A stretch of DNA of 63,835 bases from an uncultured Candidatus Saccharibacteria bacterium (GCA_964374065.1 CAYJWW010000001.1:1-63835); one strand, 5' to 3'; positions 1-63,835 are shown, counted from the stretch's first letter. The notes: generated from the letters alone by a model not told the origin. A program made the numbers and translations.

Positions 1-43
1 TAGCGAAATCGGGACGGGCGAGCCAATGACTCCATTTCCCAAT

Positions 44-133
44 TGGCGGAGAGGGAGGGATTCGAACCCTCGATGCCATTTCTGGCATACGGTCTTTCCA
101 GGACCGCCAGTTCAACCGCTCCTGCACCTCTCC
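44..133 (-). tRNA. tRNA-Ser (anticodon GGA), class II with long variable arm, CCA encoded
   Basis: The reverse complement folds as a cloverleaf. Acceptor GGAGAGG/CCTCTCC; anticodon stem CGGTC/GACCG with loop CTGGAAA; variable arm TATGCCAGAAATGGCATC; T-arm GAGGG-TTCGAAT-CCCTC; discriminator G then CCA. Confidence 0.9.
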
Positions 134-211
134 TCGGCACCGCCAATCATAAATGCGTTCGACCCGTTTGTCGACCGGGTCTGTTTCGTGAAGCCCGCGT
201 TTCGAACGCCG

Positions 212-1084
212 TTACCGGGGAGTGCCCGGCAAGGTCGGCAGCTCTGCGGGGATTATCGCAATATTCTTCGGCGACCGGAGATTGATCGAGACAATAACGA
301 TAAGGAGGATTGTCGTAAGATACGGGATGCGCGGGAAGAAGCCGATCATGCTCAAAACCTGCGCGAGAATGCCCGGCGTCGCCGCGTGGATCGCCACTTG
401 ATACGCCTTGCCGTACGTGATCTGCAGTTTCTTAACCTTTGCGATCACGAGCACGAAGAGCGCCGCGACGAGAAAATAGATCAATTTGAGATTAAGGAAG
501 ATGAATACCCCGATGCCGATAAGAAGAAATACGAGCGGCGTGAGCACGCGGAGCCATGGGCGCACGACCCCAACGAACCGCTCGACCCGTGCTTTCGTAA
601 GCTCAAAGTGCGGGACGTTCGCAAGGGGTTGGATGCGGATCTCGCCATCCTTGTCCCGAAGAGCGATGGAGTTCTTTGAAAGAACGGCGACGGTCTTGTA
701 TTCTTCGAACGTTTCGATCGAGAACGGGTTCCGCGTATCGAGCACGATCAGGTTCTTGATGCCTGGCTCCCCGTGAAAGACGCCGCTTTCTCCTTCCGGC
801 AGCGGGATCACATACGGTTCTTCCGCGTTCGTTGACGCCTCCCCGTTTTTGACGGTCACCGTAAGGCCGTCCGGATAGCTCTTCAAAATATCCGCGCTTA
901 GCTCGTTCAAGAACGCATTGAGCTGAGGCGCAACCCTAAACCCGAGGGTAAGCGCAATCACAAAAGCCGCCGAGAGGATCAGCATGTAAAAGTAGCCCAA
1001 GGAGAACGAGAACGGACGAGTAAGGAGCTCGCGATAGAACTCGGGTCCGTAAATGCTCGCGCCTATGCGTTTGAAGAAATTCAT
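212..1084 (-). CDS. polytopic membrane protein, function unknown (tentatively DUF1189-like)
   Basis: 290-aa ORF with several hydrophobic helices and a coherent composition. The N-terminus MNFFKRIGASIYGPEFYREL resembles DUF1189-type proteins, recalled from memory only. Confidence 0.6.
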   Translation of the reverse strand: MNFFKRIGASIYGPEFYRELLTRPFSFSLGYFYMLILSAAFVIALTLGFRVAPQLNAFLNELSADILKSYPDGLTVTVKNGEASTNAEEPYVIPLPEGESGVFHGEPGIKNLIVLDTRNPFSIETFEEYKTVAVLSKNSIALRDKDGEIRIQPLANVPHFELTKARVERFVGVVRPWLRVLTPLVFLLIGIGVFIFLNLKLIYFLVAALFVLVIAKVKKLQITYGKAYQVAIHAATPGILAQVLSMIGFFPRIPYLTTILLIVIVSINLRSPKNIAIIPAELPTLPGTPR

Positions 1085-1148
1085 GGGATGCGGAAATGAT
1101 ACACCAATTTCGCCGCCTCTTACACCGGGGCGTTCTTTGGCGGGATGG

Positions 1149-2063
1149 CTAGATGGACATTCTTCGGAGCGCCGCGAGCCGCTCCTGCACCGGCGGATGC
1201 GTCATGAAAAGCCTGTGGAACCACGGCGTTTTTTTATACCGCGTGCCTTTCGGGTCGTCGAAGGGGTCGTCGAACCACAGGTGCGCGGTGGTGTTCGTTG
1301 CGTAGCGCATCGGCGTCTGATCCTGCGAGATTTTCTCGAGCGCCCGCGCGAGTCCCTCGGGATATCTCGTAAGCAGGGCGCCCGACGCGTCGGCGAGGAA
1401 TTCCCGCTTCCGCGAGACGGCGAGCCGCATGAGCGTGGCGGCGATGGGGGCGAGAATCGCGAGCGCGATGCCCACAAGGAGCAGGATCCCCTGCGCGTTC
1501 CCCCGGTCACGACTCCTGCCGCCGCCCCACCACATGGAGCGCAGGAACATGTCGGAGAGAATGGAAATGAACCCCACGAGGACGACGGCGACAGTCGAGA
1601 CGAGCATGTCCCAGTTGCCGACGTGCGAGAGCTCGTGCGCGAGCACGCCTTCGAGCTCGCTCCGGTCGAGGCGCTCGAGAAGACCCTCGGTTACGGCGAC
1701 GACCGCGTGCTTCGGATTTCTGCCGGTCGCGAAGGCGTTCGGCGCCTTCTCGGGCACGATGTAGACCCTGGGCATCGGCAGGCCCGCGGTGATGGCGAGG
1801 TTCTCGACGATGCGGTAGAGCTCGGGCGCGTTCTCCATTGAGACCGGCTTCGCGTGCGTCATCGCGAGGATTATCTTGTCGGAGTACCAGTAGCTTATGA
1901 CGCTCATGACCGTGCTGAAAGCGACGGCGAAGTAGAGGATGCCGGGACTGCCGTAGGCCTGACTGAACACCCAACCGAGGCCGATAACCATGATCAAAAA
2001 GCCGGTGAACAAGAACCAGGTCTTCCGAATGTTGGAATCCTTGTGTGTGTAGATACTAGCCAC
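1149..2063 (-). CDS. htpX: M48-family zinc metalloprotease HtpX
   Basis: HELSHV (HExxH) motif, N-terminal TM helices and an overall HtpX-like layout. 8-nt overlap with the upstream gene. Confidence 0.9.
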   Translation of the reverse strand: MASIYTHKDSNIRKTWFLFTGFLIMVIGLGWVFSQAYGSPGILYFAVAFSTVMSVISYWYSDKIILAMTHAKPVSMENAPELYRIVENLAITAGLPMPRVYIVPEKAPNAFATGRNPKHAVVAVTEGLLERLDRSELEGVLAHELSHVGNWDMLVSTVAVVLVGFISILSDMFLRSMWWGGGRSRDRGNAQGILLLVGIALAILAPIAATLMRLAVSRKREFLADASGALLTRYPEGLARALEKISQDQTPMRYATNTTAHLWFDDPFDDPKGTRYKKTPWFHRLFMTHPPVQERLAALRRMSI

Positions 2064-3081
2064 GGTCTAATTCTACTGCCTCTTCTTGGGGTGCCCGATG
2101 AAAACGTTTCAAAAGATAGAGCGACGCACGCGCCACTGATTTCGGCCGGAAAAACGGCATGCTATGGTGCCCTATTTTTTCAGGGGCGACCATCTTCACA
2201 TAGGGACTTTTGGGAAAAAGATGCTCTTTGAGGTACTCTTCTCGTTCATCCGGCGGAGCTATCTTTTCCGGGTTCGAGATCGGATCGGATGTCCCGGAGA
2301 TCAATACCACCGGCACTTCTATCTCCGCCATTCTTGGATTCATCTTCGAAAGATTCTTCGCTTCGGCGCTGATCCGACTCATGGTACCGACCCTGGACTC
2401 CTTCCGCCAAATTTGCCAAATATCTTTCGCAATACCGAACGCCACATCCGTGCCGACCGACATACCCTTTTTAATGTGAGATAGTCTTGTTTGCCCTCCT
2501 TTTCGAGGCACGCCTTTTAATATTAAATCGCGTGGGACGTCCACCATCGCATCCTTAAAAAAACCTTTCGTAACCTCATTAGGAGATTGCTCGTAAAGCC
2601 CCGTGGAGTCAAGCAGGACCAGGCCGTCGATCGCGATGCCCGGATCCTTTTGTAGAATAGACACCACATCGATCGCCCTGTCTCCACCCTCGGAATGGCC
2701 CGCTGGCGTGATGTTCGTCTTCCCTTTCTCCCTGATAAATCGGGCGATGGCCACGGCTTGTTCGTAGAACGAATCATTAATTTCCTTCGTAACTTTAGTG
2801 GTCACTACGTACGCCCTCTCGTGCGACGCTTCGGCGAACGCTCCTCCGAGGTCTTCCGCGATCTTCGTGTCCACATCCACGCCCACGCCGGGGAAAAAGA
2901 ACACCTCGCTCCCGCGCTCTCTCTTCTCCTGTCCGTTCTCTTGCGCCGGATCGAACTCCCGGCACGCGAGCTCGATCGGAACACCCTCTTTCGTGTGATA
3001 GATCCTCTTTTCTATGGACGTTTCTTCGCGTCCTTTCTCTCGCTCACTTTCGGGAGTCGAGGGAAGCGGTTCTTTACGCAT
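2056..3081 (-). CDS. alpha/beta-fold hydrolase
   Basis: Nucleophile elbow GHSEGG (GxSxG). C-terminal HH and D positions are typical of the alpha/beta hydrolase fold. Confidence 0.7.
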   Translation of the reverse strand: MRKEPLPSTPESEREKGREETSIEKRIYHTKEGVPIELACREFDPAQENGQEKRERGSEVFFFPGVGVDVDTKIAEDLGGAFAEASHERAYVVTTKVTKEINDSFYEQAVAIARFIREKGKTNITPAGHSEGGDRAIDVVSILQKDPGIAIDGLVLLDSTGLYEQSPNEVTKGFFKDAMVDVPRDLILKGVPRKGGQTRLSHIKKGMSVGTDVAFGIAKDIWQIWRKESRVGTMSRISAEAKNLSKMNPRMAEIEVPVVLISGTSDPISNPEKIAPPDEREEYLKEHLFPKSPYVKMVAPEKIGHHSMPFFRPKSVARASLYLLKRFHRAPQEEAVELDRG

Positions 3082-3095
3082 AACGAACGGGGTGG

Positions 3096-3644
3096 TTAGA
3101 ACTTCACCTTAACGGGCTCCCGTTCCGCGTCGGACTCCGCCTCGAAGAATTTCTCCTCGTGGAAGCCGAAGGCGCCCGCGACGAGATTCGCGGGAAATGA
3201 TTGTACCGCGGTATTCAGGTCGTTCACGGTCGAGTTATAGAACCGCCGCGCGGCCATCATTTTATTCTCGGTGTCCGCAAGTTCGCGCTGGAGATCCAGA
3301 AAGTTCGCGTTCGCTTTGAGGTCGGGGTAGTTTTCGGATACCGCGAAAAGGGTCTTTAGGGTGTTCGACAGCATGTCTTCCGACTTCGCTTTTTCTAACG
3401 GCGTGCCGGAGGCGCCCGCGACCGCGGCGCGCGCCTTCGTGACATTTTCCAAAACCTCCCGCTCGTGAGCCATGTACCCCTTCACGGCCTCCACGAGATT
3501 CGGAATGAGGTCGAACCGCCGCTTTGACTGCACATCAATATCCGAGAGCGCTTCCTTGGCGCGATTCCTCAGCGTCACGAAACGGTTATAAATGAACGCG
3601 AGCCAAAGCGCGGTGACTGCGAGCGCGATCAATATATATATCAT
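3096..3644 (-). CDS. lemA: LemA family membrane protein
   Basis: N-terminal TM helix followed by YNRFVTLRNRAKEALSDIDVQSKRRFDLIPNLVE, a characteristic LemA signature. Confidence 0.9.
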   Translation of the reverse strand: MIYILIALAVTALWLAFIYNRFVTLRNRAKEALSDIDVQSKRRFDLIPNLVEAVKGYMAHEREVLENVTKARAAVAGASGTPLEKAKSEDMLSNTLKTLFAVSENYPDLKANANFLDLQRELADTENKMMAARRFYNSTVNDLNTAVQSFPANLVAGAFGFHEEKFFEAESDAEREPVKVKF

Positions 3645-3712
3645 GGACGTGTATTGTAGCAGAAATGTAACAGGCCCGCAATCCGCTGATTGCGAGCCCG
3701 CCTTGTTTCACT

Positions 3713-5440
3713 TTATGAGCCGGGAGCACCGCTCCCCGCTTTCTCCGTAATGTTCGCGAGGACGCGTTCTTCCCGCGCCTCCATCCGTTCCTCCATCCCG
3801 CGCCGCGCGAGCGGGTAGTCGTTCATATCGACGAACATGTGCTCGCCGAGGAGCGGGTATACCTGCTTCAAGAGCCGGAACTTCTCCTGCTCCACCCATC
3901 GGTAGTCGGGATGCCCCTGCGCCGTCGTGCGGAGCTCCGTCTCCCAGATGAACGCGCGCACGTTCTCGTACTGGTAGAAGCGGACGAACGAGGTCATCGG
4001 AACCGCATACTGTGCGAGGAGAAGATCCTCGTAGGTTCCCGATCTCGCCATCTTCTCGAAGAGGGCCTGCGCGTGGTCCACCGCCGCGCGGTACTCCGCC
4101 TTGAGGCCGGCCTCGACGACCTCCTCGGGAACGAAGTAACCGTGCTCCATCGTGAAGAGCTGGCGCTCCTGGGTGAGCGGCCGGTGGCGCTGGAGGTCGC
4201 GATACGCCCCGATGGGCATGACGATCTCGAAGCGCGCGAACGCGTTCTCGAACGCCCTCCCGACCTTCTGCCAGCGCTCCTTGCGGCCAAAGAGGTACGC
4301 TTCGAGGATATTCCGCTTCTCTTCGGAGTTCAGCTCGCGGGCGAGCTCCATCGCGGAGGTCCACGAGAGATCGAGCGCGGAGAAGAGCGCTCCCGCGATG
4401 ATCTTCGTCTCTCCGTCCTGGTCCCATTCGACGAGCTTCACTTGCGACGCGCCGTAAGTGCCCGGTTTGCCCCTCTTAACGAACCACTTGTGGTTGCCGG
4501 CGAGCACGAGGTCGCGCACGGCGGCGACGCGCTTCGCGAGTTGTTGCTGGTACTCGTGCGCCTTCTCGCCTTCCACGCGCGTGAGGAGCGACGGGATCTC
4601 GGTGTCGAGCTCCGCCTGCATCGCGCGCGCGAGCCATCGCACTTCACCGAGCGCGTGCTGGGCGCAGTGGTTGATGACGTACTCGAGCGCCTGGCCGTTT
4701 CCGCGGATCGCGACCTGGCCGAGTGTTGAGACGGGGAGGAGCCCCCGGAGCGTGTCGAACGCTTTCTTCTCCAAGACCGACGCCTTTTCGTCATACTTGG
4801 TCCTGAGCCACTCGATGAACCGGGGGACGAGCGCCGCGTATGTCCCGAAGAGGACATCCATCGCCGCGCAGTACTCGCCAACAAACCCCATGCGCGCGAG
4901 ATCGGGGTGCGGCACATAGTAGCGGTAGCGGCCGCCCCGCTTCTCCGCCATGTTCACGAAGCGCGTGGACTGCTCGATCGGTTCGATGCCGATCCGCCGA
5001 TCCTCGATCATCTTGATCGCGATCTGCGAGATGCCGTCGAAAACAAGGTGCGTCCCAGTCGTCTGCCCGATCGAGTCGTCGCCGTAGGCGCCGAGCCACT
5101 TTACGAAGAGCCGCTGGGCGCGCTGATTGTTCAGGACTTCTTTGAAGCCGTGCCGCGTGAGGAAGATCACGAGCCGGTTCAGTTCGAGCGCGAGCTCGCG
5201 GTCGTCCCCCTCGAGTATCGGATAGGCATATTCCTCGAGGAACACGCGGAGGAGGGATGCGGAGGCGCGGCTCGCCCTTGAGCAGAGCGCGCCCACGATC
5301 TCCGGCGGGAGGTTGCGGACAAGATGCACCGGTCCGTCGACATTCGTGAAGAACGGCTCGAGGAACCGGCGATCACGATCCGACCACTCGGTCGAGGGGT
5401 AATCCGGCGCGTAGGCCGAAGAGTTGTCTGCCGTCTTCAT
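3713..5440 (-). CDS. thyX: FAD-dependent thymidylate synthase ThyX-like, long (about 575 aa) form
   Basis: RHR-containing ThyX motif (DLQRHRPLTQERQ) in the C-terminal half, and a ThyX-like N-terminal half (ALCSRASRASASLL). Start placed at the ATG at 5440 behind AAGGAG with 8-nt spacing, not the ORF-track start at 5464. Confidence 0.65.
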   Translation of the reverse strand: MKTADNSSAYAPDYPSTEWSDRDRRFLEPFFTNVDGPVHLVRNLPPEIVGALCSRASRASASLLRVFLEEYAYPILEGDDRELALELNRLVIFLTRHGFKEVLNNQRAQRLFVKWLGAYGDDSIGQTTGTHLVFDGISQIAIKMIEDRRIGIEPIEQSTRFVNMAEKRGGRYRYYVPHPDLARMGFVGEYCAAMDVLFGTYAALVPRFIEWLRTKYDEKASVLEKKAFDTLRGLLPVSTLGQVAIRGNGQALEYVINHCAQHALGEVRWLARAMQAELDTEIPSLLTRVEGEKAHEYQQQLAKRVAAVRDLVLAGNHKWFVKRGKPGTYGASQVKLVEWDQDGETKIIAGALFSALDLSWTSAMELARELNSEEKRNILEAYLFGRKERWQKVGRAFENAFARFEIVMPIGAYRDLQRHRPLTQERQLFTMEHGYFVPEEVVEAGLKAEYRAAVDHAQALFEKMARSGTYEDLLLAQYAVPMTSFVRFYQYENVRAFIWETELRTTAQGHPDYRWVEQEKFRLLKQVYPLLGEHMFVDMNDYPLARRGMEERMEAREERVLANITEKAGSGAPGS

Positions 5441-5552
5441 GGTCGTTTCTCCTTGCGTAAACAAAGTCGGATCCGTTATGGATTATTTGGAAGGCCTACG
5501 GGCAAAGTACTCGCCTTACTTAGGTGCGTCAAGCCATTTGGCCTCAGTTCGC

Positions 5553-5590
5553 GCGAAAACAAAAGACCCCCGCCGAGGGGGCCTTCATAA
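5553..5590 (-). terminator. intrinsic terminator downstream of groEL
   Basis: On the minus strand, AAGGCCCCC-TCGGC-GGGGGTCTT is followed by TTGTTTTC. Confidence 0.6.
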
Positions 5591-5600
5591 ACGGGGTGGC

Positions 5601-7232
5601 TTAATAATCCATCCCCCCGCCCATCCCGCCGCCTCCCATCGGCGGCTCTTTCTTTTCAGGAATATCGGTTATCGCGGCGCCTACTGTAAGGTAGTTCGCG
5701 GCTACGGACACCGCGTTCAAGAACGCGGTCTTTGTCACCTTGAGGGGGTCCACGATGCCGGCTGCCTTCAAGTCCTCAATCGCCCGCGTGACGGCATTAA
5801 AGCCGGTCCATGGGTTGCTGTTTTTTGCGCGTTCCTGCTTCAAGAGCTGGGCCACTTCGTCCGGCGACCCGCCGCTGTTTAAGACAATCGCGCGGAACGG
5901 CGACTCCATGGTCTTTTGCAGGATGGTTTTTGTCGCATCAGACATATCCGCCCCCAAAGAGAACGTCGCGTTAAAGAGGGCCATGCCTCCGCCGGGGACT
6001 ATCCCTTCTTCCATCGCGGCCCGCGTAGCGGCAACCGCATCCTCGACGCGCTGCTTCAACTCCTTCTGCGCGGACTCCGTGGGCGCGCCGACTTTGATCA
6101 CCGCCACTCCGCCTGCGAGTTTCCCCAAGCGCTCCTGGAGCTTCTCTTTATCGAACTCGGAATCGGTTTTCTGGATCTGCGCCTTGAGCTGGGCGATGCG
6201 GGTCTCGATGTTCTTCTTGTCCCCTTTGCCGCCAACGATCGTCGCATCATCCTTGGTTGCCACCACCCGATGCGCGTGCCCGAGGTCCTTCAATTCGACG
6301 TTCTCGAGTTTTTTCCCAACCTCATCAGAAATGAATTGTGCGCCGGTCACGACCGCGATGTCTTGAAGCATTTCCTTCCGCCGATCGCCGAAACCCGGCG
6401 CCTTTATCGCGAGCACCGTGAACACCCCTCGGAGCTTGTTCACGACAAGGGTCGCGAGCGCCTCACCCTCCACTTCGTCGGCGATAATGACGAATTCCTT
6501 CCTGCCGCTCTGCACCACCTTTTCGAGGAGCGGCAACAGTTCATTGACCGAACCGACCTTCTTGTCCGTCACAAGAATATGCGGGTCTTCGAGCGCCGCC
6601 TCCATCCGTTCGTGGTTCGTGACCATATAGGGCGACACATAGCCGCGATCGAACTGCATCCCTTCCACGATCTCAAAGGAATTGCCGATAGTGTTCGAAT
6701 CGTCGACCGTGACGACTCCCTCCTTCCCGATCTTTCCCATTACTTCCGCGATCAATCTCCCGATCTCCGCGTCCTTCGCGGAAAGCGTCGCGACCTCCTC
6801 CACTTTCTTATTGTCATTAATGAGCTCCCGCTGCGCTTCGAGCGCCACGACGACGCCGGCCGACGCCCTCTTGAGCTCTTCGGCGAGATTGATGACATTA
6901 AATCCCTTCTCGCGGATGGCCTTCTCGCCTTCCTCGATCATCGCCTGCGCCAACACGACGGAGGTTGTCGTCCCGTCGCCGACGTTATCGTTTGTCTTGT
7001 CCGCGGCCTGCTTGATAAAGTCCGCCCCCAAGTTCTCCCACTTGTCCTGAAGTTCGATCTCCTTCGCGACCGTTACGCCGTCGAAAGTTACCTGCGGCGC
7101 GCCGTACCCCTTCTCTATCACGACCGCGCGGCCGCGAGGCCCCAAGGTCATCCGAACCGCATCGGCGAGTTTCTCGATCCCTTTTCGGATCGCCGTACGG
7201 GCTTCTTCGTTGAATAAGATCTGTTTCGCCAT
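5601..7232 (-). CDS. groL: chaperonin GroEL (60 kDa)
   Basis: MAKQILFNEEAR start, conserved GDGTTT, and a C-terminal GGM-type tail (GGGGMGGGMDY). Start at the internal ATG at 7232, 1 nt after the groES stop. Confidence 0.97.
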   Translation of the reverse strand: MAKQILFNEEARTAIRKGIEKLADAVRMTLGPRGRAVVIEKGYGAPQVTFDGVTVAKEIELQDKWENLGADFIKQAADKTNDNVGDGTTTSVVLAQAMIEEGEKAIREKGFNVINLAEELKRASAGVVVALEAQRELINDNKKVEEVATLSAKDAEIGRLIAEVMGKIGKEGVVTVDDSNTIGNSFEIVEGMQFDRGYVSPYMVTNHERMEAALEDPHILVTDKKVGSVNELLPLLEKVVQSGRKEFVIIADEVEGEALATLVVNKLRGVFTVLAIKAPGFGDRRKEMLQDIAVVTGAQFISDEVGKKLENVELKDLGHAHRVVATKDDATIVGGKGDKKNIETRIAQLKAQIQKTDSEFDKEKLQERLGKLAGGVAVIKVGAPTESAQKELKQRVEDAVAATRAAMEEGIVPGGGMALFNATFSLGADMSDATKTILQKTMESPFRAIVLNSGGSPDEVAQLLKQERAKNSNPWTGFNAVTRAIEDLKAAGIVDPLKVTKTAFLNAVSVAANYLTVGAAITDIPEKKEPPMGGGGMGGGMDY

Positions 7233-7233
7233 G

Positions 7234-7524
7234 TTATTCGATGATTGCCAGTATATCTTCTTCGTCCCCGACCAAATACTTTTTCCCTTCGACCTCGATC
7301 TCATCGGGGCCGTATTTCTTGAAGAGGACCGTGTCTCCGACCTTGACCGACATTGGGATCCGCTCCCCCTTCTCGTTCGTCTTACCCGGCCCCGTAGCGA
7401 ACACCCTGCCGCGGACCGGCCGCTCTTTTTCCGCCGTTTCCGGAAGCACGATGCCTGACTTCGTCGTCTTTTCCTCTTCGAGCGGCTCGAGGAACACGCG
7501 ATTCGACAGTGGCTTGAAATTCAT
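7234..7524 (-). CDS. groS: co-chaperonin GroES
   Basis: MNFKPLSNRVFLEPLEEEKTTKSGIVLPE is a classic GroES sequence, and the gene sits immediately upstream of groEL. Confidence 0.95.
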   Translation of the reverse strand: MNFKPLSNRVFLEPLEEEKTTKSGIVLPETAEKERPVRGRVFATGPGKTNEKGERIPMSVKVGDTVLFKKYGPDEIEVEGKKYLVGDEEDILAIIE

Positions 7525-7555
7525 CACGACTGATTTATATTTTTCGGAGCGCCGA

Positions 7556-7582
7556 CTAGCACTCTCTCTATAACACTGCTAA
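7556..7582 (-). promoter_or_regulatory. CIRCE-like HrcA operator
   Basis: cTAGCACTC-N9-CACTGCTAA against consensus TTAGCACTC-N9-GAGTGCTAA (8/9 and 7/9 matches, exact 9-nt spacer). It lies between the predicted promoter and groES. Confidence 0.6.
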
Positions 7583-7609
7583 TTTAGGCGAAAGAAGAAA
7601 GTATGTCAA
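7581..7609 (-). promoter_or_regulatory. sigma70-type promoter of groES-groEL
   Basis: The minus strand reads TTGACA-17 nt-TAAATT. The -10 abuts the CIRCE element. Confidence 0.55.
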
Positions 7610-7663
7610 GAGACAACCCTGTCTCTCTTTGATCGCCGTACGTGAGGGCTGTCGTACGCTGAA

Positions 7664-8011
7664 TTAGTCCGGAATCCGCGAGATCACCTTTAACTCCACT
7701 TTAGCGCCCATGGGTAATCCGGAGACAAAGACAGTCGTTCGTGCCGGGTATGGTTCCGAAAAAAGCTCCAAGTATGTTTCATTGAATTCTTCATAATCCG
7801 CGGGGTTCGTGAGAAAAGCGGCAACGTCAAAGACGTCGGACAATGACAGTCCTTCCCCGCCGAGTAGTGCGCATATATTTTCCACGGCTTGCTTGACCTG
7901 CCCGCGGAGATCGTCGGAAACAAGCTTTCCGTTTTTAAGTCCTATCTGACCGGAAACAAAAACAATATCCCCGGCGCGCCGAATCGGACTGAATGGAAGG
8001 TTGGCCATCAA
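7664..8011 (-). CDS. ridA: RidA/YjgF/L-PSP family reactive-intermediate deaminase
   Basis: 115 aa. IVFVSGQIG, NICALL and ARTTV...LPMGAKVEL motifs are typical of the YjgF/RidA family. Confidence 0.85.
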   Translation of the reverse strand: MMANLPFSPIRRAGDIVFVSGQIGLKNGKLVSDDLRGQVKQAVENICALLGGEGLSLSDVFDVAAFLTNPADYEEFNETYLELFSEPYPARTTVFVSGLPMGAKVELKVISRIPD

Positions 8012-8928
8012 CTGAACTTACGTATCGCGTCGTAGATGTTCAACACCGCCTTCACGGCATCGCCGGCGGAGATATTGTTCTGCTTATAGAGCACGTCCGA
8101 TACGTCCCCGACGGCCCAGATACCGGCACAGGATGTCGCCTGCGTTTTGTGGTCGACCACAACTTCCCCGAATTCATTGATCTCGACGAGCCCTTTTACG
8201 ATCTCGGAATTCGGAATGATGCCTATCTCCACGAATACGCCCCCGAGCGGCAGTTCTTTTGTTTCTCCGCTTGATATCGCCTTATATTTCAACCCGTTCA
8301 CAAATTGGTCTCCCAAGATTTCCATCGTCTCCGCCCCCAAGATGATATGCACTTTGTCGTTCGCCCGTATCTTCTCCTGCGTCACCGGATCGCCTTTGAG
8401 CGCATCGCTGCGGTTAAGAAGGTATATCTTCTCCGCGTACGGGAAGAGATCGATCACCGCTTCAAGCCCCGCATTCCCGCCCCCCACCACCGCCACGTCC
8501 TTCCCTTTAAAAAGCGGCGCGTCGCAGATGGAGCAATATGCCACGCCTCGGCCCTCGAACTTCTGTTCGCCGGGAACGCCGAGTTTCCGCCTGCGGCTTC
8601 CGGAGGCAAGCAGCACGTACTCCGCCTCGAGAGACTTGCCGCCCTCGGTTTTCATGGAAAATCCCGCCGGAGATCTCTCGATCAGCGCTACCCGATCGCC
8701 GTCCACGATCTCAATATCTTCCTGCGCGCGCAAGTGATCTTCGAGCATCTTCCCGAGATCGAATCCGCTCACGGACTTTGTCCCGATCCAGTTCCGTACA
8801 TCGGCGGAAACCAAAGACTGTCCGCCGAACGAGTCGGTGATGAGAAGCGTTTTCATCTTCTTCCTGGCCGCATATACTCCTGCAGCCACTCCCGCAGGAC
8901 CGCCGCCTATGATGATTAATTGGTACAT
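8008..8928 (-). CDS. trxB: thioredoxin-disulfide reductase
   Basis: GGGPAG FAD-binding motif, redox-active CSICD (CxxC), and a second dinucleotide motif VVGGGNAG. Confidence 0.93.
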   Translation of the reverse strand: MYQLIIIGGGPAGVAAGVYAARKKMKTLLITDSFGGQSLVSADVRNWIGTKSVSGFDLGKMLEDHLRAQEDIEIVDGDRVALIERSPAGFSMKTEGGKSLEAEYVLLASGSRRRKLGVPGEQKFEGRGVAYCSICDAPLFKGKDVAVVGGGNAGLEAVIDLFPYAEKIYLLNRSDALKGDPVTQEKIRANDKVHIILGAETMEILGDQFVNGLKYKAISSGETKELPLGGVFVEIGIIPNSEIVKGLVEINEFGEVVVDHKTQATSCAGIWAVGDVSDVLYKQNNISAGDAVKAVLNIYDAIRKFS

Positions 8929-9003
8929 TGTTGCGATTGGCGGACTTCCCTCATTCCGAGCGGACCGCCCGTTCTGATCTATTGCCGCATCATTCGAACC
9001 GTT

Positions 9004-9183
9004 CTACTTTGCATCGCGCGAGCCGCCCTTCGCGCCAAAAAGACGCCATAGGCTGACGAGCACCAATGCCGTCCCAACAACCGCATTGCTCCATAACATG
9101 AGCGTAATGCTGCTTGCTCCGAGAACCCAAGGAGAAATAAGCACCCACATACCGAGCATTAAAGCGCTCCACCACTCGTTCAT
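9004..9183 (-). CDS. small SPW-repeat-like membrane protein (59 aa; below the ORF-track cutoff)
   Basis: Hand translation gives MNEWWSALMLGMWVLISPWVLGASSITLMLWSNAVVGTALVLVSLWRLFGAKGGSRDAK. It has two TM helices and an SPW motif. ATG at 9183, TAG stop at 9004-9006. Confidence 0.5.
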   Translation of the reverse strand: MNEWWSALMLGMWVLISPWVLGASSITLMLWSNAVVGTALVLVSLWRLFGAKGGSRDAK

Positions 9184-9292
9184 CGTCCTATTTTATCGGG
9201 GCGAACGGAAGAAAGCAAAAAAACGCGGCAGAGGCCAAAGGCCGCTCGATATCGAGCGGCCCAACCGGCACGCCATCTCCTTCTTGTCTTTC

Positions 9293-9466
9293 CTATCTCC
9301 GTGAGGAATTCCTGGATGCCTTAAAGCAGTCCAGGCACTTAAGCGTATTCGCGCGGTCCGGATTCGGCTCAAACGGAAGCCGGTCGATCTTTTTACCGCA
9401 CTGCGAGCACGCCCAATCCCCTTGATACCACTTTCGCTCCTCTCGCGGTGAATCTTGAAATTGCAT
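9293..9466 (-). CDS. small CxxC...CxxC zinc-ribbon protein
   Basis: MQFQDSPREERKWYQGDWACSQCGKKIDRLPFEPNPDRANTLKCLDCF has two CxxC pairs. The internal ATG at 9466 avoids overlap with the upstream dsbA-like gene. Confidence 0.6.
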   Translation of the reverse strand: MQFQDSPREERKWYQGDWACSQCGKKIDRLPFEPNPDRANTLKCLDCFKASRNSSRR

Positions 9467-9509
9467 CGTGATGAATCTATGTCGCCCTTTTGTCGGAATT
9501 ATACCGTTT

Positions 9510-10259
9510 CTATTTCCCTTTAAACTCGGCCTCAACCGCAGCCTTGAATTCCTCGTACGGCACCGCGCCCCGAACGAGCGTGTCGTTCACATACGTCGTA
9601 GGCGTGGCGTTCACGCCGAGCGATTGGATCTTCGAGGTTTCTTGCGTTATCGATTCGACGTACTTTTTACTCTTCACGCATTCACCGAACGTCTTGTCGT
9701 CAAGCCCCGATTCCTTACCAAGCTTCAAAAAAAGAGTTTCGTTCAGGTTGCCGTTATTCTCGGCACCGTCCAGGATCTCCGCGGTGAAGAGCGCATCATG
9801 ATATGGCCAGAATTTCCCTTGGTCCCGTGCGCACATCGCTGCGGCCGCGGCCTGAACGGACTCGTCTCCAAGGAACGCCAAGTCGCGGTACACCATCTTG
9901 GCTTTGCCGGTCTCTATATACTCCCTGCGGATCTTCTGCTCGATCTGATTGAAAAACCTTCCGCAGAATGGGCATTGGTAATCTCCGTATTCAACGATGG
10001 ACACTGGAGCGCTCGCTTGCCCCAACACCACATCGCCATCCCATGGCTCGGTCAGCGAACCGGTTTGTGCCGCAGGTTCGGCCGGATCGGGCTGAAGCGC
10101 AGGGGCATTCTCCCTTGGCGCTCCTTTCCCCGTATTCGTAGAATAGATAATGGAGGCCGAAATCAACAGCGCAGAAATCAAAACGCTCCCCGCGAGAAAG
10201 TTGTTAGAATCCGATCGATGGGACTCGCGATGTTCTTCCATGTCCCGCCAGAATATCAT
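9510..10259 (-). CDS. DsbA-family thiol:disulfide oxidoreductase, membrane anchored
   Basis: N-terminal TM helix, then a thioredoxin fold with the active site YQCPFCG (CxxC). Confidence 0.85.
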   Translation of the reverse strand: MIFWRDMEEHRESHRSDSNNFLAGSVLISALLISASIIYSTNTGKGAPRENAPALQPDPAEPAAQTGSLTEPWDGDVVLGQASAPVSIVEYGDYQCPFCGRFFNQIEQKIRREYIETGKAKMVYRDLAFLGDESVQAAAAAMCARDQGKFWPYHDALFTAEILDGAENNGNLNETLFLKLGKESGLDDKTFGECVKSKKYVESITQETSKIQSLGVNATPTTYVNDTLVRGAVPYEEFKAAVEAEFKGK

Positions 10260-10318
10260 GCGTGTAACTCTGGGTCAATCTTCGCTACCAGGAGGGGGTT
10301 GGAGTAAAATGAAACCTC

Positions 10319-10921
10319 ATGGAACCAGATGCATTCACGCAAGCCGCTTCATGGATAGCCGCGAACGGATATATACTGCTCTTCCTTGCGATGCTCATCG
10401 AGGGACCGTTCGTCACCACCGCCGCCGCCTTTGCGGCCGCACTGGGGCATTTGAACATTTCCGCCGTGCTCGCACTCGCATTTATCGGAGATCTCGTGAG
10501 CGATATCGCGTTTTATGTCATCGGATTCTGGGGAAGGGCCGCTGTCGTGGAACGATACGGCAAGTGGGTTGGAGCAACCAAGGAGCAGCTCCTGGGCGTT
10601 GAGGAACATTTCCAAAAGCACGGCGTCAAGGAATTGGTGGCGATGAAATTCTTGCCGATGCTCTCTACGATCGGCCTCGCGACCGCCGGAGCGCTCCGCA
10701 TGCCATTCCGCAAGTTCCTCATCACGGTCACACTCGTCATTATCCCGCGGACGCTCTTCTTCGGCGCGATCGGTTTCTACTTCGGGCATATATACGACCA
10801 GATCGCCCGCTATCTCCAGAACGCGCAGATCGCCTTCCTTGTTGTCGCCGCTGCGGGGATCGTCGCGTATTTCGCGTATCGGAGGATCACGGCGTATATA
10901 AGAAAGCGGTCGAATATATAG
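10319..10921 (+). CDS. DedA/SNARE-associated family membrane protein
   Basis: 200 aa and multi-TM. LFLAMLIEGPFVTTAAAFAAALG is typical of the DedA family. Confidence 0.8.
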   Translation: MEPDAFTQAASWIAANGYILLFLAMLIEGPFVTTAAAFAAALGHLNISAVLALAFIGDLVSDIAFYVIGFWGRAAVVERYGKWVGATKEQLLGVEEHFQKHGVKELVAMKFLPMLSTIGLATAGALRMPFRKFLITVTLVIIPRTLFFGAIGFYFGHIYDQIARYLQNAQIAFLVVAAAGIVAYFAYRRITAYIRKRSNI

Positions 10922-10936
10922 CATGGGCCTGCTTGT

Positions 10937-12115
10937 ATGAAACTCGCGGTTTTCTCGGATAACTTCTATCCGGAACATTCGGGGATCGCGGACTCCATAG
11001 CGACGATCGTGCCTGCGCTTGCGGCGCGCGGGCATATAATACAATGCTTTGGCCCTAAATATTCCCCGGAAGACTATAAGAAAGTGGGGCGTCCTCTCGC
11101 CGAGCCAGACTGGGGAAAAACCGTAACGTTCCACCGTTTTCCCGCATTTTCCGTCTCTTCCCCGAGCGGCCAAGGAAGGGTGGTGGTGCCTCGAGGAAGC
11201 GGCTACTTCGCGCTCCGCGCATTCCGCCCCGACATCGTGCATGCCCACCAGCCGTACGGCACGGGGCTTGAGGGACTCATCGCCGCGAGGATGCTCGGCG
11301 CGCCGCTCGTGGGCACCGAACATACCCCGATCCGGGAATTCGCAAGCCGGTATGGGATGTTTCGCGGAGCGCTCAAGGGGATCCTGTGGGAGCGATACGA
11401 TGCATGGTTCTATAATCGATGCGATTTCGTAAGTTCTCCCACGCAAGCGATTTTCGATTCGTGGAAAGGGTTCAACCAGGCCATTCCGCATCGGCCTGTG
11501 CCGAATCCGATCGATGCGACGGAGTTCGTCCCGCCGAAAAAACGCCCGGCAAAAGGATTCATCCTCCTCTATGCGGGAAGATTTGCAAGAGAGAAGAATC
11601 TCGACCACATACTGCATGCCGCAGCAAAAGTGGCGCCAAAAATCCCGGGGTTCGTGCTTCGCCTCGTGGGACAGGGGCCGGTGCTCGGCGAGATGAAAGC
11701 GCTCGCGGCGCGGCTCGGCATAGAACGCTTCGTAGAATTCAAGGGGTTTGTCCCTGAACGCGAACTGCCCCGCGTATATCGAGCGGCGCATGCGTTCGTA
11801 ATCGTAAGTTCCGCGGAAACGCAGAGCATCGTGGCGATGCAGGCGATGCTCTCCTCGCTTCCTGTTATCGCGGTCCCGATGTGGGGGCTGAAGGAATACA
11901 TCAAGAGAAGCACCGGCATATTCGTCCCCGTCGGCGACATCGATGCGCTCGCGAATGCCGTCATGCGGCTCCATAAGAACCCCGCGCTTCGGGAGCGCCT
12001 CGGGAACGCCGGGAGAAAGTCCGCGCTCGCCTACCATACTCCATTCATTGCGGCACTATGGGAAACAATATATAAAGAAGTACGCACTTCGCATGTCTCC
12101 CGTGCCAGAAAATAA
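10937..12115 (+). CDS. glycosyltransferase family 4 (GT-B fold)
   Basis: MKLAVFSDNFYPEHSGIADS N-terminus and a C-terminal ETQSIVAMQAM (E-x7-E-like) region typical of GT4 enzymes. Confidence 0.85.
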   Translation: MKLAVFSDNFYPEHSGIADSIATIVPALAARGHIIQCFGPKYSPEDYKKVGRPLAEPDWGKTVTFHRFPAFSVSSPSGQGRVVVPRGSGYFALRAFRPDIVHAHQPYGTGLEGLIAARMLGAPLVGTEHTPIREFASRYGMFRGALKGILWERYDAWFYNRCDFVSSPTQAIFDSWKGFNQAIPHRPVPNPIDATEFVPPKKRPAKGFILLYAGRFAREKNLDHILHAAAKVAPKIPGFVLRLVGQGPVLGEMKALAARLGIERFVEFKGFVPERELPRVYRAAHAFVIVSSAETQSIVAMQAMLSSLPVIAVPMWGLKEYIKRSTGIFVPVGDIDALANAVMRLHKNPALRERLGNAGRKSALAYHTPFIAALWETIYKEVRTSHVSRARK

Positions 12116-12839
12116 GACCCCTGAATTCAGCTTCGTTATTCCTGCATATAACGAAGAAAAGCGTATCGGCGGCTGCATTGCCTCCATATCGGCCGAGATC
12201 GAGCGCGAGGGATGCGCTGCGGAAATCATCGTCGTGAATAACGCCTCGACAGACGGAACCGCCGCGACTGCGTTATCGTACCGAAACGTACGCGTCGAAG
12301 AGGAACCCCTGAAGGGTCTTACCCGGGCGCGTCAAAAAGGGCTTCTGTCCGCTCGAGGGGATTTTGTGGCATATCTTGACGCGGATAGCCGCATCGGACC
12401 GGGATGGATCGGGGTCGTCCGCAAAGATTTTATTTCCGCGGATGTCGTCTCGGTCTCCGGCGCTCCGAGATACTACGACCTCACCGGTTTAAAAAAATGT
12501 TCTGCCGAGATGGGATGGCTCCTCGCCGCGCCGCCAGCGTACTGGATTGCTGGCTATATGATTTGGGGTGGAAGTTTCGTGGTGCGAAAGCGGGCGCTCC
12601 ACGCTGCCGGAGGATTTGATACGTCAATCGTGTTCTACGGCGAAGATACCGATATCGCCAAGCGGCTCCGCCGCGTGGGGAAGACGGTGTTCCATTTCCG
12701 ATTCCCGGTGACCACTTCCGGACGGCGCCTGGCAAAACGCGGGCTACTTGCTACCTATTGCATCTACGGACTCAACTTCGTTTGGGAGGCGGTTTTTCAA
12801 AAGCCGTTCACAAAAGGGCGGGAAGAAGATGTTCGCTGA
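12093..12839 (+). CDS. glycosyltransferase family 2
   Basis: FSFVIPAYNEE start motif and a DAD (DxD) motif. Start at the internal ATG at 12093, overlapping the end of the GT4 gene. Confidence 0.85.
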   Translation: MSPVPENKTPEFSFVIPAYNEEKRIGGCIASISAEIEREGCAAEIIVVNNASTDGTAATALSYRNVRVEEEPLKGLTRARQKGLLSARGDFVAYLDADSRIGPGWIGVVRKDFISADVVSVSGAPRYYDLTGLKKCSAEMGWLLAAPPAYWIAGYMIWGGSFVVRKRALHAAGGFDTSIVFYGEDTDIAKRLRRVGKTVFHFRFPVTTSGRRLAKRGLLATYCIYGLNFVWEAVFQKPFTKGREEDVR

Positions 12840-13350
12840 TAGATCTTCCCGCCGCGCCGCGGCCGCAACGGCAATTTGGGGATGCACCGCGTTGATGGTA
12901 GCGGTGTTCGCGGTCCGGAATTCCGTTCAGGCGCTTCTCTTTCTTTTTTACGGCTTACTGTTATGGAACACCTTACTTTCGATCCGCTTTTTCGAAAAAC
13001 TTCTGCCGCGGCAGCCGATCATCGACGGCGCGCTTTTCGCGCTCTATATACTGCTTGCCCTCGCGATTCCCTTTGCTCGTGGGTTCGCAACGATCGCGGT
13101 CATCCTATTCTTTGTCGCCACGCTCAAGTATGCGGTCCTCCTGCCGAGCGGCGCGCTCACCTCGCTCCTCCGGAGAAAAACGCTGATCGATTCCATGGGA
13201 ATGATCCTTGCGGTCGTGGCGTGGACAGGGATATTCCTTGGACACGAACTGCCCGCGGTCGCCGGCTGGACGGTGATATTTGCGGCGGCAAACTATTACT
13301 TCATCTTCAAGAACCCCCTCTACTCCATCGCGCCCGCCCGCAAACCCTAA
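12829..13350 (+). CDS. polytopic membrane protein, unknown function
   Basis: About 5 hydrophobic helices. ATG at 12829 overlaps the GT2 stop, suggesting operon coupling with the glycosyltransferases. Confidence 0.6.
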   Translation: MFADRSSRRAAAATAIWGCTALMVAVFAVRNSVQALLFLFYGLLLWNTLLSIRFFEKLLPRQPIIDGALFALYILLALAIPFARGFATIAVILFFVATLKYAVLLPSGALTSLLRRKTLIDSMGMILAVVAWTGIFLGHELPAVAGWTVIFAAANYYFIFKNPLYSIAPARKP

Positions 13351-13970
13351 TCCAGTTTGGCTAACGCGTCTTTCACCGCCTCGTCGTCCGGCCAATAGGA
13401 TAGTATCTCTTCCCCCACGGCCCTCATTCCTCGTTCGTCTTTTTTGCCGCGATAGATCTCGAAAAGCCCGTAGAGAAACTGGGGGCGCTTCGGAGAAAGC
13501 GTAAGTCCCCATTCGTAGTAGCGCTTTGCAACCTCAAAATACTTTGCCTCGCCGGTTTTAAGGAACGCGATCTCGTTCATTTGCCCGAGGCCAAAAATAT
13601 ACTGGACGTAGCTTGGGGTTTTCCCTCCCTCTACGATCGATCGATAGAGCTCCTCTAGGTAGCGGGTAAGCCCTTCGATCACGAGGGGGTCATCGCTCGT
13701 TCGCATCGTGTTCAAGAGGATGCCACCGACGTTTCGGACCAGCTCTTCCCTGCCGTACGGAGAGGGCATCCGGTCCAATGAGACGGCTATAAGATCCTCG
13801 AATTCCGCGAGCGAACGCACGTCTTCCAAATTGCGGATGGTGCCGATGAAAGCTCGCGACTTGGCGAACGGAAGGTAGTTGCCGTACACGCCGATCGTAA
13901 GGACGAAGGCGCCAAAAACCGCCGCGATGAATTTTTTGGCCTGCGGCCCCAATATATCGTTACGCGGCAT
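13347..13970 (-). CDS. membrane-anchored hypothetical protein with helical-repeat (TPR-like) C-terminus
   Basis: MPRNDILGPQAKKFIAAVFGAFVLTIGVYG provides a TM anchor, followed by a helical region. Start at the internal ATG at 13970; the longer ORF-track version overlaps the ligase gene. Confidence 0.6.
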   Translation of the reverse strand: MPRNDILGPQAKKFIAAVFGAFVLTIGVYGNYLPFAKSRAFIGTIRNLEDVRSLAEFEDLIAVSLDRMPSPYGREELVRNVGGILLNTMRTSDDPLVIEGLTRYLEELYRSIVEGGKTPSYVQYIFGLGQMNEIAFLKTGEAKYFEVAKRYYEWGLTLSPKRPQFLYGLFEIYRGKKDERGMRAVGEEILSYWPDDEAVKDALAKLD

Positions 13971-15333
13971 GGTGCTCTTTTGATTCTTTGGAACGCATGC
14001 GCAAAAAGACCGTGAATCCGATGAGCGCGAAAAGATGGAGGTATGTCGGGAGAACATCGAACAGCAATATCCCCTGGACGAGGTATGCGACGGTGAATGC
14101 GAAGAGCACCCCTGTCGCCACCACCCCCTTCGGCCCTTCGCGAAAACGGATGCGGAAGATGGTGAAGAGCAGCGTAATGACCAGCGCAAGATACGAGAGG
14201 ATGCCCAGCGCTCCTGCCGCGATCAAGTAATCGAAGAACACATTATGCGCGCGGTCGTACCACGTATCGGAATTCTGGTTCCATTCAAAGTGCCGCGGAT
14301 CGAAATATTTGTCGTACACATAGGTAAAGTTCTCCAGTCCCCAGCCCAAAAGCGGACGCTCGCGGAATCCCTTCCATGCCGCCTCCCATACCCACGCCCG
14401 CGTCGTGATAGATCGATCGTTCACGTTGAGGCGCAAGAGCCTCCCCACGATGGGAAGGTCTTTGACCGCAGGATGGCTTCGGAACGCCCACGCAGCGGAT
14501 CCGGTGAGTATGCATACAATAAGGACCCCCGCAGCGTACGGTCGGAGCCGATGCCGGAGACGAAAGGCAAGATACGCGAGGAACGCAAAGGCCCCAAGAA
14601 CGAGCGCGACGAACGACCCTCTGGTTTGCGTGAATAAAAAGAAGTAGAGGAACGTCGCTGACAGGACTCCAAGAAAAATCCGTTCTCTTCGAATTTTGGA
14701 ATCAAGAAAGAGCCACGCAATCCATGCCTGCAAAAAAAGGAGGAATGAGCCGGTATAGGCAGCGTTGCCTAAGGACCCCCAAAAGCGCTGGTTCAGCCAT
14801 CCTTGAACACCTACCGGGCCCAGAAGGAGGACGCTTGCCGAGGGAAAACCGAATATCGCTGCGATCCAGTCGCGATACGACACCAGGATCCCATACCCCA
14901 CGACGAAAATCCCCGCCGCCAGCAATACCCGCATAAGCGCTCGCCAATCTTCGCGGGTTTTCAGCACCAGAAGCATGAGGACGAAAAAGACGTAGTAGTG
15001 CAGTATTTGGAACATGCCGTCGCCTCGTTCGTAGTTCGACCAGAACGCTGCGCTCCTGTCGTGGGCGAACACGCTTGATGCAAGGAGAACAAGAACGAAT
15101 ATCGAAACCGCGATTGTGAGCGGTTCGCGGAATACGCGCCGGAGCCGGACGACAAGCTCCTTGCCGGCATCTTCGAACGCCCACGCGAATACGGCGAAAA
15201 TCAGCGCGAACTCGATGCAAAAACGGAAGAAATAATACTTCCCGCCGATGAAGGGGAAAAACGTGGTGGGGAGCACGACCGCGACCGAAAGAAGCGAGAG
15301 GTACAGGAAGTATTGGGAGAAGCGGAGCAGCAT
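13960..15333 (-). CDS. O-antigen ligase/polymerase (Wzy_C) family membrane protein
   Basis: 457 aa and about 12 TM. A central loop with TQTRGSFVAL is typical of the O-antigen ligase-like family. Confidence 0.8.
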   Translation of the reverse strand: MLLRFSQYFLYLSLLSVAVVLPTTFFPFIGGKYYFFRFCIEFALIFAVFAWAFEDAGKELVVRLRRVFREPLTIAVSIFVLVLLASSVFAHDRSAAFWSNYERGDGMFQILHYYVFFVLMLLVLKTREDWRALMRVLLAAGIFVVGYGILVSYRDWIAAIFGFPSASVLLLGPVGVQGWLNQRFWGSLGNAAYTGSFLLFLQAWIAWLFLDSKIRRERIFLGVLSATFLYFFLFTQTRGSFVALVLGAFAFLAYLAFRLRHRLRPYAAGVLIVCILTGSAAWAFRSHPAVKDLPIVGRLLRLNVNDRSITTRAWVWEAAWKGFRERPLLGWGLENFTYVYDKYFDPRHFEWNQNSDTWYDRAHNVFFDYLIAAGALGILSYLALVITLLFTIFRIRFREGPKGVVATGVLFAFTVAYLVQGILLFDVLPTYLHLFALIGFTVFLRMRSKESKEHHAA

Positions 15334-15336
15334 GCG

Positions 15337-15460
15337 ATTGAATTTCTAATGACCAATTTCTAATTGCCCTAATGAATGACCAATGCCCTAATGAATACGC
15401 ATTTTTGGAATTCGTGCGTGGAGCTTGATTAGAAATTAGATCAATTAGGCATTAGAAACT
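15337..15460. repeat. AT-rich intergenic repeat module (direct and inverted copies of AATTTCTAAT / TGCCCTAATGAAT)
   Basis: AATTTCTAAT at 15341 and 15355 (14-nt phase), with its reverse complement at 15428. TGCCCTAATGAAT at 15365 and 15384. CATTAGAA at 15450. Confidence 0.8.
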
Positions 15461-15465
15461 TTCGC

Positions 15466-16989
15466 TTACCTCGCGTACTCCACCGCCCGCATTTCGCGGA
15501 TCACGTTCACTTTTATTTCGCCGGGGTATTTGAGTTCCGACTGGATCCGGTTCGCAGTTTCGCGCGCGAGCTCGAGCGCGCGAAAGTCGTCCACCTTTTC
15601 CGGGACCACGAAAATACGAAGCTCGCGTCCCGCGGATATGGCATAGGCTTGTTTCACGCCTGGAAACTCCATCGCAATTCGTTCGAGATCCTGCAGGCGC
15701 TTGATGTAATTCTCCACGGTATCCCGACGCGCACCGGGACGAGCGGCGGAGAGTACGTCTGCGGCGGTAACCACGAACGCTTCCGGACTTGCGTACGGGT
15801 AATCCTCGTGATGCGACTGCATCGCCTCAATGATCTTTTCGTCAATACCGTACTTTTTAAGGATTTTCCTTCCGAGTTCGACGTGCGTCCCTTGCACCTC
15901 GTGGTCGATGGCCTTGCCGATGTCGTGGAGAAGCGCCCCTTTCCTGGCCACTTCGACATTGAGCCCCAACTCGGCCGCGATCATTTGTGAAATATAGGTC
16001 ATCTCGATCGAGTGCATGAGCACGTTCTGCCCGTAACTCGTGCGGAAATGGAGCCGGCCGATCAGTTGGACGATTTCCTTCGGCAGGTCATACACGCCGA
16101 CTTCCATGGTCGCGGCTTCTCCGATCTCTTGGACGCGTTTCTGAAGCTCGGCTTTCGCTTCTTCCACTTTCTCCTCGATCTTCGCGGGCTGAATTCTGCC
16201 GTCTTTTATGAGCTTTACGAGCGCAAGCCGGGCGACTTCCCGTCGATAGGGGTCGAAGGAGGAGATGACGATGGAATCCGGCGTTTCGTCGATCACAAGC
16301 TCCACGCCGGTAGCCCGCTCTAACGCGCGGATATTCCTGCCTTCGCGGCCGATGATCTTCCCCTTGAGCTCTTCGTCCGCAATGGGGAATGCGGTCGTCG
16401 TAAGTTCCGCGACGTGCGAACGCGCATACCGCTGGAGCGCGATGGTGATGACCTCCAAGGCCCTTTTTTCCACTTCGTCCCGCCGCTCCTGATCGAACTT
16501 CTGGACACATTCGGCGAGCTCCCGCGAGTTCTCCGTCCGAACTTCTTCGAGTAGCATCGACTTCGCGGACTCCTTGCTTAAATTGGAAATTTCTTCAAGC
16601 CGACTGAGCGCCTTTTCCCGAACTTTCGATACCGCTTCGCGATCGCGGTCCAGCGCTTCACTCCGCTCTTTTAGCTTCTTCTCCTCGTCATCGAGACCTG
16701 CGTACCGTTTGTCGATCACCGCTTCGCGTTCACGAAGCCGGGCTTCGATGCCTTCGAGCTGCTTTTTCCGCTCACGCTCTTCCCGCGCCGCCTCCGCCAA
16801 AAAGGCGGCGGCTTTTTCTTTGCCTTCTACGGTTATCTCTTTCGCTCGAGCCTCGGCTTCCTCGAGCTTTCGCTTTATGTCGGCCTCAACGGAGTTACGC
16901 TGCTGCGCCGCGAGATATCGCCGAATGAGAAACCCCAGCCCGGTGCCCACCGCAAGTCCGAGCGCGAGAAACACGGTCCCCGATTCCAT
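15466..16989 (-). CDS. rny: ribonuclease Y
   Basis: N-terminal TM helix, a long coiled coil, a KH domain (GREGRNIRALE) and an HD domain (LLHDIGKA). Confidence 0.95.
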   Translation of the reverse strand: MESGTVFLALGLAVGTGLGFLIRRYLAAQQRNSVEADIKRKLEEAEARAKEITVEGKEKAAAFLAEAAREERERKKQLEGIEARLREREAVIDKRYAGLDDEEKKLKERSEALDRDREAVSKVREKALSRLEEISNLSKESAKSMLLEEVRTENSRELAECVQKFDQERRDEVEKRALEVITIALQRYARSHVAELTTTAFPIADEELKGKIIGREGRNIRALERATGVELVIDETPDSIVISSFDPYRREVARLALVKLIKDGRIQPAKIEEKVEEAKAELQKRVQEIGEAATMEVGVYDLPKEIVQLIGRLHFRTSYGQNVLMHSIEMTYISQMIAAELGLNVEVARKGALLHDIGKAIDHEVQGTHVELGRKILKKYGIDEKIIEAMQSHHEDYPYASPEAFVVTAADVLSAARPGARRDTVENYIKRLQDLERIAMEFPGVKQAYAISAGRELRIFVVPEKVDDFRALELARETANRIQSELKYPGEIKVNVIREMRAVEYAR

Positions 16990-17173
16990 TATGTGAATAA
17001 ATCCCTAAATTCTTCATGTTCGATGTTCCCGATCTCCTCTCCGCCATATCACCGCTGAGAGGTGAATTTTTTAGGAATAAGAAATTAAGTGACTCTTTAA
17101 TTCGATTCGGATTATACAAAATTCGGTGCGATTCCGTCAATCCGCGCAGAACACGGGCAAATCCCAATTTCCT

Positions 17174-17182
17174 TGGTACAAT
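17174..17182 (+). promoter_or_regulatory. possible extended -10 promoter (TGgTACAAT) of gpmI
   Basis: TGGTACAAT lies 14 nt upstream of the gpmI ATG. No clear -35 was seen, and the leader would be very short. Confidence 0.35.
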
Positions 17183-17195
17183 GGACGGATAATCA

Positions 17196-18728
17196 ATGAA
17201 ACAGACCGTAGCGCTTATCATTCTTGACGGCTGGGGCATCGGATCCGCGAGCGAAACGAACCCTATCCACGTAGCGGCTCCCGAACGTTTCAAATGGCTC
17301 GAGGATAATTTCCCCGTCACGAGCCTTCAGGCGTCCGGCATCAACGTGGGGCTCCCATGGGGAGAAGTCGGAAATAGCGAGGTGGGGCACCTATCGCTCG
17401 GCGCGGGCAAGATCATATACCAGTATTTCCCCAAGATCTCTATGGCGATCAAGGACGGCACTTTCTTTTCAAATGCAGTGCTGAAACGGGCGTTCGCGCA
17501 TGCGAAGGAGCGGGGCACGGGGGTGAACTTTGTGGGCCTTCTCTCCAATGCAAACGTACACGCCTCGTTCGATCATCTTCAGGCGCTTCTCCGCATGGCG
17601 GAGCAAGAGGGCGTTCCGAACGTAAAGCTCCACCTGTTCGCGGACGGGAAAGATAGCGGTCCGAAAAGCATCGATAGGCTGCTCCTCGCGCTTCCCAAGG
17701 AAAAACTTGCGAGTCTTATCGGCAGGTACTATGCAATGAACCGGAACGAACAGTGGTCGCTCACCGCCCAAACATACGGATGCCTCGTCGGAACAAGCGG
17801 GCAAGCGGTAGACGATCCGTCTCCCGCGATCGAGGCGATCTTCCGCCGCGGCATGTCCGAGGAGTTCTTGCCGCCTCTCCGCATCGGGCAAGGGAAACAG
17901 ATAGCCGCGGGCGATGCGGTATTATTCTTCAACTACCGCGAAGACAGCATGCGGCAGATCGCCGCCGCGTTCATCAAAAAGGATTTCAGCGAGTTCCCGC
18001 GCCAAAAGCCGGACGACCTTTTCATCGCCACAATGACGCCGTACAAAAGGGACTTCGACGCGCCTGCCGCGTTCATGCCAGACATGGCGGAGATGCCGCT
18101 CGCGGAAGTGCTTTCCAAAAATAATAAGTCGCAGCTGCGAATAGCGGAAACGTACAAGTACGCGCACGTCACGTATTTTTTCAACGGCTACCGCGAGGAA
18201 CCCTACGCCGGCGAATACCGAGTGCTTATTCCGTCGCTTAATCTCGCACACCCGGAGGAGCGACCGGAGCTCATGGCCCCCGCCATTACTGACCGGCTGA
18301 TCGAAACGATTCGAGGGCAGGCGTTTGATTTCGTACTCGCCAACTACTCGAATCCTGACACTATCGCGCATACCGGCAATTACCAGTCGTGCCTCCAAAC
18401 GGTCAAAGTGATCGACCGAGAGATCGGAAGAGTTGTGGATGCGGCGCTTGCCACGTCCGCTATCGTGCTTATTACCTCCGATCATGGAAATATTGAACAG
18501 GTGCTGAACGCGACGACCGGACAGACGGAAACCCAACACGATCCGAATCCTGTTCCGTTCCATCTAGTCGGGAAGAGATTCGAGAAAAGGAAGTTTTGGA
18601 ACTCGCAGAATTTTCGAACCGACCCGCTTGGCCTCCTCTCCGACGTTGCGCCGACTGTGCTCGAACTGATGCGCATACCGCAGCCAAAAGAGATGACCGG
18701 CAAAAGCTTGCTCCGGAACCTGCTATAA
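17196..18728 (+). CDS. gpmI: 2,3-bisphosphoglycerate-independent phosphoglycerate mutase
   Basis: ILDGWG, NSEVGHLSLGAG, QLRIAETYKYAHVTYFFNG and TSDHGN motifs. Confidence 0.95.
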   Translation: MKQTVALIILDGWGIGSASETNPIHVAAPERFKWLEDNFPVTSLQASGINVGLPWGEVGNSEVGHLSLGAGKIIYQYFPKISMAIKDGTFFSNAVLKRAFAHAKERGTGVNFVGLLSNANVHASFDHLQALLRMAEQEGVPNVKLHLFADGKDSGPKSIDRLLLALPKEKLASLIGRYYAMNRNEQWSLTAQTYGCLVGTSGQAVDDPSPAIEAIFRRGMSEEFLPPLRIGQGKQIAAGDAVLFFNYREDSMRQIAAAFIKKDFSEFPRQKPDDLFIATMTPYKRDFDAPAAFMPDMAEMPLAEVLSKNNKSQLRIAETYKYAHVTYFFNGYREEPYAGEYRVLIPSLNLAHPEERPELMAPAITDRLIETIRGQAFDFVLANYSNPDTIAHTGNYQSCLQTVKVIDREIGRVVDAALATSAIVLITSDHGNIEQVLNATTGQTETQHDPNPVPFHLVGKRFEKRKFWNSQNFRTDPLGLLSDVAPTVLELMRIPQPKEMTGKSLLRNLL

Positions 18729-18741
18729 TGAGCGTGCTGAC

Positions 18742-19095
18742 ATGCGATTGATCGCCCGCCTCATCGTTGCCGTAATCGCGAATGCCGCGGGGCTCCTTGC
18801 GGCGCAGTATTTTATACCGGGATTTACTCTTACCCCGGGGCTTAAGGAGATCCTTCTCGTCGCCCTCCTTCTCACTGCCATTAATGTATTTTTAAAGCAC
18901 GCCATTAAGCTCCTTTTGGGTCCCGTGATCGTCCTTACGTTCGGCCTCGGGCTCCTGGCCGTAAATATTCTCCTTCTCAAGTTCCTTGACTTACTTTCGG
19001 ATAGTCTTACCATTCATACGGTTCCGGCGCTCATATTCGCATCACTCCTCATCGGAGCGGTCAACTTTGTCTTCCATCTTGCAACTAAAAAATGA
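18742..19095 (+). CDS. phage-holin-4-like / YvlD (DUF360) small membrane protein
   Basis: 117 aa and 4 TM. The motif IANAAGLLAAQYFIPGF is typical of this family. Confidence 0.65.
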   Translation: MRLIARLIVAVIANAAGLLAAQYFIPGFTLTPGLKEILLVALLLTAINVFLKHAIKLLLGPVIVLTFGLGLLAVNILLLKFLDLLSDSLTIHTVPALIFASLLIGAVNFVFHLATKK

Positions 19096-19301
19096 TCCCT
19101 GTATTCCAAATCATCATCTCCGTCGCTCTGATAATCTCGATACTCCTCCAAACGCGCGGCGGCGGAACGTCCGGACTTTTCGGCGGCGACGGCGGCGGGT
19201 TCTACCAAGCGCGACGCGGTCTTGAGAAAGCTCTTTTTTGGGGCACCATTGCGCTTGCGGCGGCATTCATCGGCCTTGCGGTCGTCCAGCTTCTTCGTTG
19301 A
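19092..19301 (+). CDS. secG: preprotein translocase subunit SecG
   Basis: 69 aa. SILLQTRGGGTSGLFGG is the SecG signature. ATGA overlap with the upstream gene. Confidence 0.85.
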   Translation: MIPVFQIIISVALIISILLQTRGGGTSGLFGGDGGGFYQARRGLEKALFWGTIALAAAFIGLAVVQLLR

Positions 19302-19352
19302 ATGGAGCCTTAAAGACCTCGGCCCTTTTCGGGCCTTGAGGCGGTTCGAGCT

Positions 19353-20999
19353 ATGAATGCGCTCCAAAAAGTCTTTCGGATATTTACGCAACGAGAACGA
19401 TATGCCTTCTTGGCCTCGGTTCTCGTTGCGCTCTTTTCCGCCGGTGCGCTCGCCGGTATCTTAATGTACCGCAACACGAAGGTGGCCCCCGCCGCGGGCG
19501 GAACGTACACGGAAGGAACGACGGGGCAGCCAACGTACGTGAATCCGGTGCTTGCATCAAGCGAAATCGATAAATCGCTTGTCAGACTTCTCTTTGCCAG
19601 CGTGAAAGACGTTGCGGAAAAAATCGAACCATCGAAAAACGCACGGAGCTGGAATATCCGGCTCAAGGAGGGCCTCACGTGGTCTGACGGGAAAAAGCTC
19701 ACAAGCGACGACATTCTGTTCACGCTGGAGAAGATCCAAGATCCTGAAACGCAATCCCCGGGATTTTCCGCCTGGCAGGGAGTCACCGCCGAACGGAAAA
19801 GCGAATTGGAGTTCGCGCTTAATCTGATCGGCCCCTATCCGTTCTTTGAAGAGAACCTTTCCCGATTGTACCCGGTCCCGAAGCATCTTTTTGCGGATAT
19901 CCCCGCGCCGAACTGGCGGCTTTCGGAATACATCCTGCGTCCGATCGGGAACGGTTCATTTATATACGATGGCGATGAAAAGGAACCGAACGGTTTCATC
20001 TCGTGGTATCGCGTAAAGCGGAACTCGCTTTCGAAGGGCCCCTTGCCGTTTCTGGATTACATCGTGTTCCGCTTCTACACGACCGAGGAGCGGCTCGTTC
20101 AGGCGTTCAATCGAGGGACCATTGACGGGCTCTCCGACATCGCACCCGAGCGGCTCGCGGCGCTGAAGCGTCCGCATCAGCTCGTTTCCTTCCTCTTCCC
20201 TCGCTATTACGCCGTGTTTTTTAATCAGGGTCAGAGCTTGGCGCTCAAGGATGGGCAGGTTCGCCGCGCGCTTGATCTGGCGGTCGATCGGGAAACAATG
20301 ATCCGGGATGTGTTTGGCGGACATGCGCTCGGCGTGGAAAACCCGCTGCCGCCGTTCATCCTTGGGGAAGTCGGCGGGGGAACGCCCAAGGCGGACCCAG
20401 AAGGCGCGAAGCGCGTCCTTGAGGAAACGGGCTGGAAGGCGTCCGGGGGTGGAATGCGGCAAAAGGCTTCTCGGAGCGGCGATATCCCGCTCAAATTCGA
20501 TCTCGTCGTCCCCAATATCCCGTTCCTCGCCCGAACGGCCGCGCTCCTCAAGGACTCGTGGCAAAACACCGGCGTGCAGGTAAATCTCATTGTCACGCCT
20601 CCGGAAGAGGTCGCGTCGCGGACCATCAAGAACCGGTCCTACGAGGCGCTGCTTTTCGGCAACGAACTGAAGCCGAACGCCGATCTCTACGCGTTCTGGC
20701 ATTCGAACGAGCGGTTCTACCCCGGAACAAATCTCTCGCTCTATTCAAGCCGTACGGCGGACGAGCTCATCGAATCCGTGCGGCTAAGCCTCGATCAAGA
20801 GGAGCAATACGCGAAGCTCAAGGAGCTCCGCGAAGTGATCGCGGGTGATGTGCCGGCGGTGTTCCTCTACTCCCCGGAATATCTCCTTATTCTCGGGAAG
20901 AACGTAAAAGGGGTCTCTGGAGGATTTGTGAGTGATGCCGTTGAACGCTGGACGAAGGGGCGTGAATGGCACGTGAAAACCGCCCGCGTGCTCCGATGA
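19353..20999 (+). CDS. ABC transporter substrate-binding protein, family 5 (peptide/nickel type), membrane anchored
   Basis: N-terminal TM/signal anchor. GGTYTEG...P.YVNPVL and LTSDDILFTLEKIQDP are typical of SBP family 5. Confidence 0.8.
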   Translation: MNALQKVFRIFTQRERYAFLASVLVALFSAGALAGILMYRNTKVAPAAGGTYTEGTTGQPTYVNPVLASSEIDKSLVRLLFASVKDVAEKIEPSKNARSWNIRLKEGLTWSDGKKLTSDDILFTLEKIQDPETQSPGFSAWQGVTAERKSELEFALNLIGPYPFFEENLSRLYPVPKHLFADIPAPNWRLSEYILRPIGNGSFIYDGDEKEPNGFISWYRVKRNSLSKGPLPFLDYIVFRFYTTEERLVQAFNRGTIDGLSDIAPERLAALKRPHQLVSFLFPRYYAVFFNQGQSLALKDGQVRRALDLAVDRETMIRDVFGGHALGVENPLPPFILGEVGGGTPKADPEGAKRVLEETGWKASGGGMRQKASRSGDIPLKFDLVVPNIPFLARTAALLKDSWQNTGVQVNLIVTPPEEVASRTIKNRSYEALLFGNELKPNADLYAFWHSNERFYPGTNLSLYSSRTADELIESVRLSLDQEEQYAKLKELREVIAGDVPAVFLYSPEYLLILGKNVKGVSGGFVSDAVERWTKGREWHVKTARVLR

Positions 21000-21022
21000 C
21001 CCATTGCGGGTAAAATTAGAAA

Positions 21023-21997
21023 GTGACCCGATTCGAAAAAAATATCCGAGAATTCCCCAGGCAGCTTTCCGCGGCATCGCTCGAAACGCTGGGACTTGGT
21101 GCGCTTCGGGGAACCAAAGCCGACGGCGTCATAGTCGCGGGGATGGGCGGTTCCGGCATCCCGGGCGAGATCGCTCGTGCACACGCCGAAGGCGTCGGCC
21201 TTAATATTCCCATCGTTCTTCACAAAGCATACGGACTCCCCGCTCCAAAAAAGCTCGGTATTTCAAGACCGCTCTATGTGTTCGCGTCATTCTCTGGAAA
21301 CACCCAAGAAACGCTCTCGGGGTTCGCCGAGGCGCGCCGCCGCGGAGCGCGTATTGCGGTCATCACGGGAGGAGGGAGCCTGAAGCGCCTTGCCGAGCGG
21401 CATCGCGTGCCGATGGCCGCCTTCGACCCCGGTCATTTGACGCCTCGACAAGCATCCGGTATCATGTTCTATGCGCTTATCGAAATCCTCCACGCTGCAC
21501 GGGTGCTCGCAAAACCCGTTCCGGACCTCACGAGACTGAACACAAAAACGCTCGAACGTGACGGGCGACTGCTCGCAGGGAGGGTCTCCGACGGACCGAT
21601 CTGCATCTACACGGACGCATCAAATGCGCATCTCGGCTACTTTTGGAAAATAAGCTTCAACGAAACCGCGAAAGCGCTGGCGTTCACGAATGTGCTTCCC
21701 GAGTCGTCGCATAATGAGATCGTCGCGTTCGAACTTCCGCGGAACCGCGCGACCGTGCTTCTGCTTTCTCCCCCTCGCATGAGCGGATTTATGAAAAAAG
21801 AATTCTCGTTCGTCGCGAAACTGCTCCGAGAACGCGGAGTGGGAGTGCTCGCCGTACCGATCCGCGGCGATGGCCTTGGAGCAACGTGGCGCTCCGTCAT
21901 GCTTGCGGAATGGACCGCGTTCTACCTCGCAAAAAAGCGCCGTATCGCTCCCGAACCCACGCATATTATTGAGGATCTCAAAACACTTATGCGATAG
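21023..21997 (+). CDS. bifunctional phosphoglucose/phosphomannose isomerase (SIS domain)
   Basis: GMGGSGIPGE and SFSGNTQETL SIS motifs. The size (324 aa) fits the PGI/PMI family. Confidence 0.8.
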   Translation: MTRFEKNIREFPRQLSAASLETLGLGALRGTKADGVIVAGMGGSGIPGEIARAHAEGVGLNIPIVLHKAYGLPAPKKLGISRPLYVFASFSGNTQETLSGFAEARRRGARIAVITGGGSLKRLAERHRVPMAAFDPGHLTPRQASGIMFYALIEILHAARVLAKPVPDLTRLNTKTLERDGRLLAGRVSDGPICIYTDASNAHLGYFWKISFNETAKALAFTNVLPESSHNEIVAFELPRNRATVLLLSPPRMSGFMKKEFSFVAKLLRERGVGVLAVPIRGDGLGATWRSVMLAEWTAFYLAKKRRIAPEPTHIIEDLKTLMR

Positions 21998-22029
21998 CGC
22001 AGCACATTACCGCGTGGAAACCAGCCCCT

Positions 22030-22113
22030 GCCCTCCTGGCGGAATCGGCAGACGCGCACGCTTCAGGGGCGTGTGGGAGTAATCCCGTAGAGGTTCAAAT
22101 CCTCTGGGGGGCA
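22030..22113 (+). tRNA. tRNA-Leu (anticodon CAG), class II, CCA not encoded
   Basis: Acceptor GCCCTCC/GGGGGGC; D-arm GGCGGAATCGGCAGACGCGC; anticodon loop TTCAGGG on stem CACGC/GCGTG; long variable arm; T-arm AGAGG-TTCAAAT-CCTCT. Confidence 0.9.
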
Positions 22114-22165
22114 CATCGAAGGGAAATTCAAATATCCCTCGACGCAAAATAAATAACCAAACACA

Positions 22166-23902
22166 ATGATAAGAAGACCCGCTGAGCGCCATCGGTCCGC
22201 GCGACCGCACGGAGAAGTCAGGAAACAAGAAAAGGACGAGCCCGCGGTGCGGTTCGTCGCCTTAGGCGGCCTCGAGGAGATCGGCCGCAACTGCATGTTC
22301 CTCGAATACAAGAACGAGATCGTCGTGATCGACGTCGGCTTGCAGTTCCCCGAAGAAGAAACCCCCGGGATCGACTACATAATCCCGAATGTTTCCTATC
22401 TTGAAAAGAAGAAGGCGAACATCCAGGGGATCATCATCACGCACGGACATTACGACCACATCGGCGCGCTTCCCTATGTGCTGGACAAGCTCGGCAACCC
22501 TCCCATCTACGCCACCCAACTCACCAAGGAGATCGTGATGAAGCGGCAGGAAGATTTCCCGAATATGCCGAAGCCGATATTCGAGATCGTAAGAGCCGGG
22601 GATAAGAAAAAAATCTCCGAGCACTTTACCGTCGAGTTCTTCTCCGTAGAACACAACATCCCTGAAGGCGTGGGGATGGTCTTCGACACGCCGATCGGGA
22701 AAATCGTCCACCCGGGCGAGTTTAAGTTCGACTATGACCACGACGGAAAACCGCGGGGCCTTGAAACCTGGGAGCGCCTCGGCAAGGAAGGGATCCACAC
22801 GCTGATGCTCGATTCAACCGGCGCCGAAGCTCCCGGATGGTCGCTTTCCGAGCGCGTCGTGGAGCAGGAACTTGAAAAGCTCTTCCGCGCCGCCGAAGGA
22901 AGGATCATCGTCGCGACGTTCGCGTCGCTTCTCGGCCGGGTCGCCGAGATCATAAAGATCGCGGAGAAACTCGGACGCAGGGTGACGGTAAGCGGCTACT
23001 CGATGAAAACGAACATCCAGATCGCGCTGAATCTTGGCTATATCAAGGCCCAAAAAGGCACGATCATCCCGATTGAAGAGGTCCGGAAATACAAAGATGA
23101 CAAACTCTTGATCCTCTCCACGGGAGCGCAGGCGGAACCGAACGCAAGCTTAATGCGCATCGCCGAGCGGCAACACCGGCATGTGACGCTTAAAAAGACC
23201 GACACCGTGATCCTTTCTTCTTCGATCGTCCCGGGGAACGAACGCGGAGTGCAAATGCTCAAGGACCTTATCGCGCGGCAATGCTCGAACGTGTACCACT
23301 ACAAGATGCTCGACATTCACTCGAGCGGCCATGCCCCGATGGAAGAGTTGAAGACGGTGATGAAACTCGTGAAACCGAGATACTTCCTTCCGATCCACGG
23401 GTACTATTTCATGCGCCTGCGGAACACGCGGCACGCGCAAGAAGTGCTTGGCTTAAAACCGGAACATACCATCCTCACGGATAACGGCCTCGTGACCGAA
23501 TTACGGAAAGATTCCGTCGTGGTGACGAACGAAGAAATCCCGTCATATTACGTGATGGTGGACGGACTTGGCGTGGGCGACGTCGAGGAAGTGGTGCTCC
23601 GAGACCGGCGAAGCTTGGCGCAGGAAGGAATGGTGGTCATCATCGCGACGATCGACCGGCGCCAGGCGCGGCTCTTAAAGAATCCCGACATTATCTCGCG
23701 CGGCTTCATTTATCTAAAAGAGAACCAGGATATCCTCGAAGACATCCGGAAGCGCATCCGCGGCCTGATCTCGCGGCTCCCGAGCTATCAGCAACTCGAA
23801 CCTGATTATCTAAAGACCCTTATCCGCGACCAGATCGGCCAGTTCCTGTACAATAAGACCAAGCGGCGGCCGATGATCCTGCCGGTGGTGATAGAAATTT
23901 AA
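22166..23902 (+). CDS. rnj: ribonuclease J (metallo-beta-lactamase / beta-CASP)
   Basis: LGGLEEIGRNC, HxHxDH motif (ITHGHYDH), beta-CASP region and a C-terminal RNase J domain. Confidence 0.92.
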   Translation: MIRRPAERHRSARPHGEVRKQEKDEPAVRFVALGGLEEIGRNCMFLEYKNEIVVIDVGLQFPEEETPGIDYIIPNVSYLEKKKANIQGIIITHGHYDHIGALPYVLDKLGNPPIYATQLTKEIVMKRQEDFPNMPKPIFEIVRAGDKKKISEHFTVEFFSVEHNIPEGVGMVFDTPIGKIVHPGEFKFDYDHDGKPRGLETWERLGKEGIHTLMLDSTGAEAPGWSLSERVVEQELEKLFRAAEGRIIVATFASLLGRVAEIIKIAEKLGRRVTVSGYSMKTNIQIALNLGYIKAQKGTIIPIEEVRKYKDDKLLILSTGAQAEPNASLMRIAERQHRHVTLKKTDTVILSSSIVPGNERGVQMLKDLIARQCSNVYHYKMLDIHSSGHAPMEELKTVMKLVKPRYFLPIHGYYFMRLRNTRHAQEVLGLKPEHTILTDNGLVTELRKDSVVVTNEEIPSYYVMVDGLGVGDVEEVVLRDRRSLAQEGMVVIIATIDRRQARLLKNPDIISRGFIYLKENQDILEDIRKRIRGLISRLPSYQQLEPDYLKTLIRDQIGQFLYNKTKRRPMILPVVIEI

Positions 23903-23970
23903 GACTTAGCCATCAAGACTTAGAAGCTGCAGCTTGGGTCGGCTAAGTTCTAATGGTTAAGTTCTAATGG
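23901..23970. repeat. symmetric intergenic repeat module between rnj and trpS
   Basis: AAGACTTAG occurs twice (23901, 23915). A central 12-bp palindrome AAGCTGCAGCTT follows. TAAGTTCTAATGG occurs twice (23944, 23958; 14-nt phase). The last copy contains the trpS ATG. Confidence 0.8.
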
Positions 23971-24962
23971 CTAAATCCCTACCCATTCTCGTTTCCGGCA
24001 TCCAACCCTCCGGACGGCTCCATATCGGCAATTATTTAGGCGCTCTGAAGAACTTCGTTGAGCTTCAGAACTCGGGGAAATACGACTGTTATTTCTTCAT
24101 CGCGGATCTTCACTCGCTCACCGAGGAATTCGATCCAAAGGAAAAATCGAAGCAAATTCTCGAGCTTGCGGCTGATTTTTTGGCGGCGGGGCTAGATCCA
24201 GAGAGATCCGTTCTCTTTCTCCAGTCCCATATCCCCGCGCACACGGAATTGGGATGGATTCTTGAGACCATCGCCCCAATCGGCGAATTGCGTCGCATGA
24301 CGCAATACAAGGAAAAGAGCGAATCGGAGAAGGAATCCTCGAACGCCGGTCTTCTTACCTACCCAGCGCTCATGGCGGCGGATATTCTGCTCTACGACGC
24401 GCGGTTCGTGCCGGTCGGGGACGATCAGGACCAGCATCTCGAACTCACGCGTATGCTTGCGCGGAAATTCAACAAGCGATTCGGCGAGACGTTCGTCGAA
24501 CCGAAAGGGCTCCACACCAATACCCCGCGCGTGATGAGCCTTGCGGATCCGGCGAAGAAAATGTCCAAGTCGCAGCCGGAGAGCTGCCTCTTCCTAGGCG
24601 ACGAGCCTGATGTGGTGAGGAGCAAAGTGAAACGCGCGGTGACCGATTCGGGAAGTGAAATCTCATATGATCGCGCAAAGAAACCGGGCGTGAGTAATCT
24701 CTTGGAAATATATGCGGCGTTTTCAGATGTCGACATTCCTGCGCTCGAAAAACAATTCAAAGGGAAATCGTATTTGAACCTAAAAAGCGGCGTTGCCGAA
24801 CTGATCGTTGATTCGCTCTCCGATTATCGCAAACGCAAGAAGGCGCTCCTGACCAAACCCAATGACCTCGCGGCAGCGCTCGCTACCGGTTCAAAGAAAG
24901 CCTCGCTTCGAGCGGACAAGAAAATCGCCGAGGTGAAACGGAAGGTCGGCATCGCGATCTGA
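23967..24962 (+). CDS. trpS: tryptophan--tRNA ligase
   Basis: Class I HIGN (HIGH-like) motif GRLHIGNYLG and a KMSKS motif. Confidence 0.95.
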   Translation: MAKSLPILVSGIQPSGRLHIGNYLGALKNFVELQNSGKYDCYFFIADLHSLTEEFDPKEKSKQILELAADFLAAGLDPERSVLFLQSHIPAHTELGWILETIAPIGELRRMTQYKEKSESEKESSNAGLLTYPALMAADILLYDARFVPVGDDQDQHLELTRMLARKFNKRFGETFVEPKGLHTNTPRVMSLADPAKKMSKSQPESCLFLGDEPDVVRSKVKRAVTDSGSEISYDRAKKPGVSNLLEIYAAFSDVDIPALEKQFKGKSYLNLKSGVAELIVDSLSDYRKRKKALLTKPNDLAAALATGSKKASLRADKKIAEVKRKVGIAI

Positions 24963-24978
24963 GTTTTAAAAACGTGAA

Positions 24979-25008
24979 CGCCGTCCTTGGACTGATCCAA
25001 GGACGGCG
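24979..25008. terminator. bidirectional hairpin terminator between trpS and the convergent orphan operon
   Basis: 12-bp perfect stem CGCCGTCCTTGG / CCAAGGACGGCG with a 6-nt loop. A T-run follows on the minus strand (GTTTTTAAAAC). Confidence 0.7.
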
Positions 25009-25023
25009 CGTTGTGCTATGCGG

Positions 25024-25248
25024 CTAGCCGTCGCCGTATTTGCGCTCCGTACCGCACACTTCGCAGCGGTAGCAGTTGCGCCGAGCCGTCGGCTCGTGCG
25101 GCGTATGCTTCAGTTCAAACGGGACCTTAAGGAGAGGCTTGTCCTTGTGCGGCGAAATCCTCCCATTCCGCATCTCTCCCGCCGCTTGGTCGAGCGAACT
25201 GAGCCAGGGGTTGCAGCTCCCTTCGCAGACGAGAAGGTAGGTGGTCAT
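25024..25248 (-). CDS. small Cys-containing protein (74 aa), unknown function
   Basis: Has CEGSC near the N-terminus and CYRCEVC near the C-terminus. 4-nt overlap with the upstream 393-aa gene, followed by a strong terminator. Confidence 0.5.
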   Translation of the reverse strand: MTTYLLVCEGSCNPWLSSLDQAAGEMRNGRISPHKDKPLLKVPFELKHTPHEPTARRNCYRCEVCGTERKYGDG

Positions 25249-26426
25249 CCGCGCCTCCTTCGCACGCGGGGGTCTCCCTCGAAGGGATCGCAGGGTGACG
25301 GTTTTTCTTTCGGCGCGAGCGGGACGCGCATCTTGAAGAGCGTCCCCTTTCGCCGCGCGAAATAAACGAGCGAACGCTCCCCCACGCTTGCCCGCACGGA
25401 GAGGATCTCATCGAAGGTCGGACCCGGCGCGCCGTCCATCACGAGGCACTGGTCGTACGGTTCCACTTCTTCGATCTCCCAGCGCTTGCGGAGCCGCTCG
25501 CCGAAGCTCGCCCGCTTCGGATGAGCGTTCGGCTGCCATGGCTCCCGGAAACAGTCGTTGAACTCGTCGGGGTCGAACGAATCTGCCGAGCCGATCTTCA
25601 TATACACCTGCCAGCAGCCCGGCGCGTGTTCGAACACGGGGTCTCCCTTTTGAGGATTTCCGGTCAGCGTGATGAGATCTCGTTTGGGCTTTCGCTTCCC
25701 CGGATGGATCACGACGCAGGAAAGCGCGTGCGCTTCTTCGCCGAAGTCGACATAGTAGCCGCGGGAATTGATCGCCCAGAGCGGCGTCCCCCACGGCACG
25801 CCCCAGAGCGCGTAGAGCGCGTGCTTGTCGCACGGCCCGTACCGCACCACGTCCGTGATGCGATCAAGGTGCTCGTGGTCCGTATATCGGCCCACTCCGA
25901 ATGCGGCGACACAGAGGAGCAGTTCGTTGCGCCGCTCACCATCCTGCCAGAACGCGGCGAAGTTGCTCCGGCCCGAACCTGTCGCGACGTTACCGCAGGC
26001 CCGTTGATCAGGGACATGATACATATGGCCATGCCCCAACTCGACGAAGAGCCGGAACTTGTCCACCTCGTCCTTGGAGTCCTTGAGGTGCCGGAAAACC
26101 GCCCAGGGCCGATCGACCGCATAGTCCGTCCAGATGCCCGCCCCTTCGAGGTAGAGCATCGGATCGTAGGACTTTTTGTTGATCATGGTCCCGAACCGCA
26201 CCTGCTGGTGCCGGACAGGCGGCGTAAGCACCGCGGAGGCGACCGGCTCTTTGCCGCTCACGCGCCGGATGACCTTCCCCCAGTCAAACTCGCCGCGCCG
26301 AAGCGCGAGCGCCACAGCGTCCTCAAGCGTGACGTACCGGTCTCCTTCGTTATGCCCTTCCTTGGGACACACCAGCAGCCCATCCTGGACCACCGGATGC
26401 CCCAGGCGGCAGAAGATATTGGCCAC
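25245..26426 (-). CDS. hypothetical protein (393 aa), no family recognised
   Basis: Long ORF with balanced composition, starting behind AAAGGAGGAC (SD). His/Cys-rich patches: CRLGH...CPKEGH, GHGHMYH, TDHEHLD. Confidence 0.7.
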   Translation of the reverse strand: MANIFCRLGHPVVQDGLLVCPKEGHNEGDRYVTLEDAVALALRRGEFDWGKVIRRVSGKEPVASAVLTPPVRHQQVRFGTMINKKSYDPMLYLEGAGIWTDYAVDRPWAVFRHLKDSKDEVDKFRLFVELGHGHMYHVPDQRACGNVATGSGRSNFAAFWQDGERRNELLLCVAAFGVGRYTDHEHLDRITDVVRYGPCDKHALYALWGVPWGTPLWAINSRGYYVDFGEEAHALSCVVIHPGKRKPKRDLITLTGNPQKGDPVFEHAPGCWQVYMKIGSADSFDPDEFNDCFREPWQPNAHPKRASFGERLRKRWEIEEVEPYDQCLVMDGAPGPTFDEILSVRASVGERSLVYFARRKGTLFKMRVPLAPKEKPSPCDPFEGDPRVRRRRG

Positions 26427-26604
26427 TGACGTCCTCCTTTAAATGCCAGCGTGTCGCTTGTCTCCTCTGGCGTGCCTGTCGAAGCCTTGGCGCAGATAGG
26501 TCGTTTGATTTTGTTGAACTGCCGATATTAAGGCACCGCAGGGCCGCTCCCGTCAAGACAATTCTGACAGGAACTGTGTATGCGCGATCATCTTAATCCG
26601 GCGC

Positions 26605-26642
26605 GATATTAACTAACGTACGATCGTACGTTAGTTAATATC
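26605..26642. repeat. perfect 38-bp AT-rich palindrome
   Basis: GATATTAACTAACGTACGATCGTACGTTAGTTAATATC equals its own reverse complement. It is flanked by GCGCGAT / ATCGCGC arms with a 3-nt bulge. It lies in the 303-nt spacer between the ileS stop and the start of the 393-aa gene. Confidence 0.95.
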
Positions 26643-26729
26643 ATCGCGCATTCAATGTTTTGAGCATGAGATGCATTGCGTACCGTATGCGACCTATTAG
26701 ACTTACTAGTCTGACAAGGCCTACTGACT

Positions 26730-29700
26730 CTATCCTCGGCGCAGCTCGAGAGAAATCTCTTTGCCGTCTATTGAGATCGGTCCCCCGGTAATATCTGCGT
26801 TCTCGCGCACGCCGCTCAAATACGTTTTCACCCTGTTAATGCTCCCCATCGCCCGCCGCAGATCTTCGTCCGCGGTGCGGTACAAAAGCGCGGTTTTTTC
26901 TCCAACCTTGAATCCCGCGCGCTTTCGGGCTTCCTGGATCGCCCGCTCGAGGCCACGGACGAGTCCTTCCATCTGGAGTTCTGCCGTGAGCTCGGTGTTC
27001 AATACAACCTCTTCTTTGAGGTTCGGGTCAAACGCTATTTCTTTTACATTCAACTCTTGCTTCAGGACTTCAAGCAGCGCATCCGCCCCTTTCAATTCCT
27101 GATTCTTGACTCTTAACTCTGGCAACGGCTGCCGCACAGGAACGTTCGCTTGCTTGCGAAACGCGAGACCTAGGCTCGCGATATTTCGCACCACATCCAT
27201 TTGCTTCAAGAGCATGTGATCCTCGGTCGAAAGTTCCTTCTTGCCCGGCCATGATTCCAAGTGCACCGAGGGGAAGCCCCCGATAAAATCCAGCTTTCTA
27301 AAGATCGCTTCGCTTATGTAAGGCATGAAAGGCGCGGCGGTCAAAGACGCTACGAGAAGGCAATGGCGGAGCGTAAGAAAGAATTCTTGATCCTTCCTCC
27401 CCCTGCTCCGTCTCACATACCACGTGGAGAGATCGTCGATGTATTCCGCGATCGCGCGCGTGGCTTTTACCGTATCATAGTCGTCCAAGTGTTCCGTCAC
27501 GGCGTTCACGAGTTCCTGTGTCTTCGCGAGCGCCCACCGGTCGAGAACTGAATCGAACGTTTTTCCTTCTTCCCACCGGGTTTTAGGATCAAAGCCCGCC
27601 TCGGAAGCATACGTATCGTAGTAATTAAAGACGTTCCAGAGGATGAGGATAACCTTGCGGTACGTGTTCTGCAGCTCCCGTTCGCTGAAGTTGAGGTTGT
27701 CCGCCTGCATGACGACGGAATTCATGAGATAGAATCGCAAGGCATCCACGCCGTATTTCTCGATTACCGCCCATGGATCGGGATAATTGGCTTTTGACTT
27801 TGACATCTTGGAGCCGTCTTCGGCGAGGATCGTTCCCGTCGTTACCACATTCTCAAACGGGGCCTTCCTGAAAAGCGTGTGTCCCACGACGTGCATCACA
27901 TAGAACCATGCGCGCGTCTGTGCGATGTATTCCGCGACGAACTGCCCGGGATAGCGGGATTCGAACGTCTTTTTCTGGTCGAATGGGTAGTGGTATTCGG
28001 CGAAGGGCATGGATCCCGCTTCGACCCAAGAATCGAAAATTTCCTTGATGCGGCGGGCTTTCCCTCCGCACGCGGGGCACTTCAATACCGCCTCGTCTAT
28101 CGCCGGACGATGCAAGTCGGGCACCGCAACATCCATCTCGAACGGAACCGCGAACTCCGGATACGGCCGCTCGGAGCCGAAGTGCTGCTGCAGGACCCAT
28201 AACGGATCGCCGTGGCTCACGACAAGGATCCGCTTGCCGGAATGCTTCCGGTTTATCTCGTCCGCGAAATCGAGCACTCGCGTCCGGATATCGCTCCAGC
28301 TTTCTCCTCCCTCCGGAGCTTCGTCCCAGCGACGCGAGGCCGGAATTGCGCTTCCAAACTCTTCCATGGGCCGGCCGGTAAAGATACCGACATTATATTC
28401 GCGGATTCGCGTATCGCATTCCACCGGTATGCCAAGCGTACTGCCGACGATCTCCGCGGTGCGCCTTGTGCGCTTGAAATCGGATGCGTAAATGAGATCG
28501 ACGCCCCCCATCTCGCGCAGCGTTTCGGCAAGGCGTTGCGCACGCACCGCTCCCTCTTCGGTCAGGTCGTACGGATCGTTTACATTCGAACTGTTGATCC
28601 TCCGCACATTGTGCTCCGCTTCTCCGTGGCGGCTAAAGATGAAAGTGTTCCGCGAAACGCCCAACTCCTTAATGCTTCCTACCACCATGGGCGGACAATT
28701 TTCCGTTTCACATTTCCACACCGGGATAGGATTGCCCCAATAGCGGTTCCGCGAGATGTTCCAATCGGGCGCTTGCTCCACGCTCTTCTCGTAACGACCG
28801 TGTTTCAGATGTCCCGGGAACCAGTTGGTCTCTTTCGCGTTCGACCGGATCAAGTCCCGCTTGATCTTTTGGATATTGATAAACCACGCGGGGATCGCGT
28901 TGTAGAAAAGCATATTGCCGCACCGCCAGCAGTGCGGGTACGAGTGGGTAAATTGCGTTTTCGCAAAGAGCAACCCGCGCTTCTCGAGATCTTCGATTAC
29001 GACTTTGTCCGCATCTTTGAAATACATCCCGCGCAGCAATTCCGGCGCCTTATCATTGAACGTCCCCTTCTCGTCCAAGAGCGGCACGACCGGCAAGCCG
29101 ACTTTCTGGCCCAGCTCGTAATCTTCCTCCCCGTAGACGACTGCCGTGTGCACAATGCCGGCGCCCTCTTCGGTGGAGACGAAATCCGCAAGATACACTT
29201 TGAAAGCGGCTTGCCCTTCGGAGCCTTGGCGAAGAAGGGGAACATCAAAGAGCGGTTCGTAGACAAGACCGACGAGGTCCTCGCCCCTCACTTTTTGACC
29301 AGTGTGCCCGAGTTCCTTCCCAAGCGGAGAATCCTCGGCGACAATCAGGTAATCGTCTCCTTTCTTTGTTATCGCATACGAAATATCCTTGCCCACCGCA
29401 AGCGCCACATTCCCGGGCAGCGTCCACGGCGTTGTCGTCCACGCAAGCAGGTATATTGGCGCATCACTTGGAAGTTGTAATTTGGAACTTACTTGTGATT
29501 TGTTGTTTGTAATTTGGAATTTTACCGTCACCGCTTCTTCGGTCACATCCTGATAGCTGTTGTCCATCGCCACCTCGAAGTTCGAGACCGGCGTCTCGCA
29601 GCGCGGACAATAGAGGAGCACGCGCCGTCCCTCGTATACGAGCCCTTTCTTCCAAAACTCCTTGAACGCCCACCAGACCGACTCCATATAGTCGCGGTCC

Positions 29701-30140
29701 ATGGTTTTGTAGGAGTTGTCGAATTCGGTCCAGCGCGCGATGCGGCGCACCATCTTCTTCCACTCGTCCGCGAACTCGAGCACCTTCGCGCGGCAAACTG
29801 CGTTGAATTTCGCGATGCCGATCTCTTCTATCTGCTTCTTGCCGGAGATGCCGAGGTGCCGCTCCACAACCTCCTCGATGGGAAGTCCGTGGCAATCCCA
29901 TCCCCAGCGCCTGCGCACGAAGCGCCCGCGCATCGTCTGATAGCGCGGAATCACGTCCTTAATGGTGGAAGCCAGAATATGGCCATAGTGGGGAAGTCCG
30001 GTGGCAAAGGGCGGTCCGTCATAGAAAGTGAACGGCTCCCCGTCCTTTGTTTTCTCCAGCGTTTTCTCGAAGATTTTCTTATCTTCCCAAAACTTCAAAG
30101 TTTCTTCTTCGAGTTTTGCGGGATTGAATGGCTCGGGCAT
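26730..30140 (-). CDS. ileS: isoleucine--tRNA ligase (type 2-like) with a nested histidine-phosphatase domain
   Basis: HIGH-type PHYGH, CP1 editing signature AWTTTPWTLPGN, KMSKS, and Zn-binding Cys pairs. 1136 aa. Confidence 0.95.
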   Translation of the reverse strand: MPEPFNPAKLEEETLKFWEDKKIFEKTLEKTKDGEPFTFYDGPPFATGLPHYGHILASTIKDVIPRYQTMRGRFVRRRWGWDCHGLPIEEVVERHLGISGKKQIEEIGIAKFNAVCRAKVLEFADEWKKMVRRIARWTEFDNSYKTMDRDYMESVWWAFKEFWKKGLVYEGRRVLLYCPRCETPVSNFEVAMDNSYQDVTEEAVTVKFQITNNKSQVSSKLQLPSDAPIYLLAWTTTPWTLPGNVALAVGKDISYAITKKGDDYLIVAEDSPLGKELGHTGQKVRGEDLVGLVYEPLFDVPLLRQGSEGQAAFKVYLADFVSTEEGAGIVHTAVVYGEEDYELGQKVGLPVVPLLDEKGTFNDKAPELLRGMYFKDADKVVIEDLEKRGLLFAKTQFTHSYPHCWRCGNMLFYNAIPAWFINIQKIKRDLIRSNAKETNWFPGHLKHGRYEKSVEQAPDWNISRNRYWGNPIPVWKCETENCPPMVVGSIKELGVSRNTFIFSRHGEAEHNVRRINSSNVNDPYDLTEEGAVRAQRLAETLREMGGVDLIYASDFKRTRRTAEIVGSTLGIPVECDTRIREYNVGIFTGRPMEEFGSAIPASRRWDEAPEGGESWSDIRTRVLDFADEINRKHSGKRILVVSHGDPLWVLQQHFGSERPYPEFAVPFEMDVAVPDLHRPAIDEAVLKCPACGGKARRIKEIFDSWVEAGSMPFAEYHYPFDQKKTFESRYPGQFVAEYIAQTRAWFYVMHVVGHTLFRKAPFENVVTTGTILAEDGSKMSKSKANYPDPWAVIEKYGVDALRFYLMNSVVMQADNLNFSERELQNTYRKVILILWNVFNYYDTYASEAGFDPKTRWEEGKTFDSVLDRWALAKTQELVNAVTEHLDDYDTVKATRAIAEYIDDLSTWYVRRSRGRKDQEFFLTLRHCLLVASLTAAPFMPYISEAIFRKLDFIGGFPSVHLESWPGKKELSTEDHMLLKQMDVVRNIASLGLAFRKQANVPVRQPLPELRVKNQELKGADALLEVLKQELNVKEIAFDPNLKEEVVLNTELTAELQMEGLVRGLERAIQEARKRAGFKVGEKTALLYRTADEDLRRAMGSINRVKTYLSGVRENADITGGPISIDGKEISLELRRG
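28122..28652 (-). other. histidine phosphatase (PGAM-like, His_Phos_1) domain inserted in IleS (aa about 497-673)
   Basis: All family motifs appear in order: SRHGEAEHN, LTEEGAVRAQRLA, IYASDFKRTRRTAEIV, IREYNVGIFTGRPMEEF, PEGGESWSDIRTRV, ILVVSHGDPL. Confidence 0.85.
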
Positions 30141-30322
30141 GGTCGGTAGGTGGTAATAAAATATCAGATTTTCCTTGAAATATAAAGGTTTTTTACTTTT
30201 CTCCTGCGTTCTTATGATCTCTCGGTAGAGGAACTTACTAAGGGTTGCGCGTTCCCGCGCAGCCCTTCACGCATCTTTCCACATCCCCTTTTTAATCTTT
30301 TATTTTTTCTCTTTTATGTCTC

Positions 30323-32020
30323 CTATACCCTCTCCGGCGCCTCGATCCCCAGCAGATTGATCCCTCGCCGCAACGCCTCCGCCGTCTTTCGAACCAGCAT
30401 AAGGCGCGCGCGCCTGCGTCCCGCATGCTCATCCTTCAAAATCGGTTCCGCTTCGTAGAAGCGGTTTGCCGCGTTCGCGAGCGAGAACAAATAGCCCGCA
30501 AGCCGGCTCGGGGCGAGTTCCCGCACGGCGTCGCCGAGCGCATCCGGAAATTCCACGAGCTCCCGGATGAGCGCGAGCTCGGCCTTTTGGGTTAGGGAAG
30601 AGAAATCGGCATCTCCGTTCCCGTCCGCTTTTTTGAGCACGCGCTTCAGACGCGCGTGCGTGTACTGTAGATATGGCCCGGAGTCGCCCTGGACCGCGAG
30701 CGATTTCTCGAAATCGAATACGATGTCCTGCCCGGGACGCTGTTTTAAGATCGAATACTTGATGGCGCCGATCGCGATTTGGTCGAGCAATGCATCGTCG
30801 GCCGCTTCACTCTCGTCATTTTTTACCCGCTCCCGAAGCTTTAATTTCGTTTGCTCGATCAGCTCGTCCGCGGTTATCACCTCTCCGGTGCGCGAGGACA
30901 TCTTCCCCGAGGGAAGCCGCAGCATGCCGTGAGGGATATGGCGCGTCGCTTTGGCCACCTCCGGCATCACACGCTCCATCACCTTGAGAAGTACTTTGAA
31001 ATATTCAGCGATTTCATTGCCGGTCACGATGAGCGACGCATCCGGATGAAAGAGATCGAACTTCCGCCGGTTGAGCCCCAGCTCTTTCGCTTCATATGTC
31101 GGGAGTCCCTGCGAATTTATGAATACGCGCGTGTGCAATCCGTATGGTTCTCCGCGGAATACGATGGCGCCTTCGCTTTCTTCGAACATCTCCGAGTGCT
31201 CGCGCACAATGGCCGCGCCGCGCGGCCCCTCTTCGCTTTCGAAGAAATAGTGGTCGAACTTCGTGCCGAGGCGCGCATAGATCGCTTCGAAGTATTCCAA
31301 GCTCCACGCCCTCCCTTTGTCGTACAGTGCGTTGATCTCCGTGTCGCGTTTCGCATAGATCGCCCGGTTCACCGATTCAACCTCATGCTTCAACCCCTCG
31401 TCCCCGCTGCGATACGCGTTCGCCCCCGCGGCATACGCCGCGCCAAGATATTGCACGAGTTCTTTGTGCGTGCCCTGAGCGGGGAGCGGGCCGGCTTTCC
31501 CTCCCCGTATCGCCCAGACGGCCATCGCCACATGGAGCCCGATATCGCCCTGCCAGTTGACGCGGAGCACCTTCGCCCCCGCCGCTTCATGAAGCCGCGC
31601 GATCGCCTCGCCGATCGCGTTCGACATCAAATGCCCGATATGGAACAGCTTGAACGGGTTCGGGTCGGTGTACTCGACCATAACCGTCTTGCCGTTAAGC
31701 GCGGCGGCTTTCCCGAAATCGGGAGTTGTCGCGATCCCTTCGAATTCCTTTTGAAGTTTTGCTTCCGTCACCCATATATTCACGAATCCCGGCGGGACCG
31801 TCTCAATGTTCTGGAAAAGTCCGGTGGTGTTCGAGCGTAATTTTTTTGCGATCGATTCTGCGATCGCCATAGGGTCCTCTTTCCGTTCCTTCGCAAGCTT
31901 CAACGCGACACTCGTCGCATAGTGCCCAAATCCTTCCCGCGGCGGGACAGCGAGGTCGGCCGAGCCGGTGTCGGCAGCTTCTTCTATTGAAGATACGATT
32001 TCATCTTTGAGCATTGCCAC
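30323..32020 (-). CDS. argS: arginine--tRNA ligase
   Basis: NPFKLFHIGHL (HIGH), an MSSR(TG) KMSKS-equivalent, and a C-terminal DALR anticodon-binding region. Confidence 0.93.
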   Translation of the reverse strand: MAMLKDEIVSSIEEAADTGSADLAVPPREGFGHYATSVALKLAKERKEDPMAIAESIAKKLRSNTTGLFQNIETVPPGFVNIWVTEAKLQKEFEGIATTPDFGKAAALNGKTVMVEYTDPNPFKLFHIGHLMSNAIGEAIARLHEAAGAKVLRVNWQGDIGLHVAMAVWAIRGGKAGPLPAQGTHKELVQYLGAAYAAGANAYRSGDEGLKHEVESVNRAIYAKRDTEINALYDKGRAWSLEYFEAIYARLGTKFDHYFFESEEGPRGAAIVREHSEMFEESEGAIVFRGEPYGLHTRVFINSQGLPTYEAKELGLNRRKFDLFHPDASLIVTGNEIAEYFKVLLKVMERVMPEVAKATRHIPHGMLRLPSGKMSSRTGEVITADELIEQTKLKLRERVKNDESEAADDALLDQIAIGAIKYSILKQRPGQDIVFDFEKSLAVQGDSGPYLQYTHARLKRVLKKADGNGDADFSSLTQKAELALIRELVEFPDALGDAVRELAPSRLAGYLFSLANAANRFYEAEPILKDEHAGRRRARLMLVRKTAEALRRGINLLGIEAPERV

Positions 32021-32071
32021 GGTCTCTATAGCTTACCACGACCCCACAAAGGGTTTGCCGCGATGACATTG

Positions 32072-32422
32072 TCATCGCGGCGACTCCACAACGCGGGTTC
32101 GCGTCCGTGCTTCGGCGAACGTGCGCCGGATAACCACGACCCGCATGCCGGGCCGAACTTCCCAGCGGCTCGAGAGGCCGCCTTCGATGTCCGGCGACTC
32201 GTAAAGGATCCACACTTGCCCTTCGGTGTTCCGGATGACGGCGACCGTCGGTTCCGACTCTTCGAATCTCCCGATCGCAAGCACCTCCGCCACCGTCATG
32301 GGGAATTCTTCTTCGCCCACTGCCTGTGGCTTTTCGAGCGGCTTGTTCGCGGCGCTCGCGATGAGCGCCTGGAACGCCTGCTCTCGTTCCGTTTCGTTTC
32401 GCATCTGCGCGGTTCCGGCCAT
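32072..32422 (-). CDS. hypothetical protein (116 aa)
   Basis: ORF with plausible composition in the gap between argS and smpB. No motif recognised. Confidence 0.45.
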   Translation of the reverse strand: MAGTAQMRNETEREQAFQALIASAANKPLEKPQAVGEEEFPMTVAEVLAIGRFEESEPTVAVIRNTEGQVWILYESPDIEGGLSSRWEVRPGMRVVVIRRTFAEARTRTRVVESPR

Positions 32423-32481
32423 ACGGACCTCCTTGAAGCGGTGATTCGTGCCGGCTATACGGTAGCAGGTATAATACAGGA

Positions 32482-32937
32482 ATGAAAGACAGCGGCGGGA
32501 AAAAAATTATTGCCGAGAATCGCCGCGCGCGGTTCGATTACGAGATCCTCGAAACGTTCGAGGCCGGCGTCGAACTCACGGGCCAGGAGGCGAAAAGCGC
32601 CAAGAGCGGGCGCATGAACCTCGCGGGAAGCCATGCCGTGATCAGAAAAAAAGAGGTGTGGCTTTTGGGCGCCGAAATCCCTGCGTGGCAGCCCAAGAAC
32701 GCTCCACCGGACTATGACGCCTCCCGCTCGCGGCGGCTTTTGCTCCGAAGGGATGAGATAAGAAACTTGACGGGGCGACTGCACGAAAAGGGGCTGTCGC
32801 TTATCCCCGTCGAAGCGCATCTCTCGCGCGGGTTCCTGAAGATCGGGCTTGGGCTCGCGAAGGGCAGAAAGAAAAGCGACAAGCGCGAACTCTTAAAGCG
32901 CCGGGCCGTGGAACGCGAAGCGGAACGGGGCATGTAG
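32482..32937 (+). CDS. smpB: SsrA-binding protein SmpB
   Basis: IAENRRARFDYEILETFEAGVELTGQEAKS and a C-terminal basic tail, the canonical SmpB sequence. Confidence 0.95.
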   Translation: MKDSGGKKIIAENRRARFDYEILETFEAGVELTGQEAKSAKSGRMNLAGSHAVIRKKEVWLLGAEIPAWQPKNAPPDYDASRSRRLLLRRDEIRNLTGRLHEKGLSLIPVEAHLSRGFLKIGLGLAKGRKKSDKRELLKRRAVEREAERGM

Positions 32938-32969
32938 CGTACTTTATCCTTATGCTCCGCGCGCGAGTG

Positions 32970-34133
32970 TCAATGGATCGCGCTTGCAACCGCCGGGACG
33001 ACGCGCGGATCGAAGGGCATCGGCAAGAGCTGGCCTGCGTGGGGCGAAGAAACTAATCCGGCGAGGGTGCGGGCCGCTTCAATGAGCATCGGGGTTGTGA
33101 TCTCGCGCACGCCGTTGTCCAGCGCGCCGCGGAAAATCCCCGGGAATGCGAGTACGTTATTGATCTGATTCGGGAAGTCGGATCGGCCGGTCGCGATGAT
33201 CAAGGCGCCCGCCGCGCGCGCGGTATCCGGCATGATCTCCGGTACGGGGTTTGCGAGCGCAAAGATGATCGGGTTCGGCCGCATCGAGCGGATCATGTCG
33301 CCGGCAAGGAGATTCGCCTTGCTTACGCCGACGAACACGTCCGCCTCGCGGAGCGCATCCGCAAGACCTCCGGCAATGCTTCGCGGGTTCGTCCGCCCGG
33401 AAATCTTCTTCTTATAGTGATCAAGATCGGTCCTGTGTGCGCCGATAACGCCTTTACTATCGCAGACGGTAAGATCGCTCGCGCCATATTCCAAAAGAAG
33501 ATTCGCGATCGCATTGCCCGCGGCCCCCGCCCCGTTTATCACAATTCGCGCTTCATTGAGCGCACGCTTCCGCACGCGGAGCGCGTTTATGAGCGCCGCG
33601 AGCACCACAACCGCCGAGCCGTGCTGATCGTCATGGAATACCGGAATGGAAAGCTCCGCTTTGAGCCGCGCCTCGATCTCGAAACAGCGCGGCGCAGAGA
33701 TGTCCTCCAGATTGATGCCGCCGAAGACGGGCGCGATGAGTTTCGCCGTGCGTATGATCTCCTCCGTGTCTTGCGTATCGAGGCAGATCGGGAATGCATC
33801 GACACCGCCGAGCCGCTTGAAGAGTGCGGCCTTTCCTTCCATCACGGGGAGCGCGGCCAGCGGTCCCACGTTCCCGAGTCCCAAGACCGCCGAGCCGTCG
33901 GTCAGAACCGCAACGGTGTTGCGCGTGATCGTGAGCTCGCGCGCGCGCGAGGGATCCGCGAAGAGCGCCCGCGAAACGGCGGCCACGCCCGGCGTATAGG
34001 CGAGCGAAAGGTCGCTCGCGTTCTCGATAGGCACCTTGAGCGCGGTCCCGATCTTGCCATGCGCTTCTCCGTGAAGCCGTAACGATGCCTCGTTTATTTC
34101 CTCGCTATGCCCATCCGTGCCGTTATGTGCCAT
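32970..34133 (-). CDS. NAD(P)-dependent malic enzyme
   Basis: LSLAYTPGVA, GLGNVGPLAALPVMEGKA, NLEDISAPRCFEIE and a GAGAAG dinucleotide motif. Confidence 0.9.
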   Translation of the reverse strand: MAHNGTDGHSEEINEASLRLHGEAHGKIGTALKVPIENASDLSLAYTPGVAAVSRALFADPSRARELTITRNTVAVLTDGSAVLGLGNVGPLAALPVMEGKAALFKRLGGVDAFPICLDTQDTEEIIRTAKLIAPVFGGINLEDISAPRCFEIEARLKAELSIPVFHDDQHGSAVVVLAALINALRVRKRALNEARIVINGAGAAGNAIANLLLEYGASDLTVCDSKGVIGAHRTDLDHYKKKISGRTNPRSIAGGLADALREADVFVGVSKANLLAGDMIRSMRPNPIIFALANPVPEIMPDTARAAGALIIATGRSDFPNQINNVLAFPGIFRGALDNGVREITTPMLIEAARTLAGLVSSPHAGQLLPMPFDPRVVPAVASAIH

Positions 34134-34136
34134 ATA

Positions 34137-35495
34137 CTATATGCGCTTCGCCTCGAGCGATCGCTCGAGCGCCGCAAGATCGCCTTCGATGATCATGTAA
34201 GGATTCGCGTAACGCCCCGCTTCGCGGGATTTGTGGAACCCGATGCCCGCTTCCGAGAATTTGATCCCCGAGGCGGTGGAGATGGAGATCACCGTATCGC
34301 GCTCCCTCACCGTGCCTTCCGCGCACGCTTGCATCACGCACTGGAGGGCGACCGCGCTCTGCGGACAGATATTCGCGCCCGCGCGGGTGAAGCGCGCCCA
34401 AGTGTTCAAAATATCCTCCTCCTCGGCTTTATAGAACTTAATGGTAAAGCCGCCGTAGAGTTTTTGCACCCGCGGAAAACTCACGGGGTTATTGATGTTC
34501 ATCGCGGTCGCCGCCGTGTCTTTAAACTCTCCCGGCTCATATGACATAAAGCCGCTCTCTGCCCAGCGGACAAGCGTGTCCGCAGCCGCGGTTTGCGCGC
34601 CGATCACGCCCGGCAGCCGGTCGATCAGTCCGAACTCCTTCGCGCGAAGCAGGCTGTTCAAAAGCGCCGCGAGATTGCCGCTGTTCCCGATGGGGACTGC
34701 GATCCAGTCTGGAACTTCCCAGGAAAGATCTTGGAGGATCTCAAGCGCGATGGTCTCCTGCCCCACCACCCGCATATCGTTCTTGCTGTTCACGAGGACG
34801 TATTCGGGATGCGCCTGCGTGAATTCCTGAATAAGCTGCATGCAGCCGTCGAATCCCTTGGGATGACGGATCGCCCGCACCGCGGCGCCGTGCGCCATCG
34901 CCTGAAAAAGCTGGGGGTCGGAAATTTTCTCGTGAGGCAGGAGTACGAGGCATGAGAGCTTGTCCCGCACGTACGCCGCGTAGATCGCGGCGGAGGCGGA
35001 GGTGTCGCCCGTTGAGGCGCAAGAGATGCCCTTGATGCCGAACGCGGGGTATTCACTCTGGAGACGCAACGCGTCAGATATCGCGACCGGCATTCCCCGG
35101 TCCTTGAAGCTTTCCGAGGGCGCTTGCCCTTCCATCTTGATATAGAGATTCTCGAGCCCTATCTCGCGCTTGAGCCATGAGGGAATCTCAAAGAGATCGG
35201 TTTGCCCTTCGTTCAGGGATAGGATGTATTGCGTGGGGAATTCCGGAAGAATGAAGTCTCGCCAGAGCCATACGCCGGAGTTATTGGGATAAGACTTCCG
35301 GGACGCGCCGAACCGAAGGTCCTCGAAATATCGGCGCGCTTGCGGCCCGTTCCCGATCTTCGCCCGCACGAACTCTTCGTCGCGCACCACCATGAGAAGT
35401 CCCGCGCACGAGGGGCACGTGTAGAGAAAGCGGTCCGGATCGAATTCCTTCTCGCATCCCACGCAGCGATGCCGGTATCTGAATTCCATACCCAT
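34137..35495 (-). CDS. thrC: threonine synthase (long form with N-terminal zinc ribbon)
   Basis: CVGCEKEF...CPSCAGLL zinc ribbon and a PLP lysine region SFKDRG. Start at ATG 35495 (or 35489). The 739-aa ORF-track version is an artefactual upstream extension. Confidence 0.88.
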   Translation of the reverse strand: MGMEFRYRHRCVGCEKEFDPDRFLYTCPSCAGLLMVVRDEEFVRAKIGNGPQARRYFEDLRFGASRKSYPNNSGVWLWRDFILPEFPTQYILSLNEGQTDLFEIPSWLKREIGLENLYIKMEGQAPSESFKDRGMPVAISDALRLQSEYPAFGIKGISCASTGDTSASAAIYAAYVRDKLSCLVLLPHEKISDPQLFQAMAHGAAVRAIRHPKGFDGCMQLIQEFTQAHPEYVLVNSKNDMRVVGQETIALEILQDLSWEVPDWIAVPIGNSGNLAALLNSLLRAKEFGLIDRLPGVIGAQTAAADTLVRWAESGFMSYEPGEFKDTAATAMNINNPVSFPRVQKLYGGFTIKFYKAEEEDILNTWARFTRAGANICPQSAVALQCVMQACAEGTVRERDTVISISTASGIKFSEAGIGFHKSREAGRYANPYMIIEGDLAALERSLEAKRI

Positions 35496-35615
35496 CAAAT
35501 CTACTCGGGAAGGCGCGCGGTGTAAAACCAGCGATGTTCGCGGGTTGCTGGACATATGTTGTAAGAAATGCTTTAATCTGCGCCGGTAAAACCGCCCCAA
35601 AGGAGGGGGCAGACA

Positions 35616-35987
35616 TTGAAATTCCCGGCATATATGGAAAAAGGGTCGGAAGGCCCCGCGGTGAACCTCGTGCTCGCGTTTTTGATCGGCTGGGCGCGGG
35701 GACACGCCCAAGACATCCACTGCGACGGCGTCTACGGCGAGGTCGGCGTGCGCTGGGCGAAGGAATTCCAGGGAGCACATGCGACGCTCGGCCTCGAACC
35801 GGACGGCGGCATCGGCCCCAAGACGCGCGGCGTCATGAAGGACCAATACGGCTTCGATTTCGAAGCAGCCGCCCGCTCGACCGGCGGCACGACGATCTTC
35901 GTGCAGCAGGACGGCACGACCAAGGAGTGGTCGCCCGGCGCCGAAGAAGCGGCGCGGAGGGCGGCTCTCGCGACGCACGACGAGTGA
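35616..35987 (+). CDS. standalone peptidoglycan-binding (PG_binding_1-like) domain protein
   Basis: Pattern G-x-G-x-V-x2-L...DG-x-YG-x2-T/V...FQ...L-x2-DG-x-IGPKT. TTG start 8 nt after AAAGGAGGGGG. Has its own terminator. Confidence 0.65.
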   Translation: MKFPAYMEKGSEGPAVNLVLAFLIGWARGHAQDIHCDGVYGEVGVRWAKEFQGAHATLGLEPDGGIGPKTRGVMKDQYGFDFEAAARSTGGTTIFVQQDGTTKEWSPGAEEAARRAALATHDE

Positions 35988-36007
35988 GAGCTCGTTCGAA
36001 GAACACT

Positions 36008-36042
36008 TAGGCCCGACGTTTCCGTCGGGCCTGCGCATTTTT
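36008..36042 (+). terminator. intrinsic terminator
   Basis: AGGCCCGACG-TTTC-CGTCGGGCCT followed by GCGCATTTTTT. Confidence 0.75.
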
Positions 36043-36102
36043 TGACATCCTCCTTCGATTTTTGTAATACAACAGTGGAATTCGCTTGAGAAAGGAACGC
36101 CG

Positions 36103-36906
36103 ATGAAAACTCCGACCGATGAAGAGGCCTGGGAAGCCGCGCTCGATCTGGCGCTCCAGGAACGATACGACGCGTACCACCGCGAGGAAGCGCGACAATC
36201 GAAGATCGGGAGAAAGCTCCGCGCCGAGCACGAGAGCATCAAAACGGGCGACCTCGAAGTGCTCGCCGAGCATCCGAAGGCAGGCGAGCTCATGGACGAG
36301 GCCCGCGAGTATGCGGCCCTCCAGACCGCGCGCGATGATGCGATCCGCGCAAGCATCTTGGGCGAGCTCTCACAGAACGTGGGCGAGATGCGGGCGTACG
36401 ACTACCGAACTCCGGCCCAAATCGCGGAGTTCTACCTCGCGAACTACGACCGGATGGCCCACTTCGTGGCCCCGGATGCCGAGAGGGCGTGGCGCGCGTT
36501 CTGCGAAACGATCGCGGCGTGGGATGTCCCCGCGATCTTCGCTGGTCTCTGCCGCCTCCTTGAGTTGGCGAAAGCGGAACTCCTCCGAACCGGACTCCCG
36601 CCGACGCCGGTGCGGCGAGGCGAGGAACGGAAGCCGGGAACAGATGACCAGCTGCTTTTCGCGCTCCCCTTCGGGGTTCTGCGCATCGCAAACGCGAAGC
36701 CCACGGCGGAACAGCTCCCCCACTTCTTCGACGGGAGCTTGCTCGACGACTTCGACGACGAGTCCGCCCTAAGGGACTGGGGGCAATTCCTCGAAGCCGC
36801 ATCCAAATGCGACGTCGCGCACATGCTCGAGGGGCTCTCCGGCACGCTCTCGTCGGTCATGAGCGAACTGCTCTTTACGGAACTGCCGCAGCCGAAGGCG
36901 GAGTAG
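36103..36906 (+). CDS. acidic hypothetical protein (267 aa)
   Basis: The frame with coherent helical, acidic composition is MKTPTDEEAWEAALDLALQERYD. The alternative overlapping frames are Arg/Ser-rich artefacts. Confidence 0.6.
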   Translation: MKTPTDEEAWEAALDLALQERYDAYHREEARQSKIGRKLRAEHESIKTGDLEVLAEHPKAGELMDEAREYAALQTARDDAIRASILGELSQNVGEMRAYDYRTPAQIAEFYLANYDRMAHFVAPDAERAWRAFCETIAAWDVPAIFAGLCRLLELAKAELLRTGLPPTPVRRGEERKPGTDDQLLFALPFGVLRIANAKPTAEQLPHFFDGSLLDDFDDESALRDWGQFLEAASKCDVAHMLEGLSGTLSSVMSELLFTELPQPKAE

Positions 36907-36925
36907 GAACTTCCCCGAATCCAAC

Positions 36926-36949
36926 ACGGCCCGACTAGAACGTCGGGCC
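36926..36949. terminator. hairpin between convergent genes (no clear U-tract)
   Basis: CGGCCCGAC-TAGAAC-GTCGGGCCG. The stem sequence is nearly identical to the hairpin at 36008. Confidence 0.4.
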
Positions 36950-36955
36950 GAAGTA

Positions 36956-37888
36956 TCACCGCAACTGGACCACGTCGCCGTCCTCCAGGCGGTGCTCCAG
37001 GCCGACTTCCTGCCCGGGGAACTTGCCGGACGGCCCCCAGATCGCGGCGCACGTAACGTGTTCCAGCATCTCTCCGTGAATCTTCAACGCAAGCTCCTTG
37101 ATCGTGCTCTGCACCGGCAAAAGAATCGGCTTTTCAGATGCGATCCCATTTTTGTCTTTGGGGAAGATCCGGATCAGCCCGAGCATCTCCCAAATCTTCA
37201 TTTTTAATTCGTGAAGCCCTTCTCCGGTAACCGCAGATACGGGGAGAACCGCGACGTTCGCAAACTGCGCGTTGATCGCGTCCAGGCTGCGCCTCGAATC
37301 AGGAAGATCCGACTTATTCGCCGCGACGAGCCGGATATCCGCGATCCCGACCGCCCGGATTTCGGCAAGGATTTTGCGCAGTTCCTCCGGACCATCCGCC
37401 AAACTGCAGACCACGATCACAAAATCAGCCCCTTTCGCAACCGAAAGAAGTTTCCTCCCCATGCCCCTGCCTTCGTGGGCTCCTTCGATCAGCCCCGGCA
37501 CCTCGACGAGCTGTACCTGGGCGCCGTATATGTCGCAGATGGCGGGAACCGGCTTCAAGGTCGTAAAGGCATACGGTGCGACTTTCGTCTGAACGGCGGT
37601 GAGCGCTCGAAGGAGCGAGGACTTCCCCGCATTCGGGGCTCCCACGATCGCGACCTGCGCGTCTCCCTTTTTTTCTACCGCAAACCACTCCCTCCGCGTG
37701 GAAGATTTTCTGACCTTCGCTTCCGCGAGTTCCGCCTTGAGCCACTTGCGGATCTCTCCGTAGGGACCCGTGCGATAGCCGGGGAGTTCGGCGATGAGTT
37801 TCCGTATCTCCTTGATCTTTTCGGATCCGGCTTTCCCCTCGAGCCGCTTTTTCGCCTGTTGCTTAAAGATGATATGTGGTATTGCCAT
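36956..37888 (-). CDS. OBG/DRG-type GTPase with C-terminal TGS domain
   Basis: G1 GAPNAGKSSL, G3 VEVPGLIEGA, G4 NKSD, and a C-terminal TGS-like DGDVVQL. Confidence 0.85.
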   Translation of the reverse strand: MAIPHIIFKQQAKKRLEGKAGSEKIKEIRKLIAELPGYRTGPYGEIRKWLKAELAEAKVRKSSTRREWFAVEKKGDAQVAIVGAPNAGKSSLLRALTAVQTKVAPYAFTTLKPVPAICDIYGAQVQLVEVPGLIEGAHEGRGMGRKLLSVAKGADFVIVVCSLADGPEELRKILAEIRAVGIADIRLVAANKSDLPDSRRSLDAINAQFANVAVLPVSAVTGEGLHELKMKIWEMLGLIRIFPKDKNGIASEKPILLPVQSTIKELALKIHGEMLEHVTCAAIWGPSGKFPGQEVGLEHRLEDGDVVQLR

Positions 37889-37950
37889 GGTTTCTTGATT
37901 CTTGGTTTTTCGTCCCTTCGCCGTTCACTCAGGGCCGTTTCCGCGCGTCG

Positions 37951-37980
37951 AAAACAAAAAAGCCCTGCATGGGCTTTTCT
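37951..37980. terminator. bidirectional intrinsic terminator
   Basis: AAAACAAAAA-AGCCC-TGCAT-GGGCT-TTTCT. On the minus strand the hairpin is followed by TTTTTTGTTTTC. Confidence 0.7.
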
Positions 37981-38007
37981 CCAAAACGCTGCGCCCTTGC
38001 CGCTTTT

Positions 38008-38103
38008 CTACGATTTTGAAGAAAATGTTCCCATGCAAAAACAAGCCCGACCCGTGGCTCCCTTGAAGTTCCCGTAGAGAATGAACGTTTTGAGCTTTTT
38101 CAT
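38008..38103 (-). CDS. candidate leaderless micro-ORF (31 aa) MKKLKTFILYGNFKGATGRACFCMGTFSSKS
   Basis: The ATG sits 7 nt after a TTGACG-17-TACCAT promoter-like element. The ORF is followed by the strong terminator at 37951-37980. Coding status is uncertain and it could be an sRNA. Confidence 0.25.
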   Translation of the reverse strand: MKKLKTFILYGNFKGATGRACFCMGTFSSKS

Positions 38104-38110
38104 GTGCCTG

Positions 38111-38139
38111 ATGGTATGAAATTCAGCGGCTCGCGTCAA
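38111..38139 (-). promoter_or_regulatory. sigma70-type promoter-like element (TTGACG-17-TACCAT)
   Basis: Read on the minus strand. It lies between the terminator of the upstream HExxH gene (38193-38217) and the micro-ORF. Confidence 0.45.
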
Positions 38140-38192
38140 ATTGATCAAAGAGGCCGCGCTTCGTTGCGGAATCCGTCGCCTTAAAAATGTTT

Positions 38193-38217
38193 GGGGCGGC
38201 TCGCGATGAGCCGCCCC
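38193..38217 (-). terminator. intrinsic terminator of the HExxH protein gene
   Basis: GGGGCGGCTC-GCGAT-GAGCCGCCCC (10-bp stem), followed on the minus strand by CAAACATTTTTAA. Confidence 0.75.
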
Positions 38218-38234
38218 GTACTGGTGCGCTTTTC

Positions 38235-39197
38235 TTACTGGAAGTTCTTGGTCGCCCGGATGATCCAGCCGTACGCCTCGGGCTTCTCCGCGCCGCGCCC
38301 GCGGCGGTCGAGGTAGTCGAAGGCCACCGCGATGTAATGAGCAATGCTCATGTGCAAGGCGGCCTGGCGATCGAGAGTTTCACCGAAAGCTTTTTCGAGC
38401 TCCCGCAGATCAGCGGCCGTGAGGCCCGAGAGCAGCTGCCGGCAGCCCCATGCGCGCCTGCCGCTCAAGCGGCGAACCGCATCCTGATACTGCCCGCCGC
38501 TCAGGTTCACGAGCATCCGGAAGCTCGCCTCATGCGCAATAGCCTCTTCCTCGTTCGCCGGCGCCACGACGCCTCTCTGCTTGCGGCTCAAATGCGTACC
38601 CTCGTGGTTCACGATGACCGCGAGGAAGATCCGATTGTACCGGACGGCGGGCAGGAAGAATCCGTCTCCCCGCGGCGCGGCCATGAGCGGACTTTCGTAT
38701 CGCCTCGATACGTCCGCCATTTGATCCTGGGGGACAAGGCCCACGAACGGCAGTTGCCCCTCGATCACTCCCACCACATTCTGGTCGTCCGGCAAGCGAA
38801 CCGCGATCGCCGGATTGGGGAGCGCCTGTCGGACCTCCGGGTCCGCAACGGATAGGGCTTCGAGGAAGCGTTCCCGGAATTCGCGGAATGCCTCGAGTTG
38901 CTCCTGGGGCTCGTGGTGGGTCTTGAGCCACCATGTTTCCGGCTCGCGATTTACGACATACTCCGCGATCGCCTGCCGCATGTTCCGGCCGGCGCGATGG
39001 TCGGCGAACGCATCACAGGCAAACCATGCGCCCAGAACCGCGCTCGCCACAACGATAATCCCGAAGATGCGCCGCACATGGGCGCGGCTGATCCGGGGCG
39101 GCGGCGGCGCGGGCTGAGTGCGCCGTGCGGCTCTTGCTCTCCGCTGGGACACGGAACCTCCTTCCTTCAAGATGCGAACATGTGATTCGGTTCTCAA
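38235..39197 (-). CDS. membrane-anchored putative zinc metallopeptidase (HExxH)
   Basis: One TM helix (IFGIIVVASAVLGAWFA), then VNHEGTHLS (HExxH) and a downstream EEEAIAHEASF as a possible third ligand. The true start may be the GTG at 39152, behind AAGGAGG. Confidence 0.6.
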   Translation of the reverse strand: MRTESHVRILKEGGSVSQRRARAARRTQPAPPPPRISRAHVRRIFGIIVVASAVLGAWFACDAFADHRAGRNMRQAIAEYVVNREPETWWLKTHHEPQEQLEAFREFRERFLEALSVADPEVRQALPNPAIAVRLPDDQNVVGVIEGQLPFVGLVPQDQMADVSRRYESPLMAAPRGDGFFLPAVRYNRIFLAVIVNHEGTHLSRKQRGVVAPANEEEAIAHEASFRMLVNLSGGQYQDAVRRLSGRRAWGCRQLLSGLTAADLRELEKAFGETLDRQAALHMSIAHYIAVAFDYLDRRGRGAEKPEAYGWIIRATKNFQ

Positions 39198-39266
39198 ATA
39201 ATGCCTTCTGGGGACTGAAGTGTAGGCGGAAGATCCGCGGCAGTCAAGGAACGCGGCGTGATCCTC

Positions 39267-39488
39267 TTAAACTAAGTGCTTGTTGCGGGAAGTAAAACCG
39301 GAGCCTTGCTTCAGGTATTTTTCAAAGTCTAGAGCTTTTTTCTTATCCCAAAAACAACAATACCAAACAAGTTTAAACGGGACTTTGCTCGCAGTATGTT
39401 TTGATACATGCCAATTGTGATTCTTAACACGACCATCGGGATCCTCGCTGAAACCGGCGTAATAGCTTTTATCTTTTTCACTTCGCAC
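39267..39488 (-). CDS. GIY-YIG nuclease-family small protein, probably 5'-degenerate
   Basis: SEKDKSYYAGFSEDPDGRVKNHN...PFKLVWYCCFWDKKKALDFEKYLKQG matches the short GIY-YIG (URI) domain layout. The first strand reads NFLV with only a GTG start and no ATG upstream in frame. The region is low-GC. Confidence 0.55.
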   Translation of the reverse strand: MRSEKDKSYYAGFSEDPDGRVKNHNWHVSKHTASKVPFKLVWYCCFWDKKKALDFEKYLKQGSGFTSRNKHLV

Positions 39489-39520
39489 AAGAAAGTTTCC
39501 TCCCCCGCCCCTCCATTTTT

Positions 39521-39545
39521 TGCCCGCTCGCCGGATTTACTCTAG
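39521..39545 (+). repeat. left inverted repeat flanking the Cys-rich gene
   Basis: TGCCCGCTCGCCGGATTTACTctAG. 21/21 nt (23/25 overall) are identical to the reverse complement of 41368-41392. Confidence 0.95.
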
Positions 39546-39562
39546 GGCCAAGTGGAGATATA

Positions 39563-41365
39563 ATGGAGATAATGAGTACGGAAACTCGCCGATGCCAAAG
39601 TTGTAAAACCCAGTTTACGATTGAACCGGAGGACTTTCTGTTTTACAAAAAAATCAATGTCCCTCCACCGACTTTTTGTCCCGAATGCAGGATGATCCGG
39701 CGAATGAATTTCAGGAATGCTCGGGTGATGTACAAAAGAAAAGTTGAGCAGGCGAATTTGGAGGTTTTTTCTTCTTTTTCTCCCGATACACCCCTCACCA
39801 TCTATGAGCAAAGCTATTGGTGGTCTGGTGATTGGGACGCTATGCAGCGGGGCAAGCCGTATGACTTTTCACGACCGTTTTTTGTTCAACTCAAAGAACT
39901 GATGCAAAGAGTCCCGTGGCCATCTGGTTACAATCTCCGATCAGTAAACAGCGATTATTGCAACAATGTTACAGATTTGAAAAATTGCCATCTTTTATTC
40001 AATTCAGGATTTTCCGAATCCTCTGCCTATGGAGCGGAAATGTTGCGGTGCAATGAAGTTTTTGATTCAACCAAAGTCATCGGATGCGAATTATCCTATG
40101 AACTCCTTGATTGTGAAAAGTGCAATCGCGCTTTTTTCTCTCAGGATTGCGTTGGATGTTCAGAAATTTATTTTTCTCAAAATCTAACAGATTGCCATAA
40201 CTGCTTCGGGTGTATCAATCTCCGCCACAAGCAATACCGTATTTTCAATGAGCAGTACACAAAAGCGGAATACAAGGAATTTCTGAACAAGATCAACCTC
40301 GGCTCTTACAAGGTTGTTGAGGAAATGAAAGAAAAAAGTGTGAGCCACTATTTTCACTTCCCGCGGAGGTATGTGCATGGACAAAACAACAACAACGTAA
40401 GCGGCGATTACTTGGATCATTCAAAGAATACCCACCGTTCCTACTTGTGCAGAGAAATGGAGGATTGCAAGTATTGTCAGCTGATACTTTTTTTGCCCAG
40501 CCGAGAATCATATGACATGACAGTGGCCGGAGGGGAGTTATGTTATGAAGTTGAGGAAGGCGGGGGTTATGGCGTTAAATTTTCGTGGCTTGCATTGCCT
40601 AAAAATCTGAAAACGAGACAAATAAATCTTTTCGATATGGAATATTCGATGGAATGTTTTGATTCGTCATATCTTTTCGGGTGCATAGGTCTCAAAAATA
40701 AGCAGTACTGTATTTTGAACACGCAGTATACAAAAGAAGAATACGCAGAGTTGGTGCCGAAAGTTATTGATCACATGAACTCCATGCCATACACCGATAC
40801 AATGGGGCGTACTTATAAGTACGGAGAGTTTTTCCCGGTTGACCTTTCGCCTTTCGGATACAACGAGACAATCGCACAAGAATATTCCCCTTTGACAAAA
40901 AAAGAAGCGGTCGCGCGGGGTTATGCTTGGAGAGATACTGACGAGCAAAACTACAAGGCAACGGTTGAAGACAACGAACTCCCCGATAGCATTGACGAGG
41001 TAAAGGATTCGATCATCAATGAAAAAATTCATTGTGCTCATTCCGGGAAATGCAACGATGGTTGCACTTCCGTTTTCCGTATTATTCCGATTGAATTGCA
41101 ATTTTATCGAAGATTTAATCTCCCGATTCCGAGATTGTGCTCCAACTGCCGCTATTACCAACGAATCGTAAAACGAAATCCTTTACGTCTTTGGCGACGC
41201 AAATGCACATGTGGCGGAAACAAATCAGAGAACGGCGTTTATCAAAACACAACCGTACACTCTCACGCCGAGAATCCTTGCCCGAACCGGCTCGAGACCT
41301 CTTATGCGCCAGAGAAACCGGAGATTGTCTACTGCGAGCAGTGCTATAACAAGGAGATAGTTTAG
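39563..41365 (+). CDS. 600-aa Cys-rich protein with terminal zinc-ribbon modules and internal duplication; family not recognised
   Basis: N-terminus CQSCKTQFTIEPEDFLFYKKINVPPPTFCPECR; C-terminus CTSVFRIIPIELQFYRRFNLPIPRLCSNCR. Internal duplicates CFGCINLRHKQYRIFNEQYTKAEYKEF and LFGCIGLKNKQYCILNTQYTKEEYAEL. Many evenly spaced Cys. Low-GC. Confidence 0.8.
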   Translation: MEIMSTETRRCQSCKTQFTIEPEDFLFYKKINVPPPTFCPECRMIRRMNFRNARVMYKRKVEQANLEVFSSFSPDTPLTIYEQSYWWSGDWDAMQRGKPYDFSRPFFVQLKELMQRVPWPSGYNLRSVNSDYCNNVTDLKNCHLLFNSGFSESSAYGAEMLRCNEVFDSTKVIGCELSYELLDCEKCNRAFFSQDCVGCSEIYFSQNLTDCHNCFGCINLRHKQYRIFNEQYTKAEYKEFLNKINLGSYKVVEEMKEKSVSHYFHFPRRYVHGQNNNNVSGDYLDHSKNTHRSYLCREMEDCKYCQLILFLPSRESYDMTVAGGELCYEVEEGGGYGVKFSWLALPKNLKTRQINLFDMEYSMECFDSSYLFGCIGLKNKQYCILNTQYTKEEYAELVPKVIDHMNSMPYTDTMGRTYKYGEFFPVDLSPFGYNETIAQEYSPLTKKEAVARGYAWRDTDEQNYKATVEDNELPDSIDEVKDSIINEKIHCAHSGKCNDGCTSVFRIIPIELQFYRRFNLPIPRLCSNCRYYQRIVKRNPLRLWRRKCTCGGNKSENGVYQNTTVHSHAENPCPNRLETSYAPEKPEIVYCEQCYNKEIV

Positions 41366-41367
41366 TC

Positions 41368-41392
41368 CTGAAGTAAATCCGGCGAGCGGGCA
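41368..41392 (-). repeat. right inverted repeat flanking the Cys-rich gene
   Basis: The reverse complement reads TGCCCGCTCGCCGGATTTACTtcAG. It begins 3 nt after the stop codon. Confidence 0.95.
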
Positions 41393-41531
41393 TCGCTCCG
41401 CCTGCCCGATAGGGCAGAACGCCTCAATAAAGTTTTCTTCTTCCTTATTTGAACTTTTTGGGGGCGTGCGCGAAATCCGAGAACAATGTGAAACCCGCAA
41501 GTTGCGAGTTTTGCGATTTTCAGCGAAGAAG

Positions 41532-41846
41532 TGGAGATGGAGGGAATCGAACCCTCGTCTAAAGATGAAGCCAATGAACCTTCTACGAGCGTGTTTCGGT
41601 TGGGAACCGAACGAAGGCGATCCTGAATTTTCGTCCGAGGACCAGGATCGTCATCCTCGGCTTAACCTCCTTATATAAGACCGTACGATGCCTAAGAGGT
41701 ACAGGCGAGGCGGTCCTCTGGCTTACGCGTAAGCGAATGCCGGAGCTGCAACGTTTCGGTTGGCAGTTAAATTGATTTGCGAGTTTTGCGACGTCGCGGT
41801 CGGCTCGCCAGCCCACGGCCAATCTTCATCGAAGCCGTGCATCCCC
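41532..41846 (-). ncRNA. ssrA: tmRNA (ssrA), tag ANRNVAAPAFAYA
   Basis: 5' GGGGATGCACGGCTTCGA and 3' GAGGGTTCGATTCCCTCCATCTCCA form an acceptor stem with a G3:U pair. The internal ORF GCC AAC CGA AAC GTT GCA GCT CCG GCA TTC GCT TAC GCG TAA lies at 41723-41764. Confidence 0.9.
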
Positions 41847-41869
41847 GTATATAGTTTTCAATCGCGAAC

Positions 41870-41898
41870 AGTATAACCGAGAATTGCTGAAAAGTCAA
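41870..41898 (-). promoter_or_regulatory. near-consensus sigma70-type promoter of ssrA
   Basis: The minus strand reads TTGACT-17 nt-TATACT. The -10 ends about 23 nt upstream of the mature tmRNA 5' end. Confidence 0.6.
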
Positions 41899-42000
41899 AT
41901 CTTAGAGCGAGCGGTATACCGCATCACATACACAAGGCGACCCGCCGTTTCGGGGGTCGCCTTCGCGTTTCTTGACGGAAGCGGCTGTAACCGATAGCGT

Positions 42001-42246
42001 ATGAATAGTTTCATCCAAGCCGTGCTATATCGGAAAGGAGACACCGTGGCGCTTGTGAGGCTCATTGGATTTACGACGCTCGATTGCGGGTGCGTCATCG
42101 GCAGATACCGGGAGATAGGAACCCAGCGCGAGCTCGCATATGTTGAGGAAAAAGGTGCCTCCTGCACGAATACCACCCATAGGCGAAGCAGCCGATTCAC
42201 CGAGCCGCCTGCAAAACCGGCCGAACCGCGCCGGAAAACCGAGTGA
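42001..42246 (+). CDS. hypothetical small protein (81 aa)
   Basis: ORF with plausible composition (MNSFIQAVLYRKGDTVALVRLIGFTTLDCGCVIGRY). Its stop overlaps the next ORF. No SD. Confidence 0.4.
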   Translation: MNSFIQAVLYRKGDTVALVRLIGFTTLDCGCVIGRYREIGTQRELAYVEEKGASCTNTTHRRSSRFTEPPAKPAEPRRKTE

Positions 42247-42254
42247 GGTGTCTC

Positions 42255-42515
42255 ATGCCGAAACTCACGATCGAAGTGAATGAAGCGGTCCACACGCTCT
42301 TGGGCCAGCCGGAGATCCGCTTCCTCGGCGAAACTCCGGAGGAAGTCGCTTCGTTCCTCGTCAAAAACGGCTGCATCGAGCTCGTTGCGAAAGGCGGCCT
42401 GCTCGACCACCTAGGAAGCTCGTCAACTCGGCGCCCGCCAGCTCCACCGCGGACGGCAAGGCGCCACATTGGGACAAGTCATGGAATCGAAATTCATCGT
42501 CGGCGTGGCGAATAA
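42255..42515 (+). CDS. hypothetical small protein (86 aa)
   Basis: The ATG at 42255 follows GAGGTG. The N-terminal 55 aa look protein-like (MPKLTIEVNEAVHTLLGQPEIRFLGETPEEVASFLVKNG). The tail is Arg/Pro-rich and overlaps the next gene. Confidence 0.45.
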   Translation: MPKLTIEVNEAVHTLLGQPEIRFLGETPEEVASFLVKNGCIELVAKGGLLDHLGSSSTRRPPAPPRTARRHIGTSHGIEIHRRRGE

Positions 42516-42837
42516 AGTGAGTGCGACGTGGAACATCGAGGAGCGCCGAGCGCGGGTTGCGGTGTATCCGGACCAAGAGAGCGATGTTCCCACCCATCCG
42601 GAACATCTGAATCTCCACTTCGTCTGCGCGGGCGTTGAGGCGGCGAACACCGTGCTCCGCGCGCACGACATAAACGTGCGCCTGCATGAACGGCAGAACC
42701 GCGAACTCCCGATCCGCTTTACCATCTCCGAGCCGATCAAGGAACAAGAACGGCCGGACCAAGTGATGCGGCGGATCGTCCGCGAAGTGGAATCGCAATT
42801 CGCGATGAAGCTCCGGAAGATCGCCCTGAATCGGTAA
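42481..42837 (+). CDS. hypothetical protein (118 aa)
   Basis: MESKFIVGVANKVSATWNIEERRARVAVYPDQ. Balanced composition, followed directly by a strong terminator. Confidence 0.55.
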   Translation: MESKFIVGVANKVSATWNIEERRARVAVYPDQESDVPTHPEHLNLHFVCAGVEAANTVLRAHDINVRLHERQNRELPIRFTISEPIKEQERPDQVMRRIVREVESQFAMKLRKIALNR

Positions 42838-42876
42838 TCCCTCGTTTTGCAAGCAAGACGAGGGATTCGCGTTTTA
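42836..42876 (+). terminator. intrinsic terminator
   Basis: AATCCCTCGT-12 nt loop-ACGAGGGATT followed by CGCGTTTTA. Confidence 0.7.
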
Positions 42877-43180
42877 ACCGGCTCAGCCGCTCTTAGCGGT
42901 GGCTGTTCCATTCCTTCTAGACACACGAAAAAGCCCCGAACCGCTCTGGCGGCAAGGGACCTTCGCATTTTCTATGCACAAAATGCCTTGACGAAGGGTA
43001 CGTTCGGCGCCATAGTAATGCCGTTCGCGTTCTTTGACAGTACTTGAATACCGCGCGGAAACACAATGCGCCTTTTAAAATAGACTGAAACAATAAGAAG
43101 GCGTACGGAGTTCCGCGAGGAATCGCCCGTTGTGAGGACGAGCGACTTTACTTAAAAAGTCGAAAAAACATTCGAGTCAT

Positions 43181-43894
43181 ATGATAAAACACATCGCTCT
43201 TTTTGCGATCGTGTGCGCTGCTGTCTTCGCGTTCGTTCCAGGGAACCAAGCTCTTGCATCGCACGGCGGAGCGGAGATCACGCAAGTGGTGACGCTCTCG
43301 TCTCAGCCGTTGGGTAAGGAAACGCTCCAATTGCTCGGGCAAACATTAGGAGCATTGAGGCAGGTCCTCGACACCATCGGCACGCGCGTGAATTCGGCGG
43401 ATCCGCAGGTCGCCTTTAGCGCGGCCCAGCGCCCGGCAGTCTATGCCGTACTGGGCGGGATCCGCGAGTCGCTTCTCTCGATCGACGCGCAGCTCGCGGG
43501 CAAGGCGGTTGCGGCGGGGTATCCGCAGGCGCCTCTGACCGCACAGACGCCCGCACCCGCTCCGGTAGCGCAGCGCGCGCCCGAAGGGGCTCCCGCCCCT
43601 GCGACCGCTTCGAATGAAGCCGCGCGGCAGCCGGCCGCCGCCACAGCCCAGCCCGCTCCGCAATTCAGCGCATCCGAGGTAGAGCGGACGGGGCAAACCG
43701 CGGTCGTTGCGGCGCGCGCCGAAACCGCACGGCGCTGGTTCTTCATCACTTTGGGGATCATCCTGCTCGCAGGTGCCGCGTTTTACTGGTGGCGCGAGCG
43801 ACAAGTCGCGAGCGAGGACGCAGTGTTCGAAGCTCCGCAATTCGCGACAGGTTCTCCCAAAGAAGACGCTCCCTCGTGGAGCCCGGGAACGTAA
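43181..43894 (+). CDS. secreted/anchored Ala-Pro-rich protein (signal peptide + C-terminal TM)
   Basis: MIKHIALFAIVCAAVFAFVPGNQALA looks like a signal peptide. It is followed by a helical region, an A/P/Q-rich linker, the TM helix WFFITLGIILLAGAAFYWW and a short tail. Confidence 0.65.
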   Translation: MIKHIALFAIVCAAVFAFVPGNQALASHGGAEITQVVTLSSQPLGKETLQLLGQTLGALRQVLDTIGTRVNSADPQVAFSAAQRPAVYAVLGGIRESLLSIDAQLAGKAVAAGYPQAPLTAQTPAPAPVAQRAPEGAPAPATASNEAARQPAAATAQPAPQFSASEVERTGQTAVVAARAETARRWFFITLGIILLAGAAFYWWRERQVASEDAVFEAPQFATGSPKEDAPSWSPGT

Positions 43895-43903
43895 CGGATC
43901 CGA

Positions 43904-43932
43904 GAGACCCCGAAAGGGGTCTTTTGGTTTTT
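43904..43932 (+). terminator. canonical intrinsic terminator
   Basis: GAGACCCC-GAAA-GGGGTCTT followed by TTGGTTTTT. Confidence 0.85.
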
Positions 43933-43959
43933 GACACGCTTCACCAATCGATATACAAA
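43931..43959 (+). promoter_or_regulatory. sigma70-type promoter-like element
   Basis: TTGACA-17 nt-TACAAA lies about 55 nt upstream of the ATG at 44013, which has the SD AAGGAGGAGGG. Confidence 0.5.
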
Positions 43960-44012
43960 TAGGGCGGAACCGCCCAAGAGGTGCGCCTCGCGGGCCAAAC
44001 AAGGAGGAGGGT

Positions 44013-44699
44013 ATGCCCTTACCGAACGAACTGTGCGGATTACGAACGCTCGCTGCCCGCGGACCCTTGGCCGACGATGACTGGTGCGCGCTCCTCGAGG
44101 CGCGCCACAGGCTCATCGCGCCGCAACTCGACCGATTCACGCTTCCCTCGCTGGGAACGTTCCAGTGCCTCAAAACGGAATCGCACTGGACACGCCAGAT
44201 CAGCTGTTTCGTCTCGAACACTACCGGCGATTCCCGGTTCTCGCTCGAGACGCAGGGACTCTTTGGATACTCGTGGAGCAGCCGGGAAGAAACGAGCCCC
44301 GACCGGCACGTCAACATGTGGTACGCACAGACCCTTCATCCAGCGGACGGATGTCTCCGCATCTGGGGACTCACTCGGAAGGGCAACTGGATCATTGCCA
44401 CCGTCGTATATGTCGGCGAGGAAGGATACAAGGGACGAGGCGCCGAACGCGCGACGGAAATCGGGATCCGCGAAGTCACCATCCAGGAGCTCGTCGCGCA
44501 ATCGAAGTGCCACCCGCGGGAGATCTGGAGGGCGCTGGGAAAGCGCTTTCACGAACTCGTTCAGATCCGGCGGGCGCAGTACGAGAACGCTCGCGAAATC
44601 GCGGCGGTTATGAACACCGAAGAGCAGCTCGAAGCGCTCATTGAAGAACGACTCAGGAAGGCGGAACATGGAGATCACAACGAACCGGCCTCCGCATGA
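44013..44699 (+). CDS. hypothetical protein (228 aa)
   Basis: Strong SD and balanced composition with a C-terminal helical tail. No family recognised. Confidence 0.65.
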   Translation: MPLPNELCGLRTLAARGPLADDDWCALLEARHRLIAPQLDRFTLPSLGTFQCLKTESHWTRQISCFVSNTTGDSRFSLETQGLFGYSWSSREETSPDRHVNMWYAQTLHPADGCLRIWGLTRKGNWIIATVVYVGEEGYKGRGAERATEIGIREVTIQELVAQSKCHPREIWRALGKRFHELVQIRRAQYENAREIAAVMNTEEQLEALIEERLRKAEHGDHNEPASA

Positions 44700-44871
44700 A
44701 AAACCCGTCGCGTTCGAGTACCTTTCGGACTACGGCTTCGCTGCCATATGCCCCTTCTGCGGGAAGCCGGCGGTACTCGAGGCGACCTGCGACGAAGGAA
44801 GGAAGTTCTGCTGCGAACGCGACGCCTGCAAGGATCGTGCCGCAGCGTTCGCCCGTGCCTTCGCGGCGTAA
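44668..44871 (+). CDS. small Cys-rich (zinc-finger-like) protein (67 aa)
   Basis: MEITTNRPPHEKPVAFEYLSDYGFAAICPFCGKPAVLEATCDEGRKFCCERDACKD. The ATG overlaps the end of the previous gene. A hairpin terminator follows. Confidence 0.5.
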   Translation: MEITTNRPPHEKPVAFEYLSDYGFAAICPFCGKPAVLEATCDEGRKFCCERDACKDRAAAFARAFAA

Positions 44872-44888
44872 CCCACTTGAACATCCAG

Positions 44889-44910
44889 AGGCCCCGACTC
44901 GTCGGGGCCT
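44889..44910 (+). terminator. hairpin terminator
   Basis: AGGCCCCG-ACTCGT-CGGGGCCT followed by TCGCATTTATTC. A second hairpin lies at about 44943-44968. Confidence 0.5.
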
Positions 44911-45026
44911 TCGCATTTATTCACAAGGCATTAAATAAGTTCGGGGCCGCTCGTGTGAGTGGCCCCGTATGAAAGATTCCGACCCCTGGGTCGGCAGGTT
45001 ACGCTCTATTGATGATGCCAAGGTGC

Positions 45027-45099
45027 GTATTTATATGATACCGCGAATGTGCACATCCGCAATACGGCCTGTGGATAACTCCGGTAAATATGTGGATAT
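45027..45099 (+). repeat. AT-rich tract plus three phased DnaA-box/iteron-like repeats (candidate replication origin)
   Basis: GTATTTATATGATA at 45027-45040. Then TGTGCACAT (45048), TGTGGATAA (45070; exact reverse complement of TTATCCACA) and TGTGGATAT (45091), spaced 22 and 21 nt apart. Confidence 0.5.
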
Positions 45100-45183
45100 C
45101 TCGCTTAACGGGCTTTTTCCGTGCTCTACAAATGAAACGGCGCGCAGGGCCTCCTTTCGGAGACGCGCTACGCGCCGGTGATG

Positions 45184-47907
45184 TCAGCCGTCCTCTGTGA
45201 CGGCTTGGCTTTCGAACCCTGCGGGGCCCGTACGCGGATCCATTGCCGCGATCCGGGCAAACCGCTCAAGCTCTGCCACGTGCCTGCCTTCCTTCACCCA
45301 CCAGGTGTTGATGTCGTCGTGCGGCGACCCTGGCGAAATGATCTCGGGCGTGCCGTTCCGAACCTCTCCCTGGAAACCGAGCTTCCGCACCTCGGCGATC
45401 AAGGCGTCTGCCGCCTTAATCCCCGCATCGTCGTTGTCGAGCGCGACGACGAGTGCGTTGCCGGTTCGCTTCACGGCCTCGACAACCGCTTTCGTAATCG
45501 TCGCGTTCGCGATGCCGGCGTACGCGATCGTTGATTTCCCCAGGCCTTCGAGGGTCAAGGCATCCATCACTCCCTCCACGAGCCAAACCTCGCGCCCGAG
45601 GGTACGGAACGATTCTCGTCCGAACCAACCATGGGGAACCCCCGTGTGTTCGGTGGAGAGCTTGAGATGCTTCGGCTTCCCCTCCGAACGGATCGTCCGG
45701 GCGTAAAAGTTCGTGAGCTTCCCGTCATAGGTCAGCGGAAAGGTGATGCGGCCGTCGACGAATAGCGAGTACGGCAGGCCATACTTTTGCTCCTCGCCTT
45801 TCAGGGCGGAGGAGATCGGGCGTTTCGCCGTCTCGAACGTGAATCCAAGGCGGGCGAGGAGCTGCGGCATCGACTGTCCCCAGCGCACATTCTCCGAGAG
45901 TCCGAGGATGCCGTAGTGGATAAGCTCGTCGAGGCTATACTCGCACTCCTTGATGAGCGCGGAGATGAGCCCGAGCGTTGCGAACCCCGCTCCTTTCTCG
46001 TATGCGAAGTCTGGATCGAGTCCCCGTTCGCGCCACAGGTAATCCGCCGCCGCGCTCCGTATGAAGCACGCGTGGAGGAGTTCTTGCACGGCCGCGAGGA
46101 AGCGATGATGCTCGGCGGGTACGGCGATCACGTCTCCCTTTGCGCCTCGGACTCGTCCGGCTCCTGGCGCGAAAGCGATCTCGTACTCCGCAGGAACGGA
46201 GCGCGGATCGATCCCTCCGGCGCGATTGCATCCGAAACAGTGGAACGCGCCTCTCGGGATGTTCACGTAGAACGATGGATTGCCGGGATCGGCGTGATCA
46301 GGGAATGGGCAACGGATATGCCCGCCGCGCCCAGGATTGAAGGACTTCGAAATGTCGATCTCTCCGTCACGGATCGCTTCGATCAAGTTCCCGAGATGAA
46401 GCGAGAATTTCCCGTCCGGCTCCCGCGCGATGATACGCGCATCGTCCACGAAACGGTACCGCTCAATGAGCTGGACCGCCCGCGTTCGAGGCGCGATCAT
46501 TGCATCCAAGAGCGGACTTTTTCTCCGGAGACGCGGTGCTTCCGACTTCCCGCGCAACGTTCGGATAAGGTAATTCGCGAGGTCGGCGTTCAGTGCCCGC
46601 ACGTCGGCGCGCCGTTCGGCTCTCTTCCAGCGTGCGACTACCCACTCGAGAAAGCCCTGCTTTTGCTCGCTCGGAGCGGAGGTCACGCCGTGGGAGATTG
46701 CGTTCGCGGTCGGAATGAAATACACCATGTCTCCGCGCTTCGCGCTCGTTTCCTCCCACAGCCGCCCGCCTCCCGCCAGGTGGTGGCTCATCGCGGCGAA
46801 GATGAGATAGGTGAGCATCTGGTCTTCGTGGCGCCGGATCGGCTTGTCGCTCACTTCGGCGAGTTGGATGATCTTCCCCCTCGTCCCATCGCCCACCGCG
46901 AATTTCCAGTCGCGGACCTCGGCTTCGAACTCGCCGAAGAGGACGATGAGGTTGCGGAGGAGCTCGACGAGCGAGCCCCACCGATACCGCGTCATCCGCT
47001 CGAGCACCCGAAACTGCGAGTGAGTCGGTGGTTTGCCGTTGATCGTCGCGATCTCCAGGGCGTCGATGCGCCGGCCCCCCATGCCGTGGATCGAGGGCTG
47101 GAAAATGGGTATCTCCGAGAAGAAGATCCTCGGCTGCTCCAATTCCTCCCGATAGAGGCGGAGCACCATTGCCCAGGCCATCGCGGTTAAAGCGGCAAGG
47201 TAACCGGAATCGGCGAGTTCCGGGCGTTGGATCGCCCTCGTGTAGTCGCCCATGATCGGCGCGAGCGCATCATAGAGCTCACAAACCTCCGGCCGAGCGG
47301 AAAAGTACCATGCCGACCAGTCGCGTGATGATTCGACGTTTGCCTGAAGCGCTTGCCATGCCGTATCGATCCGGTCGAACACGCGCTCAAGGGCCTTGCC
47401 CTCGAGCGGTTTCGCTTTCCCGCCGCCGGTCATATGGCCGTTCGGATATCCGTCGAAAAGCGGCAGCGGGCTTGGTTCGCCGAAAAGCTCGAGCTGACCC
47501 GCATGCGCGCGTTGCGGCTGATTCAGGAAAAGCGCTCCCGAAAAAAGCCGCGGCACCATTGCATGGCCGATGATCCCGAAAACCCGCGTGGAATCGGCCC
47601 GCCGATCGCGCTTCACGCCCGTGAGCTCTTCGAGCTGCGCGAAGAGCGCGTAGTGGAAGCGGTCGTTGTTCAGGTCGCCCCAGAGCGGCGGACCGCCTTT
47701 GCGGTTCATCCGCTTCGCGAGTTGGACCAAGGCGGCGAGCGCGGCCTCTTTCGAGTCCGCGATCTTCGCGGCGATGAGCGCCCGGACGAAAAGGTCAAGC
47801 CTTCCGCCCGAGAGCATTTCCCACGCCCAATCTCCGAACTGAGGAGAGGGCACGGGGAGATCGCTCAAGTCTTCGGCCGTCACCGGCTCGATGAGCTGGT
47901 CTTCCAT
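45184..47907 (-). CDS. fusion protein: N-terminal PD-(D/E)xK (RecB/Cas4-like) nuclease-like region + DnaG-type primase (zf-CHC2 + TOPRIM)
   Basis: zf-CHC2: CPFPDHADPGNPSFYVNIPRGAFHCFGCNRAG. TOPRIM: VWLVEGVMDALTL ... VVALDNDDAGIKAA. Nuclease-like motifs: GRRIDAL, EVRDWKF, QMLTYL. Start at the ATG at 47907, behind AAGGAG. Confidence 0.8.
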   Translation of the reverse strand: MEDQLIEPVTAEDLSDLPVPSPQFGDWAWEMLSGGRLDLFVRALIAAKIADSKEAALAALVQLAKRMNRKGGPPLWGDLNNDRFHYALFAQLEELTGVKRDRRADSTRVFGIIGHAMVPRLFSGALFLNQPQRAHAGQLELFGEPSPLPLFDGYPNGHMTGGGKAKPLEGKALERVFDRIDTAWQALQANVESSRDWSAWYFSARPEVCELYDALAPIMGDYTRAIQRPELADSGYLAALTAMAWAMVLRLYREELEQPRIFFSEIPIFQPSIHGMGGRRIDALEIATINGKPPTHSQFRVLERMTRYRWGSLVELLRNLIVLFGEFEAEVRDWKFAVGDGTRGKIIQLAEVSDKPIRRHEDQMLTYLIFAAMSHHLAGGGRLWEETSAKRGDMVYFIPTANAISHGVTSAPSEQKQGFLEWVVARWKRAERRADVRALNADLANYLIRTLRGKSEAPRLRRKSPLLDAMIAPRTRAVQLIERYRFVDDARIIAREPDGKFSLHLGNLIEAIRDGEIDISKSFNPGRGGHIRCPFPDHADPGNPSFYVNIPRGAFHCFGCNRAGGIDPRSVPAEYEIAFAPGAGRVRGAKGDVIAVPAEHHRFLAAVQELLHACFIRSAAADYLWRERGLDPDFAYEKGAGFATLGLISALIKECEYSLDELIHYGILGLSENVRWGQSMPQLLARLGFTFETAKRPISSALKGEEQKYGLPYSLFVDGRITFPLTYDGKLTNFYARTIRSEGKPKHLKLSTEHTGVPHGWFGRESFRTLGREVWLVEGVMDALTLEGLGKSTIAYAGIANATITKAVVEAVKRTGNALVVALDNDDAGIKAADALIAEVRKLGFQGEVRNGTPEIISPGSPHDDINTWWVKEGRHVAELERFARIAAMDPRTGPAGFESQAVTEDG

Positions 47908-48146
47908 GTTCCGTCTCCTTATGAGATGGGTTCCGAGTTCCAAGCTGCAAGTGGTAAGTTTTCAAACGAGTCCCTGCTGGCTATATAGCATTATTCGGAT
48001 CGCGGGCTCAAGTGAAGCTGTGCACAGCCTGTATGCGGGCGCACACCATGACGATGACGGCTGTGGTTTTTGCCATCGTCATCGCACGGAGATGCGTATC
48101 CCCCGCGAGCGCGATGCCCGCAGGGGATCCTGTGATGTGCCCGGCC

Positions 48147-48752
48147 TTAGGCCACGCGCTTCTTCAAGCGCGCCTCGTCGGCGATGACCTCCTCGATCTC
48201 GTCGCCGGCGGGCTTTACGCGGAATTCCACGACCTGGACGATCTTCACGCCCTTCACGTTCGCGGCCTTCTCGCGGTTCTCCTCCGACTGGAGGATCGTC
48301 TCGCGGTCCACCTCTTCCTTCTTCCGCACGAAGTCGGTGAGGCCGAGCGCCTTCAAGCGCCCGATCACGGCGTCCGCCTTGTCGGTCAATTCCACCTTGT
48401 GCGGATTCGTGTGCTCGCCGATCACTCCCGTGCCCAAGTCCACCGACTTGCGCGCGCCGTTCTCGGTAAGCTCGGCGCGGTTCGCGTCGAAGAAGAGGAA
48501 GAGCGCGTCCACGAGAGAGTCGATTCTCTGCTGGTGGGGGCCCGCCTTTTGGGTAACCTCTTCCTGGATCTTCGCCATGCGCCCTTGGGCGTCCGTGGCG
48601 ATCGTCTTGAGCTTCCGCTGCTCGTCGCCCAAGAGGCGCACGAGCCGCGCGGCCCCTTCGCGGTCCGCGGGGACCTCGACGGCGGGTTTCGGTTGGACGA
48701 TTTTCTCGCCGACCGGCTTTCGGGCGGCAACTGCCCCTTTCGCGCTTGCCAT
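48147..48752 (-). CDS. gam: bacteriophage Mu Gam-like DNA-end-binding (host nuclease inhibitor) protein
   Basis: ANRAELTENGARKSVDLGTGVIGEH and LKALGLTDFVRKKEEVDRETIL align closely with Mu Gam (ANRDELTNGGKVKTANLVTGDVSWR; LERLGLQRFIRTKQEINKEAIL), preceded by a coiled coil. ATG at 48752, behind GAGGAGG. Confidence 0.85.
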   Translation of the reverse strand: MASAKGAVAARKPVGEKIVQPKPAVEVPADREGAARLVRLLGDEQRKLKTIATDAQGRMAKIQEEVTQKAGPHQQRIDSLVDALFLFFDANRAELTENGARKSVDLGTGVIGEHTNPHKVELTDKADAVIGRLKALGLTDFVRKKEEVDRETILQSEENREKAANVKGVKIVQVVEFRVKPAGDEIEEVIADEARLKKRVA

Positions 48753-48861
48753 GGGAACCTCCTCTGACCGGCCTCCGGCGCCGGACGAAGTTTGGGATGC
48801 TGGATCAGAACCGCCATTAGATAAGCAAAGGAGAACGCCGCCGTCAAACGATGCGGGCCCG

Positions 48862-48872
48862 GTGGATAACTC
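48862..48872 (+). repeat. second copy of GTGGATAACTC (DnaA-box-like) upstream of gam
   Basis: The 11-mer is identical to 45071-45081, in direct orientation. The two copies bracket the gam-primase module. Confidence 0.7.
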
Positions 48873-48998
48873 GGCTCGTAAAAAGTTCTCACTCGCGTAT
48901 ACTGTGGGCAAAAGGTCGTTTGCGTAACCATGAAGCCCTTCGGGGCGCGCCGGGCTATGCCGGGCGGCCAATCGTTTGGATCTCGACGCAAGCGAGCG

Positions 48999-49030
48999 AT
49001 CCCGCCTCCCGGCGGGATTTGTTAGTTTAA
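48999..49030 (+). terminator. orphan plus-strand intrinsic terminator
   Basis: ATCCCGCC-TCCC-GGCGGGAT followed by TTGTTAGTTT. No plus-strand CDS lies upstream of it. Confidence 0.55.
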
Positions 49031-49040
49031 AATAGCTACC

Positions 49041-49112
49041 AAATACGAATTTTTTACGAATCTACGAATGCATGCTTTCATTCGTATATTCGTACTTTTT
49101 CGTATTTCGTAG
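49041..49112. repeat. three-tier TACGAA/TTCGTA palindromic array immediately upstream of murB
   Basis: TACGAA at 49044, 49055 and 49063. TTCGTA at 49081, 49089, 49099 and 49106. The array is symmetric around about 49075 and ends 9 nt before the murB ATG. Confidence 0.85.
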
Positions 49113-49120
49113 CGAAACCC

Positions 49121-50185
49121 ATGCAGATCAAAGAACACGTTCCATTGGCTCCGCTCACGACGTTCGGCATCGGGGGACCAGCCAGATACTTTACGGAAGT
49201 CACAACCGAGGCGGAGGCCGGAGAGGCGGTGCGATTTGCCCGAGCGCGCGGGCTGTGGGTATTCGTACTTGGCGCAGGGAGCAATATCCTGGTAAGCGAC
49301 AATGGCTTCGCGGGCCTTGTGATCGCAAACCGCATACGCGGGATAACGGTCTCGGACGAAGGCGTTGTCCGCGCCGGCGCCGGAGAAGCGTGGGATCGCG
49401 TCGTGGCGCACGCGGTCGAGAAACGCCTCGCCGGGGTCGAATGCATTTCCGGCGTCCCGGGACTCGCAGGAGGAGCACCGGTGCAAAATGTCGGCTGCTA
49501 CGGGCAGAGCGCCGATGCGGTCATCCGCGAAGTACGCGCCGTAAGCCTACAAACCGGTGCGATCGAATCGCTCACGAATGCGCAATGCGAGTTCCGTTAT
49601 AGGGACAGCTTCTTTCGAAGAAACCCCGGCCGCTATTTGATCACCGAAGTCTCGCTTGGGCTCATTCCGGGAGGACCGCCGACTACCGCGTATCACGACG
49701 TGGCGCGGCGCCTTGCGCGCAATCCCTCCCCGACGCTTAGGGACGTCCGGGACGCGATCATCGAGATCCGCGCAAGAAAAGGAATGGTGCTATTGCCCGG
49801 ATGGGAATCGTTCAAAAGCGGCGGGTCGTTCTTCAAGAACCCCGTGGTCTCCGAAGATGCGCTTTCCGGAGTTGCAGCGAGGGTCCGCAATGCGCCTTCG
49901 GGCGCATGCGCTCCGCCGTGGTTCTGGGAAATGCGGGACCGGAGCATAAAAATAGCCGCCCCATGCCTTCTGGAGTGCGCGGGTTTCCCGAGGGGACACA
50001 TGGACGGCAATGTCGGCATTTCGCCTAAACACGCCCTTTCAATCATTAATAGAGGCGGCGCAACGGCAGCAGAGGTCGTCGCATTCGCGACGCGCATCAG
50101 GGATGCCGTAAAGGACGCCTTTGGCATCCCTCTCGCGCCAGAAGTGGAATGCGTGGGCTTCGACGCTGACCCGTTCGGCTCATAA
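49121..50185 (+). CDS. murB: UDP-N-acetylenolpyruvoylglucosamine reductase
   Basis: PLAPLTTFGIGGPA, FVLGAGSNIL, GGAPVQNVGCYG and a C-terminal GSFFKNP motif. Confidence 0.92.
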   Translation: MQIKEHVPLAPLTTFGIGGPARYFTEVTTEAEAGEAVRFARARGLWVFVLGAGSNILVSDNGFAGLVIANRIRGITVSDEGVVRAGAGEAWDRVVAHAVEKRLAGVECISGVPGLAGGAPVQNVGCYGQSADAVIREVRAVSLQTGAIESLTNAQCEFRYRDSFFRRNPGRYLITEVSLGLIPGGPPTTAYHDVARRLARNPSPTLRDVRDAIIEIRARKGMVLLPGWESFKSGGSFFKNPVVSEDALSGVAARVRNAPSGACAPPWFWEMRDRSIKIAAPCLLECAGFPRGHMDGNVGISPKHALSIINRGGATAAEVVAFATRIRDAVKDAFGIPLAPEVECVGFDADPFGS

Positions 50186-50212
50186 GCGCGTGAACTGCTA
50201 TACTGAATCATA

Positions 50213-51394
50213 ATGGCCCTCACGAAGAGCATGGGTTTCAAAATCACCTACGGCGGGTGGTATCAGCGCACGACGCTCCACCTTACCGAGGTGTATGATC
50301 TTTTCACCAGAGGCTATTCCAAGCTTGCGTTAGACCCCGGCAAACTCAAGAAGTTCCACGAATTACTCGCGCTCAAGGAGATTTCGCGCGAAGCGGGAAA
50401 TTTGGAGTTCATTTGGGCGAAAACCGCGCACGGCATCGAGATCAGGTACTTCGAGGACGGCCTCTATATTCTCGAGCTCCGGTCGGGGGACATCCGACAC
50501 GGGCAAAAGATCCTTGAAAACTACTTCGCGAGCGCGTTCAACCCGGCAATTGCCTATATTTTCTCATTGGGGGCTCCCACCCCGAAAGTGCTCGCGAATA
50601 TCCAAACCGCGCACCCCACTGTCGTAAGCGTCGCAGCGGAGAATCCCGCCCGCTTCGAGGTCCCTGGAGAATTCGGGCCCGTCTATGGCGTGATCACCGC
50701 TCGGGACGTCACGGTGTATAAAACGCCGGGGTATATTTTTGTCGCCTCGCTTCCAAAGCCCGACCTTCCCGTCTCCCAGCTCGTCGAGATGCAGATATTT
50801 TTCCGGGAATTCAAGGACCAGCTCGAAAAATATTTGAACATCCACCGGACCGCATGGGAAGAGATCTCGGCCATCAAGGAGCGGAGAGCGATAAAGGGGC
50901 AGGAAGTGGATGCGCTGCGCAGCCGGCTCGACGGATATCAAAAAACAATAAGCCTTATCACGAACCGCATCAACCAGATGGGGACGTACATCCACACGCG
51001 TTCTTCGATCGCGAAGGCCCTCCGGATCGACGAGGACCTCATCACGCTGTTCCAGTTCAAGTTCGAGGCGCTCCGCGACACCCTCGATTATATTAAAGAG
51101 CTTTGGAAAATGACGAGTGACTATTTGAGCTCCGCCATTCAAAATCTAGTCGAGATAAAATCGCAAGCGACGAATCGGAGCATTCAGTCTCTCCAGGTGA
51201 TCGCGAGCCTGGGCGTCGTCTCCGCGATCATCGGCTACCTTTCGAAGAACGAGGTTCCTCGGGTCACCGCGATCGGCGCGCTTTATTTTGTCGTGATCGT
51301 CGCCGCCGCATGGGCCGTCAATCGGGTGATCACCGTTTTGTATCGAAATAAGAAGTACAAATTGAAATTCGGCGACCGGGCTGAGGATTTATGA
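50213..51394 (+). CDS. conserved-looking hypothetical protein with coiled coil and two C-terminal TM helices
   Basis: 393 aa. Soluble N-terminal domain, a helical region and a C-terminal hairpin of two TM helices (CorA-like topology, but no GMN motif). Confidence 0.7.
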   Translation: MALTKSMGFKITYGGWYQRTTLHLTEVYDLFTRGYSKLALDPGKLKKFHELLALKEISREAGNLEFIWAKTAHGIEIRYFEDGLYILELRSGDIRHGQKILENYFASAFNPAIAYIFSLGAPTPKVLANIQTAHPTVVSVAAENPARFEVPGEFGPVYGVITARDVTVYKTPGYIFVASLPKPDLPVSQLVEMQIFFREFKDQLEKYLNIHRTAWEEISAIKERRAIKGQEVDALRSRLDGYQKTISLITNRINQMGTYIHTRSSIAKALRIDEDLITLFQFKFEALRDTLDYIKELWKMTSDYLSSAIQNLVEIKSQATNRSIQSLQVIASLGVVSAIIGYLSKNEVPRVTAIGALYFVVIVAAAWAVNRVITVLYRNKKYKLKFGDRAEDL

Positions 51395-51442
51395 AGGCGG
51401 TCGTCGCGCGGACATTTTTATTCAGGATAAATCCCACACGCA

Positions 51443-51471
51443 TTGACACCGGGCCTCGAACTGCGTAAGCT
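51443..51471 (+). promoter_or_regulatory. sigma70-type promoter of the infC-rpmI-rplT operon
   Basis: TTGACA-17 nt-TAAGCT. Confidence 0.55.
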
Positions 51472-51494
51472 TGTCCTGAACTCGCGCACATAAA

Positions 51495-52022
51495 ATCTTT
51501 TCCGCTGCCATCCAGAAGCCACGCATCAACAATGAAATAGCCGCCCCCGAGATCAGGGTGATCGGGGAAGACGGGAAGAACCTCGGAGTTATGCCGCGCG
51601 AACGCGCACTCTCCCTCCGAGATCCGGAACGAGGCATCGATCTTATCGAGATCGCACCGGAGGCGAAGCCGCCGGTTTGCCGGCTTATGAGCTTCGACAA
51701 GTACCGCTATGAGCGAGGAAAAGCGGAGAAGAAAGAGCGCCTGGCTCAGCGCGGGCTTGGAATGAAGCAGATCCAGATCAGCGCCCGGGCGGCGGAGAAC
51801 GACCTCCGCGTCAAGCTGCGGCAGCTCGAGCAGTTCCTTGCGGAAGGCCACCAGATCGAAATTCAAATGCGGCTCCGGGGAAGGGAAAAGAGCCACAAGG
51901 ACTGGGCGCGGGAAAAACTCAACGGCTTTCTCGGCATGATCGCGACGGAGCATCGGCGCCTCGACGAGCCGAAATTCGGAGGACGGGGAATGCTTGTGCA
52001 TATCGCAAAGAAACAACCATGA
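51495..52022 (+). CDS. infC: translation initiation factor IF-3, non-AUG start inferred
   Basis: RINNEIAAPEIRVIGEDGKNLGV is the conserved IF-3 N-terminus and lies upstream of the ORF-track GTG. The frame is open back to a TGA at 51477 and contains no ATG. ATC codons at 51495, 51510 and 51525 are candidate starts. Confidence 0.85.
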   Translation: MFSAAIQKPRINNEIAAPEIRVIGEDGKNLGVMPRERALSLRDPERGIDLIEIAPEAKPPVCRLMSFDKYRYERGKAEKKERLAQRGLGMKQIQISARAAENDLRVKLRQLEQFLAEGHQIEIQMRLRGREKSHKDWAREKLNGFLGMIATEHRRLDEPKFGGRGMLVHIAKKQP

Positions 52023-52198
52023 AAACGAAGACGTCGAAAAGCGTTTCGAAACGGATACGGATCACGCGCCGAGGGAAGATCATCCGCAGAAAGACGGGAG
52101 TGGATCATTTTCGCACGAAGAAAACCTCGAAAAACCTTGCGCAAAAACGCAAGACTTACTCGTTGGACGTTTCCAAGAAAACCATCCTTAACTATTAA
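52019..52198 (+). CDS. rpmI: 50S ribosomal protein L35 (59 aa; below the ORF-track cutoff)
   Basis: Hand translation gives MKTKTSKSVSKRIRITRRGKIIRRKTGVDHFRTKKTSKNLAQKRKTYSLDVSKKTILNY. ATGA overlap with the infC stop. Confidence 0.9.
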   Translation: MKTKTSKSVSKRIRITRRGKIIRRKTGVDHFRTKKTSKNLAQKRKTYSLDVSKKTILNY

Positions 52199-52209
52199 TT
52201 CATTTTTAC

Positions 52210-52557
52210 ATGCCGCGAGTTAAGCGAGGGAAAATAGCCCATAAGAAGCGCGAACGACTTCTTAAGTATACCAAGGGGTTCCGTTGGGGAAGGAAATCAA
52301 AGGAGCGGGCCGCAAAAGAGGCCCTGCTTCATGCGTGGACGCATGCGTTCCGGGGCAGAAAGCAAAAGAAAGGGGTCCGGCGCCGGCTTTGGAACGTTCG
52401 CGTGAACGCAGGCGCTCGCGCGGTCGGGACAAAATACAGCGCCCTTGTCTCCGGGCTGAAGCGTAAAAGCGTCAAACTGAACCGCAAGATGCTTGCGGAA
52501 CTTGCCGAAAAACATCCTGCGATTTTCGAGCGCATAGCGTCTGCGGCAAAGGAATAG
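52210..52557 (+). CDS. rplT: 50S ribosomal protein L20
   Basis: MPRVKRGKIAHKKRERLLKYTKGFRWGRK is the canonical L20 N-terminus. Confidence 0.95.
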   Translation: MPRVKRGKIAHKKRERLLKYTKGFRWGRKSKERAAKEALLHAWTHAFRGRKQKKGVRRRLWNVRVNAGARAVGTKYSALVSGLKRKSVKLNRKMLAELAEKHPAIFERIASAAKE

Positions 52558-52572
52558 TCCCGACCTGTCGAG

Positions 52573-52923
52573 CTAGTCTGATCTGCCGGACTTACGGGGC
52601 CGATCCCAGCCGTATTTCTTCAGGTCGATTTTCCCGTCCTTAAGCGAAACCCCTTCTTTGCGAAGAAGAAGGATTTTCTTTTCCGGTCCGCCTGCATAAC
52701 CGCCTAACGTGCCGTCGGAGCGGACCACGCGGTGGCACGGCACCTGCCTGCCGGCAGGCAGGCCCGAGGACGCGCCGAAGGGATTTTTGTTCAACGCGTT
52801 CCCGACCGCGCGGTAGGCCGCGCGGTGTCCGATATGCTCCGCAAGCGCGCGATAGGTGGTCACCTTGCCGCGCGGAATTGCTTCAAGCGCCCGCCATACT
52901 CGCTCATTAAAATTAGCCGCCAT
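52573..52923 (-). CDS. MGMT-family protein (methylated-DNA--protein-cysteine methyltransferase, DNA-binding/active-site domain)
   Basis: PCHRVV active-site motif and VTTYRALA helix-turn-helix region. 116 aa. Confidence 0.85.
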   Translation of the reverse strand: MAANFNERVWRALEAIPRGKVTTYRALAEHIGHRAAYRAVGNALNKNPFGASSGLPAGRQVPCHRVVRSDGTLGGYAGGPEKKILLLRKEGVSLKDGKIDLKKYGWDRPRKSGRSD

Positions 52924-53410
52924 GGCCGTGCCGCTTGCGCCGCTCGATGAAGTCGCGGGATTCCTTTAACACCCGCTTCGTGCCGGCATATTTTTTCCCA
53001 AGTATCTTCATTGCGTCCTCGTAGAGGAACCAGGCAAACCCGCTGTGCTCCCGCGGCGAGATGCGCACTTCCGCTTGTTTGGTTTCCGCGAGGTATAAGA
53101 TGAGCGTGTCGTAGATCTTTTCGCGCCCGCGGTAGAAATGAAACTTCACGTATGTTTTGAAATCCGGGATGATGCGGAGCTCCGAGGGCTTAAGGCCGGT
53201 TTCCTCTTCGGTTTCGCGGAGTGCCGCTCCCAGGCTCTTTTCTCCCGAGGCAAAATGTCCTTTGGGAAAATTCCAGTAATTTCCCCTTCGATAGAGCAGC
53301 AGGAATTTAAGGCCCTCATCCGTTTTCCGATACACGACGAATCCTGCAACGACTTGCTTCTTCACCTGCACCTGTTTTTTCCGGTTCACATCGTGAGTCA
53401 TGCGGATCAT
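52913..53410 (-). CDS. NUDIX hydrolase
   Basis: Nudix box GHFASGEKSLGAALRETEEETGL. Start at ATG 53410, forming an ATGA overlap with the polX stop. Confidence 0.85.
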   Translation of the reverse strand: MIRMTHDVNRKKQVQVKKQVVAGFVVYRKTDEGLKFLLLYRRGNYWNFPKGHFASGEKSLGAALRETEEETGLKPSELRIIPDFKTYVKFHFYRGREKIYDTLILYLAETKQAEVRISPREHSGFAWFLYEDAMKILGKKYAGTKRVLKESRDFIERRKRHGHGG

Positions 53411-55173
53411 TTTACCACTATTCCCCATCTGCGCCGATTTCTCTTTATGCGTGCGAGCATTTTCTGAAGCGGCCATGCGTTAATCACATCTTTGCGCTCG
53501 ACCCATCCCCGCCTCGCCTGTCCGATGCCGTATTCAAGATTCTTAAGATGGGATGCCGCGTGCGCATCGGTATCGATCGCGAGCATTACCCCCGCCTCGA
53601 CCGCCTTTTTCGCATACTCTCCATGCAGATCAAGGCGATGGGGATCGGCATCGATTTCCAGCACCGTTCCGGTCCGCTTCGCGGCCTCGATCACCGCATC
53701 CATATCGAGCGCTATGGGCTCGCGCCGGCCAACGAGCCGGCATGTCGGATGGAACAAGATATCCGCATGCGGGTTCTCCATCGCCCGGATCACGCGCCGT
53801 GTTTGCTCCTCCCGGGGAAGGCCGAAGTGGGAATGGACCGCCACCCCCACAACGTCGAGTTTTGCGAGAACGTCGTCCCGGATATCGAGCGAACCGTCCT
53901 TCGTGATGTTCACCTCGGCGCTCTTCAGAATGCGCAGCTTTGAGTTTTTAGTTTTTAGTTTTGAGTTTAATCTGTCGATCTCCTTCATTTGGCGCAGGAG
54001 CTTCTTCTCGTCCGCGCCGCCAGTCATGGCAAGGGATTTCGTATGATCCGTGATCGCGAGGTATTCATGCCCCAGGAGCGCGGCCGCTTCCGCCATCTCT
54101 TCGATCGAATCCGCTCCGTCCGTCCAATCCGTCGTAACCTGGAGGTCCCCCCTGAGATCGCCGTAGCCTATCAGGCGCGGGAGCTTGCCCATGGCAGCCG
54201 CTTCGATCTCCCCGGTATCGGTGCGCATCTCGGGAGGGATCCACGGAAGTCCGAGTCGTTCATAGATGTCCTTCTCCGAGAACGCCGCTATCGGCTTCTT
54301 GCCCTTGAATAACCCGTACTCGTTCAATTTATATCCCTTCTTGATCGCGCGCTCGCGCATTTTGATGTTGTGCCGCTTATCACCCGTGAAATATTGAACG
54401 GCTGCGCCGAACGACTGCGGCGGCACCACGCGAAGGTCGGCGTCGATACCCGGCCGAAGCCGCACAAGTGTCTTGGAATCGCCCTTCGCATACACGTGAA
54501 CCACTTCGGGGAGTGATGCGAAGTAATCCATAACCGGCTTCGGCCTGTCGGATGTTACCAAAATATCTATGTCCCCCACGGTCTCCTGCCAGCGCCGATA
54601 CGATCCGCACACCACCACTTCTTTCACCCCTTTTGCTCCTTTCAATCTTTTCACGATCGACTCCACGAGGGGCCGCGCGACGCCTATCGGAAACCTTCCT
54701 CTCGCCCGCTTCTCGAAATCGATCGCTTTGAGTATCTTCGCTTCGAACTTTTCTCCCAGCCGCGGGAGCGTGCGGATCTTCTTTTCTCTCGCGGCCCGCG
54801 CGAGGTCCTTGATGCTCCGGATCCGAAGCGTTTCCCAAAGGACTTTCACCATCTTCGGCCCGAGCCCCTCGAGCGAGATAAGCGCTCCGATCTCCATTGG
54901 ATATTTTTTCTTGAACCGCTCGTGGTCTTTCGCCCTCCCCGTTTTCAACAGTTCTTCGATTCGAAGCGCGATGCCTGCGCCAACGCCGGGTATCCGCATA
55001 AGCCCCTTTTTGCCTTCTTTTGCGTAGACATCGGCAAGATCCTCGGTGAGCCCGCTCACCGCGTACGCGGCACGCTCATATGCGCGCGGCTTAAACGGCG
55101 CCTCCTCCATCTCGAGATAAACCGCGAGTTCTTCCAAGACCTTTGCGATCTCCTGGTTTGAAACACGGCGCAT
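53407..55173 (-). CDS. polX: DNA polymerase X family protein with C-terminal PHP phosphoesterase domain
   Basis: N-terminal HhH (IPGVGAGIALRIEELL), nucleotidyltransferase GSYRRWQETVGDIDILV, and PHP motifs (TDHT, VHSH, IDTDAH). Confidence 0.9.
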   Translation of the reverse strand: MRRVSNQEIAKVLEELAVYLEMEEAPFKPRAYERAAYAVSGLTEDLADVYAKEGKKGLMRIPGVGAGIALRIEELLKTGRAKDHERFKKKYPMEIGALISLEGLGPKMVKVLWETLRIRSIKDLARAAREKKIRTLPRLGEKFEAKILKAIDFEKRARGRFPIGVARPLVESIVKRLKGAKGVKEVVVCGSYRRWQETVGDIDILVTSDRPKPVMDYFASLPEVVHVYAKGDSKTLVRLRPGIDADLRVVPPQSFGAAVQYFTGDKRHNIKMRERAIKKGYKLNEYGLFKGKKPIAAFSEKDIYERLGLPWIPPEMRTDTGEIEAAAMGKLPRLIGYGDLRGDLQVTTDWTDGADSIEEMAEAAALLGHEYLAITDHTKSLAMTGGADEKKLLRQMKEIDRLNSKLKTKNSKLRILKSAEVNITKDGSLDIRDDVLAKLDVVGVAVHSHFGLPREEQTRRVIRAMENPHADILFHPTCRLVGRREPIALDMDAVIEAAKRTGTVLEIDADPHRLDLHGEYAKKAVEAGVMLAIDTDAHAASHLKNLEYGIGQARRGWVERKDVINAWPLQKMLARIKRNRRRWGIVVK

Positions 55174-55180
55174 TTGTTTG

Positions 55181-55837
55181 CTATTTCGCGAAATGCGGCG
55201 AACGCTTCTTCATCCCTTCTGCGCCGGGGACCGTCGGCGCCGGAAGCGAAATGTTCGGCGCAAAGAGAAGGATGACGAATGCGGCAAGCGAGAAAAGCGA
55301 CGTGAGCGCGAATACCGCGCGGAAACCGAACGCATCGGCGACAACGGCCCCTAAGAATGCCGTGATCCCCGCAGAGACGCCGACCGCCGTCGAATCGAGC
55401 GACCAATCGAACGCGATCCGATCGGGGTCGAGATGCCGCGAAAAGATCGCCGCCCATGAAGGCACGTATAACCCCAATGCCAGGGCATGAATCACCTGCG
55501 CCACATAAAGCTGCCAGATCTCATGGACGAATATGAACGCGAATGCGGAGAGGGAGGCAGCGAGAAGCCCGATCATGAGCGCCCGGATATCATCGGCCTC
55601 CCCGCGATGCGTGTCTAAATAATTTGCGATGGGAATCTGCAGAATCGATTTGACGCCCCAGTATAATGCGGCCGCGGTCCCCGCGGTAATAACGGTAGCC
55701 CCTGCGATCTCTTTAATAATGAAGACCGAAAAGATCGGTTCGATGAACCCCCATCCCGCAAAAAGGGCGAGGTCAAGAAGCACGAAGCTCCGCACTAATT
55801 TGTTGACGCCGAGATTAAGGCTTACGCGAACGCGCAT
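55181..55837 (-). CDS. MFS-type transporter, six-TM half-size (218 aa)
   Basis: Six hydrophobic helices and an MFS-like loop YLDTHRGEADD between TM2 and TM3. The second six-helix half is absent. Confidence 0.55.
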   Translation of the reverse strand: MRVRVSLNLGVNKLVRSFVLLDLALFAGWGFIEPIFSVFIIKEIAGATVITAGTAAALYWGVKSILQIPIANYLDTHRGEADDIRALMIGLLAASLSAFAFIFVHEIWQLYVAQVIHALALGLYVPSWAAIFSRHLDPDRIAFDWSLDSTAVGVSAGITAFLGAVVADAFGFRAVFALTSLFSLAAFVILLFAPNISLPAPTVPGAEGMKKRSPHFAK

Positions 55838-55849
55838 AGGAAATGAATT

Positions 55850-58357
55850 TTACACCTCCTCGACCGTGAACATGATTTCTTCTCCTGCCGCCCCGACCTT
55901 CACTTCGCCTCCTTTCGGGATCTCTTTGCGCAAAATCTTTTGGGCAAGCGGGGCCTTGATCCGATCGTTGATCACGCGGCGGAGGGGCCGCGCACCGAAG
56001 GAAGGGTCGTACCCGAGCTTCGCGATGAGCTTGATCACTTCGGGATCGAACGAGATCGTAATCCCCTGCTGCGACAAGTGTTGCGAAAAACCGCGAAGTT
56101 CCCGCGACGCGATCTGCGCAACCTGTTCGATTGAAAGATCTCTGAAAATAACTATCCGAGAAAAGCGGTTCAGGAGTTCTGGCCTGAACGCGTCGGTGAG
56201 TCTCCGTTTCACATACTCTCCGACGGCTTCCATCGTCTCTCCTTTCCGAATCGCTTCGTTGATGATGTCCGAATGGGCGTTCGAGGTGGCGATCACGATC
56301 GCATTCGAGAAATTCACCGTGCGCCCAAGATGGTCCGTAAGCCGTCCGTCATCGAGCACCTGGAGAAAAAGATTCAGGATGTCCGGAAATGCTTTCTCAA
56401 ATTCGTCCAAAAGCACGAGCGAGTAGGGTTTCTCGCGCACCGCGTCGGTTAATGCTCCCGCGACGCTCCCGTCCGCGGAACCTATAAAACGAACAAAACT
56501 CTGCTTGTCCTGATACTCGGTCATATCAAACCTGATCATCGCCTCCTCGGAACCGAACTGGAACGCCGCAAGCGTTTTCGCGAGCTCCGTTTTCCCCACT
56601 CCGGTCGGCCCCACAAAGAGAAAGCTTGCAATGGGGCCTTTTCGGGCCGCGATACCGCTCCGGTACTCCCGCAAGGCATTCGCGACCGCGGCGACTGCCT
56701 CTTCCTGGTCGACGAGCCGAGAATGAATCGTCTCTTCGAGATGGAGAAGGGCTTCCGCTTCTTCGCCGGTCGCCTCGCGGATCGGGATGTTCGTTTTCTC
56801 TTCCGCCGCGGCGATCACGGTATCCGGCCCCAAGAACTTGTCTCCCCTGCCTGCGGCGAGCGAGAGAGCGCTCTTCAGAAGCGCTTCGGCGCTTCCGGGA
56901 AGACGCGTGTCGCTGAAATACTTTTTGGCGAGTTTTACGGAAGTTTTAACCGCCCCGAAACTTATCACGATCTTCGTTTTCGCTTCGAGAAAGAGGCTCT
57001 CGTATACGAGAAGCCGCTGGGCCTCGTTCTCGGTCAGCTCTTCCACGCGTATTGCCTCGAAAATGCCGGTAAAATCACTCCGCGGCTCAACTAACTGCTT
57101 ATACTCGCGGGGATACGTGGTCCCGACCACGGGAAACGCGTCGCCTTCAATGACCGGAGAGAGCGCGTCCGCCGCGGAAAGAAATCCCTCGCCGGACGTC
57201 TTCATGAGATTATGGATATCGGGGATATAGAGGATGATGTTCCCTGCGGCTACGATTTCTTCGGCGACGCGCTTCACCCGCTCCTGGAGCTCCGCTTGCG
57301 CCGCTCCCGCGACGAGCCTGGCCACATCGAGCGCGACGAGGCGCTTGTCGAAGATCGGGGACGGCACGCGATCCGTCGTGAGCTCGAAGGCCAGGTGCGC
57401 AATGAGCGCCTCTTTGCCGATGCCCGCCTCCCCTATGAGGATCGCGTTCGGATGTATGGGGCGCGCAAGCGTTTCGATCAAACGCGCGTATTCCCCCCGA
57501 TGCCCGACTAAAAACCCGACAGAACCGGCCCGGGCCATGTCGGTAAAATCGGCGCTGAAACGGTCGAGTGTGGGGGTCGGCCGGCTGGTCCACGCGCGAT
57601 TCATCACTCGGTGCCTCATGCCCCGTTCAATGCCGGGCACGACGCCCGTCAAGGACTTGGAGCTCTGCTTCACGAGGTCGGTCTTCGCTCCGCTAAAAAC
57701 CATCGCAAGGTCGAGGTCTCCCGCGTCGATCATGAAGGCTTTGAACAGACGGTCTACGAGCTCGTCCTTGATGAGCGGGAGGGCGGCAAAAAGATCGCTT
57801 GGATATACGAACCGGTGTCCGTTCGCGACCGCTCGGTCAAACCCCATCAATACAAGCGCTTGGACACCCGCCAGAGCATCCAGTGCGTCTGGTTTGTTCC
57901 TGCTCTCTTTCAGGAATCCCTCGAGTTTCTGCTTGAATTCAGCAGGGGGCACGTCGAGACGGCGCATTCCTTCCTCTATCTCCTTCTGTGCCAAAAGCCG
58001 AAGGCACGCCTCAAGGAATACATTGCTCTCTGTCACAATGCTTCGATCGTATATCCGTTCGATGAGTAAGAGCGCGCGAGGGCTCATATACCGCGCCGCA
58101 TTCACCGCTCCTGTTTGAGGGAGCTCGGAGAGCGGCCGGTCTCCTTCGGCGGCATGGATCATGCGATCGCCCAGAAAGAGCAGGAGCAGAATCCCCAGCA
58201 CCTCAAGCGGCCGATAATCGGAGAAGAGGAGGGCGAGAACGAGGGCGAACAGAAAAATATAAGTTGCGTAACTCACGATCCGGACGAACATCCGCCCGAG
58301 GATCGTCATATGGAGCCTTGGATACGAGAAATACGGATCGACGCGCGATTGATTCAT
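55850..58357 (-). CDS. ClpA/B/C-family double AAA+ ATPase with N-terminal transmembrane segment
   Basis: Two Walker A motifs (GEAGIGKEAL; GPTGVGKTELAK), a DEFEKA Walker B region, and N-terminal hydrophobic helices (IVSYATYIFLFALVLALLF, VLGILLLLFLG). Start at ATG 58357. Confidence 0.88.
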   Translation of the reverse strand: MNQSRVDPYFSYPRLHMTILGRMFVRIVSYATYIFLFALVLALLFSDYRPLEVLGILLLLFLGDRMIHAAEGDRPLSELPQTGAVNAARYMSPRALLLIERIYDRSIVTESNVFLEACLRLLAQKEIEEGMRRLDVPPAEFKQKLEGFLKESRNKPDALDALAGVQALVLMGFDRAVANGHRFVYPSDLFAALPLIKDELVDRLFKAFMIDAGDLDLAMVFSGAKTDLVKQSSKSLTGVVPGIERGMRHRVMNRAWTSRPTPTLDRFSADFTDMARAGSVGFLVGHRGEYARLIETLARPIHPNAILIGEAGIGKEALIAHLAFELTTDRVPSPIFDKRLVALDVARLVAGAAQAELQERVKRVAEEIVAAGNIILYIPDIHNLMKTSGEGFLSAADALSPVIEGDAFPVVGTTYPREYKQLVEPRSDFTGIFEAIRVEELTENEAQRLLVYESLFLEAKTKIVISFGAVKTSVKLAKKYFSDTRLPGSAEALLKSALSLAAGRGDKFLGPDTVIAAAEEKTNIPIREATGEEAEALLHLEETIHSRLVDQEEAVAAVANALREYRSGIAARKGPIASFLFVGPTGVGKTELAKTLAAFQFGSEEAMIRFDMTEYQDKQSFVRFIGSADGSVAGALTDAVREKPYSLVLLDEFEKAFPDILNLFLQVLDDGRLTDHLGRTVNFSNAIVIATSNAHSDIINEAIRKGETMEAVGEYVKRRLTDAFRPELLNRFSRIVIFRDLSIEQVAQIASRELRGFSQHLSQQGITISFDPEVIKLIAKLGYDPSFGARPLRRVINDRIKAPLAQKILRKEIPKGGEVKVGAAGEEIMFTVEEV

Positions 58358-58358
58358 G

Positions 58359-58724
58359 TTAAACGGCCCAGAAGGCGTAGACGAGAAGGAATGGCGGGAG
58401 CAGGAACCATGCGGCGAGAACGACGAGGAACGCCGCGGCAAGGAAGAGATATACAGTTCCGCCGATCAGCATCCTTCCGGAACGGAAGATAACTCCCAAA
58501 ATCCTTCCGACGACCGTGTAGTCCTTATAGAGGGGCTGGAAAAAGTATCGGAAGGTTACGCGAACGGCGAACGTCCGATCGAGTTGCTCGAGGATCGACA
58601 TAAACCGGTGCATAACGACTCGGCTGCCGTCGACGTACCAGTGATGAAAAAAGTCCGCGATCCGGAAGAAAAGCCTGTGCAGCACGTAGATCACGGCAAA
58701 ATTCATACATTTATTATATCGCAC
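58359..58724 (-). CDS. small membrane protein, translationally coupled to the Clp-like ATPase gene
   Basis: 121 aa with a C-terminal TM pair. Its stop (58359-58361) is 1 nt from the ATPase ATG (58355-58357). Confidence 0.6.
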   Translation of the reverse strand: MRYNKCMNFAVIYVLHRLFFRIADFFHHWYVDGSRVVMHRFMSILEQLDRTFAVRVTFRYFFQPLYKDYTVVGRILGVIFRSGRMLIGGTVYLFLAAAFLVVLAAWFLLPPFLLVYAFWAV

Positions 58725-58728
58725 TTAT

Positions 58729-59364
58729 TCAAAAGAGCTTCGGCTGAGGTGCATCCTCCGATGGCGCGGCGCCCTGCTCGCGAAACGGCGATGCGGCAAT
58801 GAGTTTTTCGTAGTTTCGGAGTGCGACCGCGAGTTTTTTAAAGCTTTCCCGGAATTGCAGCATCACTTCCGTGCCTCGCAGCGCCGCCGCCGGATGGAAA
58901 AGCGGCACGATGAGCCTGTGTTTCATGCGGAACACCTTGCCCTGGTCGCGGGTGATCTTTGCCGCCGGCAGGAAGAAATTCATTGAAAAACGCCCAAGGG
59001 TCGCGATGATCTTCGGCTCGATGCATTCGATCTGCCGCGCAAGATAGGGCTGGTAGGCCTCGATCTCTCCGGGAAGCGGGTCGCGATTTTCCGGCGGACG
59101 GCGTTTGACGATGTTCGTGATATATACGTCTTCCTCCTTCCATCCGATACTCCGGATGCATTCGCGCAAAAGCTGCCCGCCGCGCCCCACGAAAGGGCGC
59201 TTTTGGACGTCTTCGTGATAACCCGGGGCTTCACCGATAAACATGACTTCGGCTGCCGGACTCCCTTCCCCAAACACAAGGTTCGTCTGAAGCGGCAGTG
59301 TTTCATCCGCGGCCATTTCAGCCTCGAGTCCCTGGAGCAGTTTTTCTTTCTCGCCACGCGTCAT
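58729..59364 (-). CDS. udg: uracil-DNA glycosylase, family 4
   Basis: GEAPGYHEDVQKRPFVGRGG and HPAAALR motifs. Confidence 0.9.
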   Translation of the reverse strand: MTRGEKEKLLQGLEAEMAADETLPLQTNLVFGEGSPAAEVMFIGEAPGYHEDVQKRPFVGRGGQLLRECIRSIGWKEEDVYITNIVKRRPPENRDPLPGEIEAYQPYLARQIECIEPKIIATLGRFSMNFFLPAAKITRDQGKVFRMKHRLIVPLFHPAAALRGTEVMLQFRESFKKLAVALRNYEKLIAASPFREQGAAPSEDAPQPKLF

Positions 59365-59377
59365 ATGTCGAATTATA

Positions 59378-59452
59378 TGGTGCCCTCGGCTGGAATCGAA
59401 CCAGCATCACCTCCTTCGGAGGGAGATATCCTATCCGTTGAACGACGAGGGC
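59378..59452 (-). tRNA. tRNA-Arg (anticodon CCG), CCA encoded
   Basis: The reverse complement is GCCCTCGTCGTTCAACGGATAGGATATCTCCCTCCGAAGGAGGTGATGCTGGTTCGATTCCAGCCGAGGGCACCA. Anticodon loop CTCCGAA; T-arm GCTGG-TTCGATT-CCAGC. Confidence 0.88.
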
Positions 59453-59468
59453 GAAACGCCGCGCGACG

Positions 59469-60566
59469 CTATCCTACTATAAAGTGATAAACCTCGTAAA
59501 CCGCGGCGAGAAGAAATAGCGCGGTCGCGAAATTCAGAAATATCCTCTCGTTTGGGTTCGGCCTCGACGCCTCGCGGCAGACAAGCGCGATAAGAAGATA
59601 TTGGACGCTTAGAAATATCCCCCCCGCAAGGCCCACGACCGCGAGGAAGCTTGTGAGACCGAGCGAGAAAAGCAGCGGCGGGGTCAGAAATACGATCGTC
59701 GAGGCGGCGTAGCTCGGCCATGCAAGATCGACGGCCAGGGCGTTCTTGATCTCGCGGCCGATGGGAACATATGAAGTCCAGAGCGCGATGAGCCCGAGGA
59801 TCCCGAACACAAACCGCAGTCCGTCGGGCCAACCCGCAAGACCGGAAACGGTATTCGGCGCTATGGGCAGGCCGGAACCGAGGATTCCCATCGCGAACAT
59901 AAGATAGAGGACGGCGATCCCGGCCGTGCCGGATCGCAGGGCGGGGAGAAAGCGCTTTACGCTTTTTGTCTTCTCATGGTAGTCGCGCATGGGCTCGATG
60001 GCGGTCCATCCCGTAAGGGCAAAAAGAACGGGGCCGAAAGGAAGAAGCGCGTTTGACCAATCCGCGAGAGGCGCCGCGCCGAATGACAGCGACGTCGCAT
60101 TCAGAAATACGATGCCGATCAGGGCCGCGATCGCAATCGCGCCGATCGCTTCCGCCCATGCGAACCTGCGCGGGTTTAAGGCGATCGGCAGGGTTGCAGC
60201 GAGCCAAAACACAAGGACGCCCGTCGAGCCTCCTTGAAATCCCAAAAGCTCAACGAAACCGCTCGATAAAATAAGATATACCACGAGCGCAAGAAGGAGC
60301 CCTCCTGCGATCGCCACAGAACCGAGTCCCGCCGCGGTCCTCCCGAAATGTTTCGCGAGCAGTCCCGTGAGCCCGCTCCTCCCCCTCCCCTCAAGGGAGG
60401 CCCGGGCAAAGAGCGCATGAATCTCATAGAGGATCGCGCTTAACGCGACGAGATAGAAAAGGCCCAAGAACCAGCCGGCTTTGAGAAATACGTACGGGAG
60501 CGCAAAGATACCGGCTCCTATTGTGGTCGCAACAAGAACCCCCGCGGATCCGAAGATCGCTTTCAT
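59469..60566 (-). CDS. amino-acid permease-like membrane transporter (aromatic amino acid/SdaC-like family, tentative)
   Basis: 365 aa and about 11 TM. The N-terminal motif GVLVATTIGAGIFALPYVFLKAGW is typical of this transporter family. Confidence 0.65.
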   Translation of the reverse strand: MKAIFGSAGVLVATTIGAGIFALPYVFLKAGWFLGLFYLVALSAILYEIHALFARASLEGRGRSGLTGLLAKHFGRTAAGLGSVAIAGGLLLALVVYLILSSGFVELLGFQGGSTGVLVFWLAATLPIALNPRRFAWAEAIGAIAIAALIGIVFLNATSLSFGAAPLADWSNALLPFGPVLFALTGWTAIEPMRDYHEKTKSVKRFLPALRSGTAGIAVLYLMFAMGILGSGLPIAPNTVSGLAGWPDGLRFVFGILGLIALWTSYVPIGREIKNALAVDLAWPSYAASTIVFLTPPLLFSLGLTSFLAVVGLAGGIFLSVQYLLIALVCREASRPNPNERIFLNFATALFLLAAVYEVYHFIVG

Positions 60567-60584
60567 GGCCCAGGAGATGAACCG

Positions 60585-60839
60585 CTATGCCTCGAAGACT
60601 TGATCCCCTTGCCGAACCTTTTCACTTACCTTGATGCCCACCTCCTGCCCTTTTTTCGCGCCATCGATCGCTTTGTGATCGAACTGCATCGACGCGATTG
60701 CCTCTTCAAAATCCGTGGTTGCGCCTTTGAAATGAACGGTGGATCCCGCCGCGACCGCCTTCGAGAACTTCACGATCGCGACGCCAAGGTTGCCGTAGTA
60801 GTGGGTGACTTTTCCGATCGGCTTTGTTGCTTTTGCCAT
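60585..60839 (-). CDS. small EF-Tu-domain-2-like beta-barrel protein (translation elongation factor-like), function unknown
   Basis: MAKATKPIGKVTHYYGNLGVAIVKFSKAVAAGSTVHFKG ... GQEVGIKVSEKVRQGDQVF shows a beta-barrel pattern. Start at the internal ATG at 60839. Confidence 0.6.
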   Translation of the reverse strand: MAKATKPIGKVTHYYGNLGVAIVKFSKAVAAGSTVHFKGATTDFEEAIASMQFDHKAIDGAKKGQEVGIKVSEKVRQGDQVFEA

Positions 60840-60883
60840 AATGATTGAGCGGATCAAATGCTTCGACCTTTGGTTTGCGCGCG

Positions 60884-61483
60884 CTACAACGCGAGGTGAA
60901 AGTTTTTGCGCTTCTGAACGAGCTCGATCAGCGCCCCGACGAGCTCCTTCGGGTTTTTGGAAAAGATGATCTCGCCCGCCCGTTCTTCGGCGCGGTGGGA
61001 TTGTTTCAGGATCTCCTCGATCATCTCGTCGGTGGACCAGTCTCCCTGAAGGACGCCGATCGGTTTTTTATCCTCGAACGCGATCGTGAACTCGTTGATG
61101 GTGCCGATCCTCCCGCATCCCACAATGACGGCATCCGCAGCGCGCGTGAGGAGCAGGTTTCTTCCCGAGTAGTTGAATCCCGTATACACGATGATGTCGC
61201 GATAGTCGGTCGGGAGCTTGTATGTTTCCCGATGCTCGCGCTCGGACGCGGCGGGCGAAAAGCCCACCACGATCCCTCCCGCCTCCTTCGCGCCTTTCGC
61301 CGCCCAGAAGGGAAATCCGGTGGTGGCGCCTTCAACAAGCACGCAATCGCGCCGAGCGATCTCGCGGCCGAGCTCCTCCGCGATTGCAAACGTATTTTCG
61401 GGAAAACTTGCCATATCGGCTGTCCCGGAAACGCAAATTTTATACTTTGGCTCGTAGGATGCCGATTGAGTGTTGGAACTCAT
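60884..61483 (-). CDS. LOG/TIGR00725-like Rossmann-fold protein
   Basis: ICVSGTA..., GGATTGFPFWAAKGAKEAGG and GCGRIGTINEF patterns resemble the LOG/DprA-like Rossmann family. Confidence 0.5.
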   Translation of the reverse strand: MSSNTQSASYEPKYKICVSGTADMASFPENTFAIAEELGREIARRDCVLVEGATTGFPFWAAKGAKEAGGIVVGFSPAASEREHRETYKLPTDYRDIIVYTGFNYSGRNLLLTRAADAVIVGCGRIGTINEFTIAFEDKKPIGVLQGDWSTDEMIEEILKQSHRAEERAGEIIFSKNPKELVGALIELVQKRKNFHLAL

Positions 61484-61502
61484 GTCTCTGAGGCATTATA
61501 CC

Positions 61503-62855
61503 CTATAACTCCACGCTCATTCCCTTCCGAGGCGCGGTCGCCCGGACCGCAAGCTCGTCCCGGATCTTCGAAGCCAGAGCGCCGCTGGCCTCTTCTTCCC
61601 CCTGTACCACGAACACCTGCCGCAGATTCAAACGCCGGGGGCGGAGCCACGCGAGCAAATGCGGCTGGTCGGCGTGGGCGGAATAGCCGGAGAGTATCCG
61701 CTTCTCCGCCCGAACCGGCACCTCCTCGCCGAACAGGTGGATGGATCGCGCGCCGTCCAGAATCGCACGACCCAAAGAACCCTTTCCCTGGTACCCCACG
61801 AAAAGGATCATGCTTTGGGGATCGGGGAGATAGCGCCGCTCATGATGAAGGATCCGGCCTCCGTGGGACATCCCCGAACCGGCAATGACCACCTTTGGCG
61901 AAGGAACGCTGTTTATGGCCTTTGATTCTTCCGTGGTGAGCGCGACGTGAAGACCGGGAAAGTTCAAAATATCGTCTCCCTCTCGGATAAGTTTCGAGGC
62001 CTCGGCATTGAAGTATGAGCGGTATTTTTGGTACACCGCGGTGAGCTTGATGGCAAGCGGGCTGTCGATGAAAATCGGGATGCGCGGCACGCGCTTTTCC
62101 TCCACGAGATAATTGAGGTGATACAGAAGGTCCTGGGTCCGCTCCATCGCGAACGCGGGGATGAGCAGGGTGCCGCCCGAGCGGACTATGTCTTCGATCA
62201 CATCCTCAAGCTTCTCGCGCCTGCCGAGCGTATCTTCGTGTATCCGGTTGCCGTACGTCGATTCGATCACGCAATACTCGGTGTCCGGCAACGGGTCGGT
62301 CGGCATGATGATCGGCGCCGGCGAATTGCCCAAATCTCCGGAAAACACGATCCGCGTATTACTCGCGATGTCCGTAACCTGAACGATCGAGGAGCCGAGA
62401 ATATGCCCGGCGTTCAAGAACAAAACACGGAAAGGCCCTGTTTTGAATTCCTTATAATACGGAACTCCCTGCCAGCGGTTCATGGTCGCCATAATATCGG
62501 AAGCCACATAGAGCGGCGGCCTTCCCTCGCGCTCCGCCTCTTTCGTCAGAATATGCTCGGAATCAAGAAGGAGGAGCTCCGCAAAGTCCTTTGTGGGAGG
62601 GGTCGAAAAAATCGTTCCGCGGAACCCGTCACGCGCCAGTTTCGGCAGAAGGCCGATGTGGTCGATGTGGGCATGGGTGACGCACACCGCTTCGATGCGT
62701 TTGGCGTCATAGGGGAAGCGCTCAAAGTTTTCCCGCTCCGCGTAGTGCCCGCCTTGGTGCAGGCCGCAGTCGATCAAAACCCGGTGGTCGCCGGATTCCA
62801 AAAGATAGTTCGCACCGGTCACGCTCCCCGCTCCGCCGTGGAAAGTAAGACGCAT
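61503..62855 (-). CDS. metallo-beta-lactamase / beta-CASP family RNA-processing nuclease
   Basis: LIDCG, HxHxDH (THAHIDHIG), beta-CASP motifs (ESTYG; SGMSHGGRI) and a terminal SAHAD. Confidence 0.85.
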   Translation of the reverse strand: MRLTFHGGAGSVTGANYLLESGDHRVLIDCGLHQGGHYAERENFERFPYDAKRIEAVCVTHAHIDHIGLLPKLARDGFRGTIFSTPPTKDFAELLLLDSEHILTKEAEREGRPPLYVASDIMATMNRWQGVPYYKEFKTGPFRVLFLNAGHILGSSIVQVTDIASNTRIVFSGDLGNSPAPIIMPTDPLPDTEYCVIESTYGNRIHEDTLGRREKLEDVIEDIVRSGGTLLIPAFAMERTQDLLYHLNYLVEEKRVPRIPIFIDSPLAIKLTAVYQKYRSYFNAEASKLIREGDDILNFPGLHVALTTEESKAINSVPSPKVVIAGSGMSHGGRILHHERRYLPDPQSMILFVGYQGKGSLGRAILDGARSIHLFGEEVPVRAEKRILSGYSAHADQPHLLAWLRPRRLNLRQVFVVQGEEEASGALASKIRDELAVRATAPRKGMSVEL

Positions 62856-62950
62856 GGGGGAGATTATACCATTCTCCCAGACGCCGCCTTGCGAATAATC
62901 GGGTTTAGTGATAAAAAATCCTCCGGCGTTTCCGGAACCGATTCAAGGAG

Positions 62951-63307
62951 GTGTGGACTGTGACGTGCATCTTGAAGACCAACCGGCCGCTCTGCGCATG
63001 CGTGTCCGAGGCGCTGAAGCAGAGTGCGTGGGCGCTTGCCCACGGAAAAAATGCCGAGGGCGCGATCGAGGCGCCATGCGGGAAAGGGCTCATCCGCACC
63101 GACTGGCAGGATGCCTCGCTCGCAGGCGTGAGCGGCGCGGTGTTCCATGCCTCTCTTTGCCTAAGGTCGGGCCACGAAACCGAGGTGAGTTTCATCGTCA
63201 CCTTCGGCTGTCTGGCGCAAGACGAACCGCCCGCGACCGGCGTATGGGCAAGCCACTACTTCCGGGAAGAGCCACCCCTCGTGCCGCTCTCCGCGAGAGT
63301 TCACTGA
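62951..63307 (+). CDS. hypothetical protein (about 115 aa)
   Basis: ORF behind AAGGAGG; the GTG at 62960 gives better spacing than the one at 62951. Followed by a hairpin terminator. No family recognised. Confidence 0.45.
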   Translation: MWTVTCILKTNRPLCACVSEALKQSAWALAHGKNAEGAIEAPCGKGLIRTDWQDASLAGVSGAVFHASLCLRSGHETEVSFIVTFGCLAQDEPPATGVWASHYFREEPPLVPLSARVH

Positions 63308-63355
63308 CCCCTCGCGCGGCCGCGATCGCGCAAAACCTGCGCCCAAGGATAAACG

Positions 63356-63390
63356 GCGCCGCTTAAAAAGCGGCGCTTCGCCTTATTCTG
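63356..63390 (+). terminator. intrinsic terminator
   Basis: GCGCCGCT-TAAAA-AGCGGCGC followed by TTCGCCTTATTCT. Confidence 0.6.
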
Positions 63391-63408
63391 TATAGTCGAA
63401 ACGACGGC

Positions 63409-63437
63409 TTGACTTTTAAGATACTTTGTCGTAGTAT
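63409..63437 (+). promoter_or_regulatory. sigma70-type promoter-like element
   Basis: TTGACT-17 nt-TAGTAT, upstream of the 63490 gene. Confidence 0.5.
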
Positions 63438-63489
63438 TACTAGACGATCTTTCGCACCTTGACGCAACCCATATTCCTAGGAGGCAGCT

Positions 63490-63819
63490 GTGGGAGAGAA
63501 AACGGCGGCTGCGAGGGTAAAAAAGCAGTTTCGTTTCAAAGGTGCCATCCCGAAGTTGCTGGTCGTGATCGACGAGCTCCATTGGGCAGAGGACGAAACC
63601 CAAGCGCGAGCGATGATTCACCGCATCTTCGAGGTTCGCTTTGGTCGAAAGGTTTTCTTCAGCGACGAAGACTTACTGATCGAAGCGACGGGTAGAACTT
63701 GGGTACCGCCGGAGAAAATCCCGCCGCCTGGAATCCACGCGTCGAGACGGAACCCGGAACCCAAGCCGAACGGCGTCCACAAAAACGGCGGTGTCGCGCC
63801 AAAACACGTCGCGCGATGA
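63490..63819 (+). CDS. hypothetical protein (109 aa)
   Basis: GTG start 7 nt after TAGGAGG. The N-terminal 70 aa are protein-like and the tail is Pro/Lys-rich. No family recognised. Confidence 0.5.
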   Translation: MGEKTAAARVKKQFRFKGAIPKLLVVIDELHWAEDETQARAMIHRIFEVRFGRKVFFSDEDLLIEATGRTWVPPEKIPPPGIHASRRNPEPKPNGVHKNGGVAPKHVAR

Positions 63820-63835
63820 CGCGCGAGAAAGGACT

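Follow-up and report, generated by a model that had tools for sequence, protein, structure and literature searches.

We find that one gene in the 63.8-kb stretch of DNA analysed here (the window) very probably unites a RecB-type PD-(D/E)xK nuclease domain and a DnaG-type primase in a single polypeptide. From its N-terminus, the protein consists of a helical region, a disordered loop carrying the motif QLELF, a RecB-like nuclease core, a linker, and a DnaG-type primase that ends without a DnaB-binding domain. The gene is solitary and chromosomal and belongs to the CPR (Candidate Phyla Radiation, or Patescibacteria), a group of ultra-small bacteria, with a host that is probably related to Saccharibacteria. 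As for its function, we favor an accessory nuclease-primase that is recruited by the sliding clamp for repair or restart, and we put the probability of this whole statement, inferred mechanism included, at roughly one half.

The coding sequence spans positions 45184..47907 (-), that is 907 aa and a stop codon, translates without internal stops and matches an identical 907-aa public protein cluster (P0001). While the longest open reading frame begins at a TTG at 47943 and would give 919 aa, the 907-aa product starts from an ATG at 47907, which is preceded, 7 nt upstream, by a sequence that reads as a Shine-Dalgarno element (AAGGAG, 47915..47920 (-)). Residues are counted here from this ATG; D294, D345, and K347 in the initial annotation of this DNA were numbered from the TTG and correspond to D282, D333, and K335. 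That annotation had described a 907-aa fusion of nuclease and primase, a description borne out by the open frame with its good Shine-Dalgarno sequence, and each of the motifs it quoted lies where it had been placed.

The primase half (aa 521-870) comprises a CHC2 zinc finger, the DnaG catalytic subdomain, and TOPRIM. The zinc-binding domain (aa 521-566; 46210..46347 (-)) harbors C533, H538, C557, and C560 in a finger motif at aa 533-564, whose Cys and His residues are conserved in the family alignment, and aligns with the zinc-binding domain of Aquifex DnaG. Its match to the Pfam model Zn_ribbon_DnaG (PF01807; 3.2e-5, 24.1 bits) lies just below the cut-off of 24.9, and the same model matched 30/68 family members, at best with 5.5e-10. 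Next follows the DnaG RNA-polymerase N-subdomain (aa 567-770; 45598..46209 (-)) with the conserved motifs R.TFPL...FY[GA]R and H747-x-K749-L. PF08275 matched this subdomain in 8/68 family members, and the second stretch aligned to the Aquifex DnaG structure (2au3; match at 1.5e-7) falls within it. The TOPRIM domain (aa 771-870; 45298..45597 (-); Pfam Toprim_2, 2.9e-11) contains E778, D782, D824-x-D826, and D865-x-N867, and its motif stretch, WLVEGVMDALTL...ALDNDDAG, covers aa 773-833. The acidic residues are conserved: in the family alignment, E778 is present in 107/108 sequences and D826 in 106/109, and position 824 is D or N. Longer profiles agree, with PHROG_47 ('DNA primase') matching aa 522-875 at 2e-22 and the dnaG model TIGR01391 matching at 9.7e-18 (aa 712-849 aligned to model positions 194-332). 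Together, Pfam, PHROG_47, TIGR01391, and 2au3 confirm the C-terminal CHC2 and TOPRIM primase of the initial annotation. The protein stops 37 aa past TOPRIM, with a short, non-conserved tail (aa 871-907 and the stop codon; 45184..45297 (-)) that has no Pfam match and is absent from aligned homologues; no DnaB-binding domain was found by Pfam.

What is the N-terminal half? Residues 1-520 gave zero matches in Pfam, PHROGs, NCBIfam, and PADLOC, and the Pfam models of nuclease families (PDDEXK, Cas4, and others), a comparison that the initial annotation had proposed, matched none of 68 family members at E<=0.1. Sequence searches of the PDB with two N-terminal profiles returned noise only (ferritin/Dps, designed proteins). 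Aligning the nuclease core to an MGME1-like PF12705 family of CPR bacteria with hhalign was likewise not significant (P 0.1 and 0.02), even though, when the insertion at 292-325 was taken out, E265, D282, and D333/K335 paired weakly but correctly with their counterparts in that family (E, D, and DxK). The assignment of this module as a PD-(D/E)xK RecB-like nuclease is instead supported by its predicted fold and by motif conservation.

An AlphaFold model of the nuclease half, built from a 97-sequence alignment, reached a pLDDT of 89.7 and a pTM of 0.88, as compared to a pLDDT of 46 from a 4-sequence alignment. In this model, a helical stretch (aa 163-228; 47224..47421 (-); helices at 170-226) leads into the nuclease core (aa 229-455; 46543..47223 (-)), which displays the alpha-beta-beta-beta-alpha-beta core fold of PD-(D/E)xK enzymes, with helices at aa 229-254 and 358-377 and strands at 262-267, 280-289, 327-336, and 389-397. 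The motifs FSEIPIF (E265), GRRIDAL (D282), EVRDWKF (D333, K335), and QMLTYL (Q363, Y367) map to strand 1, strand 2, strand 3, and the next helix, respectively; further core residues are G339-D340, H360, and Y396. D282 and D333-x-K335 are spaced by 50 residues, and between their strands the model places a two-helix insertion (aa 296-324), an unusual feature for the PD-(D/E)xK fold. MGME1, AddB, alkaline exonuclease (LHK-Exo), CinB, and Exo5 were among the top 34 Foldseek matches in the PDB, and the named matches in BFVD were almost all PD-(D/E)xK, RecB-family, Cas4-like, or ExoVIII proteins (best matches with probability 0.99-1.0 and E ~4e-3); Foldseek E-values were modest and TM-scores low (0.17-0.38) for this multi-domain query of 520 aa. 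Among 150 aligned representatives of the family, E265 was retained in 147/149, D282 in 149/149, D/E333 in 147/148, K335 in 148/148, Q363 in 144/147, and Y367 in 145/146. The canonical catalytic positions are thereby kept across ~150 divergent representatives of 21–47% identity, and stand-alone nuclease modules retain the same residues. Judging from this alignment, the motifs are not there by chance. The RecB-like core that the initial annotation had read from motifs in the correct order hence stands, given the modelled fold, the dominance of PD-(D/E)xK nucleases among the Foldseek matches, and motif conservation of 98–100%. As the family alignment contains no conserved Cys before aa 533, an Fe-S cluster of the Cas4/AddB/Exo5 type is not predicted, and a Cas4-like Fe-S nuclease was rejected as a candidate.

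Two further segments flank the parts described so far. Between nuclease module and primase, a linker with a small helix/strand element (aa 456-520; 46348..46542 (-); AlphaFold model) contains the conserved D488, and stand-alone homologues stop around this linker. At the other end, the N-terminal alpha-helical region (aa 1-132; 47512..47907 (-); modelled helices with block pLDDT 80-97) has near-invariant residues of its own, namely D78 (138/141), G111 (143/143), and H115 (143/143). It is followed by the disordered loop (aa 133-162; 47422..47511 (-)), with pLDDT values <50 at aa 133-140 and 143-162, in which QLELF occupies aa 138-142 (nt 47482-47496) and a second motif, LPLF, aa 148-151. Two columns of the loop are conserved (Q138 in 124/143, F142 in 121/141); the loose pattern Qxx[LIMF][FLWY] occurs in the loop of 99/146 members and the strict QL.LF in 33/146, and the density of QL.LF is 75-fold higher in the loop than in the remainder of the proteins. 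Conserved and located in an exposed, flexible loop, QLELF is a putative motif of the beta-clamp-binding type. Alternatively, the conserved LF might contribute to an arch through which DNA is threaded.

Sequences sharing the N-terminal module make up a family of 202 clusters (E<=1e-3) among 1.84 billion representatives. Most members measure 870–960 aa, ~36 of the best 150 of the 202 representatives are no longer than 530 aa, and at four loci (L004, L006, L018, and L020) stand-alone genes for the nuclease module were confirmed in their genomic context. Among members carrying an organism name, the family is restricted to CPR/Patescibacteria: the NCBI names are all Patescibacteria or Paceibacterota, and a pattern scan of GTDB retrieved 6 species genomes/loci, all from Saccharibacteria or Paceibacterota. 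Other searches yielded little, with only 9, mostly short, loci from a metagenome scan, 3 proteins only from a word-indexed protein search with a 38-sequence N-terminal alignment, and no relatives on viral contigs in a scan of IMG/VR. NCBI product names of members read 'toprim domain-containing', 'CHC2 zinc finger domain-containing', or 'hypothetical', and we found nothing relevant in the literature on nuclease-primase fusions and CPR primases. The initial annotation, too, knew of no described fusion of this kind; the protein is, however, no one-off but belongs to a CPR-wide family that also includes the stand-alone module. The family is undescribed and unnamed, and both of its catalytic centers are under strong selection.

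Family neighbors are chromosomal and often repair genes, an association that is anecdotal. In the window, a repair cluster (52573..55173; Pfam) consists of genes for PolX-PHP (53407-55173 (-)), a NUDIX protein (52913-53476 (-)), and an Ogt/MGMT-like protein with PCHR (52573-52923 (-); read as PCHRV in the sequence). In the closest relatives (L001, L007, and L008), PolX, NUDIX, Ogt, and fusion genes are contiguous and co-directional, with the repair cluster directly before the fusion gene. Elsewhere, UvrC and UvrA adjoin the nuclease module (L020), HhH-GPD is found near it (L018), RmuC and an ExoX-like gene occur at L023, a GIY-YIG gene at L003, and an MGME1-like gene at L004; no repair genes were seen at L021 and L022. 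As a side observation, there is a tmRNA gene along with a low-GC stretch at 3–6 kb from the fusion gene, and no att-like repeats were found flanking this stretch.

Could the fusion simply be the sole replicative primase of its host, a DnaG particular to this lineage in which an extension at the N-terminus stands in for the missing helicase-binding domain? The gene is chromosomal, sits among housekeeping genes in synteny with relatives and has intact primase motifs, and there is no other DnaG-type gene within the 63.8-kb window, as searched with an HMM that detects the canonical, DnaB_bind-carrying DnaG of L016 at 1e-27. The window, however, is a small part of the genome, and a canonical dnaG (with DnaB_bind) and rpoD sit 4 kb upstream of another family member, P0024, the two primases at this locus being 27% identical. 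As P0024 coexists with this pair, the family probably constitutes a second primase. For the genome of the window itself, a search for sequence beyond its edges retrieved only short alternative contigs that stop there. Its sparse distribution, the occurrence of the nuclease module without a primase, and a TIGR01391 score of 64.2 bits versus the dnaG equivalog cut-off of 283.6 speak against a sole primase as well, rendering this explanation improbable and lending support to the initial annotation, which had considered the protein unlikely to be the chromosomal DnaG. A different objection concerns the N-terminal module, which might be an inert, PD-(D/E)xK-derived DNA-binding or scaffold domain that leaves the primase as the only enzyme. 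There are precedents for inactive PD-(D/E)xK domains (among them the AddB type), and the lack of nuclease HMM matches and the unusual insertions in the core would fit such a scenario. Yet the near-total conservation of E, D, D/E-x-K, and QxxxY over ~150 representatives this divergent, and their retention in stand-alone forms, make us doubt it strongly.

The neighborhood suggests other roles. Immediately upstream, on the same strand, lies the gene for a Mu Gam-like (Ku-related) end-binding protein (48147..48971 (-); Phage_Mu_Gam 1.7e-26, PHROG_491 2.3e-29), PolX-PHP is encoded 5.5 kb away and, in the closest relatives, clusters with the fusion gene, and DNA ends are common substrates of RecB-like nucleases. 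The fusion might thus process double-strand breaks together with Gam and PolX, analogous to Ku and LigD. We regard this as unlikely, given the spacing of 240 nt, with a stem-loop, between the Gam and fusion genes, the absence of Gam from 15 other loci searched by tblastn and from the families listed at the annotated loci L016-L023, the lack of a visible ligase partner, and a clamp-type motif that suggests action at primer termini and not at free ends. The Gam neighbor noted in the initial annotation is therefore real, but its adjacency is unique to this window; since it is not a family feature, the idea of an 'end-targeted' function is weak, and a Gam-coupled system was rejected as a family property. 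Very little, in our view, speaks for a mobile-element remnant or module (for instance, a replication primase from a phage or plasmid) or for a defense system (for instance, a TOPRIM-nuclease protein). The best Pfam TOPRIM match is indeed Toprim_2, the best overall profile belongs to a phage family (PHROG_47), Gam is typically a phage gene, the tmRNA gene and low-GC stretch are not far, and PADLOC reports matches to DRT models (RTasDnaG-like 2e-20), which cover only their DnaG-like parts. Against this, relatives were absent from IMG/VR, none of the 12 or more loci examined showed an integrase, capsid, relaxase, reverse transcriptase, or ATPase partner, the neighbors are core genes, and the fusion gene resembles the remainder of the window in GC content and lies on the 5′ side of ssrA, which is not the usual integration side. 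Defense systems of the OLD, Gabija, PARIS, or DRT type were rejected for want of a partner gene or island, the neighbors being housekeeping genes. Nothing at the examined loci or in IMG/VR indicated a linear element, a phage, or a defense island, and the Gam pairing is unconserved; the initially proposed roles in replication of a linear or nicked element or in end-targeted defense therefore appear weak.

How does the fusion compare with known systems? It shares with bacterial DnaG (TIGR01391; Aquifex 2au3) the succession of CHC2, catalytic N-subdomain, and TOPRIM with E and DxD, but its primase occupies the C-terminal half, the C-terminal helical subdomain and DnaB-binding domain are missing, and the gene is not in an rpsU-dnaG-rpoD context. 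RecB-family QxxxY nucleases (MGME1, Exo5, AddB/RecB, Cas4, lambda-exo/RecE-like) are the best fold matches and share the E...D...(D/E)xK...QxxxY arrangement on strand-strand-strand-helix; HMM-level similarity is lacking, however, and the fusion differs by a helical insertion of 50 residues that separates D from (D/E)xK, by the large N-terminal helical region with its invariant D78, G111, and H115, and, as opposed to Cas4, AddB, and Exo5, by the absence of conserved cysteines or an Fe-S cluster across the family. LigD, the partner of Ku, also combines a nuclease and a primase-type polymerase in one polypeptide, and a Ku-related Gam adjoins here, but the AEP primase-polymerase, phosphoesterase, and ligase domains of LigD are all absent from the fusion and the pairing with Gam is not conserved. 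In the nucleases NucS/EndoMS, Dna2, and FEN1, of which NucS and Dna2 are PD-(D/E)xK enzymes, a short motif that binds the sliding clamp mediates recruitment to, or coordination at, primer termini. The putative clamp-binding, QLELF-type motif in the disordered loop is reminiscent of these proteins, although the sequences are unrelated, the motif lies within the protein and not at its C-terminus, and, to our knowledge, none of the three is fused to a primase. Lastly, the primase-helicases T7 gp4/Twinkle and the DRT/UG reverse transcriptases with DnaG-like domains similarly link a primase module to another DNA-handling activity, but the partner in our case is an N-terminal nuclease and neither a helicase nor a reverse transcriptase.

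For the accessory, clamp-recruited nuclease-primase we favor, we envisage that the loop motif would bring the protein to clamps at primer termini, gaps, or broken forks, and not to the DnaB helicase. The nuclease may then trim a 5′ end or flap, as do MGME1, Exo5, Dna2, or AddB-type enzymes, and the primase could prime the single strand thus exposed with RNA, allowing synthesis to restart. Such a combination of clamp recruitment, trimming, and repriming would imply a function in DNA repair or replication restart, and not in bulk lagging-strand priming. More tentatively, CPR bacteria might possess a so far unrecognized, DnaB-independent, clamp-tethered enzyme for repair or restart that couples RecB-like cleavage of 5′ ends or flaps with DnaG-type repriming, a functional counterpart, in bacteria, of PrimPol/LigD-type enzymes assembled from entirely different domains.

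CPR/Patescibacteria have tiny genomes with pared-down repair, and annotation is lacking for most of the proteins specific to them. The N-terminal module adds a new sequence family to the RecB-like nucleases, one for which a dedicated profile model is warranted. If the protein does trim ends or flaps and reprime at clamps, this coupling would be a new bacterial route of gap or fork repair and would reveal a new mode of primase recruitment, via the clamp in place of the helicase.

What does the 907-residue fusion protein represent? Its gene, on the minus strand at 45184–47907, translates without an internal stop; the longest possible ORF would begin at a TTG at 47943, while AAGGAG lies seven bases 5′ of the ATG at 47907, from which residues are numbered here, and the corresponding cluster among public proteins has the same length of 907 aa. 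All motifs quoted in the initial annotation were recovered in the translation where it had placed them, its D294, D345 and K347 corresponding to D282, D333 and K335 in ATG-based numbering. The fusion is no isolated case. HMMER, run exhaustively with a profile of the N-terminal part, uncovered a family of 202 clusters (50% identity), of which 139 fall below 1e-30. Fusions of 870–960 aa form the majority of members; among the 150 best-scoring ones, ~36 do not exceed 530 aa. At four loci (L004, L006, L018 and L020) the module is encoded by a complete stand-alone gene with its own stop codon and unrelated genes downstream, which makes the nuclease module a unit in its own right. Six GTDB loci derive from three Saccharibacteria and three Paceibacterota MAGs, and all organism names that we found attached to family members are CPR. 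Members carry generic database names only, such as 'toprim domain-containing protein' (Patescibacteria group bacterium), 'CHC2 zinc finger domain-containing protein' or 'hypothetical protein' (both Candidatus Paceibacterota). Other proteins of the window share 54–61% identity with their counterparts in a Saccharibacteria MAG.

The initial annotation read the N-terminal half as a RecB-like nuclease. Profile HMMs are silent on this: aa 1–520 have no match in Pfam, PHROGs, NCBIfam, PADLOC or PDB sequences, and Pfam returned no nuclease family at E ≤ 0.1 in 68 family members. Fold and motifs, however, agree with it. AlphaFold supplied with four sequences reached a pLDDT of 46; a 97-sequence alignment yielded the model used here (pLDDT 89.7, pTM 0.88). 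This predicts a long helix (229–254), strands at 262–267 (carrying E265) and 280–289 (D282), two inserted helices (296–324), a strand at 327–336 (D333, K335), a helix at 358–377 (Q363, Y367) and two further strands (389–397 and 404–409; Y396), with no conserved residue listed for the long helix or the inserted pair. In the model, these elements make up the PD-(D/E)xK core topology, the catalytic motifs residing on the expected elements. Among 150 aligned representatives, whose mutual identity is only 21–47%, conservation is close to complete at E265 (147/149), D282 (149/149), D/E333 (147/148), K335 (148/148), Q363 (144/147) and Y367 (145/146), as well as at G339 and D340 (148/148 each), H360 (139/147), D78 (138/141), and G111 and H115 (143/143 each).

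Structure comparison points in the same direction. Foldseek ranked MGME1 first in the PDB (E 0.04, probability 0.8), the other matches being AddB, alkaline exonuclease, CinB, Rai1, Exo5 and a putative exonuclease, with helical noise among them. Named matches in the BFVD top 50 were nearly all PD-(D/E)xK, RecB-family, Cas4-like, ExoVIII or YqaJ proteins, at probabilities of up to 0.99–1.0 and E of about 4e-3. An hhalign comparison with a bona fide CPR PF12705 family paired E265, D282 and D333/K335 with its E, D and DxK, a non-significant alignment (P 0.1) that stayed non-significant after removal of the insertion (P 0.02). A Cas4/AddB-type Fe–S nuclease was rejected because the segment ahead of aa 533 has no conserved cysteine. 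On balance, we put the probability of a PD-(D/E)xK fold at 0.85–0.9, and the module is probably an active nuclease; that its nuclease-fold half serves as an inert scaffold seems improbable. By sequence, the fusion protein falls outside every curated nuclease family.

The C-terminal half is, to judge from sequence comparison, a DnaG-type primase that lies outside the dnaG equivalog. Pfam matched Toprim_2 (2.9e-11, aa 775–850) and the DnaG zinc ribbon (3.2e-5, aa 532–564; 24.1 bits against a cut-off of 24.9), PHROG_47 'DNA primase' covers aa 522–875 (2e-22), and Aquifex DnaG (2au3), the sole PDB sequence match, aligned over both zinc domain and catalytic core. NCBIfam dnaG (TIGR01391) matched at 9.7e-18, its 64 bits being far under the 283.6-bit equivalog cut-off. 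Across the family, the four zinc ligands (C533, H538, C557, C560), the R.TFPL...FYGR and H-x-K-L motifs and the TOPRIM acidic residues (E778, D782, D824-x-D826, D865-x-N867) are conserved. Pfam and homologue alignments detected nothing of DnaG C-terminal to TOPRIM, the DnaB-binding domain being absent.

Could the fusion protein be the sole replicative primase? An HMM built from the primase portion of the family detected no second primase within the window; this says no more than that any dnaG of this genome sits elsewhere than in these 63.8 kb. The same HMM picks up, at 1e-27, a canonical dnaG at locus L016, on a 255-kb Patescibacteria contig. This gene (601 aa; zinc ribbon, DNAG_N, TOPRIM, DnaB_bind) is followed by rpoD, the pair (4264–7298, plus strand) being situated ~4 kb upstream of P0024, a member of the family; the P0024 primase and the canonical DnaG are 27% identical. 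In this one member, the family is thus a second primase beside canonical DnaG, and we regard the role of sole replicative primase as distinctly improbable. A PycTM-domain gene lies directly upstream of the L016 fusion gene.

The initial annotation also pointed to the neighbouring Mu Gam-like protein (48147–48971, minus strand) and named end-targeted defence as one possible role. The Gam assignment is solid in both Pfam and PHROGs, and the two genes are 240 nt apart, with a stem-loop inside the gap. This angle does not hold up, because Gam adjoins the fusion gene in the window only, among the loci compared: tblastn found it at none of the 15 other loci searched, and none is listed at later annotated loci. 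The Gam-like gene is solitary, its surroundings being chromosomal and free of further phage genes, and encodes a ~100-aa N-terminal extension ahead of the Gam domain (aa 105–254). The window also holds a compact repair cluster (52573–55173, minus strand) of PolX (with PHP domain), NUDIX and Ogt-like genes, the Ogt/MGMT-like protein being a single domain of 116 aa with PCHRV present, and a UDG gene a few kb away (58729–59364, minus strand). In the closest relatives (L001, L007 and L008; 46% identity), the fusion gene comes directly after PolX–NUDIX–Ogt, all four being co-directional and only short intervals separating them. Elsewhere, family members have near them UvrC and UvrA (L020), HhH-GPD (L018), RmuC and an ExoX-like gene (L023), a GIY-YIG gene (L003), an MGME1-like nuclease (L004) or RtcB and archease (L019); repair-type neighbours are absent from L021 and L022. 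This link to repair genes is suggestive but anecdotal, and Gam/PolX-linked end processing, in the window's genome specifically, is unlikely. Still less likely is a mobile element or defence module: integrase, relaxase, capsid, reverse transcriptase and defence ATPase genes were found at none of the loci examined, IMG/VR contained no relative, PADLOC matches were confined to the DnaG-like parts of DRT models, and the window is ordinary chromosome (ArgRS, SmpB, tmRNA, MurB, IF3/L35/L20, GroEL, RNase J, RNase Y, IleRS).

Two of the neighbours merit description. The L004 MGME1-like PD-(D/E)xK protein (257 aa; 1748–2521, minus strand), convergent with the stand-alone module gene, is part of a CPR family of very large size (1831 matches), few members of which carry PF12705 and some of which are labelled 'genome maintenance exonuclease 1' by JGI. 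At L003, in a Saccharibacteria MAG, the ORF directly downstream of the fusion gene (304 aa; 6557–7471, plus strand) weakly matches GIY-YIG / group I intron endonucleases.

Within the window, 41895–45181, between fusion gene and tmRNA gene (41529–41846, minus strand), holds only orphan ORFs without family matches (171, 181, 323, 212 and 87 aa), several overlapping on both strands. Directly 3′ of the tmRNA gene, GC content is 0.46 versus about 0.57 (region 39300–41846), and a 600-aa orphan ORF (39563–41365, plus strand) weakly matches PHROG_15341; this stretch at ssrA may be a small acquired islet, and no att-like repeat was found around it. An IleRS-like protein (1136 aa; 26730–30140, minus strand) bears a His_Phos_1 domain (aa 501–655) between two tRNA-synt_1 stretches, an unusual insertion, and a ThyX homologue (583 aa; 3713–5464, minus strand) has its Thy1 domain at aa 363–537 only, after an unexplained N-terminal extension of ~350 aa.

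How might the fusion protein reach its substrate? The sole low-confidence segment of the model, aa 133–162, contains QLELF (aa 138–142), which we take to be a putative bacterial β-clamp-binding motif, and LPLF. Dalrymple et al. are said to have described QL[SD]LF as this motif in 2001, and QADMF of the Pol III α subunit is a variant. In the representative alignment, the loop's Q and F columns are conserved in 124/143 and 121/141; Qxx[LIMF][FLWY] occurs in the loop of 99 of 146 members (two copies in 29) and QL.LF in 33, eight being exactly QLSLF, at a density 75-fold above the rest of the proteins. Since a DnaB-binding domain is lacking, recruitment probably relies on this clamp-type motif, which would bring the protein, as an accessory enzyme, to clamps at primer termini, gaps, and stalled or broken forks. 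There, a 5′ end or flap would be cut back by the RecB-like domain, and the single strand so exposed would serve the DnaG domain as a template for priming, by which replication could restart, or a gap be repaired, independently of DnaB. In its predicted way of working, the protein would resemble both DnaG primase and RecB/MGME1-type nucleases.

Both domain superfamilies are well known; what is new is the architecture and the nuclease sequence family, no description of a PD-(D/E)xK–DnaG fusion having been found in the searchable literature, and possibly a mode of primase recruitment. Although its function is predicted only, this conserved, unannotated and directly testable fusion family is of substantial interest.
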